DNA of 64,000 nucleotides from Azolla caroliniana (Eukaryota > Plantae > Polypodiophyta), in contig JBHGNT010000131.1 of assembly GCA_043228905.1 (NCBI GenBank), forward strand, positions 7,190-71,189, given 5' to 3'. The position numbers and the translations under genes were made by a program. A model generated the notes under the pieces. That model saw only the letters and a list, made by a program, of their open reading frames with translations, did not search any database and was not told the DNA's origin. This document shows positions 1 to 64,000 of this stretch, in pieces; the first letter of the stretch is position 1, and every line of letters begins with the position of its first letter.

Positions 1-204
1 GATTGTTTTGTGACAAGAATGGTGTATCATCTACATATGCCTGAGCCACGAAATCATGTTTGTCTTTCATTTGCAAACCGTGAAGTTGACCAATTGATAC
101 TAGATGATCCATGTACAATAGTAGTGGATGAGTTGTGATTGCATACAACAATGCACTTACATGACAACCTTGTCATACTGATTTGGCTAAGCTCCATGAA
201 TCCG

Positions 205-480
205 TCAAATCACCCTCAATAATGCATGAATATGTGCTAGACCCATAAACCAATAGATTACTTGAGACATTTTCGAACCAAATCCTAGTTTGACCATTGT
301 GGCTGCCACAAAATCCCATTGGATGGTGTCAAAGGCCTTTTCAATGTCAAGTTGCATGAACAATACATCTTGTTTGGTGTATTTGGCATACTCCATTCCA
401 ATATAGGGATTAGCAATATTATCTGTAATTTGCCTTCGGGGAATGAACCTGTACTGGTTTATGTGGATGCCTCCCAACAA
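205..480 (-). mobile_element. LINE (L1-like) reverse transcriptase fragment
   Basis: The translation QYRFIPRRQITDNI...MQLDIEKAFDTIQWDF matches the non-LTR RT motifs QxxFxxGRxIxDNI and LDxEKAFDxVxW. It is truncated on both sides. Confidence 0.8.
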
Positions 481-627
481 AGTGTCCTTAATATGATTAA
501 CAATTATCTTTGCAATAAGTTTATAAGAAGAACAAGAAGAAGAATAATGAAGTCACATGTATGCGGGCTCTCTCAAGACACATGAGAAACAAATTAGGAA
601 GAAGGGAGCCAAGTGTTTAGAATGATG

Positions 628-746
628 TAGGAATCGACAATGGTTCAATTTAGGCTTAACCTGTTTGGCCTTGTCCAAACCAAACCAATTAAGCCGAAAC
701 TGGTTTGGGAGTTTCCAAAACTGAACTGAACAAGAGCTGATTCCTA
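628..746. mobile_element. Internally deleted hAT-type MITE, related to the 8882-9179 copy
   Basis: The ends taggaatcgacaatgg...gctgattccta form an inverted repeat. It shares ttggccttgtccaaaccaaa and tttgggagtttccaaa with 8882-9179. No TSD found. Confidence 0.6.
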
Positions 747-1711
747 CGTCCTTCTAAACATCGGGCTCCCTTCTTTTTGACTTGTTTCTCTTGCGAGAAG
801 AAAGAAGTATTATCAAAAGCGAGCAAAAGAGGAGACCACTGCTAGGAAAAAAGAAGAAGAAGGGATGACTCCGACAGACATGAATAACTCAGGATATGAA
901 AAGGGATGTGATAACTCTAGCCTACGATCACATGGAAGACACTATGTAAAAAGATGCATTAGAAAATGTAATGTTCAATATAGTGGTGACTCTAGAAGTT
1001 CGAATAAAGGTAGCAAAATTGTAAAAAAAAATCCCCTTAGATTGCAATAGATTTCATCAAGCATTATTGGATGATTATACGCTTGACGACCTCATTAGGG
1101 TCACAAAGAAAACCTTTTTTGAATGTATCAAGAAATGAGGGAAAACTCTCTTAGTATCAACATTGCGGAGAGAATTTGAAAATAAGTATAATTCATGAAG
1201 AGTGTCATCCAAGTTCTTGAGTTCATAACTTCCATTGTCACCAGTGTCACCACCAATCATCTTCTAGGATTTAAGCCTTTAAGAAAAACACTAACATTAA
1301 GAAGCTCACATATTTCCATAAAGATGTCGCATCTTTATACTCCTCTAAAACACATGTATAGTCTCATGTTTGGCTGGTTATGCTGAACTGTAGACTTTTT
1401 GTTATGTTTCTTAGAGGTACAACAATATTCGAGGAACTTACTCTTATTAAAGATGACATCCTAGATGCATAAAGGATTTTTAAGCTGAGAACCATATCAT
1501 GTAGCCCATTTCACCTCCCTCATCATATGCAAGGAAGATAGACTTCATGGAAATTGCATCGTGTTTTCATTGGTTGTCAAGATCACGATAGTGCATGCAC
1601 CTATAATTCCTTCTATCCAATCAAATTAGTCCCTTTCTAACATTAGTGAACATACCCTTCATTTATGTAAATATTAGTGACCTACCTTCACCTATGTTAT
1701 GTGTACATAAC

Positions 1712-2042
1712 TGTTGGGATTTCGGTCCCTCCGGATGGGATGTCCGGAGATGAATGACGGCAAGCCCGGAGGCTGTTACGGAACCATATGATGAAGAGTA
1801 CCCGGCATGAAGCCGGATGAAGAGTACCCTGGTTACGGAGCCGGATGCTGAAGACCCCGGTTACGGAGCCGGATGACGTATGTACCCGGAGAGAGATCCG
1901 GATGCGGAGACATATTTGTGAATATGTTTGCCAAGGGCCCTTGAGGCTATACTTGTAAATAGCCCGAAAGTCATATATGTATAAATATGACTTAGGGCAA
2001 ATAGTTTCGTTGTTGCTTAATTTTCATGCAAAGTGAGAGCAG

Positions 2043-2079
<37 letters not shown>

Positions 2080-2341
2080 GAAGAGGTCGTTGCCTCTGTG
2101 TATTGCCGCCGCCTGTGGCGAAGACAGTGAGCTCAAGGTTGTTGCCTTGTAGCTTCACCAGTGTACATCCCTGTTCATAGTGATAGTTGGAGTTTGAGGA
2201 CTCCCGTGGTTTTTCCCATTTAGGGTTTTCCACGTAAAACATCCAGTGTACCTTTCTCTCTATTGTTTTGTGCATTTTGTATTTCCTGTTTTCTGTGAGT
2301 TGATCCCATTCCTCGGTTGTGGCCGAGCATTGTTTTCAACA
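1712..2341 (+). repeat. 5' LTR of the intact copia element (630 bp)
   Basis: tgttggg...tcaaca, with TATA (tataaata) near 1980, (GA)17 and imperfect gccggatga tandem repeats in U3. Confidence 0.97.
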
Positions 2342-2372
2342 AAGTGGTATCAGAGCGAGGTTAACCCAGAAA

Positions 2373-5300
2373 ATGGAAGGCGGCAGCAACGGGCAGCCGG
2401 GGATGATGGTGCTGAATGCGCAGAACTACGCCGACTGGAAGATAAAGATGGAGGATCTGCTCATTGTTCGGGACCTGTATGAACCGATCGACAGGTCGGA
2501 AATACCCAAGGGGGTACTTGAGACGGAATGGAGGCTTCTGAACCGGAAAGCCGTTGCAACCATTCGGCAATACGTCGACGTGAGCGTTCTACAACATGTG
2601 GCGAACGACACCAACGCATATGAGATGTGGCGGAAGCTGTCGGGCCTCTACGAGAGGAAGAATGCGTTGAACCGGACCTCCCTGATGAGGAAGATAGTGA
2701 ACCTCAAGTACCGGGACGACGAGAGTATTGTGGAACACGTAAGCACGTTCATGGGATTCGTGAACCAGCTTGCGGCGATCAAGTTCCCGTTGGAGGATGC
2801 AATGCAAGCCATCATTCTGATGTGTACATTGCCGGAAAGCTGGGAGAACTTGGTGGTGACTCTCAGCACCTCCTGCACCGAAGATAACTTGTCTCTACAA
2901 ACGGTAAAGACAAGCATTTTGAACGAAGAAGCGCGTCGGAGAGATAAAGAACCGGCCTCCGACTCGAAGGCGCTGCTTACCGAATCGGAATGGGGAAGAC
3001 ATCGGAACCGGAGTCCGCAAAGACGGGAGAAGTCGGGGACCCGGTCGCAGTCAAGAGGAAGGCCCACATGCTTCCACTGTGGGAAGACGGGGCACTTCCG
3101 GAAGAATTGTCGGCATTACCGAAAAGACAACGGAGCCGACGACACCGATTCGAAGAAGTCACCGGAGAGAAACGGTGCATACCGGGGAGCCACGGACCGG
3201 AGAGGTCCGGATCGGCGAGGGCAGGACCGGAAAGGAACGACGGCACTCGCGGCAAGTGAAGAAGAGATAATGCTCATTACCGAAGAGAGGGAGCTGAACC
3301 TTGCCGGTGTAGAGATGACCTGGGTGGTCGATTCCGGAGCGTCGTTCCACCTGACCCCGGAGAAGAAATACTTCTCATCCTACACAACCGGTGAGCATGG
3401 CTGTGTCCGGATGGGAAATGAAGGTACATGCCGGATTGCCGGCATAGGAGACGTGTGGCTGATGACATCAACCGGATGCAAGATGCTGCTGAAGGATGTT
3501 CGACACGTTCCGGAGGTCCGATTGAACCTGATCTCGGTCGGGAGGCTAGACGATGAAGGCTACACGGGCAGCATCCGGAACGGTGTCATGAAGTTCAGCA
3601 AAGGGAGCCTGATAGTGGCTCGGGCCCGGAAGGTCAACACACTATACCTGATGAATGCCCGGTTATGTCCGGAAGAGCTGAATGTGGCAGCCGACACTGC
3701 CGGTGAGCTGTGGCACAAAAGACTGTGCCACATGAGTGAGAAGGGGATGAAGAGGCTTGCAGAAGACAACCTTATTCCAGTGAAGCATGTGCACCTGGAG
3801 AAGTGCACCGACTGCCTGGCCGGTAAGCAAAACCGGACCTCCTTCCACTCAAGGCCACCGACGAGACGTAGCGCACCATTGGAGCTGGTGCACACTGACG
3901 TGTGTCAAGTAGAAACGAAGTCACATGGCGGAGCCCAATACTTCGTGACATTCATTGATGACCACAGCCGGAAGCTGTGGACGGCACCGTTGAAGACAAA
4001 GGACCAAGTGTTGTGCGTCTTCAAAGAACTTCACGCGAGAGTCGAAAGGGAATCCGGCAAGAAGCTGAAAGCGATACGAGCGGATAACGGAGGGGAATAC
4101 CGGGGGCAGTTCCAGGAGTACTGTCGCTCGAAGGGAATCCGGCTCGAGTTTACTGTGCCGAAGACGCCGGAACTGAACGGGCTGGCCGAGAGGATGAACC
4201 GGACCATAATGGAGAGGGTCCGGAGTATGCTGGTGCATGCGAAATTACCCAAGGGATTTTGGGCTGAGGCAATGTCGACGGCGACGTATGTGATAAATAG
4301 ATCACCCTCAGTACCTTTGGACGGAGACACACCGCAGAAAGTGTGGACCGGTAAGGAAGTGTCCTACCGGCATCTGAAGGTGTTCGGGTGTCTCGCATAC
4401 GTGCATGTGGCAAAGGACCGGAGAGGAAAGTTAGATCCAAAGACCCGGCCATGCATATTCCTCGGTTACGGCGACGACGAGTTCGGCTACCGAGTATGGG
4501 ACCCGGTCGACAAGAAGATATTCAGGAGTCGAGATATCATCTTCATGGAGAACAAGACACTCGCCGACTGGGAGTCGGAGAAGAAGATGAAGAGCTCCAA
4601 GTCGACCGGTGAGGATCAACTCTACGAGGAGCAGTCCCGACCGGCAAGGGACCGGTTAGCACTCGAGGACCCGGCCGAAGACGGTGAAGAAACAGAACCG
4701 GCCGAAGAAGATGAAAATGATACCGGAACCGGCCCCGATCCCGAAATGGATTCGGATGAAGAAGAATCGGAAGAACCGGTTACCGAAGCTCCGGAACGGA
4801 GATATCCTCTAAGAGAGAGAAGGGCCCCCCGGAGATTTCCGGAACCTGAGCACGTGCTGCTAACCGACGAGGGGGAGCCGGAGAGCTTTGAAGAAGCAAA
4901 GCATGACACCCATAGCCGCAGGTGGTTAAGTGCCATGCAGGAGGAGATGGATTCCCTGCATGAGAACCACACATATGAACTTGTGGAGTTGCCGAAAGGA
5001 AAACGGGCACTCCGTAACAAGTGGGTGTTCAAGCTGAAACCGGGAGATGCCGGAAACCCCCCGAGATACAAAGCCAGGATCGTGGTGAAGGGGTTCCAGC
5101 AGAAGAAGGGCGTTGACTTCGACGAGATATTTGCCCCGGTAGTGAAGATGACCTCCATCCGGACGGTGCTGAGCATAGCGGCAAGCATGGACCTCGAGGT
5201 AGAACAGATGGACGTGAAGACGGCATTCCTTCACGGTGACCTCGAAGAAGAGATCTACATGCAGCAACCGGAAGGATTCGAGAAGAAAGGGAAGGAGCAC

Positions 5301-6446
5301 CTGGTATGCCGGTTGAAGAAGAGCCTTTACGGACTGAAGCAGGCTCCCCGGCAATGGTACCGGAAGTTCGACTCCTTCATGACCGACGAAGGGTACTGCA
5401 AAACGCAGTCCGACCACTGCGTGTTTGTGAAGAAGTTCGACGGAGGAGACTTTCTAATACTCCTCCTATACGTGGACGACATGTTGATCGTCGGACGGGA
5501 CCAGGTCAAGATACGGATGCTGAAGAAAGCGCTTCACCGAACCTTCTCAATGAAGGACCTGGGTCCGGCGAGGCAAATACTAGGGATGCATATCATCCGG
5601 GACCGGAAGAAGAAGCAGTTGTGGTTGTCACAGGAGAAGTACGTGACAAAGGTGCTTCACCGGTTCAATATGTCGGAAGCAAGACCGGTCGGATCGACCC
5701 TCCCGGCAAACTGCAAGCTGTCCAACAAGCAAAGTCCCAAGACAAAGGCTGAAAAGGAGGATATGATGAAAGTGCCATATGCCTCAGCCGTCGGGAGCTT
5801 GATGTACGCCATGGTGTGTACGAGACCGGACATAGGATATGCAGTCGGAGTGGTGAGCCGGTACATGAGCAACCCTGGCAAAGAGCACTGGAACGCGGTC
5901 AAGTGGATACTCCGATACCTGAAGGGCACGGCAAACGTGTGCCTCCGATTCGGCTCCGGTAAGCCCGAACTCGACGGCTTCACCGATTCGGATATGTCGG
6001 CTGATGCAGATACCAGCCGGTCCACATCAGGGTATGTGATGACCTATGCAGGGGGAGCCGTTTCGTGGCAGTCGAGGCTGCAGAAGACGGTTGCGTTGTC
6101 AACCACGGAGGCGGAGTACATGGCGGCTGTTGAAGCCGGCAAGGAAATAATATGGATGAAGGACTTCATTAGAGAGCTCGGTATCCGGCAGGAGGAGTAC
6201 CGACTCTACTGCGATAGTCAGAGTGCCATCCACCTTGCGAAGAACACGGCCTATCACTCCCGGACGAAGCACATCCAGCGTAGATACCACTGGATCCGGG
6301 AAAGGATAGAAGACAAGGAGTTCGTGCTAACGAAGATCCACACGGACGAGAACGGGTCGGATATGCTGACCAAGGTGCTCACACCCGACAAACTGGAAGC
6401 ATGCCGGAAGAGGATCGGGTTGGAGAGACATCCCATGCCGAAGTGA
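2373..6446 (+). CDS. Copia gag-pol polyprotein (gag, CCHC knuckle, protease, integrase, RT, RNase H), 1357 aa
   Basis: First ATG after the PBS. Motifs CFHCGKTGHFRKNC, WVVDSGAS, WHKRLCH/CTDC, HTD..DNGGEY..AERMNRT, LYVDD and YCDSQSAIHL occur in copia order. Confidence 0.97.
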   Translation: MEGGSNGQPGMMVLNAQNYADWKIKMEDLLIVRDLYEPIDRSEIPKGVLETEWRLLNRKAVATIRQYVDVSVLQHVANDTNAYEMWRKLSGLYERKNALNRTSLMRKIVNLKYRDDESIVEHVSTFMGFVNQLAAIKFPLEDAMQAIILMCTLPESWENLVVTLSTSCTEDNLSLQTVKTSILNEEARRRDKEPASDSKALLTESEWGRHRNRSPQRREKSGTRSQSRGRPTCFHCGKTGHFRKNCRHYRKDNGADDTDSKKSPERNGAYRGATDRRGPDRRGQDRKGTTALAASEEEIMLITEERELNLAGVEMTWVVDSGASFHLTPEKKYFSSYTTGEHGCVRMGNEGTCRIAGIGDVWLMTSTGCKMLLKDVRHVPEVRLNLISVGRLDDEGYTGSIRNGVMKFSKGSLIVARARKVNTLYLMNARLCPEELNVAADTAGELWHKRLCHMSEKGMKRLAEDNLIPVKHVHLEKCTDCLAGKQNRTSFHSRPPTRRSAPLELVHTDVCQVETKSHGGAQYFVTFIDDHSRKLWTAPLKTKDQVLCVFKELHARVERESGKKLKAIRADNGGEYRGQFQEYCRSKGIRLEFTVPKTPELNGLAERMNRTIMERVRSMLVHAKLPKGFWAEAMSTATYVINRSPSVPLDGDTPQKVWTGKEVSYRHLKVFGCLAYVHVAKDRRGKLDPKTRPCIFLGYGDDEFGYRVWDPVDKKIFRSRDIIFMENKTLADWESEKKMKSSKSTGEDQLYEEQSRPARDRLALEDPAEDGEETEPAEEDENDTGTGPDPEMDSDEEESEEPVTEAPERRYPLRERRAPRRFPEPEHVLLTDEGEPESFEEAKHDTHSRRWLSAMQEEMDSLHENHTYELVELPKGKRALRNKWVFKLKPGDAGNPPRYKARIVVKGFQQKKGVDFDEIFAPVVKMTSIRTVLSIAASMDLEVEQMDVKTAFLHGDLEEEIYMQQPEGFEKKGKEHLVCRLKKSLYGLKQAPRQWYRKFDSFMTDEGYCKTQSDHCVFVKKFDGGDFLILLLYVDDMLIVGRDQVKIRMLKKALHRTFSMKDLGPARQILGMHIIRDRKKKQLWLSQEKYVTKVLHRFNMSEARPVGSTLPANCKLSNKQSPKTKAEKEDMMKVPYASAVGSLMYAMVCTRPDIGYAVGVVSRYMSNPGKEHWNAVKWILRYLKGTANVCLRFGSGKPELDGFTDSDMSADADTSRSTSGYVMTYAGGAVSWQSRLQKTVALSTTEAEYMAAVEAGKEIIWMKDFIRELGIRQEEYRLYCDSQSAIHLAKNTAYHSRTKHIQRRYHWIRERIEDKEFVLTKIHTDENGSDMLTKVLTPDKLEACRKRIGLERHPMPK

Positions 6447-6456
6447 AGGGGGAGTT

Positions 6457-6787
6457 TGTTGGGATTTCGGTCCCTCCGGATGGGATGTCCGGAGATGAAT
6501 GACGGCAAGCCCGGAGGCTGTTACGGAACCATATGATGAAGAGTACCCGGCATGAAGCCGGATGAAGAGTACCCTGGTTACGGAGCCGGATGCTGAAGAC
6601 CCCGGTTACGGAGCCGGATGACGTATGTACCCGGAGAGAGATCCGGATGCGGAGACATATTTGTGAATATGTTTGCCAAGGGCCCTTGAGGCTATACTTG
6701 TAAATAGCCCGAAAGTCATATATGTATAAATATGACTTAGGGCAAATAGTTTCGTTGTTGCTTAATTTTCATGCAAAGTGAGAGCAG

Positions 6788-6834
<47 letters not shown>

Positions 6835-7096
6835 GAAGAGGTCGTTGCCTCTGTGTATTGCCGCCGCCTGTGGCGAAGACAGTGAGCTCAAGGTTGTTGC
6901 CTTGTAGCTTCACCAGTGTACATCCCTGTTCATAGTGATAGTTGGAGTTTGAGGACTCCCGTGGTTTTTCCCATTTAGGGTTTTCCACGTAAAACATCCA
7001 GTGTACCTTTCTCTCTATTGTTTTGTGCATTTTGTATTTCCTGTTTTCTGTGAGTTGATCCCATTCCTCGGTTGTGGCCGAGCATTGTTTTCAACA
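6457..7096 (+). repeat. 3' LTR of the intact copia element (640 bp)
   Basis: Appears identical to the 5' LTR except (GA)22 versus (GA)17. Confidence 0.97.
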
Positions 7097-7101
7097 ATAA
7101 C

Positions 7102-8860
7102 ACCATTTAATTCACAAAATATTCTAAATTCAATGCTTGTGAACTCACCCATATTGTGAATCTGTAGACATTTTTATTATCACAGGTTTGCTTATTAGCT
7201 TAGTTGGTTTGAAGATCGTGTGAAACGCCAAGGTTACATATTACATACATGGATAGACCATTCATGATCAATATTTCGTGAATTAATGTGTTGCATATTA
7301 TTGGATGCCTAAAAAACTATCAATAGAATATTTTGGACATAGAACAAGATGCAAGAGATCTAGGTTAGGAAGTTCCGCAATTAAACGACATGTATTTGCT
7401 TGAAACCATATGATGGAAGTTTATTGCATCTATGTATAATTTTCAATTGTGTGATACTCAAAGTTTTGAAAATACAAAAAAAACTAATATCTTGTAATAA
7501 GAACGAGATCATATTTGAAATCATAGGGTAGGATGTTTTGCTAGTTCGACAACACATATAAATTAGAATTGTGGACATGAATAAATTAGAATCATCTTCC
7601 TTGCACAAAAATGTGTGTTCACACACTCGACTACTTCATGTGAAGTGGTTAAGTGATAACACACTTAACAATTTATCTGACACCGTAGAATTATAAAATT
7701 CAATTCATACCCTCGTTCCTTTTGGAATTAACCGACACATACCTATAATAAGATAAGGGAAAACTACAAAAAAACCTATCTAAAGATCAATTATGGTTAT
7801 GCTTGGAACATTCTCTTGTGATTTCTATTTGAGGGAGGTGAGTTGTGTGTTTAGAAGGTTAAGAACTTAAGACAATTTGGTATATCAATAAATGCATTTA
7901 AGGATTGTGAAAGGTTCACAAACTCGTGGGAATCATAGACAAAGTCTTAGAGTTTAGAAATACACATAGAAATACCTTTTGTCTAGGGTTAAATACACAA
8001 GGTTTGTCAATGCTAGTTGGCATCAACTCATGCTCTATCTTGAGCAAATGTGACTTTGTGTCATGCAATATGCAACATACATTTATATATCCCTTAGATA
8101 GTTTATGTTGTGTATAACTCATCACGATGAATGCTACCATCAATCGAGGCTCATACGTAAAATCATATATCAATGTCAAATGACTATATCCAATCAATAT
8201 ATGCTTGGAGAAAACTCTATAATAGGACATTATTTTTCCAAAGCTCAAAGCATATCATCATTAATTTGATTGTTTGGTCGATTGGTCCATTACACCAAGG
8301 TTGGTCTATGGAGTGCATGCTCAAGGTAGTTTCTAGTTTCGTAATAGACTTTATCCAAAACATCACTAATAAATTGAAAATCTTTGCCGCTCTTTATATT
8401 TATTGGTAACCCGAGAATGGTGATATTTGGTCACATAATCATTAATATCAAGATGCACCTCAACTAGAAAAAAAGAGAGTAAAAATGATAACAAGTGTAT
8501 GATGTGTTTTAGGATGCCTTAGTGAGGGTACACTGCATTCAAGAAAAATAAATCTCATTTTAAATTCAAACAAATTTGGAAAACAAACCTTTCGAATATG
8601 GTTGAGTAGACCATTAGCAATGTAGAATGTTCATAGTGAGGCTGCAAGTGTCTCATAATAAGCATGACAATAACTGATCTTGCAATAGGTTTTCCATAGT
8701 TCACCAAATCTTATGATCAAGTATCATTATGCGACCAATAGGAAGGCCAGAACTTTCAAGGAAATCAATTATTCGAGTGTCGATCCCTTCAGAGATGACA
8801 AGATCACAAAGGCATGCATAGCGAGCGGGAAGGCGTGAGAGGTAGGTTTCATGTGAGAGA
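7102..8860. mobile_element. Decayed LTR retrotransposon remnants
   Basis: Minus-strand GEFTSIEF integrase-like segment at ~7110-7150 and degenerate gypsy-integrase-like sequence at ~8270-8760. No long ORF. Confidence 0.4.
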
Positions 8861-8881
8861 GCATATATGTGCAATAACAAC

Positions 8882-9179
8882 TAGGAATCAACAACGATTT
8901 GGTTTTGGCTTTATCGTATTGGCCTTGTCCAAACCAAATTGGGCAAGGCTTAACCAATTTGGGAGTTTCCAAACTTAAACCGAACCAGTTTCTAAACTGG
9001 TTAAGGCTAACTAGTTTAGCCAAGCCAATTAAGCCTTAACTGGTTTGGTTTGGCTCGAGCCCTCTCAAACCGAGCTCAAACTGGTTAAGGAAGCTCAAGC
9101 CTAAATCGAACTGCCAAACCGTTTAAAAATGGTTTTAACGGTTCGGTTCAGGCTTGAGCCGAGCCATTGCCGATTCTTA
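8882..9179. mobile_element. hAT-type MITE immediately upstream of the BRCT-BAH gene
   Basis: Imperfect 15-bp TIR taggaatcaacaacg / cattgccgattctta. 8-bp TSD ataacaac (8874-8881) / gtaacaac (9180-9187). Many internal aaacc/ggttt repeats. Confidence 0.8.
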
Positions 9180-9457
9180 GTAACAACCGTGGCCTCATTG
9201 TCGGGGAGGGACCCTTCTGGACAAAGTTTGCCATCGGGGGACGGCTTATCGGTTTTGATCTTGAGCGTATTTCTCTTTATTCCAGAAATGCCCCTCCCAG
9301 GTTTTGGTTTATTTCCATCGAAATGCCCCTTCTCGCTTCTCTTTAGTATTCGTGCATTTTATTCATGTAGCAGTATCTCAGAAATTGTTGTTATTCCTTC
9401 GCCCTCTCTTTCCCGCGCTCTCTAGGAGACTACGCGGAAGCCGTCGCGATCCAGGCT

Positions 9458-12400
9458 ATGGCGCCTCCACGAGGCCCCGTGTTTTCGCAGGTGCTCTCCT
9501 CTTGTTCTTGTTCTCGTTGTTCTTAATTTTTCTTTCCTGATCATGGTGATGGCAATTGCGATGGTGATGGTAATGGTATACCGATAATGCTGGACTTTGT
9601 TGGCATAGAAAATATGTCGTTCGTTGTTGTTGCCTCTGTTCTGATGGTGTAACAAAAGAATGGATGCTGTTAAAACTTTAAAGCATGTGAAAAATCTTCA
9701 AGAAAACGGTTGAAGTCGGAAAAAATAAATACCTTCGTTAAGGCAAAATGTATGATGAAAGACTGTTAAGCATAAGAATTTTTTTCAAGAATGAGGTGAA
9801 ATCGGAGAGAGGAACGACCTCATAATGGCAAAGCCTGTAATGAAAAAGGCAGTGAAACATAAGAAATATCTTTTAAGGAATACTTGCTGATTCCAATTGG
9901 AATCTGGGAAAGCTATGTATTCTTCATACAGTAAAAACAGAACACTATGATAAAGACTGCATTTATGTATTACATGCTTTTTTTGAAGAAAGAGTTGAAA
10001 TTGAAAAAAAGAAAAGTCTTTGTTTGGTAAAACTTGTGATAAGAGACCGTTGAACACAAGAAAATCCTTGGTTAATCCAGATGAAATCTGGAGAATGATC
10101 ATCCTCTTCATAAGGTAAACAAACATGCCAGGATAACGAGGGTATGTTGTTAGCATAGAATGTTTCCTCAAGAAAATACTCAGTAGGATTGTCTTCAAAG
10201 GGAAAACACAATGTTGTGATAAAGGTGGTAAGATGTTTCATGAATATTTCGTCAAGAAAGAGCTGGATCTTCGTTCGGAAAAGAGTTAAGACGTTTTAAT
10301 GGAAACGTTGCATTTTGTTATTGTAGAAAGGCATGGTTAATCCAGTTGAAATCTTGACAAGGAATATGTTGGTGTTACATAAAGCAAAGTGATGTTATAA
10401 CAAAGACCAGATGCACCTCCCATATGAAAATTTTTCAATTAAATTTTCATTAATCCATTTGAAATCATCATAAGCATTCCTCTCAGCCCTTTGAAAGGTT
10501 GAACATATCTTGATCATTAACCATAATCATATATATAGCATCAAATTGGAATGTGTATCCAAGTAGCAAGTCCTATTAATGTGTCATTTTGAAAGGTTGA
10601 ACATATCGAGATCATTAACTATAACCATATCTAGCATCTAAATTGGAATATGTATCCGATTGACAATTGCCACCAACTTAACGACAAGCGATGTAAATTT
10701 TGCATTCTTTTTTTCATGTTTAGGTATTGAAATGAGGATGATTCTTGACCCATCACAAATGTTGCAACCAAAAACATCATGAAACATGCCTCCACTTGAA
10801 GTCCTATCAAGAATGAGTCTAGTACGATTAAATATGATATGATGAAAATCATTGCTAAAAAATCGACAGTCAATTTGTTTTCCTGTTAAAAAAATTTCGT
10901 TAAAGAATATGCATATTTCTTGTTTAATTCTAAATGTTTTTACTCTTATCTTGTTTAATTTAACAATCTATATCTTGTTTGCTTTCTTTAGGGTCAGACC
11001 TGGCTTCCACAATGGCTTTCTTTCTCTCCTCTCCATCCATGCGACACTCCTTCAATGTTTGCTTCATATGGAAAGGTATTCAAATTAACTATAGATTTTT
11101 TTTTTTTGTTTTTAGTTGTTCTGGTTAGTAAGCGTGCTTTATTTATTGTGCACATCAGAACGAAATGCAAGTATATGATTTGATCCAAATGGGTATTATG
11201 TGTATCAAGGAATTCCTATTGAAAAGCATGTCACAACATAAATTAGCACACATAAAAGTAATTAAGATAAAAAAGAGACTAAAGAATCTTGTTATCAGCA
11301 CACGTAAGATTCTCATGTCAGATATATTGTGACTTTTGACTTCGAAAGATCTCTAGCATAGGTTGATCCAAATGGAGAGGTCTTCGATGCGAGGGAAGCA
11401 CCTACGATGGTGGGATATAATGGCCTTATTTTTCGATGACAAGGGTGGTCAGATCGTGGTCTATGGGGCTGGGGCCTACACGCATGGTGAATTGCTATTG
11501 CCTGATCTATTGTAACCCCGCTGTTATGTCATGGTTGGGAGCGCATTTGTGTAGTCCTTGATTGACTTGTAGCATTAGTAGGAGTGATGGGGCGAAAGAA
11601 AGAAGTGATTGTTTTTTGTGGATGAGCTTGTGTGGTTGTACTGTTGTCCTTCGACAACTTTTTCCCGTGTCTCTTGAGTTCTAGCAAGAAAAGTTCTAGG
11701 TATTGACAACTGTTGATCCTTGTATTCCATTGCCTTGTGTAGTAGGCAAAAGCCTTGTTTAAAGAGGCAATGGTATCTCCCTCTTATTTCATAAATGACA
11801 CTACAATGAATTGGCAAATTCTTTCTTCTATAGGTATTTGTGCATATCTGTCTACCTCAATCTCTAACTGATGTGATGAAGTACGCAGCTGCCCTATCAC
11901 ACAACACATTGTGCAGGATAGGTGTATGTCCTTATAAGCTGGCCCGATGATGAATCCATTCGCCAATGTGTGTAAAAAGTGTCTTGTAGTGGGCCATCTT
12001 CGTACCAAGTGATATTTTGGGGCTGATTCATGTTATCTTGTTTTCGAAGTTAATAATATAATTTCGAATCACTCTATTTTTTTCCACTTTGGTCATGTTT
12101 AGATGGGGATAGTCTAAGCTATATTGGAACGGGGGTAGTGCGTTTATGCTTATGCCATGTGACTCGAACCATTGCTGCATTTCCGCATACCAACCATGAA
12201 TGTTTTTATGTTCAGTCAGTTTTCTTGATAACATAAGTGCCAACCTTGAGTACCTTCTTTTAGGAAGCTCCCAAAGACGTTGGATATAGGTAAAAGAATG
12301 TATAGGTCTGTATGGTACATTGGATAAAAGAATAGAAAGAAGCTCAGAAACGGATTCTGACTTAAGCCATACTATGGCAAACTGCAGGCTAATCCGATTG

Positions 12401-15400
12401 TCCAGGAAGAGGCAGTACGAGGGAAGCATGATGAAACAAAAATGGATATATGAATATAATGATCACAGTTTAAATATGGCAAGACCAAATAAATCTTGAG
12501 AAAGAAAATATGATCAATGAATTGCCCTCACTTATTGATGATATAATTGTGTGTTTTAACATTCAAACCTGAAAATCTCTTATGCTTAGATACATGGGTA
12601 TGTCAATATGTTAATTAGAATTAAAATATATAGTGTTAAATTGTTGCTGGTATGTAGGATTCTGAGATATCAAGCTTCAATGGTGCTGCAAATGCAGTGT
12701 TACCGTCTGGCTTTAAAGACATTGCTAACCAGTCATTTCCCTGCTTAAATCTTTCTGATGATGGATCAACTGATCCAGAGTGCAACACAGGCATAGAGGT
12801 AATGCTCGTTTTCTTTGTTTGCTGCTTGGTTGGGTTTCCCATATTATTGTCATTGTTAAAGTTAGTATTTTTCCATTTGGATGTTTCTCCTCCTCAATAA
12901 CAGTCCTAGGTGCAACCATTCTATGTGTGCTAGAGCTCCTTCCAAATCTAAATGCTAGTTCTTATCTCCTTTTTGTGTCATTACATGATTGAGCTTATTA
13001 TACTCTCCGATGGTGGTTGATCAAACCCATTGAAGACGATCATCAACGATCATGATACTACACTTACTGAGCTTTAAGTGTAATACAAGCCAATGCGGAG
13101 TACAAAATATGTAGATTCTACACAAGTCTAAAATGCATCAGTTACTATCTTTGGTTCATTTGCGAAGTGGAAATTTACAGATGGTCCTAAAGTGTCTTTT
13201 TCTCTATTGTTTGCCATATTACTATTTCCTGGATGCACTGGTTAAGAAAGATCTTTGTTCCTGATTGTTGTTTATCAAGCAGCACAACTTGTTTCCCTCT
13301 TCCACTTGCAAAAAGTTGGGATAGCCATTCCTGCTCCTAGGGCACTATTGAACAAATGATTGTAGGAAGTAAAGGCCCAATGCCTACTCACTTAAATCCA
13401 GAGAAGAACAATCCGAATACGTGAGAATGTGAACTCGTAGTCAAGAAATTGAGACCTTGTACCATCAAATTTTGCAGGTAGGCTAAACTTGGGTGGTTCT
13501 TTAATAAACCCTTCATCTCTTGTCAAATGTTGTTGCAAAGCCACCAACGCCGACTCTAATTATTGTATGCATCGTGTGAACTCATCATGTTATTTTTCCA
13601 CAGTCACCTTTGGAGATCCTGTTACAGGCATGACCATATAATATCCCGTGGTTAGATTGTATTGTAGTATTCTTTACACTCTCATTTAACTCTCACACTT
13701 TATCCACATGTATAGAATACTACGATACAATCTTACCACAGGATATTATATGGTCATTCTTGTAACAGATCCGCAAGCAATCATTGATTCTCCATCTCAA
13801 GTGCCACAAATTTGGGTTTAAAGCTTTCCAATGCAGGGACAACAATGATAAAATCTTGCTGGCTATCAACAGCCATAGCTATATAAGGCTTAGAAAGTGG
13901 CTAAGGAAAGGGGAAGTCTGGTTCAAACTGTCAGAATTGAAACAAGATAGTGATAGAAAGAGCAAGAGAAAGAGTGAGGGATGATAGAGATAGACGAGAT
14001 ATCAATGGATAGAGTGAGCGAGAGAGAGTAACTATGAAAGGAAATATGTATTAAGATAAAGGGAGCTTACTTGGAGGACTCGAGATTGGTGTTGAACCGA
14101 AATGGTTCGACAAGAGTGAGGGGCCTTCATTATATAGTGGGTCATGGAGCATTCTAGGGTTTCTAGAATGTCGTGGGATGTTCTAGGAAGGTCTAGGAAG
14201 TTTTAGAATGTTCTTGGAAATTATACCAATTATGATATTATATTACTATATAATAAATATATGTATCGGATAGCTTAATAGTTAGGTCCTTGGCATATAT
14301 ACACATAGGTTACAAGTTCAAACCTTGCCATCACAGAACCTTTCAAGCACTTTTTCAAAGTAGTTTCTCGGGACAGATAAAGTAGCTGATGTTGCCTATC
14401 TCTATTTATCCTCATACCCAAGATATGTTTAGTTGGGCCTAAAGCTTACATGGAAAAGGTTGTTTTTAGCTGGTCATTAAGTGAATTTAGAGTACCTTTT
14501 TATATAACAACAATAAGCATATCATCTACATATAGCACTGAAATGATGTGGTGCCATCGACATCCCTTTTTGGGTAAAGAGAATGGTCTACATGGCTCCT
14601 TTTAATCCACTTAATACCTTAAAAGCATCAAACATTTTGTACCAGTGTCTAGGAGTTTGTTTCAGCCCATATGGACTCCTCTCGACTTTGCATATTGAAT
14701 ATATCAGGGATTGCAAACCATTTGGCAGTTTTATATATAACTCTTCGTCAATGCCACCATGTATGAAAGCAGTTTTACACCCATTTGGTAAAGCTCCAAC
14801 TTAAGAGCTGTAGCAAGAGCAAACAAGGTTCACAAGTGGTCATTTTGATTACAGGGGAGAATACCTCTTGAAAGTCAACTCCATTTACTTGTAAATAGTC
14901 CTTTGCAACTAGGCTTGCTTTGTATGTGGGCTTTCCATCCACACTCTTGATTTTGTAGCCACCTCTTAGGAATGGTATTCTTATGTTTGGGCAATTCGAC
15001 TAACTCCCAAGTATCCTTTCAACTAAGTTCATGCAAAACTTTTATTTCTTACATTGCAAGCTCCCACTTGCTCTTTTGCCCACATAATCCAGCCTCTTTT
15101 GATGTAGGAGCCCCACCCCCATTAGTCAACATAAAGTATGACAACGAGGGCACGTATCTCAAAAAAGCCGTCCTTAATCTAGTATATCTTCTTACCCAAT
15201 TATTCCAAATATGCATGAATAGTCATATGAGGTTGATTTGCCAGACCAAACATCTTATGGATGCCAGCTTTCAATACAGTGTAAGGGGATGTATTCTATG
15301 CATGTACTGCAGTTTTCATAGTCTATTTCCAGAAGCCAGAAGGGAGATTAGCTGTAGATAACTTGCACCTCACACTTCATTGTGTCCTATCATATCTTTC

Positions 15401-18400
15401 AGCCTATCCCCAGAAGCCAGAAGGGAGATTAGCTATAGATAATTGCATCTCACACTTCATTGTGCCCGGTCATAACTTTCACCCAGGCCATAAGAAGAGG
15501 AACTGCATGGTGCTGCTACCTCCCTCTTTATACCATTGAACTCACAAAATCTTCTAAATTCAATGCCTGTGAACTCACCCCCATTGTCCTTATTTAGGCA
15601 TTTTAGCCTTATACGAGTTTGGGTGATTATGAGGCACAAAAAGTTTTCGATGCAGCAAAGGCTTCATCTTTGCTTTTCAGCAAATAAACCCAAATTCTCC
15701 TCGAACAATCCTCAACAAAATAAACAAAATGCAATGCTCCCCCCCCGTTTAATCTTCTAAATTCAATGCCTGTGAACTCACCCCCATTGTCCTTATTTAG
15801 GCATTTTAGCCTTATACGAGTTTGGGTGATTATGAGGCACAAAAAGTTTTCGGTGCAGCAAAGGCTTCATCTTTGCTTTTCAGCAAATAAACCCAAATTC
15901 TCCTTGAACAATCCTCAACAAAATAAACAAAATGCAATGCTCCCCCCCCTTTTATTGGCCTTCAATTCATGAGATAGCTCTTCAATGACCATATTAGCGA
16001 ACAAAATGGCCTTCTCACTCCCATTTGGGCTCTTTGTAACATCAGAATTTCTCTTTTTCATCCTCGGCATTGGCATTCTTCCTATGTTCAAGTTCTTTCT
16101 TAAAGTACCTACAATCAGGCTTCTTGTGGTCCGTTAGCATGTAACATTGGATTTGTCTCAGCTCTTTCTATATTTTCTCTGCTTTGCATTTGATTTTGTG
16201 TTTTTGCTTCCACAAACAACATTAGCAGACCCACTACTCTCACCATTGAGCTTCCTTCATACCTCTTCATTCAAGATACAGCCTTTAGCCCCATTCAACA
16301 TAAGGTTGGGGTTATTAGACAATTTGTGCTTTAAGTTTTTTTTGATCCCATACAGTGATTTAAGATCACTTGTAGTGTTTGCCCATTTTTACCCAAAATT
16401 AAACTCGGAGATCAAGTCAATTGGTTTCTGAAATTTTATAACTGTAATTGGAAAAATTGCTATTAAGTAAAAACCACCACCTGAGAAGATCGTAGGCATC
16501 AAGGGAATTATGTCGGACAAATTTGAATTAAATCTGCATATACTATTGTAATGGAGTTTTCCTGGAAACAAGAAGTATTCGAGGGATTCCTCCCATTTTG
16601 GACCTGTTCTCAGGATGAAATTTTTCAAAGAAGCTTAAAGTGCTTGGGGAACAGAGTCAGCAGCAACACTCTTTCATTTTTTGCAATTTTATACCAGTTA
16701 AAAGGAGACCAGAGGTTTATTTTGGTACCAGCTGTTGAACAAGAGATAAGATAGCTGAGGTGCAGATAAAACATAGCAGCAGAGGTTTGTTTTGGTACTT
16801 GCTGTGTGTAATGGTGGACGTGAAGAAGTGACAGGAGAGATAAAATAGGTGAGGTACAGAGAAAACTGTGAAGAAAGAAAGATATATTAATGTCTTTTAA
16901 CAGGCCAAAATGGCCTTTAGGACCAAACAAGAGATTAAATCTTAAGTGTTGTCTCGTCTTTGAGAACAACAAATCAAAATAGAATAAGTATTACTCAGTA
17001 AATATAAAAGTAAATAATATAAAAACAGACGAGGGAATCTGGTTTTCGGCACATGTGAGATTCTCAAGTTAGATATATTGTAACTTTTCCCTTGGAAAGA
17101 TCTCTAGCATAGGTCGATCCAGAATGGAGAGGTCTCCGAGGTGAGGGAAGCACCTGTGATGGCGGGAGATAATGGCCTTTATTTGTTGATGACAAGGGTG
17201 CTGCGGTTGTGGCCCATGGGGCGGGGGCCTATGTGCACGACAAATTGCTATTGCCTGAGAAGAACGCATAGGTTTTTGGTGTCCTTAATAGTGTGTTTCG
17301 AAGAGCAAAAGTATATAGTTTTATTAGATTGTGATTAATGCACGTGAGCCAGTTCGTACTGGCCAAGTGACCCAAATATGTCCTAAAAGCTCATAAGAGA
17401 GCTATAGTGTCAAACGGGCCTTCACAAAGGTACAAATTGAGACCTTTATGCCCAACAAACTTGGATTCATCAAATGTACTTAAGCTAAAGTTTGATTAAA
17501 AACTACAGTGATTTGCTAGATTAATTATGCATCATAGGAACAATAATCCTCTTGAAATGATGTAGGAATGCAAATGTTATTGTTTTCAGGATCACACTCT
17601 GGAAACGTATAATGAAGATGCACAGGCATATGCAAAATCTAAGGTATGTGGTTTCCTTAAGATTTTATTATGGTTGCAGTGCTTTTATGGAAATCTAAAG
17701 TTCATTATTACTATTGTTGTGTAGCTATGTGGGTGTAGCTGAATGCTATACTTTGCTATAAAACGTGAAGCATACTCTCTTACATGCCTGATTCCTGATA
17801 TTCCTGCGTTTTGCAGGATTTTTCATTGGTTCTTAATCTTTCTCAAACACAGACTGCAGATTTTGATTTAAATTGTGAGACGGCTATGGTAGAAGAAATG
17901 ATAAATGCTGACAATGGCTCTACCCCTTATGCGAATCCAGGAACGAGTAAAAATTGCAAGTCTCAAAGGGCTCCCCATGTTGAGAAATCTATCTTTGTAC
18001 CAAAGGCGTCTCGTACATTGGAACGTACAAGCTCACCATCAATTCAATCTTCAAGTACTACTTTTTCTTGATAGCCTTTTCTTACTGAAGCTACTTTGAA
18101 AGGATATTTGTCTAAAACTTGAGGCTCATTAAAATCTTAAAGAAGAGAATTTGGCCTCACATGTACTTTCCAGGAAATTTTGTTCATTATGCTAACAATG
18201 TCTAAAATCCATGTCATACCAGTTTCTCCCAGTCAACATTCCCAATCACATTCAAAGAGGGCAGCAGAGCTGAATATACCTGTAAAAGGGAAAAAAACCA
18301 AGGTGAGGAAGCTCAAGCATTTCAATGAAGATTTTCAGGCAGCAATCAGGCTTACTGTGGCGTCAGCAGAGACATTAGTTGTTGCAGACATTATGAATGA

Positions 18401-21400
18401 ATGCCAAGTTTGCCAGAATTTGGAACCAAAATCAATTATCGATGCTGCTTTGGCACTTAAAAGAGGAAGGGAAACCTCTGGGCTTGATAGTTTCACATTG
18501 GAGCTTCTATCTTATGATAAGTTATGCAACTTGAATTGGGATAATGAACTTGATGACGTGGCTTTACAAGATGACTATATCTCTGATTTGAGAATTTGCT
18601 CTCAAGATGAAGGTAAGCATAATGACAATTGCGAGGAAATAAAAGAGAGTCCCAAAGAAACTGAATTAAACTCAGGAACAACTGCAAACGTAGCTGAGAT
18701 TATATCAGGTAGAGTATTTGATAATAGAAACATATCCTTTCATTCACACTTCGTTGATTTACAATTTTTTGCTGATTCTACAGAAATCATGAGAACCTCT
18801 GACCCTCTCAAAAATGACACAGCAGAATGTGATGATAGAACACATTCACAAGATGGCGATGTTATAGAGGAACATCATCATACTAGGCAGGTACAGAATG
18901 AAGGAGTATTGCTTCCTGGGTTCAATATGGAGCCCGCTTCACATCAACATAGGCATCTACCAATGAGTGCTAAGGGTACTTATACCAGTCGTTGGTTTGG
19001 AGGCTGGATGACCATGGTAAGGCCAACTTTGATAATGCTTTAATTTATTTCCAGCAACTTAATTTTTACTCATCTGATGTAAGCATGGATCTCTCAGGAC
19101 AGTAAACTAGAGAACAAGCTTCAATCAAAGAAAGCAGATGAGAAGCATAATAAGCATCTTGAATCTGCAACAAGCGACTTGTCTGAACCGTGTGATTTGG
19201 CTCCTCACACTCAAAATCGATGGAGGCATTTATCAAAAACGAACTGTAAAGGCCCACTTATCTGTGTGCCCCAGATACTAAATGAAACAGATAAACCTTG
19301 CATGGTTACTGCTGGATCTTGTGCTGAGATTTTAGTGACTTCATCTCAGGCATCAGTTAAATGCTCCTTGCAAGAACCACTCTGCTCCTTTGTTCCCTGT
19401 AGCATAAACGCAAAACAGATGCCTCAATTGACTGTTATGGCCAAAGATAATGACCATCAATCAAATATTGACACTGATTGCTTTGGAACCACTACAGGCT
19501 GCCCATTGAAGCATTCAGAATTTATCTTACAGGACCGGGGGCTTGGTAAATCTCAGGAGAACAAGCAGTATCCACCTGAATTCTCATCACGTAATGGTGT
19601 TACGAGGATATATTCAAGCTCGTTGAAGAGCTATAGTACAAATCATACATCACCTCTTTTTGAGGCTGGTTTGTTGGCTAATGAGAAACCTCATTCTGAT
19701 AAAATACTAGATGAAAAAAGAATAACTTGTTTGCAAAGTAAACAAATTGACAACAATATTGACATGGGCTGTATAGTGAGAGATTCTGACAGAAGTCTAG
19801 ATGAGCAGTGTAGATTTATCTTGCAAGAGTCAACCATGCCGGATTCTCCTCTTACGTGGCATCGTGGAAAAAGGCGTAGATTAAGGGCTTACCGAATGGT
19901 TGAAAGTGCTTTAACACAGGATACATGTGAGGATGCCATTTATGATTGCTTGGCTGACGATGTCCGTATTGATGAGGAAGTGTCTCAAAAAGCTGCAAAA
20001 TCAACTATCAACTCTATTGTAGGAATGGTAAAAGTGCAAAGAACCGGAATTTTAGGGGACAATCCTCAAAATTCAAGTGTAGCTTTACCTAAACTACATA
20101 AAGGTTGATTAATCTCTGCAATCTAGTTTGTATATATCAGACATGTCTCGTAATAAAATAACCTTTTCTTTATGTTAATGATATTTGTTTTTGAAATAAC
20201 AGAAAATAGTGTGCTGATAAATGACCGTAGAGATATTGAAAATCTAGAAAACTGCAAGGCTGAAGTTGACAGACATGGACAAAGAGAGACAAGTGGCATG
20301 AATAGCTGTCTCTTTCAGGGATTAAATTTTCTTATTACTGGATTTCCTGATAATCACAAGCCAGTTTGTGAGGAAATCTGTAGGAAAATTCAACTGCATG
20401 GAGGAACATTGCTCTCAACTGTTCCGGTATTTTCAAGTTTAGATTCTCAAAAAGCTCCTGAAATAAATCAAGGAAATACTCCACGTTGTATTGTTATAGC
20501 ACCACAGAAGGTCTAGTCTAAATAAATCCTGAAATTAGTTCTAATTTATTTGTTGTTTCCTTGAAATGACTCTGCCATTGCTTTTCAGGTTCGTACGTTG
20601 AAGTACCTTTATGGCTGTTCTGTGGGTTCACTTTTTGTGAGACCAAGCTGGATAGATGAATGCATTTCCAGAAATGGCATGCCTTCTCTAAGTAGGTAAG
20701 CTCTGTGGCAATAAAAACTTAAGATGGCTTGTTTTATGTTCTGTCCTGAGCTGATATTCTGCATGGTAGTTTTGCTGATCATACTATACATTTAAAATTA
20801 CGCAAGTCATGGTTAAGTGTTTACAGAATGTTTGCTAACAGCAATATTGATGATGATGTGTGTTCCAAACTTTGATGCTTTAGCTAAAATTCTGCCATAG
20901 TATTTTATTTGATTATATAATGATGTATTATTTGATGGTCAAATGTTTACATAATTTGACAGCATATATGGAATACAATAATGGTTCTGTTTTGAAGTAG
21001 TTGTTCCTTTATGATGTAGCACAAAAGAGAAAACTTCACAGAATCAGATTGTTTTCAAGGCTGGAAGAAGCAAAGAACTTATTTTCAGTAGGATTGAAGC
21101 ATTTATACATGGACGACATGGCTACTGCACGAAATTATCACTTTTAATTCAGGCAAGCATGAGCATCTTAATAATATGGCATTAATCTTTCCTTTCTCAT
21201 TTTTTGGCTAATTTACTTATTTAGATTAATAACAGCACGGGGGAGGGCGATTGTTTCAAAGTTTGAAGCACTTGGTACAAGAGAAAAAGAGAAAGAAAGG
21301 TGTAACACAGATTGTAATAGCAGAGCACCAAAGTAAATTACCTGGAGGATTACAAAAGACTGCAGGAAGATTTGGAGTATCCATTGTGGTCTGTTTCCTA

Positions 21401-23783
21401 ACTTGACAAGAGGGTAGTCTTGATAATTTGAATATAGTTAAATCTCAATGTATGTAGGCTTTGTTTGGCAGAGTATGCATATGTAGATCCTATAGAGATT
21501 TGATACAATATCAATGCTACATTGCAAAGGGAGCCTTAAACATGGAGGGAGTAAATGAAATGGAATGTTAAATTATTCTCTTCAATTCCAGAGAGGACCT
21601 GTCAGACCAGAGAAATTAAGCCCTATTGAGATTAAATAAAAAAAGAAAAGAAATATACAAGTGATAGTAATACATCCATATGTGGGGAGTAGGCTCTCTG
21701 ATATTGGGGTAGGCGAAATCATCTCCAAAAAACTCTCGTGGTTCTTGCAATAATGGCATCAATATCCTTTGTAGTAAGCTGCCAAATGAAGCATTCATGG
21801 TGGCGCTTACTGATCCTACTGAATGACTCTTTCAACTACATTCCCTGGGATTGTACCCTTTGAAGAAGTCAATTGTTCGTAGAAAGGGAAGAAAGGGGAA
21901 TATAATTTGTGTGGCTGATTGATTAATGACATTGATATTGAATCATTGTACAAATGGTTTCCTTAGCTTTGTTCAGACCATGTTCTTTATACTCCCTACT
22001 TGATCACTCTCCTGCTTCTATACTTAATATCCTCAACATCCCTCATTGTTTCAACACTATTTGGTTTATCAAAATCCCCTTGATGCTGTTGGTTAATCCT
22101 TGAACCTGCTCTTTGAATTGTGTTTTCTTCCTGAAAAATTGTTTTGGGAATGGTCTAACTGGGCCAAAGACTATTTAGGTCCCTTTTTCCAATTTGTATG
22201 CAGGTTTGTCTCAGGCATTTTGTACTTAGAATTACCTCATATGACACATCACAATTTTGGAACACTTTATGTATAGTTAGTCTAAGTCCTATTTGTGTTC
22301 AAAATTGAGAGAGAGTAAAAAATTTCAATGTTTTTGCAGTCTGGAGATTGGGTAATTGATAGCTTACTTGATGGTAGACTCCTGCCATTGTCTCCAACAG
22401 AAAAATGTTCTACAGATTTCAAAGCAAAGAATCTGGATAGCATTGGTATGGTTAAACGTGAAATTTCAAAAGATGTCTCCCACACATTAAAGAGGGTTGG
22501 AACCAATCATATACAGGAATCTGAAGAAGGGAATAAAGACAAGTTTAGCGTCTCCTTTTTGGGTAAAGGTACATTCAGTCCTTCATTTACCAGAAAAGGT
22601 TTATCTTTCGGGATGCCAATGCCCAAGGTTGCGACATCCAAGAAGTTTCCCAAAAACTTCCTGTATTATAAATCTGTTAATCTCAATAGTGTCATCTATT
22701 CTGTTGGAGATTTTGTTGAGGTATTTGCTGAATCATTTCAGTTTTTCAATTGTTTTGGCCTTTCATTCATAGATCTGTATTGTTGGTGAATAATGGTATT
22801 ATTTAGATAATGTGAGTGGTTTATTTCCTCTTTTCAGATTCAACCACAATCGAAAGAAGAGAAGGAACCTTATATTGCACAGATAGAGAGTTTCTTGGGG
22901 TGTTATACTGGTACTGTGAAAACCAGATCTGCTGGAATAGAATCAAAGGCTCAGTCTAAGAAGCCTGGATATTTGTGTTGTAGATGGTTTTACCGTCCTT
23001 CAGATACAGGGTTTCCTTGCATGGGTACTGGCAATGAGCTTTATTTATCGGACCATATCGACCATGAAGTACCTGTAAGTTATTTATAACTCATGTGTCG
23101 GGCTTCATTGTTTCTTTGCTTTACATTAGGGTTGTCTCAATTTACCATTGAGTTTTACCTTTTTTCTCCCTAGTGCCCCTGAACTTGGGTATTTCAGAGT
23201 TCTTCCCTTCGAAAAATCAATGTGGTAAAATACTATATTTGGCCAAGAGTTACGTTTAGTAAAAAGCCACTGCAAGTGGAGTGTAGTTGAAATTCTGGGA
23301 TCACCACAGCAAAAACTTTCAAACGTTTAGTCATGTTATATGGTTTGACTGCAACTAAGGCTGGAAAATTACATTGTTTAAAAAAAAATACCATTTCTTA
23401 AAGTCCATGCAATCTTTTTGAAAACTATTGCTAGTTATGCTAAAAGATTCATGACAGTCACGGTTTATATGGTAAAAATATTAATATAAGGGGTGCTAAT
23501 GATCTTATTAAACCTTAGAAATGATAATTTACTTGTTGCTATCTTTGTTTGTTGCCTTTGAATTTAGTTTCTATTTTTGTTTCAGGTGGACACTGTAATA
23601 AAGAAAGTTCATGTGGTGTTGATTATGGATGATAAATGTTTAACGTATGGTACGGAAGAAGGCTGGAAGGTTGTTACAGAAGGGTCTCTATGTGCGGAAA
23701 AAACGGCTAATTACATATGTAAATTCTTCTATGATTATCAAAAAGAATCATTACATCAGCTTAAAGTTGCCCTAAAATCATAA
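9458..23783 (+). CDS. Spliced gene: plant 53BP1-like tandem-BRCT protein with C-terminal BAH domain (~1278 aa)
   Basis: Phase-consistent exons: 9458-9490, 10992-11075, 12658-12798, 17590-17643, 17817-18024, 18223-19016, 19098-20103, 20203-20510, 20589-20695, 21020-21152, 21236-21388, 22340-22720, 22838-23074, 23586-23783 (3837 nt). Family motifs PVFSQ|GQTWLPQWL, RLTVASAETL, SRWFGGW and EPLCSFVPCSI. BRCTs LFQGLNFLITGF...RTLKYLYG...WIDEC and HGGG...DWVIDSL. BAH YSVGDFVE..PYIAQI..WFYRPSDT..NELYLSDH. The exon 10 acceptor is the least certain boundary. Confidence 0.85.
11231..12423 (-). mobile_element. 5'-truncated LINE (RTE/L2-like 3' end) in intron 2
   Basis: QLRTSSHQLEIEVDRYAQIPIEERICQF is a typical LINE ORF2 C-terminal motif. 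Possible TSD aagcatg at 11224-11230 and 12424-12430. The 3' UTR is repeated at ~17050-17260. Confidence 0.7.
12990..14335 (-). mobile_element. Truncated Tcn1-like Gypsy element in intron 3 (5' LTR 13929-14335 plus decayed gag)
   Basis: The LTR ends TG..CA and has TATA and ttctagaa arrays. It is followed by gtttgaacc. The gag remnant PKFSLPAKFDGTRSQF matches the gag at 54775 and 63083. The left boundary is approximate. Confidence 0.8.
13620..13767. mobile_element. 148-bp fold-back mini-element with TGT..ACA ends and 5-bp TSD
   Basis: ~53-bp imperfect TIR. TSD GATCC at 13615-13619 and 13768-13772. Removing it rejoins the gag sequence (LLAD|LQR). Confidence 0.85.
14360..16330 (-). mobile_element. 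Decayed copia fragment (gag/integrase/RT) in intron 3
   Basis: Integrase motifs YFVEDCSRRIWVYLLKSKDEAF and DNGGEFTGIEF. RT-like sequence at 14700-15100. Many stops. Confidence 0.7.
15548..15953. repeat. Near-perfect 203-bp tandem duplication of copia integrase sequence
   Basis: aatcttctaaattcaatgcctgtgaactcaccccc starts at both 15548 and 15751. A second duplication with ~81-bp period lies at 15329-15468. Confidence 0.9.
16970..17290 (-). mobile_element. Short LINE 3'-end fragment, same family as 11231-12423
   Basis: 17050-17260 aligns with 11300-11505 (agatatattgt..aaagatctctagcatagg..gagggaagcacct). Confidence 0.65.
18223..19016 (+). CDS. BRCT-BAH gene exon 6
   Basis: Lies within ORF 18180-19043. 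Acceptor ccag|, donor |gtaagg. Contains SRWFGGW. Confidence 0.85.
19098..20103 (+). CDS. BRCT-BAH gene exon 7
   Basis: In frame with ORF 19179-20108. Acceptor tcag|, donor |gttgat. Contains PLCSFVPCSI. Confidence 0.85.
20203..21388 (+). CDS. BRCT-BAH gene exons 8-11 (tandem BRCT region)
   Basis: Motifs FLITGF, HGG, RTLKYLYG, WIDEC and HGRHGYCTKL..HGGG. GC donor at 21153. Confidence 0.8.
22340..23783 (+). CDS. BRCT-BAH gene exons 12-14 (end of BRCT2 and BAH domain)
   Basis: ORFs 22328-22789, 22895-23089 and 23577-23783 join in frame through GT-AG introns. BAH motifs present. Stop at 23781-23783. Confidence 0.85.
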
Positions 23784-25419
23784 TGTTCTTGAAAACCTCC
23801 ATTTCTTCCAAGAATAGCATTGCTATTACGTTGTACACTTGTAAAATGAGGTCATTGTGGTTTTGAATATTTTCGAATATTCCACTAATATTTGTGGTCC
23901 TCCAAGAATATCATGGTGAATGTATAAAAATATTGAGTAAAATTGTTTAATTAAAGATTGAGTTGAAGGTGTACAATTCCTAGTTTACAATTTGTTGGGA
24001 CTGTTCACAACTTCAATTAGGATTCATAGGATACATCGATATATATAGAGTTTGGGTTTTGTTCTATCCTCCAAAACCCCCTAAGCTTGTGTTTCACTTT
24101 TAGACATAAGCAAATTCATCTAGTTTTGTTTTCCAAGTTTCGGGTGGTTTGAGGGTTAGAGGTTTTGGCCTAGAAGTCTGTAATTTGCAAAAGCCCAAAC
24201 CTGATGACAACATACTGAACCTTGTAAAATGCATTAATATTTTTCCACATCAAATTCTCTATGGTAAGAAGAGTTATTGGCATGGATCAAACTTTGGACA
24301 ATGTTGAACTTTCAATGGTTCGAACCTTGGAGCATATGCATTGTGGATCTTAGGTCATATTGATGTAGGCAAATGCCCAATCATGTGTATTGTGTGAGAT
24401 TGATAGAATGTTTGTAGTGGTATTTGGTCAATTGGTATACTCTATATTAAACGAGTGGAGGAATATATTACCAAATTTGCATGCTTGGCTAGATAAAATG
24501 ATTCTAAACTAAAAACTGAAGACACCAATTCAGTATATGGTTGGAAGGGTGAGATGAGTGGATTTCCTTGCGTCACACCAATTGTTTTTGTGTTGATAAA
24601 TGGTTCCATCATTATGTAGGTCCAACCAATTCAACATGAATTATTTCATGTGGAATGGATATGGTTTGCTATGCATCATCCATGACAACACGATTGTGAA
24701 CACTATTTCCACATGCACACGGTAAGGGTGATTGTGAAGATCTTGGAAGTGGATGATGGCATTGTCATTCTAGCATTGCTAGTGCTACATATAGTTGAGT
24801 CGATCTTTGGTGGCTTGCATAATAGGGAAGCCCCTTTGTGCTTGTAAATGTGACTCTTAGATATGCATAGGAATTCACTTCATCAACTTGCCCTCCTTAT
24901 AGTGTACTCGTTTGCCAATCAACATGGATTTAAACTCTGTGGAGTGCAAACTTGATGTTAATGCACATCACATGAAAGCGTAATACTTTGACTCTTAAAA
25001 ATGTACAAGGCAAACTATGCATAGTTGAGGAGTATCCTCAATTGGGGCCCAATGCCCCATGTCACATCACAGAGAGTGAGTTTATTTATATGGAAGACAT
25101 GGTGCATATGACAAATAGATGTATAAGCTCTATCATGTATCAATGACTGTAATTTGGAGAAAATGCTAGCATGTGTGAAATGTAGATTGGCATTGGAAAA
25201 AGGTCTCCTATTGTGATAGAGAGAACTCTGTTGGTGCATCATGAAACAAATGCAATGTATCCCATTTTCTAAACAATTTCTTCATATCTTGCATTTATCT
25301 AAAATTCTATTTTTTTTCTTTTGTGTCTTTTGAATCTTTTTATGTGCTTCCCATGTGATATTAGGAAGTCACTTTGAGGCTGTTTTTCAGCCTTCAACAC
25401 TCAATAACCTTGTCCACGG

Positions 25420-25701
25420 CATAGTTGTTAAAAAACGTGTATTCTACATTTAGAATACATTTTAGAATACTCTGAAGTATTCTACATGTATTCTACATTT
25501 TAGAACTGCCATTTCTCAAAATTTCACGTATTTAATGTATTTAACAAGTATTTATCATTTCAAAAAAGTTTAATTATTTTTTTTTGTGCAAAAAAAATTC
25601 AAAATTTAAGAATAATTTAACATATTTTATCTATAAAATACGTATTCTAAGTATTTTTTTTTAAAAGTTAGAATACTTAGCATATGTATTCTATAACAAT
25701 G
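25420..25701. mobile_element. hAT-type MITE
   Basis: 8-bp TSD gtccacgg (25412-25419) / gtccatgg (25702-25709). Ends catagttgtta / tataacaatg. Internal gtattct/agaatac repeats. Confidence 0.8.
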
Positions 25702-28700
25702 GTCCATGGTCATTATCTAAATGGGAACTGATCTTAGAGAGAGAGAGAGAGGATGATTGCACAATTCACATAGGTCGGAGATGAAGATTGTTTCCCTCTC
25801 ACTTAGATATTGGGAATTAAGTCAAAATCTTGATATGTGCAATGCTTTTGTATTTGATGGTAGGATGTAGTTCATAAGTTGAAGGGAGTAATGATTTGAT
25901 AGTTTTCTTTTTTGTAGCAAGTTGAAAATTTGACCTTGGTGGAGTGTTTGTCTTGCTTATTAGCGATTCAACATGTCCTACTACCTAGTTAGCAGTGACT
26001 CGATAATGGTATCATTGTACTATTTATCAAAAACATTTATTGATATAATTGTGTGTTTCCAAGCCCCCAAAATGGATTGTTAACAAAGTGGGGAAAATTA
26101 CAATCATAATAGTATTCAAAATCAAACGCCAATGATCTATATTATCAACGTTTACTTTACATGGTTTTTGAAGGCCATATATTTAACATAAAGCATTCAA
26201 ATGATGCTTCCTAATTTTCTTGAAGATTGGAAATCAAGTTGGACAGTTTTATTCTACAATTGGTATAAAACTAAAAATGTATGGGAGTACAAATCCACGA
26301 CCAACCCTTTTTACTGCGCTCCATTGAATTCTCAAATTTTTTCATGGTTTTGTCTTCTTCTTTTCAGTTTAATGCATAATAGATTCTATTAGAATAAAAG
26401 ACATTTATGTATGTAACCATTAACACACTAAACAAATTTTATTTTATTTTCCCAAAATGAAGCTACTTTCCCATTAGTTAGGAAGGATTATTACAAAGAG
26501 ACTGTACAAGGAGGCTTAAACATAGATCGGGGAATGTCCCTCCGATCAAGTTCTCACACTAAACAGTTAATAGCAATCAGACACACACATATAGTTTAGC
26601 ACTCAAGCCTTTACTGGTTCTTACTATCACTCAACTGTAACTCATGTTATCACACTCTATGTAATTTTTTGTGCACAACTTGCAACTGCAAATATTTAAC
26701 AATAAGGTGACAAATTGTCTAACAACATGCCTGCACCGTTCTTTGACAAAAAATGATAATAATTTTTGTGTGATAAATTTTGGAATTAAATTGTATATTG
26801 CAAAGCTTTAATGTCGGAAATCCCGTGACGAGAAAAGGTTCTAGAAGATGAATCCAAACCTTATGCATCCACAATGAATGCTTATTAGACATAAAACATG
26901 AGACACTACATGGTAAAGGAATATCTCAAATCCTTGTCCTAACGTTAACATGTTTTTGAGTTCTCCATCCCACAAATTGTGTTATTTTAATATCTAGCAT
27001 AAGGTCTAGACATGGTACCATATGATCTTATATGTAATCTCATCAATTTTGACGCAAAAATGAGCTTTATCTATGAATGCTTTAACTTTTTGTGCTTATT
27101 CAATATCTTTGTTTCCTTATGTAGATGCTATATATTTGAACCTATCTTTTAAAGCTTCACAACTTGTTATTAGGATATATTCCCACACCCCTAATCTTTG
27201 TCTCAACATGCAATCATTTATTGACCGTAACTCATGTGCCATTATAGGTTTGATTCTCCTCCATACTTTCCTACACCTGTAAAAGGGATGCCAAAGATAT
27301 ATATTTTCATGACATATGCATATGCACATGTACATACTTGCACATTTTACAGACTAATGCATTGATTCTTGGAGTTACTCATGTGTCATTATAGGTTTGA
27401 CATAATGCAATATGTCGTCCACATTTTCCCACACTTTATAATAAGGAAATATACCAAAGATATATATATTCATATATGTATGCAAATGCACATGTATATA
27501 CTTGTACACATTGTATAGATGGCTAAACTAAGTATAGACGTGGGAATACGAATACCTCGTAATGCGGAATACATGTAACGTCTTGGAGATTGATTTAATT
27601 TGAGATCATAAGCAAATCAACATCAACATTACGTTTATACCTAACTCTAGATTCTAGATAATATGAGTCTCTAGGGACTGTAAATATAGTATATACAAGA
27701 TCATTGTGTGTGTGTGTGTTTGACTATTGCAACACATTGTCCGGAAAAGGTAGGAAACTTGTTGAAACAATAACATTTAGATGCATAAAAGTCGAGAAGG
27801 AAGTACATATAAAGTCATCGTGGGTCTTTTGAGAAGGTGAGAGGAAGGCCACAATGACGATCATGTTTGCATGTTCAACTTTTTGGATTTGGATTCAACA
27901 TTTCCTCCTAAATCTTGCACTAAAATATTTAAAATTGCCTTCTAATTTATACTACATGGGTTTTACACACATTTAATTTATCAAGATCTTGTGGCATAAT
28001 ATCTCTTCATCTCACTCTCTCTCATTGGTGAGATATAGGTCATGCTATCGAACTTGAGAGCACGATCATATACAATCATCTCTATGTTTATGTTTGTATG
28101 CACTATATCAATGAACATTTGCTTGTTATAAACTCATAAATTAGAATCGTGTGTAGCTTTGAGGCCATCATGTGGGATTAAGCTAGACACTATTGTCACA
28201 CAACAATTAGGCTTTATTTGCACCCTTCGAAGTCTTCATATGTATTGCATTGTTTCTTATAATTCATACCATGCATAATAGTGCTCATGTTCAAATATTG
28301 TGAAGCTTATTTGTGCGTATTTTCATATGTACCGTAATGTTTCTTATATGTTATGAGTCTATGACATACATACTAGAACTCGTGGTCTACTATGTATTCC
28401 GAAGCTCATTTGCGCATGAAGTAACTTAATGGGGCATTACTCCTTAACATGAAATATTTTTAACAAGAAATACTCTCTAACCCATGAAACATTTTAAATT
28501 ACGCATCTCGTATTATACATTACCTTAGGCACCTAGTGGTTTCAGATTTGATACATTGACTTAATGAACTAATTGTATAGAATCAATTTGGTGTCATGAT
28601 CTATCTTAGTTAAAAATTCAACAATTGAGATGTCATTCCTCTTCATATTGACTTTGCAAACTCACACACTATGCCAAGCTTTGTGTGGAGTGTTAGTATT

Positions 28701-29628
28701 TTCCTAATTAATCATTTTTGGTACTATGATTGAAGCTAAACATTAGGATGAGAGCTTGAAACTCCTCTCTTGGCTTCATGAACCCATTTATAGTCCCAAG
28801 TTCAAAATGCCCAAAGTTCCTATTCCAAGCTATGACATTTGTTGGGGCCATCATTCTAGGGTGTGGATTGGGACAAAAGGTAAGAGGTAAGTCATTCTTT
28901 CAAGGAGCATTGACTATATATTGAGTCCAAAACCTTATTAATATCTAGTTTCGGCCTTTGTGACACTAAACATTAGGCCTTTGCTACTCTAGATGTTATA
29001 TGATGAGCCTACCACATGACACCACGATGGTTCATAGGGAGTGCTAGCCTTTGTGACACTATATATCAAACCTTTACCATATTAGAGGCTATATGATCAA
29101 GCTTACCACATGATCATTGTGAGGACACCAAGATGGTCCATCGAAAGTGTCTGAATGCATAAGTTGGGGGAGTCGGGTGGGAATGGCCCTCAAATGAGAA
29201 AGAGAGGGAGGCGAATAGAAAACAGTATCACGAGAACATGCATTGATCCGATGCATATCTTGAGGGGTAATAAAGGTGGGTGTCAAAAGAGTTAAAAAGC
29301 AGAATCATGTATGTGTGAATGTGGGTCATTTCTTTTGCATTTCTTAACCACTTGACTTTTGGTGTAACATGGGGGAGGGTCTGGTGTAACATGGGGAGGT
29401 TTGATGCAACATGGGGATGTAAGGTAGGCTTTTTAAGCTTTTGGGCTTTGCTTTTCCTTAAAAGAGCATTAACTAAGAGTGATGGAGAAAGAGATAGAGA
29501 GCTAGCTAGCTATATATGTATAGTTTATGTTTCTCTTCTTTACAAAGATCCTTTGAATTTAAACTTATATACATATACATATGCATAACTATAAACTACT
29601 ACTACTCTACTCATATAGGACTGGATCT

Positions 29629-29629
<1 letters not shown>

Positions 29630-29666
<37 letters not shown>

Positions 29667-29682
29667 TTATGAGAGAGAGAGA
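29630..29682. repeat. Compound microsatellite (GT)n(AT)n(GA)n upstream of the 30047 gene
   Basis: Seen directly in the sequence. Confidence 0.9.
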
Positions 29683-30046
29683 GATTGATTTGTACTTCTT
29701 TCTCTTTAGAAGGTTCCATTGAACTATTTTAAGGATTACCATATATTACCACCAATCAATCATTAGTAGTGATTTTGAATTGGACCTCAAAAGTATACAG
29801 TAATACACTTGATTGTTTCCAACTTGGTTGTTTGAGTATATCAAAATATACATGTCCATATTATATCTATATATCAGATCATTCATTGATCTATATCAAG
29901 TTTGGGTAGAGTAGAGGAAACTACCTAATTGTGGGTATCTATATCAAGTCATTGATCTTTATCATTTGGGTAGAGCCATGGAAACTACTTAATTGTATGC
30001 ATATGCATATGCTTTTCATTCATCTATCTTTTAAAGAAAGCTAATA

Positions 30047-32833
30047 ATGGAAGCTACTCGTGAACACATTGGAGAGGATTTGAGCCCACGAATCTCATTC
30101 TCGCATAGCTTTAATTCCGTGATTGATCCCATTCAATATCCTTATAACCACAATAGACATCCAAGTCTTGATCTGGAGTTTGAGTTTGATTCTAGATCTA
30201 ATCTTCCATTTGATCAATTATATATAAATCATCATCATCACAACCCACTTCGTGATCTCGAATTTGAGTTCAACTCTAGGTCTAATCTTCCATTGGATCA
30301 ATATAAACTTCCTTTAGATCCATATAAACCTCCCTTAGATGACAACAAACTTTCGGATTATAACAACAACGATCCGAGCCTAATGCTCTCAGCTGACCAA
30401 CTCTTTTGTGATGGAAAGCTCCGCCTTATACAACAAAGATCTTCGAGTGTGATTAATTCATCACTCCCATTATCAAATGATGTAACTTGTGATGGATTTG
30501 CAGATTGCAATGAATTGAAATCATCCAATTGTGGAGGATTTACTAGTGCAAGTCCTAATATTGATAATATTGAATTGAAATCTCCAAATGATTGTAGTAA
30601 AGATGGTGAGTTTAAGCATGAACTCACCTCTCCAGCAATTAATTACAGAGATAATTGTGAAGTTAGATTGCCCCAAAGCAACAAAAATGAAGCCAAAGGA
30701 GGGAGGAAATCATCATCCAAAATAAACCAAAATGAAGAAGAAAGCTCGCCCAAAAGCAGAAGCGAAGAAGAACGATCTCCCAAAAGCAGAAATGAAGAAG
30801 AAAGATCTCTCAAATGCAGTAATGATGAAGAAAAATCCATCAAAAGCAGGAGCGAACCAGAGAAGCCATTGACCAAAAACACAAATGAGAAAGAACGATG
30901 TCCTAAACTTAGAACTGATGCAGAAAGATCAATCGAAGTCAGAAAAGAACCAGAGATACCATTGCCCACAAAAACAAATGGAGAGGAAAGATCGTGTACA
31001 AGGAACAGGGGGAAAGAAGAATCGCTCACAAGCAGAAAGTGTGAAGAAGAAAGTTCGCCCACAACCAGAAAAGGAGAGAAATCGCCAACAAAAAGGAATC
31101 ATGAAGAGGAGAAATCAGCCGCTAATAATAATCTCACTATAAACAGAAAAAGTGAAGGAGAAGAAGATCCGAGATATTCATGGCTCACAAGCAGGCAGAT
31201 GATGCTTCTTGCGTCTGCAAGAAGGAAGGAAGAGGAAGGTTTAATGGAAAACCATAAAAGCATTCAATCGATGGTGCGTCCAATTCAAACAAGATTTAAG
31301 GAGGAAGAAGAAGAAGATGAAGATGAAGAAGAAGTGAGAGAAATGCTTATGAGAAAGTTTAGCCAATCCAATCCACGATCTCTGTCGATGGCTATGGAAA
31401 GCTCGAACAGATCAAGATCATCATCACTTCTTCTAGCGAACAGACAGAGGAAATGCATGAGTCTTACCACATCTACATGCGCTTCTCCACTTTCTAGAAC
31501 CTTCTCTCACCCCTTCACAACTACCACTACCCCATCCTCTCCAACTACTTTCTTTACTTCCTCTTCCTCTTCTTCTTCTAAATATAGTAGCTCCTCTAAG
31601 TATGGCACTAGGCTTAAGAACTTCTTCAACCTCAAAAGGCTTCACAAACCATCATTTATGTCCTCCCCATCTATCCTCACTTTGCCAGGTACCACCCCAA
31701 GGTCCTTATGGCCCTTCACTCGAAACAAAGACCCAATCCGTACAAATTCGTCCTCCCCTTGGAAGCCCCCTCCCGTTCTCGATACTTCCCGACGCCCTTG
31801 TGCCAAAGATGGTCCTCCTTCTATGCCTATGTGTACAAGTGCACTCACCAAGGATGGTCCTTCTTCTATGACTATGCGTACAAGTACATTCACCAAGGAT
31901 GGTCCTTCTTCTATGACTATGCGTACAAGTACATTCACCAAGGATGGTCCTTCTTCTACGACTGTGTGTCCAAGTACATTTACCAAGGACACACCTTCTT
32001 CTTCTTCTTCTTCTTCTTCAACCAATGATGAATGTTTCTCCTATACCCCTAGAGATGGGTTTTCCTCGATGACCACTATAGGTGGATCCTCTTCTTATAG
32101 CAATAGATATGCGTCTTCCTCTTCTGCCACTAAAGAACAGTTGCCCTCTTCCACTACTATTGGAGATGGGCCTCATCTTTATGCCATAAGAGATTGTTTT
32201 TCTTCTTCTTCTTCTATCACTAGAAATGGGTCTCCTTCTTCCAATAGAGATAGATCCATGGCTAAGACCAGACCAAATAATATGTGCATTGTTAACAAGG
32301 ATATGCGTACTAGGAGGTCCCAATTGTTGACATCCCCAAAATCCCCAAAATCTTCTTCACAACAATCCCGCCATAATTCGCCAGTCCATAGGTTTGCGCT
32401 GACACTGCCACCATCAAATTTGTGTGCACAAAAGCCCAAGGATAATGATATGGCCAATCTAGAGCACCAACATCCTCGGGTTATACAACAAAGCAAACGT
32501 TGCAACAAAGATAAATCAAGGATGTTGGATGTAAATGCTATTGTTGGGAACAACTTAACAAACTGTCAAGGTAAACAAGGAGGTCGAAAGGTGGTGAATG
32601 TAGAGAAATCAAACGTTATACTTGGGTCAAGAGGCGAGATTCCAAGGACCAAGGCGGCCTTGGAGAGGTCCCTAGCCTACACATCAAGTGTTAGAGTGAC
32701 ACCAGTCCTGAATGTCCCTTCTTGCATCAACCCTTCATTGAGAAAATCCAAATCCAATACTTTCAATTTGGCCCATCTTTTTACAAAGAGGTCCATCTCC
32801 CTTGTCCCCCCCCTCAAGGTCGACATCTCATAA
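30047..32833 (+). CDS. Intronless Ser-rich plant protein of the PRISFS / DFEF / ADELF..G.LLP family (DUF1645/MAKR-like), 928 aa
   Basis: Motifs SPRISFSHSF, LEFEF (twice), MLSADQLFCDGKLR, SLWPFTR and C-terminal VRVTPVLNVP. Long low-complexity interior. Confidence 0.85.
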   Translation: MEATREHIGEDLSPRISFSHSFNSVIDPIQYPYNHNRHPSLDLEFEFDSRSNLPFDQLYINHHHHNPLRDLEFEFNSRSNLPLDQYKLPLDPYKPPLDDNKLSDYNNNDPSLMLSADQLFCDGKLRLIQQRSSSVINSSLPLSNDVTCDGFADCNELKSSNCGGFTSASPNIDNIELKSPNDCSKDGEFKHELTSPAINYRDNCEVRLPQSNKNEAKGGRKSSSKINQNEEESSPKSRSEEERSPKSRNEEERSLKCSNDEEKSIKSRSEPEKPLTKNTNEKERCPKLRTDAERSIEVRKEPEIPLPTKTNGEERSCTRNRGKEESLTSRKCEEESSPTTRKGEKSPTKRNHEEEKSAANNNLTINRKSEGEEDPRYSWLTSRQMMLLASARRKEEEGLMENHKSIQSMVRPIQTRFKEEEEEDEDEEEVREMLMRKFSQSNPRSLSMAMESSNRSRSSSLLLANRQRKCMSLTTSTCASPLSRTFSHPFTTTTTPSSPTTFFTSSSSSSSKYSSSSKYGTRLKNFFNLKRLHKPSFMSSPSILTLPGTTPRSLWPFTRNKDPIRTNSSSPWKPPPVLDTSRRPCAKDGPPSMPMCTSALTKDGPSSMTMRTSTFTKDGPSSMTMRTSTFTKDGPSSTTVCPSTFTKDTPSSSSSSSSTNDECFSYTPRDGFSSMTTIGGSSSYSNRYASSSSATKEQLPSSTTIGDGPHLYAIRDCFSSSSSITRNGSPSSNRDRSMAKTRPNNMCIVNKDMRTRRSQLLTSPKSPKSSSQQSRHNSPVHRFALTLPPSNLCAQKPKDNDMANLEHQHPRVIQQSKRCNKDKSRMLDVNAIVGNNLTNCQGKQGGRKVVNVEKSNVILGSRGEIPRTKAALERSLAYTSSVRVTPVLNVPSCINPSLRKSKSNTFNLAHLFTKRSISLVPPLKVDIS
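31802..31998 (+). repeat. In-frame 45-bp tandem repeat (~4.3 copies, KDGPSSMTMRTSTFT)
   Basis: accaaggatggtccttcttctatgactatgcgtacaagtacattc repeated. Confidence 0.9.
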
Positions 32834-33195
32834 TCCGTTGGGCTTATAACAAAGCACGTTTGTTTTAGCATACTAGGGTTACTTATGTTTGTTGATATGT
32901 TTATTAAACTTTGACCACTTTAATGCCATTATAGGATCATGAATTATTAAATCCATATGATTTATAAATCAACATGGTCCAATGATGCAATTGTACAACC
33001 CTACCATTCTTGACCTTTGTCCAATACAATTGTGTACACTCTTTTATTTATCCACTTTTGAAGGACTCAGAAAGCTTTGACATGAATTGGCCTAAGTACT
33101 TGTGATTTTATAATTGGTTCTCGTGCACGTACAAAAATAAGCTCTATAAAACAACCATTTCTATTAATTACATAAGTTTCTTATGAATACTTGGT

Positions 33196-33759
33196 ACCGT
33201 GTTTCTAGAGGGTGTTCTTGTAGCTTCCTCAAATTTGTACCATACTCTTTGTTATGATGATAATAAATGTTGAAGTGAAAAAATAACCAAATAAGGTATC
33301 TTGCAAATTATTGTTGGTTTTGTTACTACCTTACAAAGGGAAGATTCTCACTTCTATTAGTAATGTAGGCATTTGTGACAATTTTATGATTGGTACCATG
33401 TACAAAAACAACAATAAGGTTTGTAACACAACTATGTCTATTGATTACATAAGTTTGTTATGCATAATTGCATACCATGTTTCTAGAGAATGTTTGTGTA
33501 GCTTCGTTGAGTTTATACAATACTTCTTGTTATGATAATAATAAGCAATGAAATGGAAATCATAACTATATAAGGTATCTTGCAAATTGTCCTTGGTTTT
33601 GTTACTACTTTAAGAAAGGAAGATGCTCCCTCCCACTAGTAATCTAGGCATCGATAAAAAAATAGAAAAGAAGATGCTCTCTCTTGTGAATGTAAGAGCT
33701 TAGACTCCAAAATAGAAAAGAAGATGCTCTCTCTTGTGAATGTAAGAGCTTAGACTCCA
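33196..33759. repeat. Diverged ~280-bp-period duplication followed by an exact 50-bp tandem duplication (33659-33759)
   Basis: The blocks gtttctagag..ataaggtatcttgcaaatt..ttggttttgttactac occur twice. aatagaaaagaagatgctctctcttgtgaatgtaagagcttagactcca occurs twice. Confidence 0.8.
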
Positions 33760-34249
33760 TGCATATAAGCGTCAAAATTTTCTTTCTAGCCTTTCAATGA
33801 GGATTGGGACTTGATTGATAATATGCTTTACATCATGATTATTCAATCAAAGGACATAATCGACAAGCCTAGTGTGGTTCATTGAAAGAGATGCCTCCTA
33901 GGTAATGCAAGTTGGTTTATTAAAGTTTGTGGACAACTATTAGTTAATATTTGCTACATGAACATCATTGTTTAGTTTCTCCTTTAGCTATTTAGTGTTT
34001 AGAAAGTATAATGATTGTGATGATTGGTATATGTTGGGAGGATCATTAAACAAAACAAGATCATCACAGAACTTATGGATACATGAACCTTGAATTGTGG
34101 TTTTAGGGTAATTGCAGATGTAAGTATTGATGAGCATTATTTATTCATTAATTGTTAAATCATGTAGAGTCTAGAAAGTAATGTGTTTGTGGAAAACCAA
34201 TTGGAGTTACCAGAATTCTAGCACACTAGTCATTTCATGTACGTAGACT

Positions 34250-34665
34250 TCAGAAATGTCTATGCATAAACAAACTTTAACTTCATGAATCTGACTTTTC
34301 TCATCCAGAACAGTGTTCACATTTTCACCAGAACTTTATTTGGTTCATTCCATCCAATCTCCCTCCAGCATACATATTTGACAACACTATAGGCAGGTTG
34401 AAAATAAGGTCTTCTGCTTCAACTAACTTTCCAAATTGTCTGAAAAGATCAATCCCTTGTTTGTTGCTGCTATATCCTCCAACCTTAAAGCATTCCAAGA
34501 GACTACAATCCTCTCACACATATCTTCAAATGTTGATCGAGCTTCTTCCAAAGCACCACATTTGCGATACATATCGACGAGTGAAGCACTGACCATGACA
34601 TCTTTTCCAATCTCATCCCGAACCACATGTTCATGAAGAAGCTTCGACCCCCACACCATCTTCAC
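34250..34665 (-). pseudogene. PLS-class PPR gene fragment
   Basis: KDVMVSASLVDMYRKCGALEEARSTFEDMCERIVVSWNAL, disrupted by frameshifts. Confidence 0.8.
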
Positions 34666-35079
34666 TCATGCTTATCACAAAAAATTCTTCATTTAGTCCA
34701 CATCAACCATCTCACCGATTAGCACCAAGTTCATGTACAAATAACAATGAAATGAATCTAGACTATTTCCTCCTCCCCTCCCGATTTGCTTCGGTTCCCA
34801 AACCATCATCACTCATCGTAATGAGAAACCTAAAATCTTCTTCATTCAGTTCACATCAACATCTTGATCTCGCCGACCATCTTGGCATCTCGCCGATGCC
34901 CACCAACATCCTGTACTGACAACAAAAAATGAGTCTAAAAGTTTCCTCACCTACTCATGATAGTTGGCTTCGACTCGCCCACAATCTTCACTCATCCTTA
35001 TCACAGAATTTTTTTTCTTCATTCAGAATTAGTTTTGGTCTTGCCTAAAGCACATTTGAAAACCAAAAGAAGTATTGGT

Positions 35080-36170
35080 TTCATAATTGCAGACTATTGT
35101 TGCTTGGAATGCTCCCATTACAGGATGTATTCAATGTGACCAAGCTTATGATGCCATAAAATGGATTATTTTATTCTACCTTATGTGTCTTTGCTCAAGG
35201 CTTGTCATATGTTGCAAGATCTTAAGACAGAATATAGTCTCATGGACAACACTAATTACAAGTTATGCTGAAAATTAGTGTGGGGAGGATGCTCTTATAT
35301 GCCACTCATGTATACATTTAGAAGGTATATCTCTGAATGTCGTGGCCAATATTCGAACAATAGAAAGAGGACAATAAGTGCACAATAGTATCTGCAAACA
35401 AGGTTTGAAACATGATCTGGTAATCAGTAATATGCTCATTGATATGTATGCAAAATTTGGATTACTTGAAACTACTCAAGTAGGGTTTTTGACCATGTTC
35501 CAGCTCGATCAATAGTCTCTTGGAATGCATTGCCCACTCACTATATTGAATTTAACAATTGTGATAAGGTCTTTGCTATCCCCACAAACTTCTTCATTGC
35601 TTTGGGCATCAGATGGGACACTAGCTGATAATACTTTATTCTTGCAAGAATCGGAGATCCACAAAAGCATTGCCCTTATATATTAGAGTCAAATTAGCAT
35701 GCTTGGTTGTCAATGATATACCTTCAAATACAAGCATCATCAGATGGAAGAGAAGGATCACTATTTTGGCACTGTTGGAGGCCGGGGCTTTTGGTGAGGT
35801 GCATGAAGATGTATCAATCAACAAGGAATTTCAAGAACTTTAGGAATTGTTTACTGAAGGAAAAATTATTCCAAAGGAATTAGTATTTTTTCTCATAAAG
35901 AGATGCAAAAAAGAAGGAAATCTGGCTTGTGCTAAGCAATTACATAACCTTAGTATAAAAATGGTTTGTTAGCAGACATCACTATTGCAAATCAGATGAT
36001 AGACATAACCATACAATTGCAAGTGGTTATGACTTGAATGTCTTTGTGAGCAATGCTCTTATAGACATGTATTGCAAGTGCAAAGACACTGACAATGCAA
36101 GGAGATTATGAAGGAACGTGAGATGCACGCTAAGATTGAAAGAACGGGCCTACTGGATGAAAGATTTTTC
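35080..36170 (+). pseudogene. Scrambled PLS-class PPR gene fragments
   Basis: NIVSWTTLITSYAEN, GLKHDLVISNMLIDMYAKFG and GYDLNVFVSNALIDMYCKC, interrupted by stops and deletions. Confidence 0.75.
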
Positions 36171-37601
36171 TTGGATATGCCAAACATGAATAAGATTGGC
36201 TAGAAAGATTATTTATCTTTACCTAGAAATATTGACTACAGTCATTCGACATGGCTATACAATATTCGTTGTAATATTGGATTATCTTGCATATTGTCCA
36301 CTTTAATTTTAATACCAATGGAGGATAGTTTTTTATGGAAAGTAATGTGTTTCTGCTAATATTTGTTGGGATGATCATTACATACAATTGCATTATCATG
36401 CACATTTGTGAATTCCTGAAGTTTGGATAGTGGTTTAAGGGTCACTATAGCCCCAAGTATGTGATGGGAATAACCATATGTTGCTATGGTAGCACATTTA
36501 TATGGTTTATGGGTTTATAAGAAATCTACTTAGATCCAAAGCGGGAATTTGGATGCAACTTTGTGTGGTGCAATTCAAGTAAAGTAGGCCTAGGAAAGGT
36601 AGGGCATGCTTATCATAATACAAGATATGAAAACTTGGAGGTTGGATAGTGGTTTATGTATAATCACATGTTAGTATACTAAGATATTTATGGTTTAGGG
36701 GTTGATCAGAAATCTATTTAGAATTAAAGAGTTGTATAAATGAAATGTAATAAGGTTTGCCCAAAGTAAAGTAGGGTTAGGAAAGGTACTTGCATGTGAG
36801 CAAGGTAAATTTTAGATGGTAGTGTGGAAACTTGGTGTCAAATCTTTGTATTGTCAAGTTACATCTAGATGGTTGTAGATTGCCATGTGTTGTGAACGTT
36901 TCATACTTGTGTATGTCCTTATAAGTGGTCTATTATTAGTCTACTCAAGAACTATTGGCACATTATATTGTTTATAGGTGTCACTCATGCATGAATGTGA
37001 GTTACACTAATTAAGACAATTTAATCTTACTATGATGAAATGTGGATTGATTCTTGAACACATTTAGAACTTTGTTTTTCAATTCATCTAGATAGTGTTT
37101 GTAACCCTAGTCATGGTGTGTGATGCCACTCTTTATTGATGTCATCTAGATAGGGAATGGCATGGGAATATTAAATTATGGGCAATCACAAATTACTAAT
37201 GTAAACTCTAGAGTTTTGCAAATGAAAAAGAAAGCTAAACTGTAGAAGTGTAACATATACTTGCATAGACAGAAATAGTGAACAATTTGTACCCATACCA
37301 TCTTATTGGAAAGTGTATTCTTCTCTATAGAATTAAACACACACATACATATTCTTGTATACCCCATTTCACATTCTATTTTTGATGTGAATCAAGGGTG
37401 ACGGGGCACATGGAAGGAGCCTTGCCATAGCATCATAATCATAAAATAGAGAACTCAAGTTTAATACTTGTGAAGGCCTAGGCCTGATCCTATATACATT
37501 GGGGATTATTTTTTGGTGAGCAAATCCTATCAAAATTTCTTTTTCTTATTATGATGGAGGCAAAAATTTGACATATGTCTATGAGCACTTATTATGTATG
37601 T

Positions 37602-38730
37602 TGTCATGGAGGATTTCGGCCACTAGGTGAACGGTTCGACGGATGCGTGGGAACAAGGGAGTGCACGTATGCACACGAAAGTGGTCGATGTACAAAAAAT
37701 TGTAAATAAAAGTACAAAGATATGATAACTTTAATTAGCACTTATGGGCCCACGAAAAGAGGGGAATAATGGTTAGGTGATGGAAGGAAATCAGGAGGGG
37801 AATCTCTGACAGACACCTGTCATAACAACTGATGTAATCGACCCTTCTTGGAACTATTAAAGGAGGGGAGGAGACTGTTAGGGGGATTGGTCGTTTTGGA
37901 GGGGAAGGTGTTGTCGATTTGGGAGTATTGATGAGTACTATAGGTCCCTGTTCTACTCAGTCGGATCGGTCATGTGAGGTCTTATGCTTGCGTGGGTAGC
38001 CTATGTGCTCCTGACTAGAGGCTCATGTCTGTGTGTTTGTCGAGCTCGAATCTCTACTAACTGGCCTAAGGCCAAGTTTATGTATTCTTTATTTGCTTTA
38101 ATCAATTCATTGTCTTCTGTATTTGGGTGTGTGCTGTGTACTGAAAGATCTTTGTTTGGGTCGTCTCCTTCCTCGTTTCATCTCATGCTTGTTGGCATGT
38201 ATCTACAAGCCCGTGTGCTCATCACTCGGAAGCTGGATCCAAGGCCGATTGGTCATTGCCGGCAAACACTCAGCCGACACCTATCATTAAGGTTCTTGGT
38301 CCAAGACCCTAGTGGTCTTGCCCAAGCCGACCCACAAGCCACAGATTTCCGTGATATCTTTGGTGAACCTGATGTGAAAAGGGTGGCAAGGGAGTTACTA
38401 TGAGGGGAGGCAAGCTTGCAGAAGCAATGGCGGCCGCTGTAGATCGCCTCATGAATGCTCAAGAAATGCCACAAGTTGCACGAACACACAAGACACGAAA
38501 GTTTGAATGCCTTTGTGAAAGGAGAGGTGCACGGGCAAGCCCGAAACGCTCCCTTGTCACAAGACACACAAACATATAAGCACAAATGACAATAACATAT
38601 AAGACACGTAAGTTTGAATGCCTTTGTGAGAGGAGAGGTGCATGGGCAAGCTCGAAACGCTCCCTTGTCACAAGACACACAAACAAATAAACACAAATGA
38701 CGATAACATTTAAGACACGTAGGTGAAACC
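37602..38730 (+). mobile_element. Truncated LTR retrotransposon: LTR 37602-38356, tRNA-Trp PBS, leader with tandem repeats
   Basis: Starts tgtcatggagg and ends ttccgtgata (degenerate CA). tggtgaacctgatgtgaa at 38361-38378 equals the complement of the plant tRNA-Trp 3' end (TGGTGAACCCGACGTGAA, from memory) with two CpG transitions. Confidence 0.7.
38490..38719. repeat. 111-bp tandem repeat, about 2 copies
   Basis: aagacacg recurs at 38490, 38601 and 38712. Confidence 0.9.
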
Positions 38731-39290
38731 AAACATTAGTTTATTGCAATATAATAGGTTCTTTTATAAAACAAGAATCAATTTTACAACGGGTTTGATA
38801 TGAATATGAGTGATAATTTATAAAGGAAGGGGGAAGAGAGGTGGAGGAAAGAAGAGAGTGGAATATAGAAGAAGGTGATTCTTTGTTGATGATGCCTCTT
38901 GATGTTGTTGATCCGTCTTCTTTTGCCTTCCAATTGAGTAGAGTTTCCGCGTTCCATCTCCCTCCCCCCTTTCTTCACTAGAATAGACTCTTATTTATAG
39001 GTTTAGGATTGCTTGCCTTTTTCCCCTAAAAAAAAGCTTGTCTATATGAGTCGGCTTTTCTTTATCTCACTATTTCACATGCAAGATATTCTTGGAAAGC
39101 TCTTTGGGTTAGCTTTGTTATGCATCTTTTCTTTTTTCTAATTTGGACATCTGATGAGGAAATTATTAGCTTTTTTCTCTGCTGTGCTCCTCATATCCAC
39201 GGGTGTTTCTTTTTTCCACCCCATCTTTTTCTCTACTTTTGTCTACTTTTGAAAACCGCCTCTAACTTAATATTCACCATTATTTATAGT

Positions 39291-42200
39291 TGTTGAGACT
39301 CGTGGATAGAAGATAGAGTGAGAGCGAAAGAGAGAGGGTGTGTGTGTGTGTGTGCGTGAGAGAGAGAGAGTGAGAGAGATAAGACTTGAAATAGAAATGA
39401 GATTATATTATGATGAAACAAGATTACAATGAGTAGGCTAAGGGCTAAAAACTGGTGTTGAACCGAATGAGTTGAAACGAATGTATAGACAGTTATTTAT
39501 AGGTCCTTGTGGAGTAATCTAGAATGTTCTAGAATATTTTAGATTTTATGATAAGAAATATAATCATGAAATATTAAAGGATGTTCTAGAATAATCTAGA
39601 ATAATCTAGAATGTTCTAGACTAATCTAGAATGTTCTAGAATATTCTAATATCTTGTAATAACTAGAAACATAATTATTATAATCACACATCATATATGT
39701 TATTACAATGGTTAAGGGTTCAACACATAGACCAAGAAGCCGTGGGTTTGATTCTTGATAACCAAAATGTTGTCTTCATGACATTATCTCCCCCTTTCGA
39801 CGACGAGTTCCACGAGTCGGAAGACAAGAGTTCAGACTTGGTTTATGGGGATATTTGTCGTGAAATGCAACAACCATGTTGGAGGCATTAGCAAGATGCT
39901 CAACAGGCTCCCATGTTCAATCATTAGGTGTATAACCTAACCAATCAACCAAATAATATAGTTTGTTGCGGATGATCTTGGAGTCGAGAATAGCAGCAAC
40001 CTCATATTCAGAGCCATTGGAAACTTCGATTGGAGGTGGGGGAGGTGTAAGACGACCCGGAATAGAGCTTGTTGTGTAGGGCTCCAAAAGTGAAACATGG
40101 AAGACCGGGTGAAGACAGATATGAGGAGGGAGATCAAGACGAAATGTCACATCATTGATCTTACCAGAGATCACATATGGGCCGAAACGTTGATAATCCA
40201 ATTTGTAACAAGGTCGAGTGGTTTTAATGCTACCTTGTAAGAGCCATACACGATCTCCTACTTGAAACGTAGTCGATGAATCACGCCGATGACGATCAAC
40301 AATCTTCTTTTGAGTGTTTTGGGCATCACATAAATGATGCAAAAGTATATCTTGAATTTCTTGGAGTCGAGTGAGCCGATCTTCAGCAACCGGGTTTTTT
40401 GGGAGTTCGGGATGTTCAAGCATCGTCCAACGAGGATGGTACCCAATGTTAGCAAAAAATGGGGAATAGCCAGTAGAAGAATGTTCGGAGTTGTTGTAAG
40501 CAAATTCCGCCAAATGTAATAAATCCACCCAATCATCTTGTTGATAGTTGACAAAACAACGTAGATATTGTTCGATTGTTTGGTTGGTGTGCTCACTCTG
40601 CCCATTAGTCTCTGGATGGTAGCCGGAAGAGAGTTTACAAGAAGTATGTAAGAGTTTGAACATGTGCCGCCAAAATTTCGAGATGAATTGGGGACCCCGA
40701 TCACTGATAATATCATCCGGAAGACCATGATGGCGAAACACCTCCCGCATGAGTAAATCGGCTGTCTCTTGACTAGTAATGGTCTTCGTGCATGGAAGGA
40801 AATGCGCCATCTTCGTAAAACGATCGACTACCGTGAGAATAGAATCCAATCCCTTGGAAGGTGGAAGATCCGTAATAAAGTCCAAGGAAATAGATTTCCA
40901 TGGGCTCTCCAGAATAGGCATTGGCTGTAATAGGCCATATGGATGATGTCGAGGCTTTTTTGATCGGCAACATGTGTCACAACTACGAACATAATCCGTA
41001 ACAAAATGGCGAAGCTGTGGCCACCAATATTGGCGAGAAATCAACTCAAAAGTCTTGTGGATGCCGAAATGTCCAGCCATTGGCGTGTCATGACATTGTT
41101 GCACGACTTTGAGTCGAGAAGGACCGTCAGGCACATACAAGAGAGTTTGTCGAAAAAGCAAACCATCATGCCAATTGAACTGGGTGTAGTCTAGATGAGG
41201 ATCTTTAGATTGAGAGCTAGAAGCACGATCTGGGATAATATGACTCAAAACCTCTTGGGCAAATGCATATGTCGCAATCTGCTCCCAAATGGAATCAAGA
41301 AGCCTCGAATCTCCTGGTGTGTTGATAGTATGTATTGCCATTACTCGTAGACGATCAGGACCTAAGAGGATTTGCTTTTGACTTTCAAATGCGGCCTCTC
41401 CTGGTTGAAGTTCCATATACGAACATTGAGATAAAGCATCTGCTTTTCCTTGTTGCATCCCAGGGCGATATAGAATTACAAAATCAAAACAAGTTAAGAA
41501 CTGCGCCCAACGAGCTTGTCGACGATTCAAGACTTGAGCACTTTGGAAGTATGTTAGATTTTTGTGATCATTGAAGACAATAATCTGTTGAGAAGAACCC
41601 TCCAAAAAATGACGCCATTGTTGAAAAGAATCCACAATGGCAAGAAGCTCTTTGTTGTGAATCTCATAGTTGATTTCTGCGGCTTCAAATTTCTGTGAAT
41701 GAAAAGCCACAGGGTGCAGTTCACCATCTTCACCAATATGGGATAGTACGCTTCCAAGTGCGAAATCAAATGCATCAGCTTCAAGTTTAAAGCGCCTCAT
41801 TGGATCAACATGCATTAAAATTGGTGCAGATGTAAACACTTGCTTTAAACCCTCAAATGCAGAGTTTGCATCTATACCCCATACAAATGGTTGATTCTTG
41901 CGCGTTAGTTGAGTGAGGGGGAATACAATCTTTGAATAATCTTTGATGAACTTGCGATAAAAGTTTGCGAACCCCAAAAAACATTGTACATCTCGCACAG
42001 ACTGTGGTGTTTGCCAATCCAAAATTGTTTGAACCTTTGATGGATCCATAGAGATGCCATTTGAAGAGATTATGTACCCCAAAAATTCCACTTGACACTG
42101 GTTGAAACTACACTTCTCCAATTTTGCATAGAGACCATACTCTCGTAACCGTTGCAAAACTTGGCGAACATGTATCTCATGCTCCTCTTGAGTTTTTGAG

Positions 42201-44702
42201 TAGATCAAGATATCATCCAAGTAAACTATGATGAAGATATCGAGGAAGTCTCGAAAAATGTCATTCGCCATATGTTGGAAACTGCTGGTGCATTCGTGAG
42301 ACCAAATGGCATCACTGTATATTCAAAATGACCATAGCGAGTGCGGAATGCGGTCTTCCATTCATCCCCAGGACGAATGCGAACAAGGTTGTAGGCACCT
42401 CGAAGATCTAACTTCGTGAAAAACTTTGCTCCACTGAGGCGTTCTAGAAGGCTTGAGATCAATGGTAGATCATATCGGTTTCTAATAGTTACTTTATTCA
42501 AGCCCCGATAATCCACGACCATACGAAGCGTACCATCTTTCTTCTTAACGAAAAAGATGGGTGCACCAGCAGGAGATCTTGAATGTTGGATAAAACCATT
42601 TGCCAGGTTCTCATCTATATATTCTTGAAGAACCTCTAACTCTGTGGGCGAAAGGTTATAAATTGGTCCCCATGGAGGCTCTTTTCCTGGCTGCAAATCA
42701 ATTGGGCAATCATAGGGTCAATGCTCTGGTAATCTATTAGCCTTCACCTTATCGAACACATCGGAGAATTCTATGTACTTCTTTGGTAATTGGACCCCCC
42801 AATTCTTGTGAGGTAGATGAGGGAGTTGCTAAAACCGCAAACACCATCATGTCTTCCTTCCTTCCATCCTCTCGTAACTGATGTATAGAGATTGTTGAAA
42901 TCATGTGGGATCCTAGATCCTTTGTTGGAGTTTCAAGAGACTCGGACTGTACTATGACCTCTTCAATAGTTCTTTTTCTCCAATCAATAGTTGGGTTATG
43001 TAACTCAAACCAAGGAAGACCAAGAACTAGAGAGTGCTCTGGACTACTAATGATGTTGAATGAGATGATACTAGCCAAATTACCTAGGACTACACGAATT
43101 GATTCAGACTCTTCGACTATATCACCTGATGCTATAGGGCGATCATCAATGACTCCTACAGCTACTGGGTTCGAGAGCTTGTTCAAGATGATGTTTTGGG
43201 TCAATGCAAACTCGCGATCCATGAAACAAGAATTGGCTCCAGAATCTAGGAGGGTAGAGGCTAGGACTCGATGACTTGTAGATGTGCTAAGCTTGACTTG
43301 TGCAGAAAAAACTCTACTAACTTGATTTGATGAAATGGAACCACAACTAGGTACAAACTCTACATATCTAGGATGGTCCAACCAAATGGCTCCTATTTTG
43401 GCCGGACTTATTCGTTTAACACATCCTCTAATTGGCTCAAGACATCAAATCTATTCTCATGGCATGGGTTATTAGGCTTAGTAGTTAAGTTATTAGAAGT
43501 GATAGTAGAACTCATGGTAGGGTTGTCATGTGCACTTGGTAAACTTGTCGTCTGGGTTTATGTGGACAATTCACATCAATATGTCCTGGACCACCACGGT
43601 AGAGGCATAGGCGATGCGCCCGACGTCGTTGTTTCTCAGCATCTGATAAAGGCCCTCGACGTTGTGTTGACTCTATTTCCATCGGAGTGGGACCATCCCT
43701 CGTAACGGGTCTGGGAACGTGTGGCGGTGTTGCGACTATTGAAGCATACGTCTGTTCTGGTTGACGGCGTAACATTTGTTGACGTTCAGAACGTCGCTCA
43801 TATAGGCGATTATCACATCGCATAGCTCGACTAATGGCCTCTGTAAGAGACTTTGGATCTTCGTGGAAAGTAAGAAGAAGATCTTTGACATCGTTATGCA
43901 AACCCTGACAAAATTGATCCATTAAGGCTGCCTCATCCCAAGGGATGTCACATGCCAAGAGATGGAAATCTGCTGCGTAGGCTGAAGCGGGACGATCTCC
44001 TTGTCGGAGTCTTCAAATCTTGTTTATTGCCGTTCTAGTGCTATCAGTGTCTCCAAAACTAGCTTGAAATTCTTTAACGAATGCCTCGAAATCCTCCAAC
44101 AATGGTGATTTCTTCTCTAGAAGTGGTGCAAACCATGCTAATGCGGTACCGCTTAGCAAGGTTCCTATTAATCCCACACAAGCAGCATCAGTTGGGTACC
44201 GATTGGGATGTAACTGAATCACCAAACGGACTTGATTCAGGAACCTACTCATTGTAATCTTGTTTCATCATAATATAATCTCATTTCTATTTTAAGTCTT
44301 ATCTCTCTCACGCACACACACACACCCTCTCTCTTTCGCTCTCACTCTCGCTCTCACTCTATCTTCTACCCACGAGTCTCAACAGTTTGAACTGAATGAG
44401 TTGAAACAAATGTATAGACAGTTATTTATAGGTCCTTGTGGAGTAATCTAGAATGTTCTAGAATATTTTAGATTTTATGATAAGAAATATAATCATGAAA
44501 TATTAAAGGATGTTCTAGAATAATCTAGAATATTCTAGAATAATCTAGAATGTTCTAGAATATTCTAATATCTTGTAATAACTAGAAACATAATTATTAC
44601 AATCACACATCATATATGTTATTACAATGGTTAAGGGTTTAACACATAGACCAAGAAGCCGTGGGTTCGATTCTTGATAACCAAAATGTTGTCTTCATGA
44701 CA
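39291..44702 (-). mobile_element. Tcn1-like Gypsy chromovirus, defective, with rearranged 5' LTR
   Basis: 3' LTR at 39291-39783, with the PPT complement at 39784-39799. The 5' LTR ends at 44702. TSD ATAGT at 39286-39290 and 44703-44707. Contains gag, PR (LLDSGA), RT (YLDD), RH, IN (GPY) and chromodomain. Confidence 0.95.
39790..44243 (-). pseudogene. Frameshifted gag-pol of the minus-strand chromovirus
   Basis: ORF pieces 44013-44252, 43512-43958, 42749-43381, 42226-42696 and 39917-42271 are collinear with the 54775-59508 copy. The gag N-terminus is deleted. Confidence 0.9.
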
Positions 44703-44942
44703 ATAGTAAGGTTCAATCCTTTGACCTTTTATTTATAAGGAATTATCTTTGGAAAATGAAAAAGTATTTTTGCTACCAATAAAGTTGACTTCACAATACT
44801 AGTTTATTTGAACTACTATTTTACTTCTTTTCGAGGATGGTTTCACACTATGTGTTAGAAACATCATGACAGCGGCAACAAACAACACAAAAAAAGCTGC
44901 AAGGAAAAAGACTAGGTTAGCAAATCTCACTTTCAAAAGAAT

Positions 44943-45570
44943 CATGGCATCAACATCCGGTACAGAAGTTGAGATCCAAAAATTCAACAGCAAAAACTTT
45001 GCCCTATGGAAGGAGATGTAGCACGTATTGATTATTCGAAGATAGGTCGAGGCCATTCGACACTCCAAAAAGCCTGCTTCAATGTCGGCTGATGAGTGGA
45101 GATGAATGGACGAAATCGCACGCTCCACAATTCGAATGCACCTATCCGAAAACGTCTACTTTAGCTTGGCAAAAGAGACGACAACGTTCTTATTATGGGA
45201 GAAGCTACAAGCCGTGTACGAGAAAAATTCCTCATCTTCAAAACTGATCTTGATCAAAGGACTGTTCAACATGAAGATGAGAGAGACTGGTTCGGACACC
45301 TCTCACATCAACACCTTCAGTCGGGTGTTGTCAGAACTCTCCTCGCAATGGATCAACTTCGAAGAAGAAGTGAAAGCCCTTGCCCTCCTATTGAGCTTGT
45401 CGGTGAGTTGGGAGGTATTTTGCACAACATACACCAATAACCGACCGATCCTAAATCTGGATGAGACGATCAGCCAAGTCCTCATCGAGGACATTCGGCA
45501 AAAATTGATGGGACTTACCGTTGATGAATTGGCAGAAGCTGACAAAACTGGTTGGAATACCATCCGATAA
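44943..45570 (+). mobile_element. Old copia gag fragment, probable host of the nested cluster
   Basis: MASTSGTEVEIQKFNSKNFALWK...ARSTIRMHLSENV..LWEKLQAVY. Interrupted at 45576. Confidence 0.75.
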
Positions 45571-45575
45571 AAAAC

Positions 45576-48500
45576 TATCAAGAATCGTGACCGGCCACAA
45601 CCGGCTTATCGTTCAGATGTTCGGGTGTAGGGAACGTAAAGTAGAATGCACTTAGACAGAGTACGAAAACAAAAATAACACAAGAGATAGAAACACACGA
45701 TCTTATCGTGGAAACCCGAAATGGGAAAACCACGGGGGTCCACAAACATTGAGAAACATAATCACTATGCTAAGAGGAGTAGAAGCTCCGAAGCAACGAC
45801 CTCGAGATTCTACTTCTCAACAGACGGCTACACAGTTACACACTCTCTCACTCTCACTCGCTTACAGTTACGCAATTATAGAGGCAACGACCTTTTAAGT
45901 AACTCTTTAACAATAACTCATAATCACATTATGATTGCTCTAAGCACTTATACTAGTACACCTTTTGGGTTATTTACAAGTGTAGCCCACAAGGACATAT
46001 TTAGACTATTTACAAGTATAGTCTTCCGAGTTGGTTGTCTACACGATTTCGGATTCGGCCTCAGCCGAGTTTCTCATCAACTCGGCTATTATCTTCCCAT
46101 CTAGAGGGACCCGTTTCCTAACAAACTCCCCCTTCACTCCGGCATGGGGTACTGCACCAATCTGATCTTCCGTCGGCACACGCTCAGCTTTTTAGCTGGT
46201 AACACTTTAGTCAACATATCTGATCCCTTTTCGGTCGTGTGGACCTTCACTAGAGCGAACTCCCTTTCTTCTACCCTCTCCTAGAGCCAATGATACCTCC
46301 GTTGGATGTGTTTTGTCCTCGAGTGGTAGGCAACATTTTTTGCAAGGTGGATGGCAATCTGATTATTGCAATAGAATTGGAATTCTTCCTGCCAAATTCC
46401 CAGCTCATTGATAAACTCCTTCATCCATATGATTTCCTTGCCGGCTTTCACCGCGGCCATGTACTCGGCTTCCATGGTCGACAACACCATGACAACTCCC
46501 CCTGCATACGTCATTACGTATCCGGACGTGGATCGACTGGTATCTGCATCAACCGACATGTCTGAATCCGTGTAGCCTTCCAATGTGGGGTTACCTAAGC
46601 CAAAACGAAGACACATGCTTGAGGTGCCTATTAGGTACCAAAATATCCATTTCACGGCAGCCCAATGCTCTTTCCCGGGATTGCTCATATATCAGTTGAC
46701 CACTCTGACGGCGTATCCAATGTCCGTCCTGGTACACACCATTGCGTACATCAGGCTTCCAACCGCCAAGGCATAGGGGACTTTTGACATCTCGGCCTTT
46801 TCGGTTTTCGATTTCGGACATTGATCTTTACTCAACTTGCAGTTCGTCGGCAGTGTTGAGCCGACTGGTTTCGCGCCTTCCATGCCAAATCTCTGGAGCA
46901 CCTTTGTCACATATTTCTCCTGTGACTGCCATAACAATTTCTTTGTTCTGTCCCGAACAATGTGCATAGCTAGGATTTGCTTTGCCGGACCCATATCCTT
47001 CATCGAGAATGACCTATTGAAGGCTTTCTTCAGTGCTCGGATCTTCATATGGTCATGTCTGACAATTAGCATGTCGTCCACGTACAACAAAAGGATGAGG
47101 AAATCTCCTCCATCGAACTTCTTCAAAAATACGCAATGATCGGCCTGTGTTTTGTGGTACCCGTTTTTGGTGTTGAAGGAATCGAATTTTCGGTACCCTT
47201 GCCGTGGATCCTGCTTCAACTTGTACAGGCTCTTCCTCAACCGGCATACTAGGTTTTCTTTACCTTTCATTATGAATCCTTCAGGTTGCTGCATATATAT
47301 CTCCTCTTCAAGATCTCCATGCAGAAACGCCATCTTGACATCCAATTGTTCGACTTCGAGATCCATGTTGGCAGGAATGCTCAACACGGTTCGGATGGAT
47401 GTCATTTTCATTACCGGGGAAAATATTTCGTTGAAATCCACACCCTTCTTCTGTTGAAACCCTTTTACGACAATTCATGCTTTGTATCTGGGTGGATTTC
47501 GGCTATCTCCTGGTTCCAACTTGTATACCCACTTATTTCAGAGTGCATTCTTCCCCTTCGGCAAATTGGTTAGTTCATATGTGTGGTTTTCATGCAAGGA
47601 ATCCATCTCCTCTTGCATGGCACGTAACCACTCTCGGCTGTGGGTATCTTTCTTAGCTTCTTCGTAGCTTTCAGGCTCCCCCTCATCGGTTATCAGTACG
47701 CGTTCTTCATCCGGAAATCTTCGGGGGGCTCTTCGCTCTCTAAGGGGGTATCTTTGGCCTGTGTTTGGTATGGTTAGTTCGTCTTCAACCTCTTTGTCTG
47801 AGTCGATTTTGGTTCCTCGTTCGGCCGACTCCCCTTGCTCATTAGTCATTTCTCGATTTTGCTGAGTATTAGATAGATCGATTGGTATGGTGTCGTGAAG
47901 ATCTATCACTAGGCGCGGATTGTGAGGCAGAACTGCCGGGGGACCGGAAGGATTCGAAGTTTATGCTAGTTTTAGCGAGAAAGTATTTAAGATAGATTGA
48001 GAGAGATTGATATGGCAAGAAAGAGATACTTAAATAAAGATTTAACTCTTGATTTTAGATTTGAGAGGGAAGATACATCAACAATAGGGTTAGAAGTCTC
48101 TTATTTGATCATCCAAAAATTTTACATTAATTCTTTCATCTTTTTCCTCCCCTCTTTTATAGATGCCCTCATGCATTTGAGGGTACAAGACATGCATAAA
48201 ATGCATGTTTGCCATTTGGCGCTCATGTATAACATGTGGTGCATGTTAACCATGTCACTCATTTTAGCTCTCATGTATGAGAATTTACATGTAAAGTTAC
48301 AATGATAAAAATATAATTCCAAGAAAATGTGTTCTGTCGCCGGTTCGGTTTTGGTTGGCCAAAACCTTTGCAAGTAGCTAGGCCACACCCATTCATCCAA
48401 TAGCTTAGTTCAAGTCACCTTGAACTCTCTATGCTGCACACATAAACACAATGATAATAGCTTTTGCTCTTTCTTATATATGGTGAGATCCTTATTTATC

Positions 48501-51500
48501 CTGTCTATGTGGGATATCTCACAATTTTATTTTTCTCTTTGTTTGCAAACTTTCTACCCACATAAGTTGACACTTAGATGTCCGTTTCTTATGTAGTAAA
48601 GTGTATCCGAAAGCTCTTTAAGACCTCCATCTTTTTGTACTAAGATATTAAACTTACTTAAAATTAGTATCTTCACTATTATTGTTTTATATGAATCACA
48701 CTCGATTTCGTACGTTTTATGTGATTTTCACACCATTGCCGAAAATCTTCACGACAACGGGTTTGATTTCGATCGAATCGTCATCTACACGATCCAACCG
48801 AGCATCGACTCGGCTCGATTCGGTGGTTGGAGAATTTTTCTCATTCTCCCAATCAATCATTGTATTCTCTTCCATGAAGACAATGTCTCGGCTCCTAATC
48901 ATCTTCTTCTCGGCTAAGTCCCATAGCCGATAACCGAACTCATCATCGCCGTAACCGAGAAATATGCACGGCCGAGATTTCGAGTCTAATTTCCCCCTCT
49001 GGTCCTTTGCTAGATGCACAAAAGCAAGACAACAGAACACCCTCAAATGTCGGTACGACATGTCTTTGCTGCTCCACACTCGTTGTGGAATATCACCATC
49101 CAGGGTACTGAGGGTGATCGGTTTATCACATATGCTGTTGTTATTAGCGCCTCAACCCAAAACGTTTTCGGTAATTTTGCATGTGCAAGCATGCTTCAAA
49201 CTCTCTCCATTATGGTCCCATTCATTCTCTTGGCCAACCCATTCAGCTCTGGCATTTTTGGCACGGTATACTCAAGTTGGATTCATTCTTTTCGGCAATA
49301 TTCTTCGAACGGTTCACGGTACTCTCCGCCATTGTCCGCTCGGACTGCCTTCAACTTACGACCGGTTTCTCTCTTGACCCTCACTTGGAACTCTTTGAAG
49401 ACGGATAGCACTTGATCCTTCGTCTTTAGCATGAAAGCCCACAACTTCCGACTATAATCGTCTATAAAGGTCACGAAATATTGTGAACCACTATGCGACT
49501 TCGTCTCCACGTAGCATACATCCATATGCACGAGTTCCAGGGGTATCTTCTTCCTCATTGGGGGCCTTGTTTGGAAGGATGTTCGATTTTTCTTACCGGC
49601 CAAGCAATCCGTGCATTTCTCAAGTTGCACATTCTTCACCTTCGGAATGAGGTTCTCCTCAGCAAGCTTCTGCATCCCCTTTTGGCTCATGTGGCACAAC
49701 CTCATGTGCCATAGTTCATCGATTGTTTTGGCTGCCACATTCACTTCCCCACGACATAATCGAGCATTCATTACGTACAGTGTGTTGGTTTTCCGTGCTT
49801 GAGCCACGATTAGGCTCCCCTTGCAGAACCTCATGACACCATTCCGGATGCTACTCGTGTAGCTTTCATCATCCAGCCGACCGGCTGATATCAGGTTCAA
49901 TCGAACCTCCGGAATGTGTTGAACATCTCTCAGCACAAGTCTGCAGCCAGTTGAGGTCACCAAACACATGTTTCCAATGCCGACAATTCGACATGCTTCT
50001 TCATTTCCCATCTTTACGGATCCGAGATCATTGGCCCTGTACGATGAGAAGCATTTCCGGTCAGGGGTTAGGTGAAATGACGCACCCGAATCGACCACCC
50101 ATGTTGATTCATCGCCGACAAGGCTCACTTCGTTCTGCTCGCTAATGAGTAGCAACTCCTCCTCACTTGTCGCGATCGCCAAGGTGTTCCTGCTTTTCGA
50201 TTTTTTTTCGGTTGCACACCATCGGCTCCCCCTTTTCCTTTCAGAAATGTCGGCAATTCTTTTGAAAGTGCACCGGCTTCCCGCAATAGAAGCACGTGGG
50301 CCTTCTTCTCAACTTTGACCTCGTCCTCGATTTGTCCCTGTTTTGGGGACTCCGATACCGGCCTCTTCCCCGGTTGTGGTCATCTTCCGTAACCAAGGCC
50401 TTCGGATCGGTTCCGGACTCTCGGTCCTTTCAGTGAGCTTCTTCACCTAGCAGGCTTGATTTTACCCTTGCTGGGGACAACTACGTTTCTTCCGGCCCGG
50501 CGTTGCCCAACGTGACAACTAACGTCTCCCAACAATCCGGGAGGGAACCAAGTAGGAGCAATGCGAGTACCTAATCCACAAGAGGTACTTCCAACGAGAT
50601 GGCTTGGTGTATCAATCCCAGGAAGGCATTCATGTGCTCCGCCATACTGGAGCCGTCCTGGTACCGGAGCCTCACTAGCTTCCGGAATACCGAAACTTGA
50701 TTAACAACATTCTTGTTTTGTAACATGATGCCAATCTTCTCCCAGAGTTCATGAGCCTTGTTGTCTTCATTGAAATTGTTGTACAGGCTCATGTCAATGA
50801 AGCACTGGATATATGTCGTCGTCTTCATGTGCATCACATCCCACATTGTGGCGTCAATCTTATTCGGTCTCTTGTCCTTGAACTAAACCGGCAACGAAAG
50901 ATCTTTAACCACTAGCATATCCCTCATCTTTGACTTCCACACTGAGTAGTTGGATCCGGTGAGCTTGAACATGCCGCCGAACGATTCTTCCATTTCATGT
51001 GTTGTTCGCTCTGATACCACTTTGTCGAGAATCGTGACCGGCCACAACCGGTTTATCATTCAGATGTTCGGGTGTAGGGAACATAAAGTAGAATGCACTC
51101 AGGCAGAGTACGAAAACAGAAATAACACAAGAGATAGAAACACACGATCTTATCGTGAAAACCCGAAATGGGAAAACCACGGGGGTCCACAAACATTGAG
51201 AAACAGAATCACTATGCTAAGAGGAGGAGTACAAATAGAAGCTCTAAGGCAACGACGTCGAGATTTTACTTCGTCAACAGACGACTACATAATTACACAC
51301 TCTCTCACTCTCACTCGCTTATCGTTACACAGTTATAGAGGCAACAACCTTCTAAGTAGCTTTTTAACATTAACTCATAATCACATTATGATTTCCCTAA
51401 GTACTTATACTAGTACACCTTTTGGGTTATTTACAAGTGTAGCCCATAAGGACATATTTAGACTATTTAGAAGTATAGTCTTCTGAGTTGGCTGTCTACA

Positions 51501-51577
51501 CGATTTCGGATTCGGCCTCGACCGAGTTTCTCATCAACTCGGCTATTATCTTCCCATCCAGAGGGACCCGTTTCTTA
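45576..51577 (-). mobile_element. Decayed Ty1/copia element
   Basis: LTRs at 45576-46123 and 51023-~51577. iMet PBS complement gctctgatacca at 51008-51019. PPT complement after 46123. Fragmented gag/PR/IN/RT/RH ORFs are homologous to 2373-6446. Confidence 0.92.
47891..48756 (-). mobile_element. Solo-LTR-like insertion (866 bp) with 12-bp terminal inverted repeat and 4-bp TSD
   Basis: tgtcgtgaagat...atcttcacgaca, flanked by atgg and acgg. Removing it with one TSD restores the copia frame (EIKPVPIDL). Confidence 0.85.
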
Positions 51578-54500
51578 TCTTCCCATCTTCCCATTTAGGG
51601 TTTCCACATAAACATCGTGTGTCATCTAGTTGTTAGTTTGTTTTTTCCTTCCATTCGTTGTTTAAGACTCAATTGTGGCCAAGCGCTAATTTTCTGCACA
51701 AACTGGTATCAAAGCTAACAAGGGAATGGAAGAATCATTCGGTGGCATGTTCAAGCTCACTGGCTCCAACTACCCAGTTTGGAAGTCGAAGATGAGGGAC
51801 ATGCTCGTGGTAAAAGATCTCTGGCTGCCGGTACAGTTCGGGGACAAGAAACCCGACAAGATCGATGCCACGACATGGGAGGTGATGCACATGAAGACAA
51901 CGACGTATATTCGGTCCTTCATCAACATGAGCTTGTATAACAACTTTAATTAAGAAAGTAAAGCTCATGTGTTCTGGGAGAAAATCGGCACTATGCTGGA
52001 GAGTAAAAACATCGTAAATCGGGTTTTGGTATTCTGGAAGCTAGTGAGACTCCGGTACCAGGACGGATCTAGCATGGCAGAGCACATGAATGCATTTCAA
52101 GGGCTGATAAATCAAACAACTTTGTTTGAAGTACCTATGGCCAATGAGGTACTTGCATTGCTCTTGCTCGGTTCCCTCCCAGATAGTTAGGAGACGCTAG
52201 TTGTCACTTTGGGGAATGCCAAGTCGGAAGGAAAGCAGTTGTCCCTAGCAAGGGTAAAATCAAGCTTGCTAGATGAAGAACCTTGCCGGAAGGACTGGGA
52301 ATCTGGAACGGATCTGAAGGCCTTGGTCATGGAAGATGACCAAAACCGGGGAAGAGGCTGGTATCAAAGTCCCCAAAACTGGGACAAATCGGGGACGAGG
52401 TCGAAGTCAAGGGGAAGGCCCACTTGCTTTTACTGTGGGAAGCCGGGGCAATTCCATAAGAACTGTCAACATTTCCAGAAAGAGAAAGGGGCCAACACCA
52501 CCGATCTGAAGAAGAGTTCGGACCGGAGAGGTCCGGATCGGAAAGGAACGTCGGCGATCACGACAAGTGAAGAAGAACTGATGCTCATTGCTGAGGAGAA
52601 TGAGTTAAACCTTGTTGGCGACGAGACAACGTGGGTTGTCAATTCCGGAGCATCATTCCATCTAACATCGGACGGAAATGCTTCTCATCCTACACAGCCG
52701 GAGATCACGGTTGTGTCCGGATGCAGAATGAAGGGACCTGCCGAATCATCGGCATACGAGATGTGTTGTTGATGATATCAACCGGATGCAAATTGCGACA
52801 CATTCCGTAGGTTCAGTTGAACCTGATATCAGCCGGTCGGCTAGATGATGAAGGCTACATGGGTAGCATCTTGAACGGAATCATGAAATTCAGAAAAGGA
52901 AGCCTGATTGTGGCTCGAGCCTGGATGATTAACACGATGTATCTGATGCATGTCCGGATATGCCGGGAAGAAGTGAATGTAGCATCTGACACTACCAGTG
53001 AGCTGTGGCACAAGAGACTGTGTCATATGACCCAGAAGGGGATGAGAAGACCTGCCAAAGACAACCGCATTCCGAAGGTGAAAGACATGGATCTTGAGGA
53101 GTGCACCGATTTCTTGGCCGGAAAGCATAACTGAATCTCCTTCCGCTCAAGACCACCGATGAGACGGAATGCACCACTGGAGTTGGATACCCTCTCAGAG
53201 AGAGAAGAGCCCTCCGGAGATTTCCGGATGCAAAGCACGTATTGTTGACCAATGAGGGGGAGCCGGAAAGCTTCGAGGAACCTAAGAAAGACACCCACAA
53301 CCACAAGTGGTTGAGTACCATGCAGGACGAGATGGATTTCCTACATGAGAACCACACATACGAACTGACGGAGTTGCTGAAAGGAAAGAGGGCACTCCTG
53401 AACAAGTGGGTGTACAAGCTGAAATCGGGAGACGCTGGAAATCCACCAAGGTACAAAGCCTGGATCATGGTGAAGGGGTTCCAGCAGAAGAAAGGAGTTG
53501 ATTTCAACGAGATCTTCACCTCGGTAGTAAAGATGACATCCATCCGGACGGTATTGAGCAGAGTGGCAAGCATGGACCTCGAGGTAGAGCAACTGGACGT
53601 TAAGACGACATTCCTACATGGCGACCTCGAAGAAGAGATCTACATGCATCAACCAGAAGGATTTGAGAGGAAAGGGAAGGAGCACCTGGTATGCCGGCTA
53701 AAGAAGAGCCTATACGGATTGAAGCAAGCCCCCCAGCAATGGTACTGGAAGTTCAACTCCTTCATGACCAACCCAAGGTACCACAAGACACAAGCGGACC
53801 ACTGCGTGTTTGTGAAGAAATTTGACAGAGGCGACTTCTTGATACTCCTGATTTATGTGGACGACATGTTGATTGTCGGAAGAGACCAAAACAAGATCCG
53901 AATACTGAAGAAGGCTCTGAACCGAACCTTCTCAATGAAAGACTTGGGTTTGGCAAAACAGATATTAGGGATGCACATCATCTAGGACTTGCCGAAGAAG
54001 TTGTTGTGGTTGTCACAAGAGAAGTACGTGACAAAGGTGCTTCAATGGTTCAACATGTCGGAGAAGACGGATATGATGAAGATACCATATGCCTCCGTCG
54101 TCGGGAGCTTGATGTGCGCAATGGTGTGTACCTGGCCGGATGTCATGAAGACATACATCTTGGCTTATCATGACATTCATCTTGGCGAACCAGGAATCGA
54201 ACCCATAACCTCTTGGTTTACATATTGTACTTTAACCATTGTAATAACATATGTGAGATGTAATCATAATAATTATATGTTTAGTTATTACGAGATATTT
54301 AGAACATTCTAGATTATTCTAGAATGTTCTTGAATATTTCATGATTATATTTATTATTATTATTATTCATAAATATCTAAAATATTCTAGAACATTCTAG
54401 AATACTCCATAAGGGCCTATAAATAAGAGTCCATACACTCATCACAACTCATTCGGTTCAACACCAGTCTTTAGCCCTTAGCCTACTCCTTGTAATCTTC

Positions 54501-54774
54501 TTTCTCATAATATAATCGCATTCCCATTTCTTATCTCTCACTTATACTTTTCTCTCTCTCGCACTCTCTCCCTCTTTCACTCTCTTTCTATCACTATCGC
54601 TATCTCTACCGCTCTCGCCATCTCTATCGTTATCGTTATCTCTATCGCCATCGCTCTCTCTCTCTGCTTCCTACTCAAGAGTCACGACAGTTTGAACCGA
54701 ATATTTCTTTTCCCTTTCTCCAATAACTCTAGCAAGCTTTCTTCTTTATCCTTCTTTCTTTTTCCCCCGCGGTT

Positions 54775-55876
54775 ATGGAGTCGATCAGCAAGCAAGAGTA
54801 TATGCGTGTCCTTTCGGAGCTCGATATGCTCACCACTAAGTTTGTGGCATTAGAGCAAGAAAATCAAAGGCTACTCGGGGATCTTCAACAAGTCAGTACT
54901 GAGAAAGCTCATCAATATGAGGAGTTATCACAACGGGTTCATCAACTTGAGGCTACTATATTAACATTACGAGAACAAGCGGCGGGGGTTCAAAACTCCC
55001 CAAGGGAACCAAAGATTAGCCTCCCTGCCAAGTTTGATGGTACCAGATCTCTCTTTCGAGGTTTCCTGAATCAAGTTCATTTGGTGATTCAGTTACATCC
55101 CAATCGGTATCCAACTGATGCTGCCCGTGTGGGATTAATAGGAACCTTGCTAAGCGGTACAGCGTTAGCATGGTTTGCACCACTTCTTGAGAAGAAATCA
55201 CCATTACTGGAGGATTTCGAGGCATTCGTTAAGGAGTTTCAAGCTAGTTTTGGAGATACGGATAGCACTAGGACTGCAATAAACAAGATTCGAAGACTCC
55301 GACAAGGAGATCGTCCCGCTTCAGCTTATGCCGCAGATTTCCGTCTCTTGGCATGCGACATCCCTTGGGATGAGGCAGCCTTAATGGATCAATTCCGTCA
55401 GGGTTTGCGTAACGATGTCAAAGATCTTCTTCTTACTTAAAGCTATTAGCCGAGCTGTGCGATGTGATAATCGCCTATTTGAGCGACGTTCTGAACGTCA
55501 ACAAATGTTACGCCGCCAACCGGAACAGACATACGCTTCTATAGTCACCACACCGCCACAAGGTTCTAGACCCGTTACGAGGGATGGTCCCACTCCGATG
55601 GAAATAGAGTCGACACAACGTCGAGGGCCCTTATCAGATGCTGAGAAACAACGACGTCGGGTGCATCGCCTATGCCTCTACTGTGGTGGTCCAGGACATA
55701 TAGCTGTGAATTGTCCACATAAACCCAGGCGTCAAGTTTACCAAGTAAGTGCACATGACAACCCTACATCAAGTTCTACTATCACTTCTAATAACTTAAG
55801 TACTAAGCCTACTAGCCCATGCCATGAGAATAGATTTGATGTCTTGAGCCAATTAGAGGATGTGTTAAACGAATAA
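54775..55876 (+). pseudogene. Chromovirus gag, frameshifted by a ~26-bp deletion at ~55437
   Basis: ORFs 54775-55440 and 55415-55876, with coiled coil, PKISLPAKFDG and CLYCGGPGHIAVNC. The sister copy has FHEDPKSLTE at the junction. Confidence 0.9.
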
Positions 55877-58800
55877 GTCCGGCCAAAATAGGAGCCATTT
55901 GGTTGGACCATCCTAGTTATGTAGAGTCAGTACCTAGTTGTGGTTCCATTTCATCAAATCAAGTTAGTAGAGTTTTTTCTGCACAAGTCGAGCTTAGCAC
56001 ATCTACAGGTCATCGCGCCCTAGCCTCTGCCCTCCTAGATTCCGGAGCCAATTCTTGTTTCATGGATCGCGAGTTTGCATTGACTCAAAACATCATCTTG
56101 AAAAAACTCCCAAACCCAGTAGCTGTAGGAGTCATCGATGGTCGCCCTATAGCATCAGGAGATATAGTCGAAGAGTCTGAACCAATTCGTGTAGTCCTAG
56201 GTAATTTGGCTAGTGTCATCTCATTTAACATCATTAGTAGTCCGGAGCACTCTCTAGTTCTTGGTCTTCCTTGGTTTGAGTTACATAACCCAACCATTGA
56301 TTGGAGAAAAAGAACTATTGAAGAGGTCACCGTACAATCCAAGTCTCTTGAAGCTCCAACTAAGGATCTAGGATCCCCCACAATTTCAACAATCTCTATA
56401 CATCAATTACGAGAGGATGGAAGAAAGGAAGACATGATGGTATTTGCGGTTTTAGCAACTCCCTCATCTAGCTCACAAGAATTGGGGGTCCAACTACCAA
56501 AGAAGTACATAGAATTCTCCGATGTGTTCGATAAGGTGAAGGCTAATAGACTACCAGAGCATCGACCATATGATTGCCCAATTGATTTGCAGCCAGGAAA
56601 AGAGCCTCCATGGGGACCAATTTATAATCTTTCGCCCACGGAGTTAGAGGTTCTTCGAGAATATATCAATGAGAACTTGGCAAATGGTTTTATCCAACAT
56701 TCAAAATCTCCTGCTGGTGCACCCATCTTTTTCGTTAAGAAGAAAGATGGTACGCTTCGTATGGTCGTGGATTATCGAGGCTTGAATAAAGTGACCGTTA
56801 GAAACCGATATGCTCTCCCATTGATCTCAAGCCTTCTAGAACGCCTCAGTGAAGCAAAGTATTTCACGAAGTTAGATCTTCGAGGTGCCTACAACCTTGT
56901 TCGAATTCGTCCTGGGGATGAATGGAAGACGGCGTTCCGCACTCGCTATGGTCATTTTGAGTACACAGTGATGCCTTTTGGCCTCACGAATGCACCAGCA
57001 GTCTTCCAACATATGGCGAATGATATTTTTCGAGACTTCCTCGATATCTTCATCATTGTTTACCTGGATGATATCTTGATCTACTCAAAAACTCAAGAAG
57101 AACATGATATACATGTTCGCCAAGTTTTGCAACGGCTACGAGAGTATGGTCTCTATGCAAAATTGGAGAAGTGTAGTTTCGACCAACGTCAAGTGGAGTT
57201 TTTGGGGTACATAGTCTCTTCAAATGGCATCTCTATGGATCCATCAAAGGTTCAAACAATTTTGGATTGGCAAACACCACAGTCCGTGCGAGATGTGCAA
57301 TGTTTTTTGGGGTTCGCAAACTTTTATCGCAAGTTCATCAAAGACTATTCAAAAATTGTGTTGCCCCTCACTCAACTGACGCACAAGAATCGATCATTTG
57401 TATGGAGTATAGATGCGAACTCTGCATTTGAGGGTTTAAAGCAAGAATTTACATCCGCACCAATCTTAATCCATGTCGATCCAATGAGGCGCTTTATACT
57501 TGAAGCTGATGCATCGGATTTCGCACTCGGAAGTGTACTATCCCAAATTGGTGATGATGGTGAACTGCACCCGGTGGCTTTTCACTCACGAAAATTTGAA
57601 GCCGCAGAAATCAACTATGAGATTCACGACAAAGAGCTTCTTGCCATTGTGGATTCTTTTCAACAATGGCGTCATTTTCTGGAGGGTTCTTCTCAGCAGA
57701 TTATTGTCTACAATGATCATAAAAATCTAACATACTTTCAAAGTGCTCGAGTCTTGAATCGACGACAAGCTCGTTGGGCGCAGTTCTTAACTCGTTTCGA
57801 TTTTGTAATTCTATATCGCCCTGGGATGCAACAAGGAAAAGCAGATGCTTTATCTAGACGTTCGTATATGGAACTTCAACCTGGAGAGGCCGCATTTGAA
57901 AGCCAAAAGCAAATCCTCTTAGGTCCTGATCGTCTACGAATAATGGCAATGCATACCATCAACACACCGGGAGATTCAAGGCTTCTTGATTCCATTCGTG
58001 AGCAGATTGCGACTGATGCGTTCGCCCAAGAGGTTTTGAGCCATATTATCCCAAATCGTGCATCTAGCTCCCAAACTCAAAATCCTCGTCTAGACTACAC
58101 CCAGTTTAGTTGGCATGATGGGTTACTTTTTCGACAAACTCTCTTGTATGTGCCTGACGGTCCTTCTCGACTCAAAGTCATGCAACAATGTCATGACACA
58201 CCAATGGCGGGACACTTCGGCATCCACAAGACTTTTGAGTTGATTTCTCGTCGATATTGGTGGCCACGGCTTCGCGATTTTGTTACGGATTATGTTCGTA
58301 GCTGTGATACATGTTGCCGATCAAAAAAGCCTCGACATCATCCATATGGCTTATTATAGCCAATGCCTATTCCGGAGAGCCCATGGAAATCTATTTCCTT
58401 GGACTTTATTACGGATCTTCCACCTTCCAAGGGATTTGATTCGATTCTCACTGTTGTCGATCGTTTTACGAAGATGGCACATTTCCTTCCATGCACAAAG
58501 ACCATTACTAGTCAAGAGACAGCTGATTTACTCATGCGGGAGGTGTTTCGCCATCATGGTCTTCCGGATGATATTATCAGTGATCGGGGTCCCCAATTCA
58601 TCTCGAAATTTTGGCGGCACATGTTCAGACTCTTACATACTTCTTGTAAACTCTCTTCTGGCTACCATCCAGAGACTAATGGGCAGAGTGAGCGCACCAA
58701 CCAAACAGTCGAGCAATATCTACGTTGTTTTGTCAACTATCAACAAGATGATTGGGTGGATTTACTACCTTTGGCAGAATTTGCTTATAACAACTCCGAG

Positions 58801-59508
58801 CATTCTTCTACTGGATATTCCCCATTTTTTGCAAACATTGGGTACCATCCTCGTTGGACGATGCTTGAACATCCTGAACTCCCAAAAAACCCAGCTGCTG
58901 AAGATCGGATCACTCGACTCCAAGAAGTTCAGGATATGCTTTTGCATCATTTATGTGAAGCCCAAAACACTCAAAAGAAGATTGCTGACCGTCATCGGCG
59001 TGATTCATCGACTACATTTCAAGTAGGAGATCGTGTATGGCTCTTACAAGGTAGCATTAAAACGACCCGACCTTGCTACAAATTGGATTATCAACGTTTT
59101 GGCCCATATGTCATAAGTGGTAAGATCAATGATGTGACATTTCGTCTTGATCTTCCTCCTCATATGCGTCTTCACCCGGTCTTCCATGTTTCACTTTTGG
59201 AGCCTTACACAACGAGCTCTATTCCGGGTCGTGTTACACCTCCCCCACCTCCAATTGACGTTTCCAATGGCTCTGAATATGAGGTTGCCGCTATCCTCGA
59301 CTCCAAGATCATTCGCAACAAACTATACTACTTGGTTGATTGGTTAGGCTATACACCTAATGATCGAACATGGGAGCCTGCCGAACATCTTGCCAATGCC
59401 TCCGACATGGTTGTTGCATTTCACAACCAATATCCTCATAAACCAAGTCTGAACTCTTTTCTTCCGACTCGTGCAACTCGTCATCGAAAAGGGGGGATAA
59501 TGTCATGA
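55861..59508 (+). CDS. Chromovirus pol (PR-RT-RH-IN-chromodomain), -1 frame to gag, one in-frame TAG at 58357-58359
   Basis: Motifs LLDSGAN, YLDDILIYS, ADASDFALG, HDTPMAGH..CDTC, ISLDFI..SDRG..ERTNQ, GPY and EYEVAAILDS..YLVDWLGY..RTWEP. Confidence 0.92.
55864..55915 (+). other. Predicted -1 ribosomal frameshift signal (G_UUA_AAC plus H-type pseudoknot)
   Basis: Heptamer at 55864-55870 and a 6-nt spacer. Stem 1 is gtccggccaaa/tttggttggac. Loop tagga pairs with tccta at 55911-55915. Identical in the minus-strand copy. Confidence 0.75.
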
Positions 59509-60180
59509 AGACATACATCTTGGCTTATCATGACATTCATCTTGGCGAACCAGGAATCGAACCCATAACCTCTTGGTTTACATATTGTACTTTAACCATT
59601 GTAATAACATATGTGAGATGTAATCATAATAATTATATGTTTAGTTATTACGAGATATTTAGAACATTCTAGATTATTCTAGAATGTTCTTGAATATTTC
59701 ATGATTATATTTATTATTATTATTATTCATAAATATCTAAAATATTCTAGAACATTCTAGAATACTCCATAAGGGCCTATAAATAAGAGTCCATACACTC
59801 ATCACAACTCATTCGGTTCAACACCAGTCTTTAGCCCTTAGCCTACTCCTTGTAATCTTCTTTCTCATAATATAATCGCATTCCCATTTCTTATCTCTCA
59901 CTTATACTTTTCTCTCTCTCGCACTCTCTCCCTCTTTCACTCTCTTTCTATCACTATCGCTATCTCTACCGCTCTCGCCATCTCTATCGTTATCGTTATC
60001 TCTATCGCCATCGCTCTCTCTCTCTGCTTCCTACTCAAGAGTCACGACACCGGATATTGCATATGTTGTCGGAGTAGTTAGTCGGTTCATGAGCAATCCG
60101 GGAAGAGAGCACTGGAACGCGGTCAAGTGGATAGTCCTGTATCTGAAGGGCACCTCGAATATGTGCCTCCGGTTTGGCTC

Positions 60181-61104
60181 GAGATGTGCGTGTCACAAGC
60201 GCAGACAAGCACCGGGCCTCTATCCGCTAGTGGTTATGGAGGATTGACGATGGGATTTCCGCGCCTACGGGTCAGTTGAACAGGACCACCAAGGTCTTTG
60301 ACCGGGGAGAACAAATCGGGTGACTTGTGTTTGTAAGGAATTGGCCATTTAGGCTTATCATCGAGTCGTCCTTTGTTGTCGAAGACGCTCCCGAACCCGA
60401 CTCAATGGTGCGGTAGATTGACGTGTAGGTAGCTGAAGTAACACACTAATGTGGTTGAGAGTGTGTGAGAGAGAGAAACGAAAATTGAGGAAGTATTTAA
60501 GATAGATAGATAGATAGATGTAGACGGATTGAAATTCCAATTCTAGGTTTGAACCCTTCACTTTAATTTAGAGAAACAAGACACATCGCCAATAAGATAC
60601 CTAGGTTTTCTTATTAAAATATCTTGGTTTAATCCATAGCTTGCTTGATACATAGCTTGTTTGATTCATCGATCGATTCCCACTTATATAGATGCCCCCA
60701 TGCATATGTGCATGTGAGGGTGTAAGACATGCATACAATGCATGAAATGCATGCGAGGCATGATTGCCATTTGGCGCTCATGCATCACATGTGATGCATG
60801 ATGACCATGTACCTCATCCAAGCTCTCATGTATGAGCATTCACATGTGAAAAACATAACGATGATTTGAAGAAATAACTTAGCCTAATGGTAAGTCAGTT
60901 GTCTTCTATCTTGGAGGTGCAAGGTTCAATACTTGCACCCCTTCGCATGCTTGAAAATGCAAATAGGCTTTAGGTGTTCTCATTACATTTATATTTACAA
61001 CATGCTAATGTATGAGTGTAACCATCACCCCTTTCATTCGTGTGCACATTACACCTTCTCGATTCCACGCGATTTTCACACTGTTGTCGAAAATCTTCAC
61101 GACA
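60181..61104 (-). mobile_element. Solo-LTR-like insertion related to 47891-48756
   Basis: Same right end (gattttcacac..gaaaatcttcacgaca) and a shared tatagatgccc..atgcat..tttggcgctcatg block. It interrupts copia ggctc|cggtaa. The left terminus is damaged. Confidence 0.8.
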
Positions 61105-61944
61105 TCGGTAAACCCCAACTTAACGGTTTCACGGATTCAGATATGTCGGCTGATGCGGATACCAGTCGAGCTACATTCGGATATATCATGACTTATGCAG
61201 GGGGTGCTGTATCATGGCAATCAAGGCTGCAGAAGTCCGTTGCACTATCGAAGTACATGGCAGCTGTGCAAGCCAGCAAGGAGATAATTTGGATGAAGGA
61301 TTTCATTGGAGAGGTAGGGATCCGGCAGGAGGAATTCCGGCTCTACTACGACAATCAAAGTGCCATCCACCTTGCGAATAATGCGGCCTACCATTCCTGG
61401 ACGAAGCATATCCAACCAAGGTATCATTGGATCCAGGAGAAAGTAGAAGATCAAGACTTCGTGCAAACGAAGATCCACACGAAGAACGGATCGGATATGC
61501 TAACCAAGGTGCTATCAGCTGACAAACTAGACATGTGCCGGAAACGGATCGGATTAAGAGAAATCCCATGCCGGAGTGAAGGGGGAATTTGTTGGGAATT
61601 CAGTCCCTCCGGATGGTATTCGGATGACAACCGGAGAAGCCGGATCGGACGAGTTGGATGAAGGAACAAGATCCGAAAGGGTTCCAGATGAGACTCGGAA
61701 ACCGGATGGATCCGGTGCCAACCGGATCCAAGGACATATGTGTAAATATGTTTCATGGTGAGCCCATCGAGGCTATATTTGTAAATAGCCCAAATGTCAT
61801 ATAAGTATAAATATGACTTAGGGCAATCACTTTAGTGATGATGCTGTAATAGAGTGTTGATAGAGCGTGTACACAAAGAGTGAGAGATAGAGAGAGACAC
61901 TCCGATCCGACAACGGAGGCGAATATACCTCCTAGCAGTACCTG

Positions 61945-62567
61945 TCCAAAAAAGGTATTCGACATCAAAAGACTGTTCCTTACACACCCATGTAGAATGG
62001 AGTGGTAGAACGGATCAACCGAACAATCCAGGAGAGGGTGATGGCAATGCTCCAACAAGCCGGACTAAAACTGGAGTTCTAGGCTAAAGCATTGCAAATG
62101 ACAGTATACTTTGTAAATCTATCACCGTCGAAGGTAATCAGGCTCGAAGTGCCACAGGCACTATGGTCAGGCAAACAACCGACCTACAATAGGCTCCATG
62201 TATTCGGATGTGAAGCCCGATGGAAGAATCTGAACCTCTTAGTTCGGCACTTAGGAGATCTGGACGAGCTCGAAGGCAGAAAGAGTTCTACCAACTTGGC
62301 CTCGACTATGTCAACTACATCGATGCAGGAGAACCAAGCACTTATGAAGAAGCTATGGCTGCAACGGACGTCGAAACATGGCTACAAGCCATGAAATTCG
62401 AAATGGACTCGATTCACAAGAATTAGACATGGGAGCTGGTCAAACTACAAATTGGGTTTCAAACAAGAACATGGGGTCGACTACTCCGAGATATTCTCAC
62501 CAGTAGTCAAGATGACCACCCCCTCCGAGATATTCTCACACAGAAAACCTAGAGCTCGAGCAGATGG
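61945..62567 (+). mobile_element. Old copia integrase/RT fragments
   Basis: TVPYTP..NGVVERINRTIQERV, GEPSTYEEAM..WLQAM and GVDYSEIFSPVVKMTT, with multiple deletions. Confidence 0.75.
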
Positions 62568-64000
62568 TGTCATGAACACATGACCATTATGGCGTCACCC
62601 AAACTTGAACCTCGAACCTTGTAATCCATAATTGAAAACCTCAATCATTAAGATAGCTTATTGTCATATCAAAGGATATAAGCTACTTTTTGTATTAGAT
62701 TGATTATTGTAAAAACTCTAGATCATTCTAGAATGTTCTAGAATGTCCTAGAACATTCTAGGTCTAGAACATTCTAGAACATTATAGAAATCTCTAAGCT
62801 ATTCTATAGGAACCTATAAATAAGGGCATACATGTATTCTCAAATCAATTCGAATCAACACTAGTCTTTAGCTCTCATTACATATCTTGTATCCATTCTC
62901 TTTCTTTCTCTATCTTAATACACTCATTCTTCTATTAGCATTTCGTTCCTTTCTTCTCGTGTTCCCTTATATCCTTCTTCTATCACTCTATCTTTTATTC
63001 TTGGTTTTGACAGTTTGATTCAAATTCCCTCACTCACTCTCTCTCTCTCTCTCTCATCCTCCTCTGTAACCATCACGAAACCATGGTTGCCATTAACTCA
63101 GAAGAATATCTCACCCTTGTTGCAGAAATGGAGAATATTAAATCCAAGTTCGCATCTCTTGAAGTAGAGAATCAACGTCTACTTGGGGATCTACAAAAGG
63201 TTACTATAGAAAAGCGGCAACAACAAGAGGAGTTCACACGACAAGTTCAACAATTAGAGTCGACAATCGTAGTGTTACAACAACAAAGGGTCGAAGGTCA
63301 AGGACTTATCAAGGAATCCAAAATCAGCCTCCCAGCTAAATTTGATGGTTCAAGGGCGCATTTCCGAGGTTTCTTGAATCAAGTATGGTTGGTGATTCAA
63401 ATGCATCCCAAACGTTATCCGGCAGATGCATCACGAGTCGGGTTAGTGGGCACCTTATTGACTGGCATAACGTTCTCGTAGTTTGCTCCATTGCTAGAGA
63501 AAAATTCTCCTCTACTGAATAATTTTGAGGAATTTATCAAAGAATTTAAGGCTTGTTTCGGAGATACTAATGGGGTGAGAACAATTATCCTCAAGATTCG
63601 TACACTACGTCAAGGTGATCAGCTAGGTTCGACATATGTAACCAATTTCCATCTTGTCGCAAGCAATATTCCTTGGGATGAACAAGCCCTAATGGAGCAA
63701 TTCCATCCAGGCCTTTGTAGTGATGTCAAAGACTTACTTCCTACCTTCCCTAAGGATCCAAGGTCACTTACAAAAGCTATTAGTTGAGCAATACAAGGTG
63801 ATAATCGCCTTTTTGAGCATCAATGTGAGTGACAACAACAAATAACAAGATCAAGATTCACACCAACTTATGCATCAGTAACGACACAATCATCCCCAAG
63901 GCAAACATATAGCCCTGCTCCAACTCCAAGGCAAACACGTAGTCCAGTCCCAATGGATAATCCTACACCCATGGACATCGATATCACTCAACGACGAGGA
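62568..64000 (+). mobile_element. Tcn1-like chromovirus 5' part (LTR 62568-63012, decayed gag from 63083), running off the window
   Basis: tgtcatg...ttgaca LTR with TATA at ~62815. The gag KISLPAKFDGSRAHFRGFLNQV contains stops. Confidence 0.9.

What the first reader, a model, noticed from the sequence alone, without database searches (positions are those of the whole stretch)
54183..54252. All chromovirus LTRs carry an antisense tRNA-like Pol III module in U3
Seen: the reverse complement reads tattacaatggttaaag..(aagaggtt)atggGTTCGATTCc. The same A-box/variable-loop/B-box pattern, with 44-45 nt from A-box start to B-box G as in tRNAs, occurs at 59543-59612, 39701-39760, 44620-44680, 14271-14330 and 62601-62655. 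The intervening sequence has diverged, which implies selection on the boxes. It always points out of the 5' LTR, and from the 3' LTR into pol as antisense. It is not a full cloverleaf. Known analogy: Cassandra TRIMs carry 5S Pol III promoters in their LTRs, and TFIIIC-bound B boxes act as chromatin barriers. Inference: an element that needs no tRNA primer keeps a tRNA-derived module as an insulator shielding its HSE promoter in heterochromatin, or as an antisense-RNA source. I do not know of a description of this arrangement, but novelty is unverified.
Basis: partly seen in the sequence, partly recalled or inferred. Interest (0 to 1): 0.8.

Follow-up and report, generated by a model that had tools for sequence, protein, structure and literature searches.

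The report
Backward tRNA promoter in retrotransposon LTRs
A branch of protein-coding plant jumping genes keeps, at the outer edge of each terminal repeat and facing away from its own promoter, the tRNA-gene promoter boxes but not the tRNA shape, which likely lets it recruit RNA polymerase III factors to keep its promoter open inside silenced DNA.

Summary
With a profile built only from unrelated tRNAs, the six named sites rank 1, 2, 3, 4, 7 and 9 of 127,896 positions; all are antisense in U3, with 44-45 nt from T8 to G53. The module recurs in related families down to 53% integrase identity: 10 of 17 scored loci in one clade, 0 of 43 outside. Conserved are the A box, the B box and positions 44-47, which TFIIIC reads in yeast (PMC11724288). 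Spacers are near background, stems do not covary and no terminator is kept. So selection acts on a DNA promoter, not on a tRNA. 'All chromovirus LTRs' is too wide, and heat-shock arrays are swapped for other motifs in about half the families. Best reading, inferred and untested: a TFIIIC/TFIIIB-bound boundary for the Pol II promoter of elements that insert into other transposons. Closest known: Helenus and Cassandra, which are non-autonomous (Helenus sense). I did not find this arrangement in print; unchecked earlier notes of this scan report similar cassettes in fungal LTRs.

The parts
54141..54689 (+). 5' LTR of chromovirus element B (TG...CA; 5-bp target-site duplication; inserted in copia pol)
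   Evidence: 550/550 identical to 59500-60049; TSD; copia on both sides
54233..54246 (-). A box (tRNA positions 8-21), antisense
54208..54211 (-). AGGT motif at tRNA positions 44-47, upstream extension of the B box
   Evidence: A44 and G46 invariant in 13 of 13 families; TFIIIC contact region in yeast (PMC11724288)
54194..54202 (-). B box (tRNA positions 53-61), antisense
54254..54293 (-). AT-rich tract upstream of the antisense module, predicted TFIIIB site
   Evidence: AT 0.80 here; 0.80-0.86 in the mean profile of 11 LTRs against 0.54-0.69 away from it
54299..54405 (.). Array of heat-shock-element-like nGAAn repeats (enhancer region; motif name recalled)
54418..54424 (+). Pol II TATA box, 172 nt from T8
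   Evidence: 0.90 identity over 9 other families
54451..54461 (+). R-region stretch complementary to the primer-binding site (self-priming)
54690..54703 (+). Self-priming primer-binding site
   Evidence: Tcn1 self-priming in PMC6317226
54733..59508 (+). gag and pol (RT, RNase H, integrase, group I chromodomain); pol is interrupted by a stop in this copy and ends 8 nt inside the 3' LTR, well before the module
59501..60049 (+). 3' LTR of element B; module T8 59606, G53 59562 on the minus strand, pointing at the polypurine tract and pol
39701..39756 (+). Module in the 3' LTR of element A (element on minus strand); B box carries C56T
44620..44675 (+). Module in the 5' LTR of element A
14271..14326 (+). 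Module in the 5' LTR (14335-13929, minus) of truncated element D, inserted in copia RT
62600..62655 (-). Module in the 5' LTR (62568-63012, plus) of element C, inserted in copia RT
60880..60934 (+).
60544..60599 (-). Second module in insert E, downstream of its TATA and facing the other way
   Evidence: rank 5; E=3e-5 with model R2, not in its training set

Best explanation
One clade of autonomous, self-priming plant chromoviruses keeps an outward-facing tRNA-type promoter (A box, positions 44-47, B box, upstream AT-rich tract) at the outer edge of U3, which likely binds TFIIIC and TFIIIB and likely acts as a boundary and open-chromatin anchor for the element's own Pol II enhancer and TATA box 135-200 nt further in. 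Shown: the sequence, its place and strand, box-specific conservation, loss of cloverleaf pairing, no conserved terminator, enhancer turnover around a constant module, and insertion of 5 of 6 such elements inside copia coding DNA. Inferred: a single capture of a tRNA gene or tRNA-SINE head; factor binding; the boundary function; that the backward orientation keeps Pol III off the enhancer, TATA, R and PBS while turning the TFIIIB side towards the enhancer. Any antisense RNA would be a by-product.
For: Across 13 families, ten core box positions have 0.92 mean pairwise identity against 0.37 for the anticodon arm and 0.27 background (p=2e-5; these columns were partly chosen by the matrix). An alignment made without the matrix gives B box 0.80, A box 0.71 and TATA 0.90 against spacers 0.27-0.40 and enhancer region 0.33. 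B against A5: 0 of 20 box differences, 27 of 66 elsewhere. Variant sites among related copies in four runs: 0 of 20 box positions, 10 of 46 others (p=0.02). A44 and G46 are invariant here but only 0.27 and 0.46 conserved in the phage/bacterial tRNA set; yeast TFIIIC makes a base contact at G47, and changes at +44 to +47 alter transcription (PMC11724288, passages). The A box is what positions TFIIIB (same paper), and an AT-rich peak lies just upstream, as at plant tRNA genes (PMC13578239, passages). tRNA genes and ETC sites are TFIIIC-dependent heterochromatin barriers (PMC12409998, passages). The chromodomain keeps the aromatic cage, the type linked to heterochromatin targeting (PMC3350952). 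In insert E the module is 181 nt from the LTR end but still 190 nt from TATA.
Against: There are no binding, chromatin or RNA data at all. The module is absent or decayed in 7 of 17 scored clade members by the fixed scan (L013, L014, L016, L018, L019, L050; L015 keeps a weak copy that the scan missed) and in insert F, so it is dispensable. In the 3' LTR, Pol II must read through it, which would be a cost. No conserved CAA motif was seen upstream (by eye). Methylation of old copies could block binding (general knowledge). The AT-rich peak has no proper control from module-less LTRs. The tRNA reference set is phage/bacterial, not plant. Conservation does not separate a barrier from other uses of a Pol III promoter.
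Confidence: 0.55

Rival explanations
1. The module is an active Pol III promoter whose antisense RNA matters: from the 3' LTR it would run over the U3 edge and polypurine tract into pol and tune expression, small-RNA production or reverse transcription.
For: Both boxes, tRNA spacing and the AT-rich upstream tract are kept, more than a B-box-only site needs; the orientation is constant.
Against: No pairing signal (47% of cells paired, equal to shuffles; covariation 0.212 against 0.205) and no consensus fold. The longest T run between B box and LTR end is 2-3 in B, A, C, L001, L007, L008 and L009, and 4 in L003-L006 and E. Downstream sequence is at background identity.
Confidence: 0.22
2. The motifs are kept for another reader, such as a Pol II transcription factor, or as an RNA signal on the sense strand for packaging or strand transfer, and only look like Pol III boxes by descent.
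For: U3 edges carry cis signals in general (own knowledge); several clade members lost the module.
Against: The conserved positions are those of the A and B boxes at tRNA spacing, plus 44-47; a W-box-like reading on the sense strand is not kept (position 48 identity 0.40, position 49 0.31); no conserved fold.
Confidence: 0.1
3. Neutral relic of an old tRNA or SINE insertion that is carried along passively.
For: Losses in L013, L014/L019, L016/L018/L050 and F; an earlier unchecked note (e1-9852194) reached this verdict for a fungal element.
Against: Boxes stay at 0.7-1.0 identity while neighbours are at or near saturation, between families with 53-70% integrase identity; 0 of 20 against 10 of 46 variant sites.
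Confidence: 0.06
4. The module is a landing pad or targeting device, as for Ty3-like elements that integrate upstream of Pol III genes.
For: Unchecked earlier notes on a gut-fungus genome (e1-10420520, e1-10420559); Pol III targeting is known for Tj1 and Dictyostelium elements (search listing and abstract starts only).
Against: Elements B, C, D, E and F sit inside copia coding DNA, not beside tRNA genes. Among the loose ends listed (truncated lists) none shows an LTR-type end just upstream of the A box.
Confidence: 0.07

Closest known systems
Helenus / TRIMp3 (Kojima 2024, PMC10886601; parts 1-4 of 6, searched passages and one supplement search read)
   Same: tRNA-derived sequence inside LTRs, conserved around boxes A and B, not a functional tRNA, not used as primer; one plant member (Selaginella).
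   Different: Helenus are non-coding TRIMs of 311-1263 bp, tRNA-primed, and the promoter is proposed to transcribe the element; the Selaginella and wasp LTRs I saw in the supplement carry it in sense. Here the elements are 5.9-kb gag-pol elements, self-priming, with a Pol II TATA and enhancer, and the module is antisense. The paper argues that autonomous partners must use Pol II and are unlikely to share such LTR sequence. It also says that 'not a few' Repbase LTRs resemble tRNA parts, and only TRIMs were followed up.
Cassandra TRIMs (PMC10886601 introduction; bioRxiv 10.1101/2023.07.14.548913, passages)
   Same: Pol III promoter boxes conserved inside plant LTRs.
   Different: 5S (type 1) promoter, non-autonomous, replaces the Pol II promoter and drives the element's own RNA.
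tRNA-gene and ETC (extra-TFIIIC) barriers (PMC12409998, passages)
   Same: B box with extension, predicted to be bound by TFIIIC; boundary role proposed here by analogy.
   Different: Those are fixed host loci, and ETC sites lack TFIIIB and Pol III; this one is mobile, keeps an A box and an AT-rich tract, and sits beside its own Pol II promoter.
Tcn1-clade chromoviruses of mosses and lycophytes (PMC6317226, PMC2864245, PMC3350952; passages); RLG1/RLG2 of Physcomitrium patens (PMC7466625, passages)
   Same: Group I chromodomain, self-priming, nesting in transposon-rich regions.
   Different: None of the passages read mentions a tRNA-like or Pol III element in the LTR; identity with RLG1 or RLG2 could not be tested.

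Membership tests
Tcn1-clade chromovirus | Ty3/gypsy domain order with C-terminal chromodomain | tested here: met
   Pfam gag, RT, RNase H, integrase, Chromo
Tcn1-clade chromovirus | Group I chromodomain with aromatic cage | tested here: met
   Y, W and Y at the cage positions, read by eye from the translation against PMC3350952
Tcn1-clade chromovirus | Self-priming PBS, no tRNA PBS | tested here: met
   11-nt R/PBS complement in B; similar in C and D
Tcn1-clade chromovirus | Groups with named Tcn1 references in a tree; moss or lycophyte host | not testable with these tools
   No named reference among hits; no genome held; genome index unanswered; host-gene search blank
Type 2 Pol III promoter | A box and B box at tRNA spacing | tested here: met
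   T8-G53 44-46 nt in all 16 aligned modules
Type 2 Pol III promoter | AT-rich or TATA-like upstream region | tested here: met
   AT 0.68-0.95 in the 40 nt upstream, 14 LTRs; profile peak; no matched control
Type 2 Pol III promoter | Downstream poly(T) terminator | tested here: not met
   No run of 4 T inside the LTR in 8 of 14 listed LTRs; D's run of 5 is in the copia flank, making 9 of 14
Type 2 Pol III promoter | TFIIIC/TFIIIB/Pol III occupancy or transcript | not testable with these tools
   No ChIP data; no RNA holder listed
tRNA gene | Cloverleaf with paired acceptor, D, anticodon and T stems | tested here: not met
   Acceptor 34% and anticodon stem 38% paired, no covariation; ARAGORN 0
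Helenus (TRIMp3) | tRNA-like A/B boxes in LTR | tested here: met
Helenus (TRIMp3) | Non-autonomous, under about 1.3 kb, tRNA-primed | tested here: not met
   5.9-kb gag-pol element, self-priming
tRNA-SINE insertion | Body, tail and own target-site duplication; free copies elsewhere | tested here: inconclusive
   No tail or duplication seen by eye in the LTR alignment; free copies could not be searched without the genome

The most novel reading that the evidence does not exclude
Autonomous heterochromatin-targeting retrotransposons domesticated a tRNA promoter as a portable TFIIIC/TFIIIB insulator: each new insertion brings its own boundary, and each solo LTR scatters an outward-facing Pol III site through the host genome. 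Insert E may show the extreme form, with two such sites bracketing the Pol II promoter.
Probability: 0.45. Interest if true: 0.8.

Novelty: new variant of a known kind. Interest (0 to 1): 0.62.

Why it matters
Chromoviruses insert into silenced DNA yet must be transcribed there. A built-in Pol III-factor site would be a concrete cis solution that can be tested with point mutants. It extends small-RNA-promoter capture from non-autonomous TRIMs and SINEs to autonomous elements, in the opposite orientation and apparently for a different purpose. The family looks high-copy (contig depth in the thousands; not a copy number), so it could supply many TFIIIC sites to a moss-like genome; I know of little work on TFIIIC boundaries in plants (own knowledge, not searched).

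Tried and rejected
ARAGORN and Rfam: no tRNA call; at a relaxed ARAGORN threshold the output is noise. Cloverleaf model R1: E~1 only. Functional tRNA or primer role rejected. Coding constraint rejected: pol ends at 59508, outside the module. A retained primer tRNA with CCA rejected: the CCA after the B box in B is 4 nt early and not conserved. No whole genome was held, and the genome index gave no answer in six tries, so copy number, free SINEs and other plant lineages are untested. Viral contigs gave no relatives; genome contigs gave 5 distant relatives, none with a module at an LTR edge among the hits listed. No RNA holder listed; X18 is probably DNA. The host could not be named: the host-protein search was blank. 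One search crashed after printing its table and was completed. Its D values used a wrong LTR start (true start 14335: G53 is 20 nt from the end and the T5 run is flank), and D's first 27 nt are copia flank. The cut-off of 13 for 'present' was set after seeing the scores, and scores of 13-22 also occur at non-LTR places in the 1.04 Mb scanned, so place and strand carry the specificity; the 11 best hits there are all modules. The tree is the quick one (SH-aLRT, midpoint root; 77 of 82 rows, short matches dropped). Literature searches that did not return this arrangement; subscription journals and Repbase records were not searchable, and bioRxiv supplements were closed.

Full report
Setting. The window is a plant transposon island, moss-like by inference (Tcn1-type elements are reported only from mosses and club-mosses, PMC6317226 passages; the host could not be named). 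It holds copia elements and four Ty3/gypsy families. Element B has identical LTRs at 54141-54689 and 59501-60049, a 5-bp target duplication, gag-pol with a chromodomain that keeps the aromatic cage, and an 11-nt match between R and the primer-binding site, i.e. self-priming. Elements A, C and D are related families. E and F are LTR-like inserts without coding DNA. B, C, D, E and F lie inside copia coding sequence.

The observation. The letters and coordinates are as described. As an independent yardstick I took 437 distinct ARAGORN tRNAs from viral contigs and built a two-box matrix from 276 of the 326 class I ones. Over both strands of the window the six sites rank 1, 2, 3, 4, 7 and 9 of 127,896; ranks 5 and 6 are two new modules in E and rank 8 is copia RT coding sequence. 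An nhmmer tRNA profile gives B E=1e-4, above all 20 shuffled windows; it is weaker for A and D and misses C. A model built from the modules finds real tRNAs in 29 of 30 hits. ARAGORN, Rfam and a cloverleaf model do not call a tRNA.

Distribution. Eighty related loci were fetched (the scan was cut off at about a quarter of the collection). Of 82 rows including A and B, 60 had enough DNA after the integrase to score. A quick tree of 77 rows gives a 21-row clade (SH-aLRT 98) that holds A and B. Inside it, 10 of 17 scored rows have an antisense score of 13 or more; outside, 0 of 43 (best 12.2); on the sense strand 0 of 60 (Fisher p=3e-7). Caveats: the cut-off was set afterwards, kin are not independent, and only 28 of the 43 outside rows had a polypurine-tract call, so some scanned stretches may not be LTR. 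Not in the count: L011 (22.9, 53% integrase identity), A (25.1 and 17.5) and L038 (31.2, apparently an inverted LTR upstream of a gag). L015 keeps a weak copy that the scan missed. L014 shows a decayed B box by eye, and L013 (108 nt of LTR only), L016, L018, L019 and L050 lack the module. Both halves of the clade contain carriers, so one gain with later losses is the simplest reading (inference). 'All chromovirus LTRs' is therefore too wide.

What is conserved. Across 13 families T8, G19, A44, G46, G53, T54, T55 and A58 are invariant. Region means are A box 0.64, positions 44-48 0.79, B box 0.78, anticodon arm 0.37 and downstream 0.27, with background 0.27. Because the matrix helped place these rows, I repeated the test on whole U3 regions aligned without it: B box 0.80, A box 0.71, TATA 0.90, spacers 0.27 and 0.40, enhancer region 0.33 (10 LTRs). 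Contigs of four runs laid on B show common variants at 10 of 46 non-box and 0 of 20 box positions (p=0.02). Cloverleaf pairing equals shuffles (47.2% against 47.2%), the acceptor and anticodon stems are 34% and 38% paired, and no consensus fold is predicted. [quoted passage not shown] An AT-rich peak lies 10-40 nt upstream of T8, where plant tRNA genes load TFIIIB (PMC13578239, passages). No terminator and no CAA motif is conserved.

Architecture. From the left LTR end: 20-62 nt (181 in E), B box, A box, AT-rich tract, enhancer region, Pol II TATA 135-200 nt from T8 in 11 of 11 LTRs measured. The enhancer is HSE-like in A, B, C, D, L007 and L009, and RY-like without HSE pairs in L003, L004, L005 and L006 (motif names recalled). 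So the module outlives enhancer swaps and is not tied to heat shock.

Mechanism. Shown: a constrained type 2 promoter sequence without RNA structure, facing outward, in elements that nest inside other transposons. Inferred: TFIIIC binds the extended B box, the A box positions TFIIIB over the AT-rich tract, and the complex sits between the flanking chromatin and the enhancer of the 5' LTR, acting as tRNA genes and ETC sites do as barriers (PMC12409998, passages). I give this 0.55. The main rival is a useful antisense Pol III RNA (0.22). Against the main reading: nothing was measured, several relatives do without the module, and Pol II must cross it in the 3' LTR.

Comparison and novelty. Helenus TRIMs carry tRNA boxes in LTRs but are non-coding and tRNA-primed, and the examples I saw are sense; Cassandra uses 5S (PMC10886601; bioRxiv 10.1101/2023.07.14.548913). 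The Helenus paper notes further tRNA-like LTRs in Repbase without describing them, so a database annotation may exist. The Culex case (PMC3286476, one passage) is a tRNA duplication at the PBS, not this. Searches returned no description of an antisense tRNA promoter in autonomous plant chromovirus LTRs. Unchecked earlier notes of this scan report tRNA-type cassettes in fungal LTRs; no look-alike stretch and no moss Tcn1 note was indexed.

Verdict. A real, selected, clade-wide feature; a new variant of small-RNA-promoter capture by LTR elements; function inferred. Interest 0.62.

Noticed in passing
window 60192-61104: LTR-like insert E has two A/B modules facing away from each other around its RY-like enhancer and TATA (T8 60880 on +, T8 60599 on -); the second scores E=3e-5 with a model not trained on it. 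Its relative F (47891-48756) has lost both. Superfamily and exact right end of E are unknown.
   Followed up: partly
window 54299-54405 against L003:3500-3620, L005, L006: Enhancer swapping: sister families carry either HSE-like arrays or RY-like and GCCA..TGGCG motifs between the same module and TATA.
   Followed up: partly
window 44244-44386: The U5 part of element A's 5' LTR is inverted and the primer-binding site and start of gag appear deleted.
   Followed up: no
L038:68-154: The highest-scoring module of all (31.2) lies in sense just upstream of a gag; it looks like the left end of an LTR inserted in the opposite orientation.
   Followed up: partly
window 54453-54461 and 62850-62860: The self-priming R-region motif resembles a B-box core in sense (loose B-box hits at 54456 and 59816) and changes together with the PBS in family C and in L014.
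   Followed up: partly
window 1712-7097: Intact-looking copia element with a 1380-aa ORF and 98% identical LTRs; its LTRs lack the module.
   Followed up: partly
window 18141-23089 and 30035-32833: Host genes: a multi-exon gene whose later exons look BRCT/BAH-like by eye, and a 932-aa low-complexity ORF with internal repeats; no Pfam hit for the three long ORFs scanned, and no homologue for the latter's C-terminus.
   Followed up: partly
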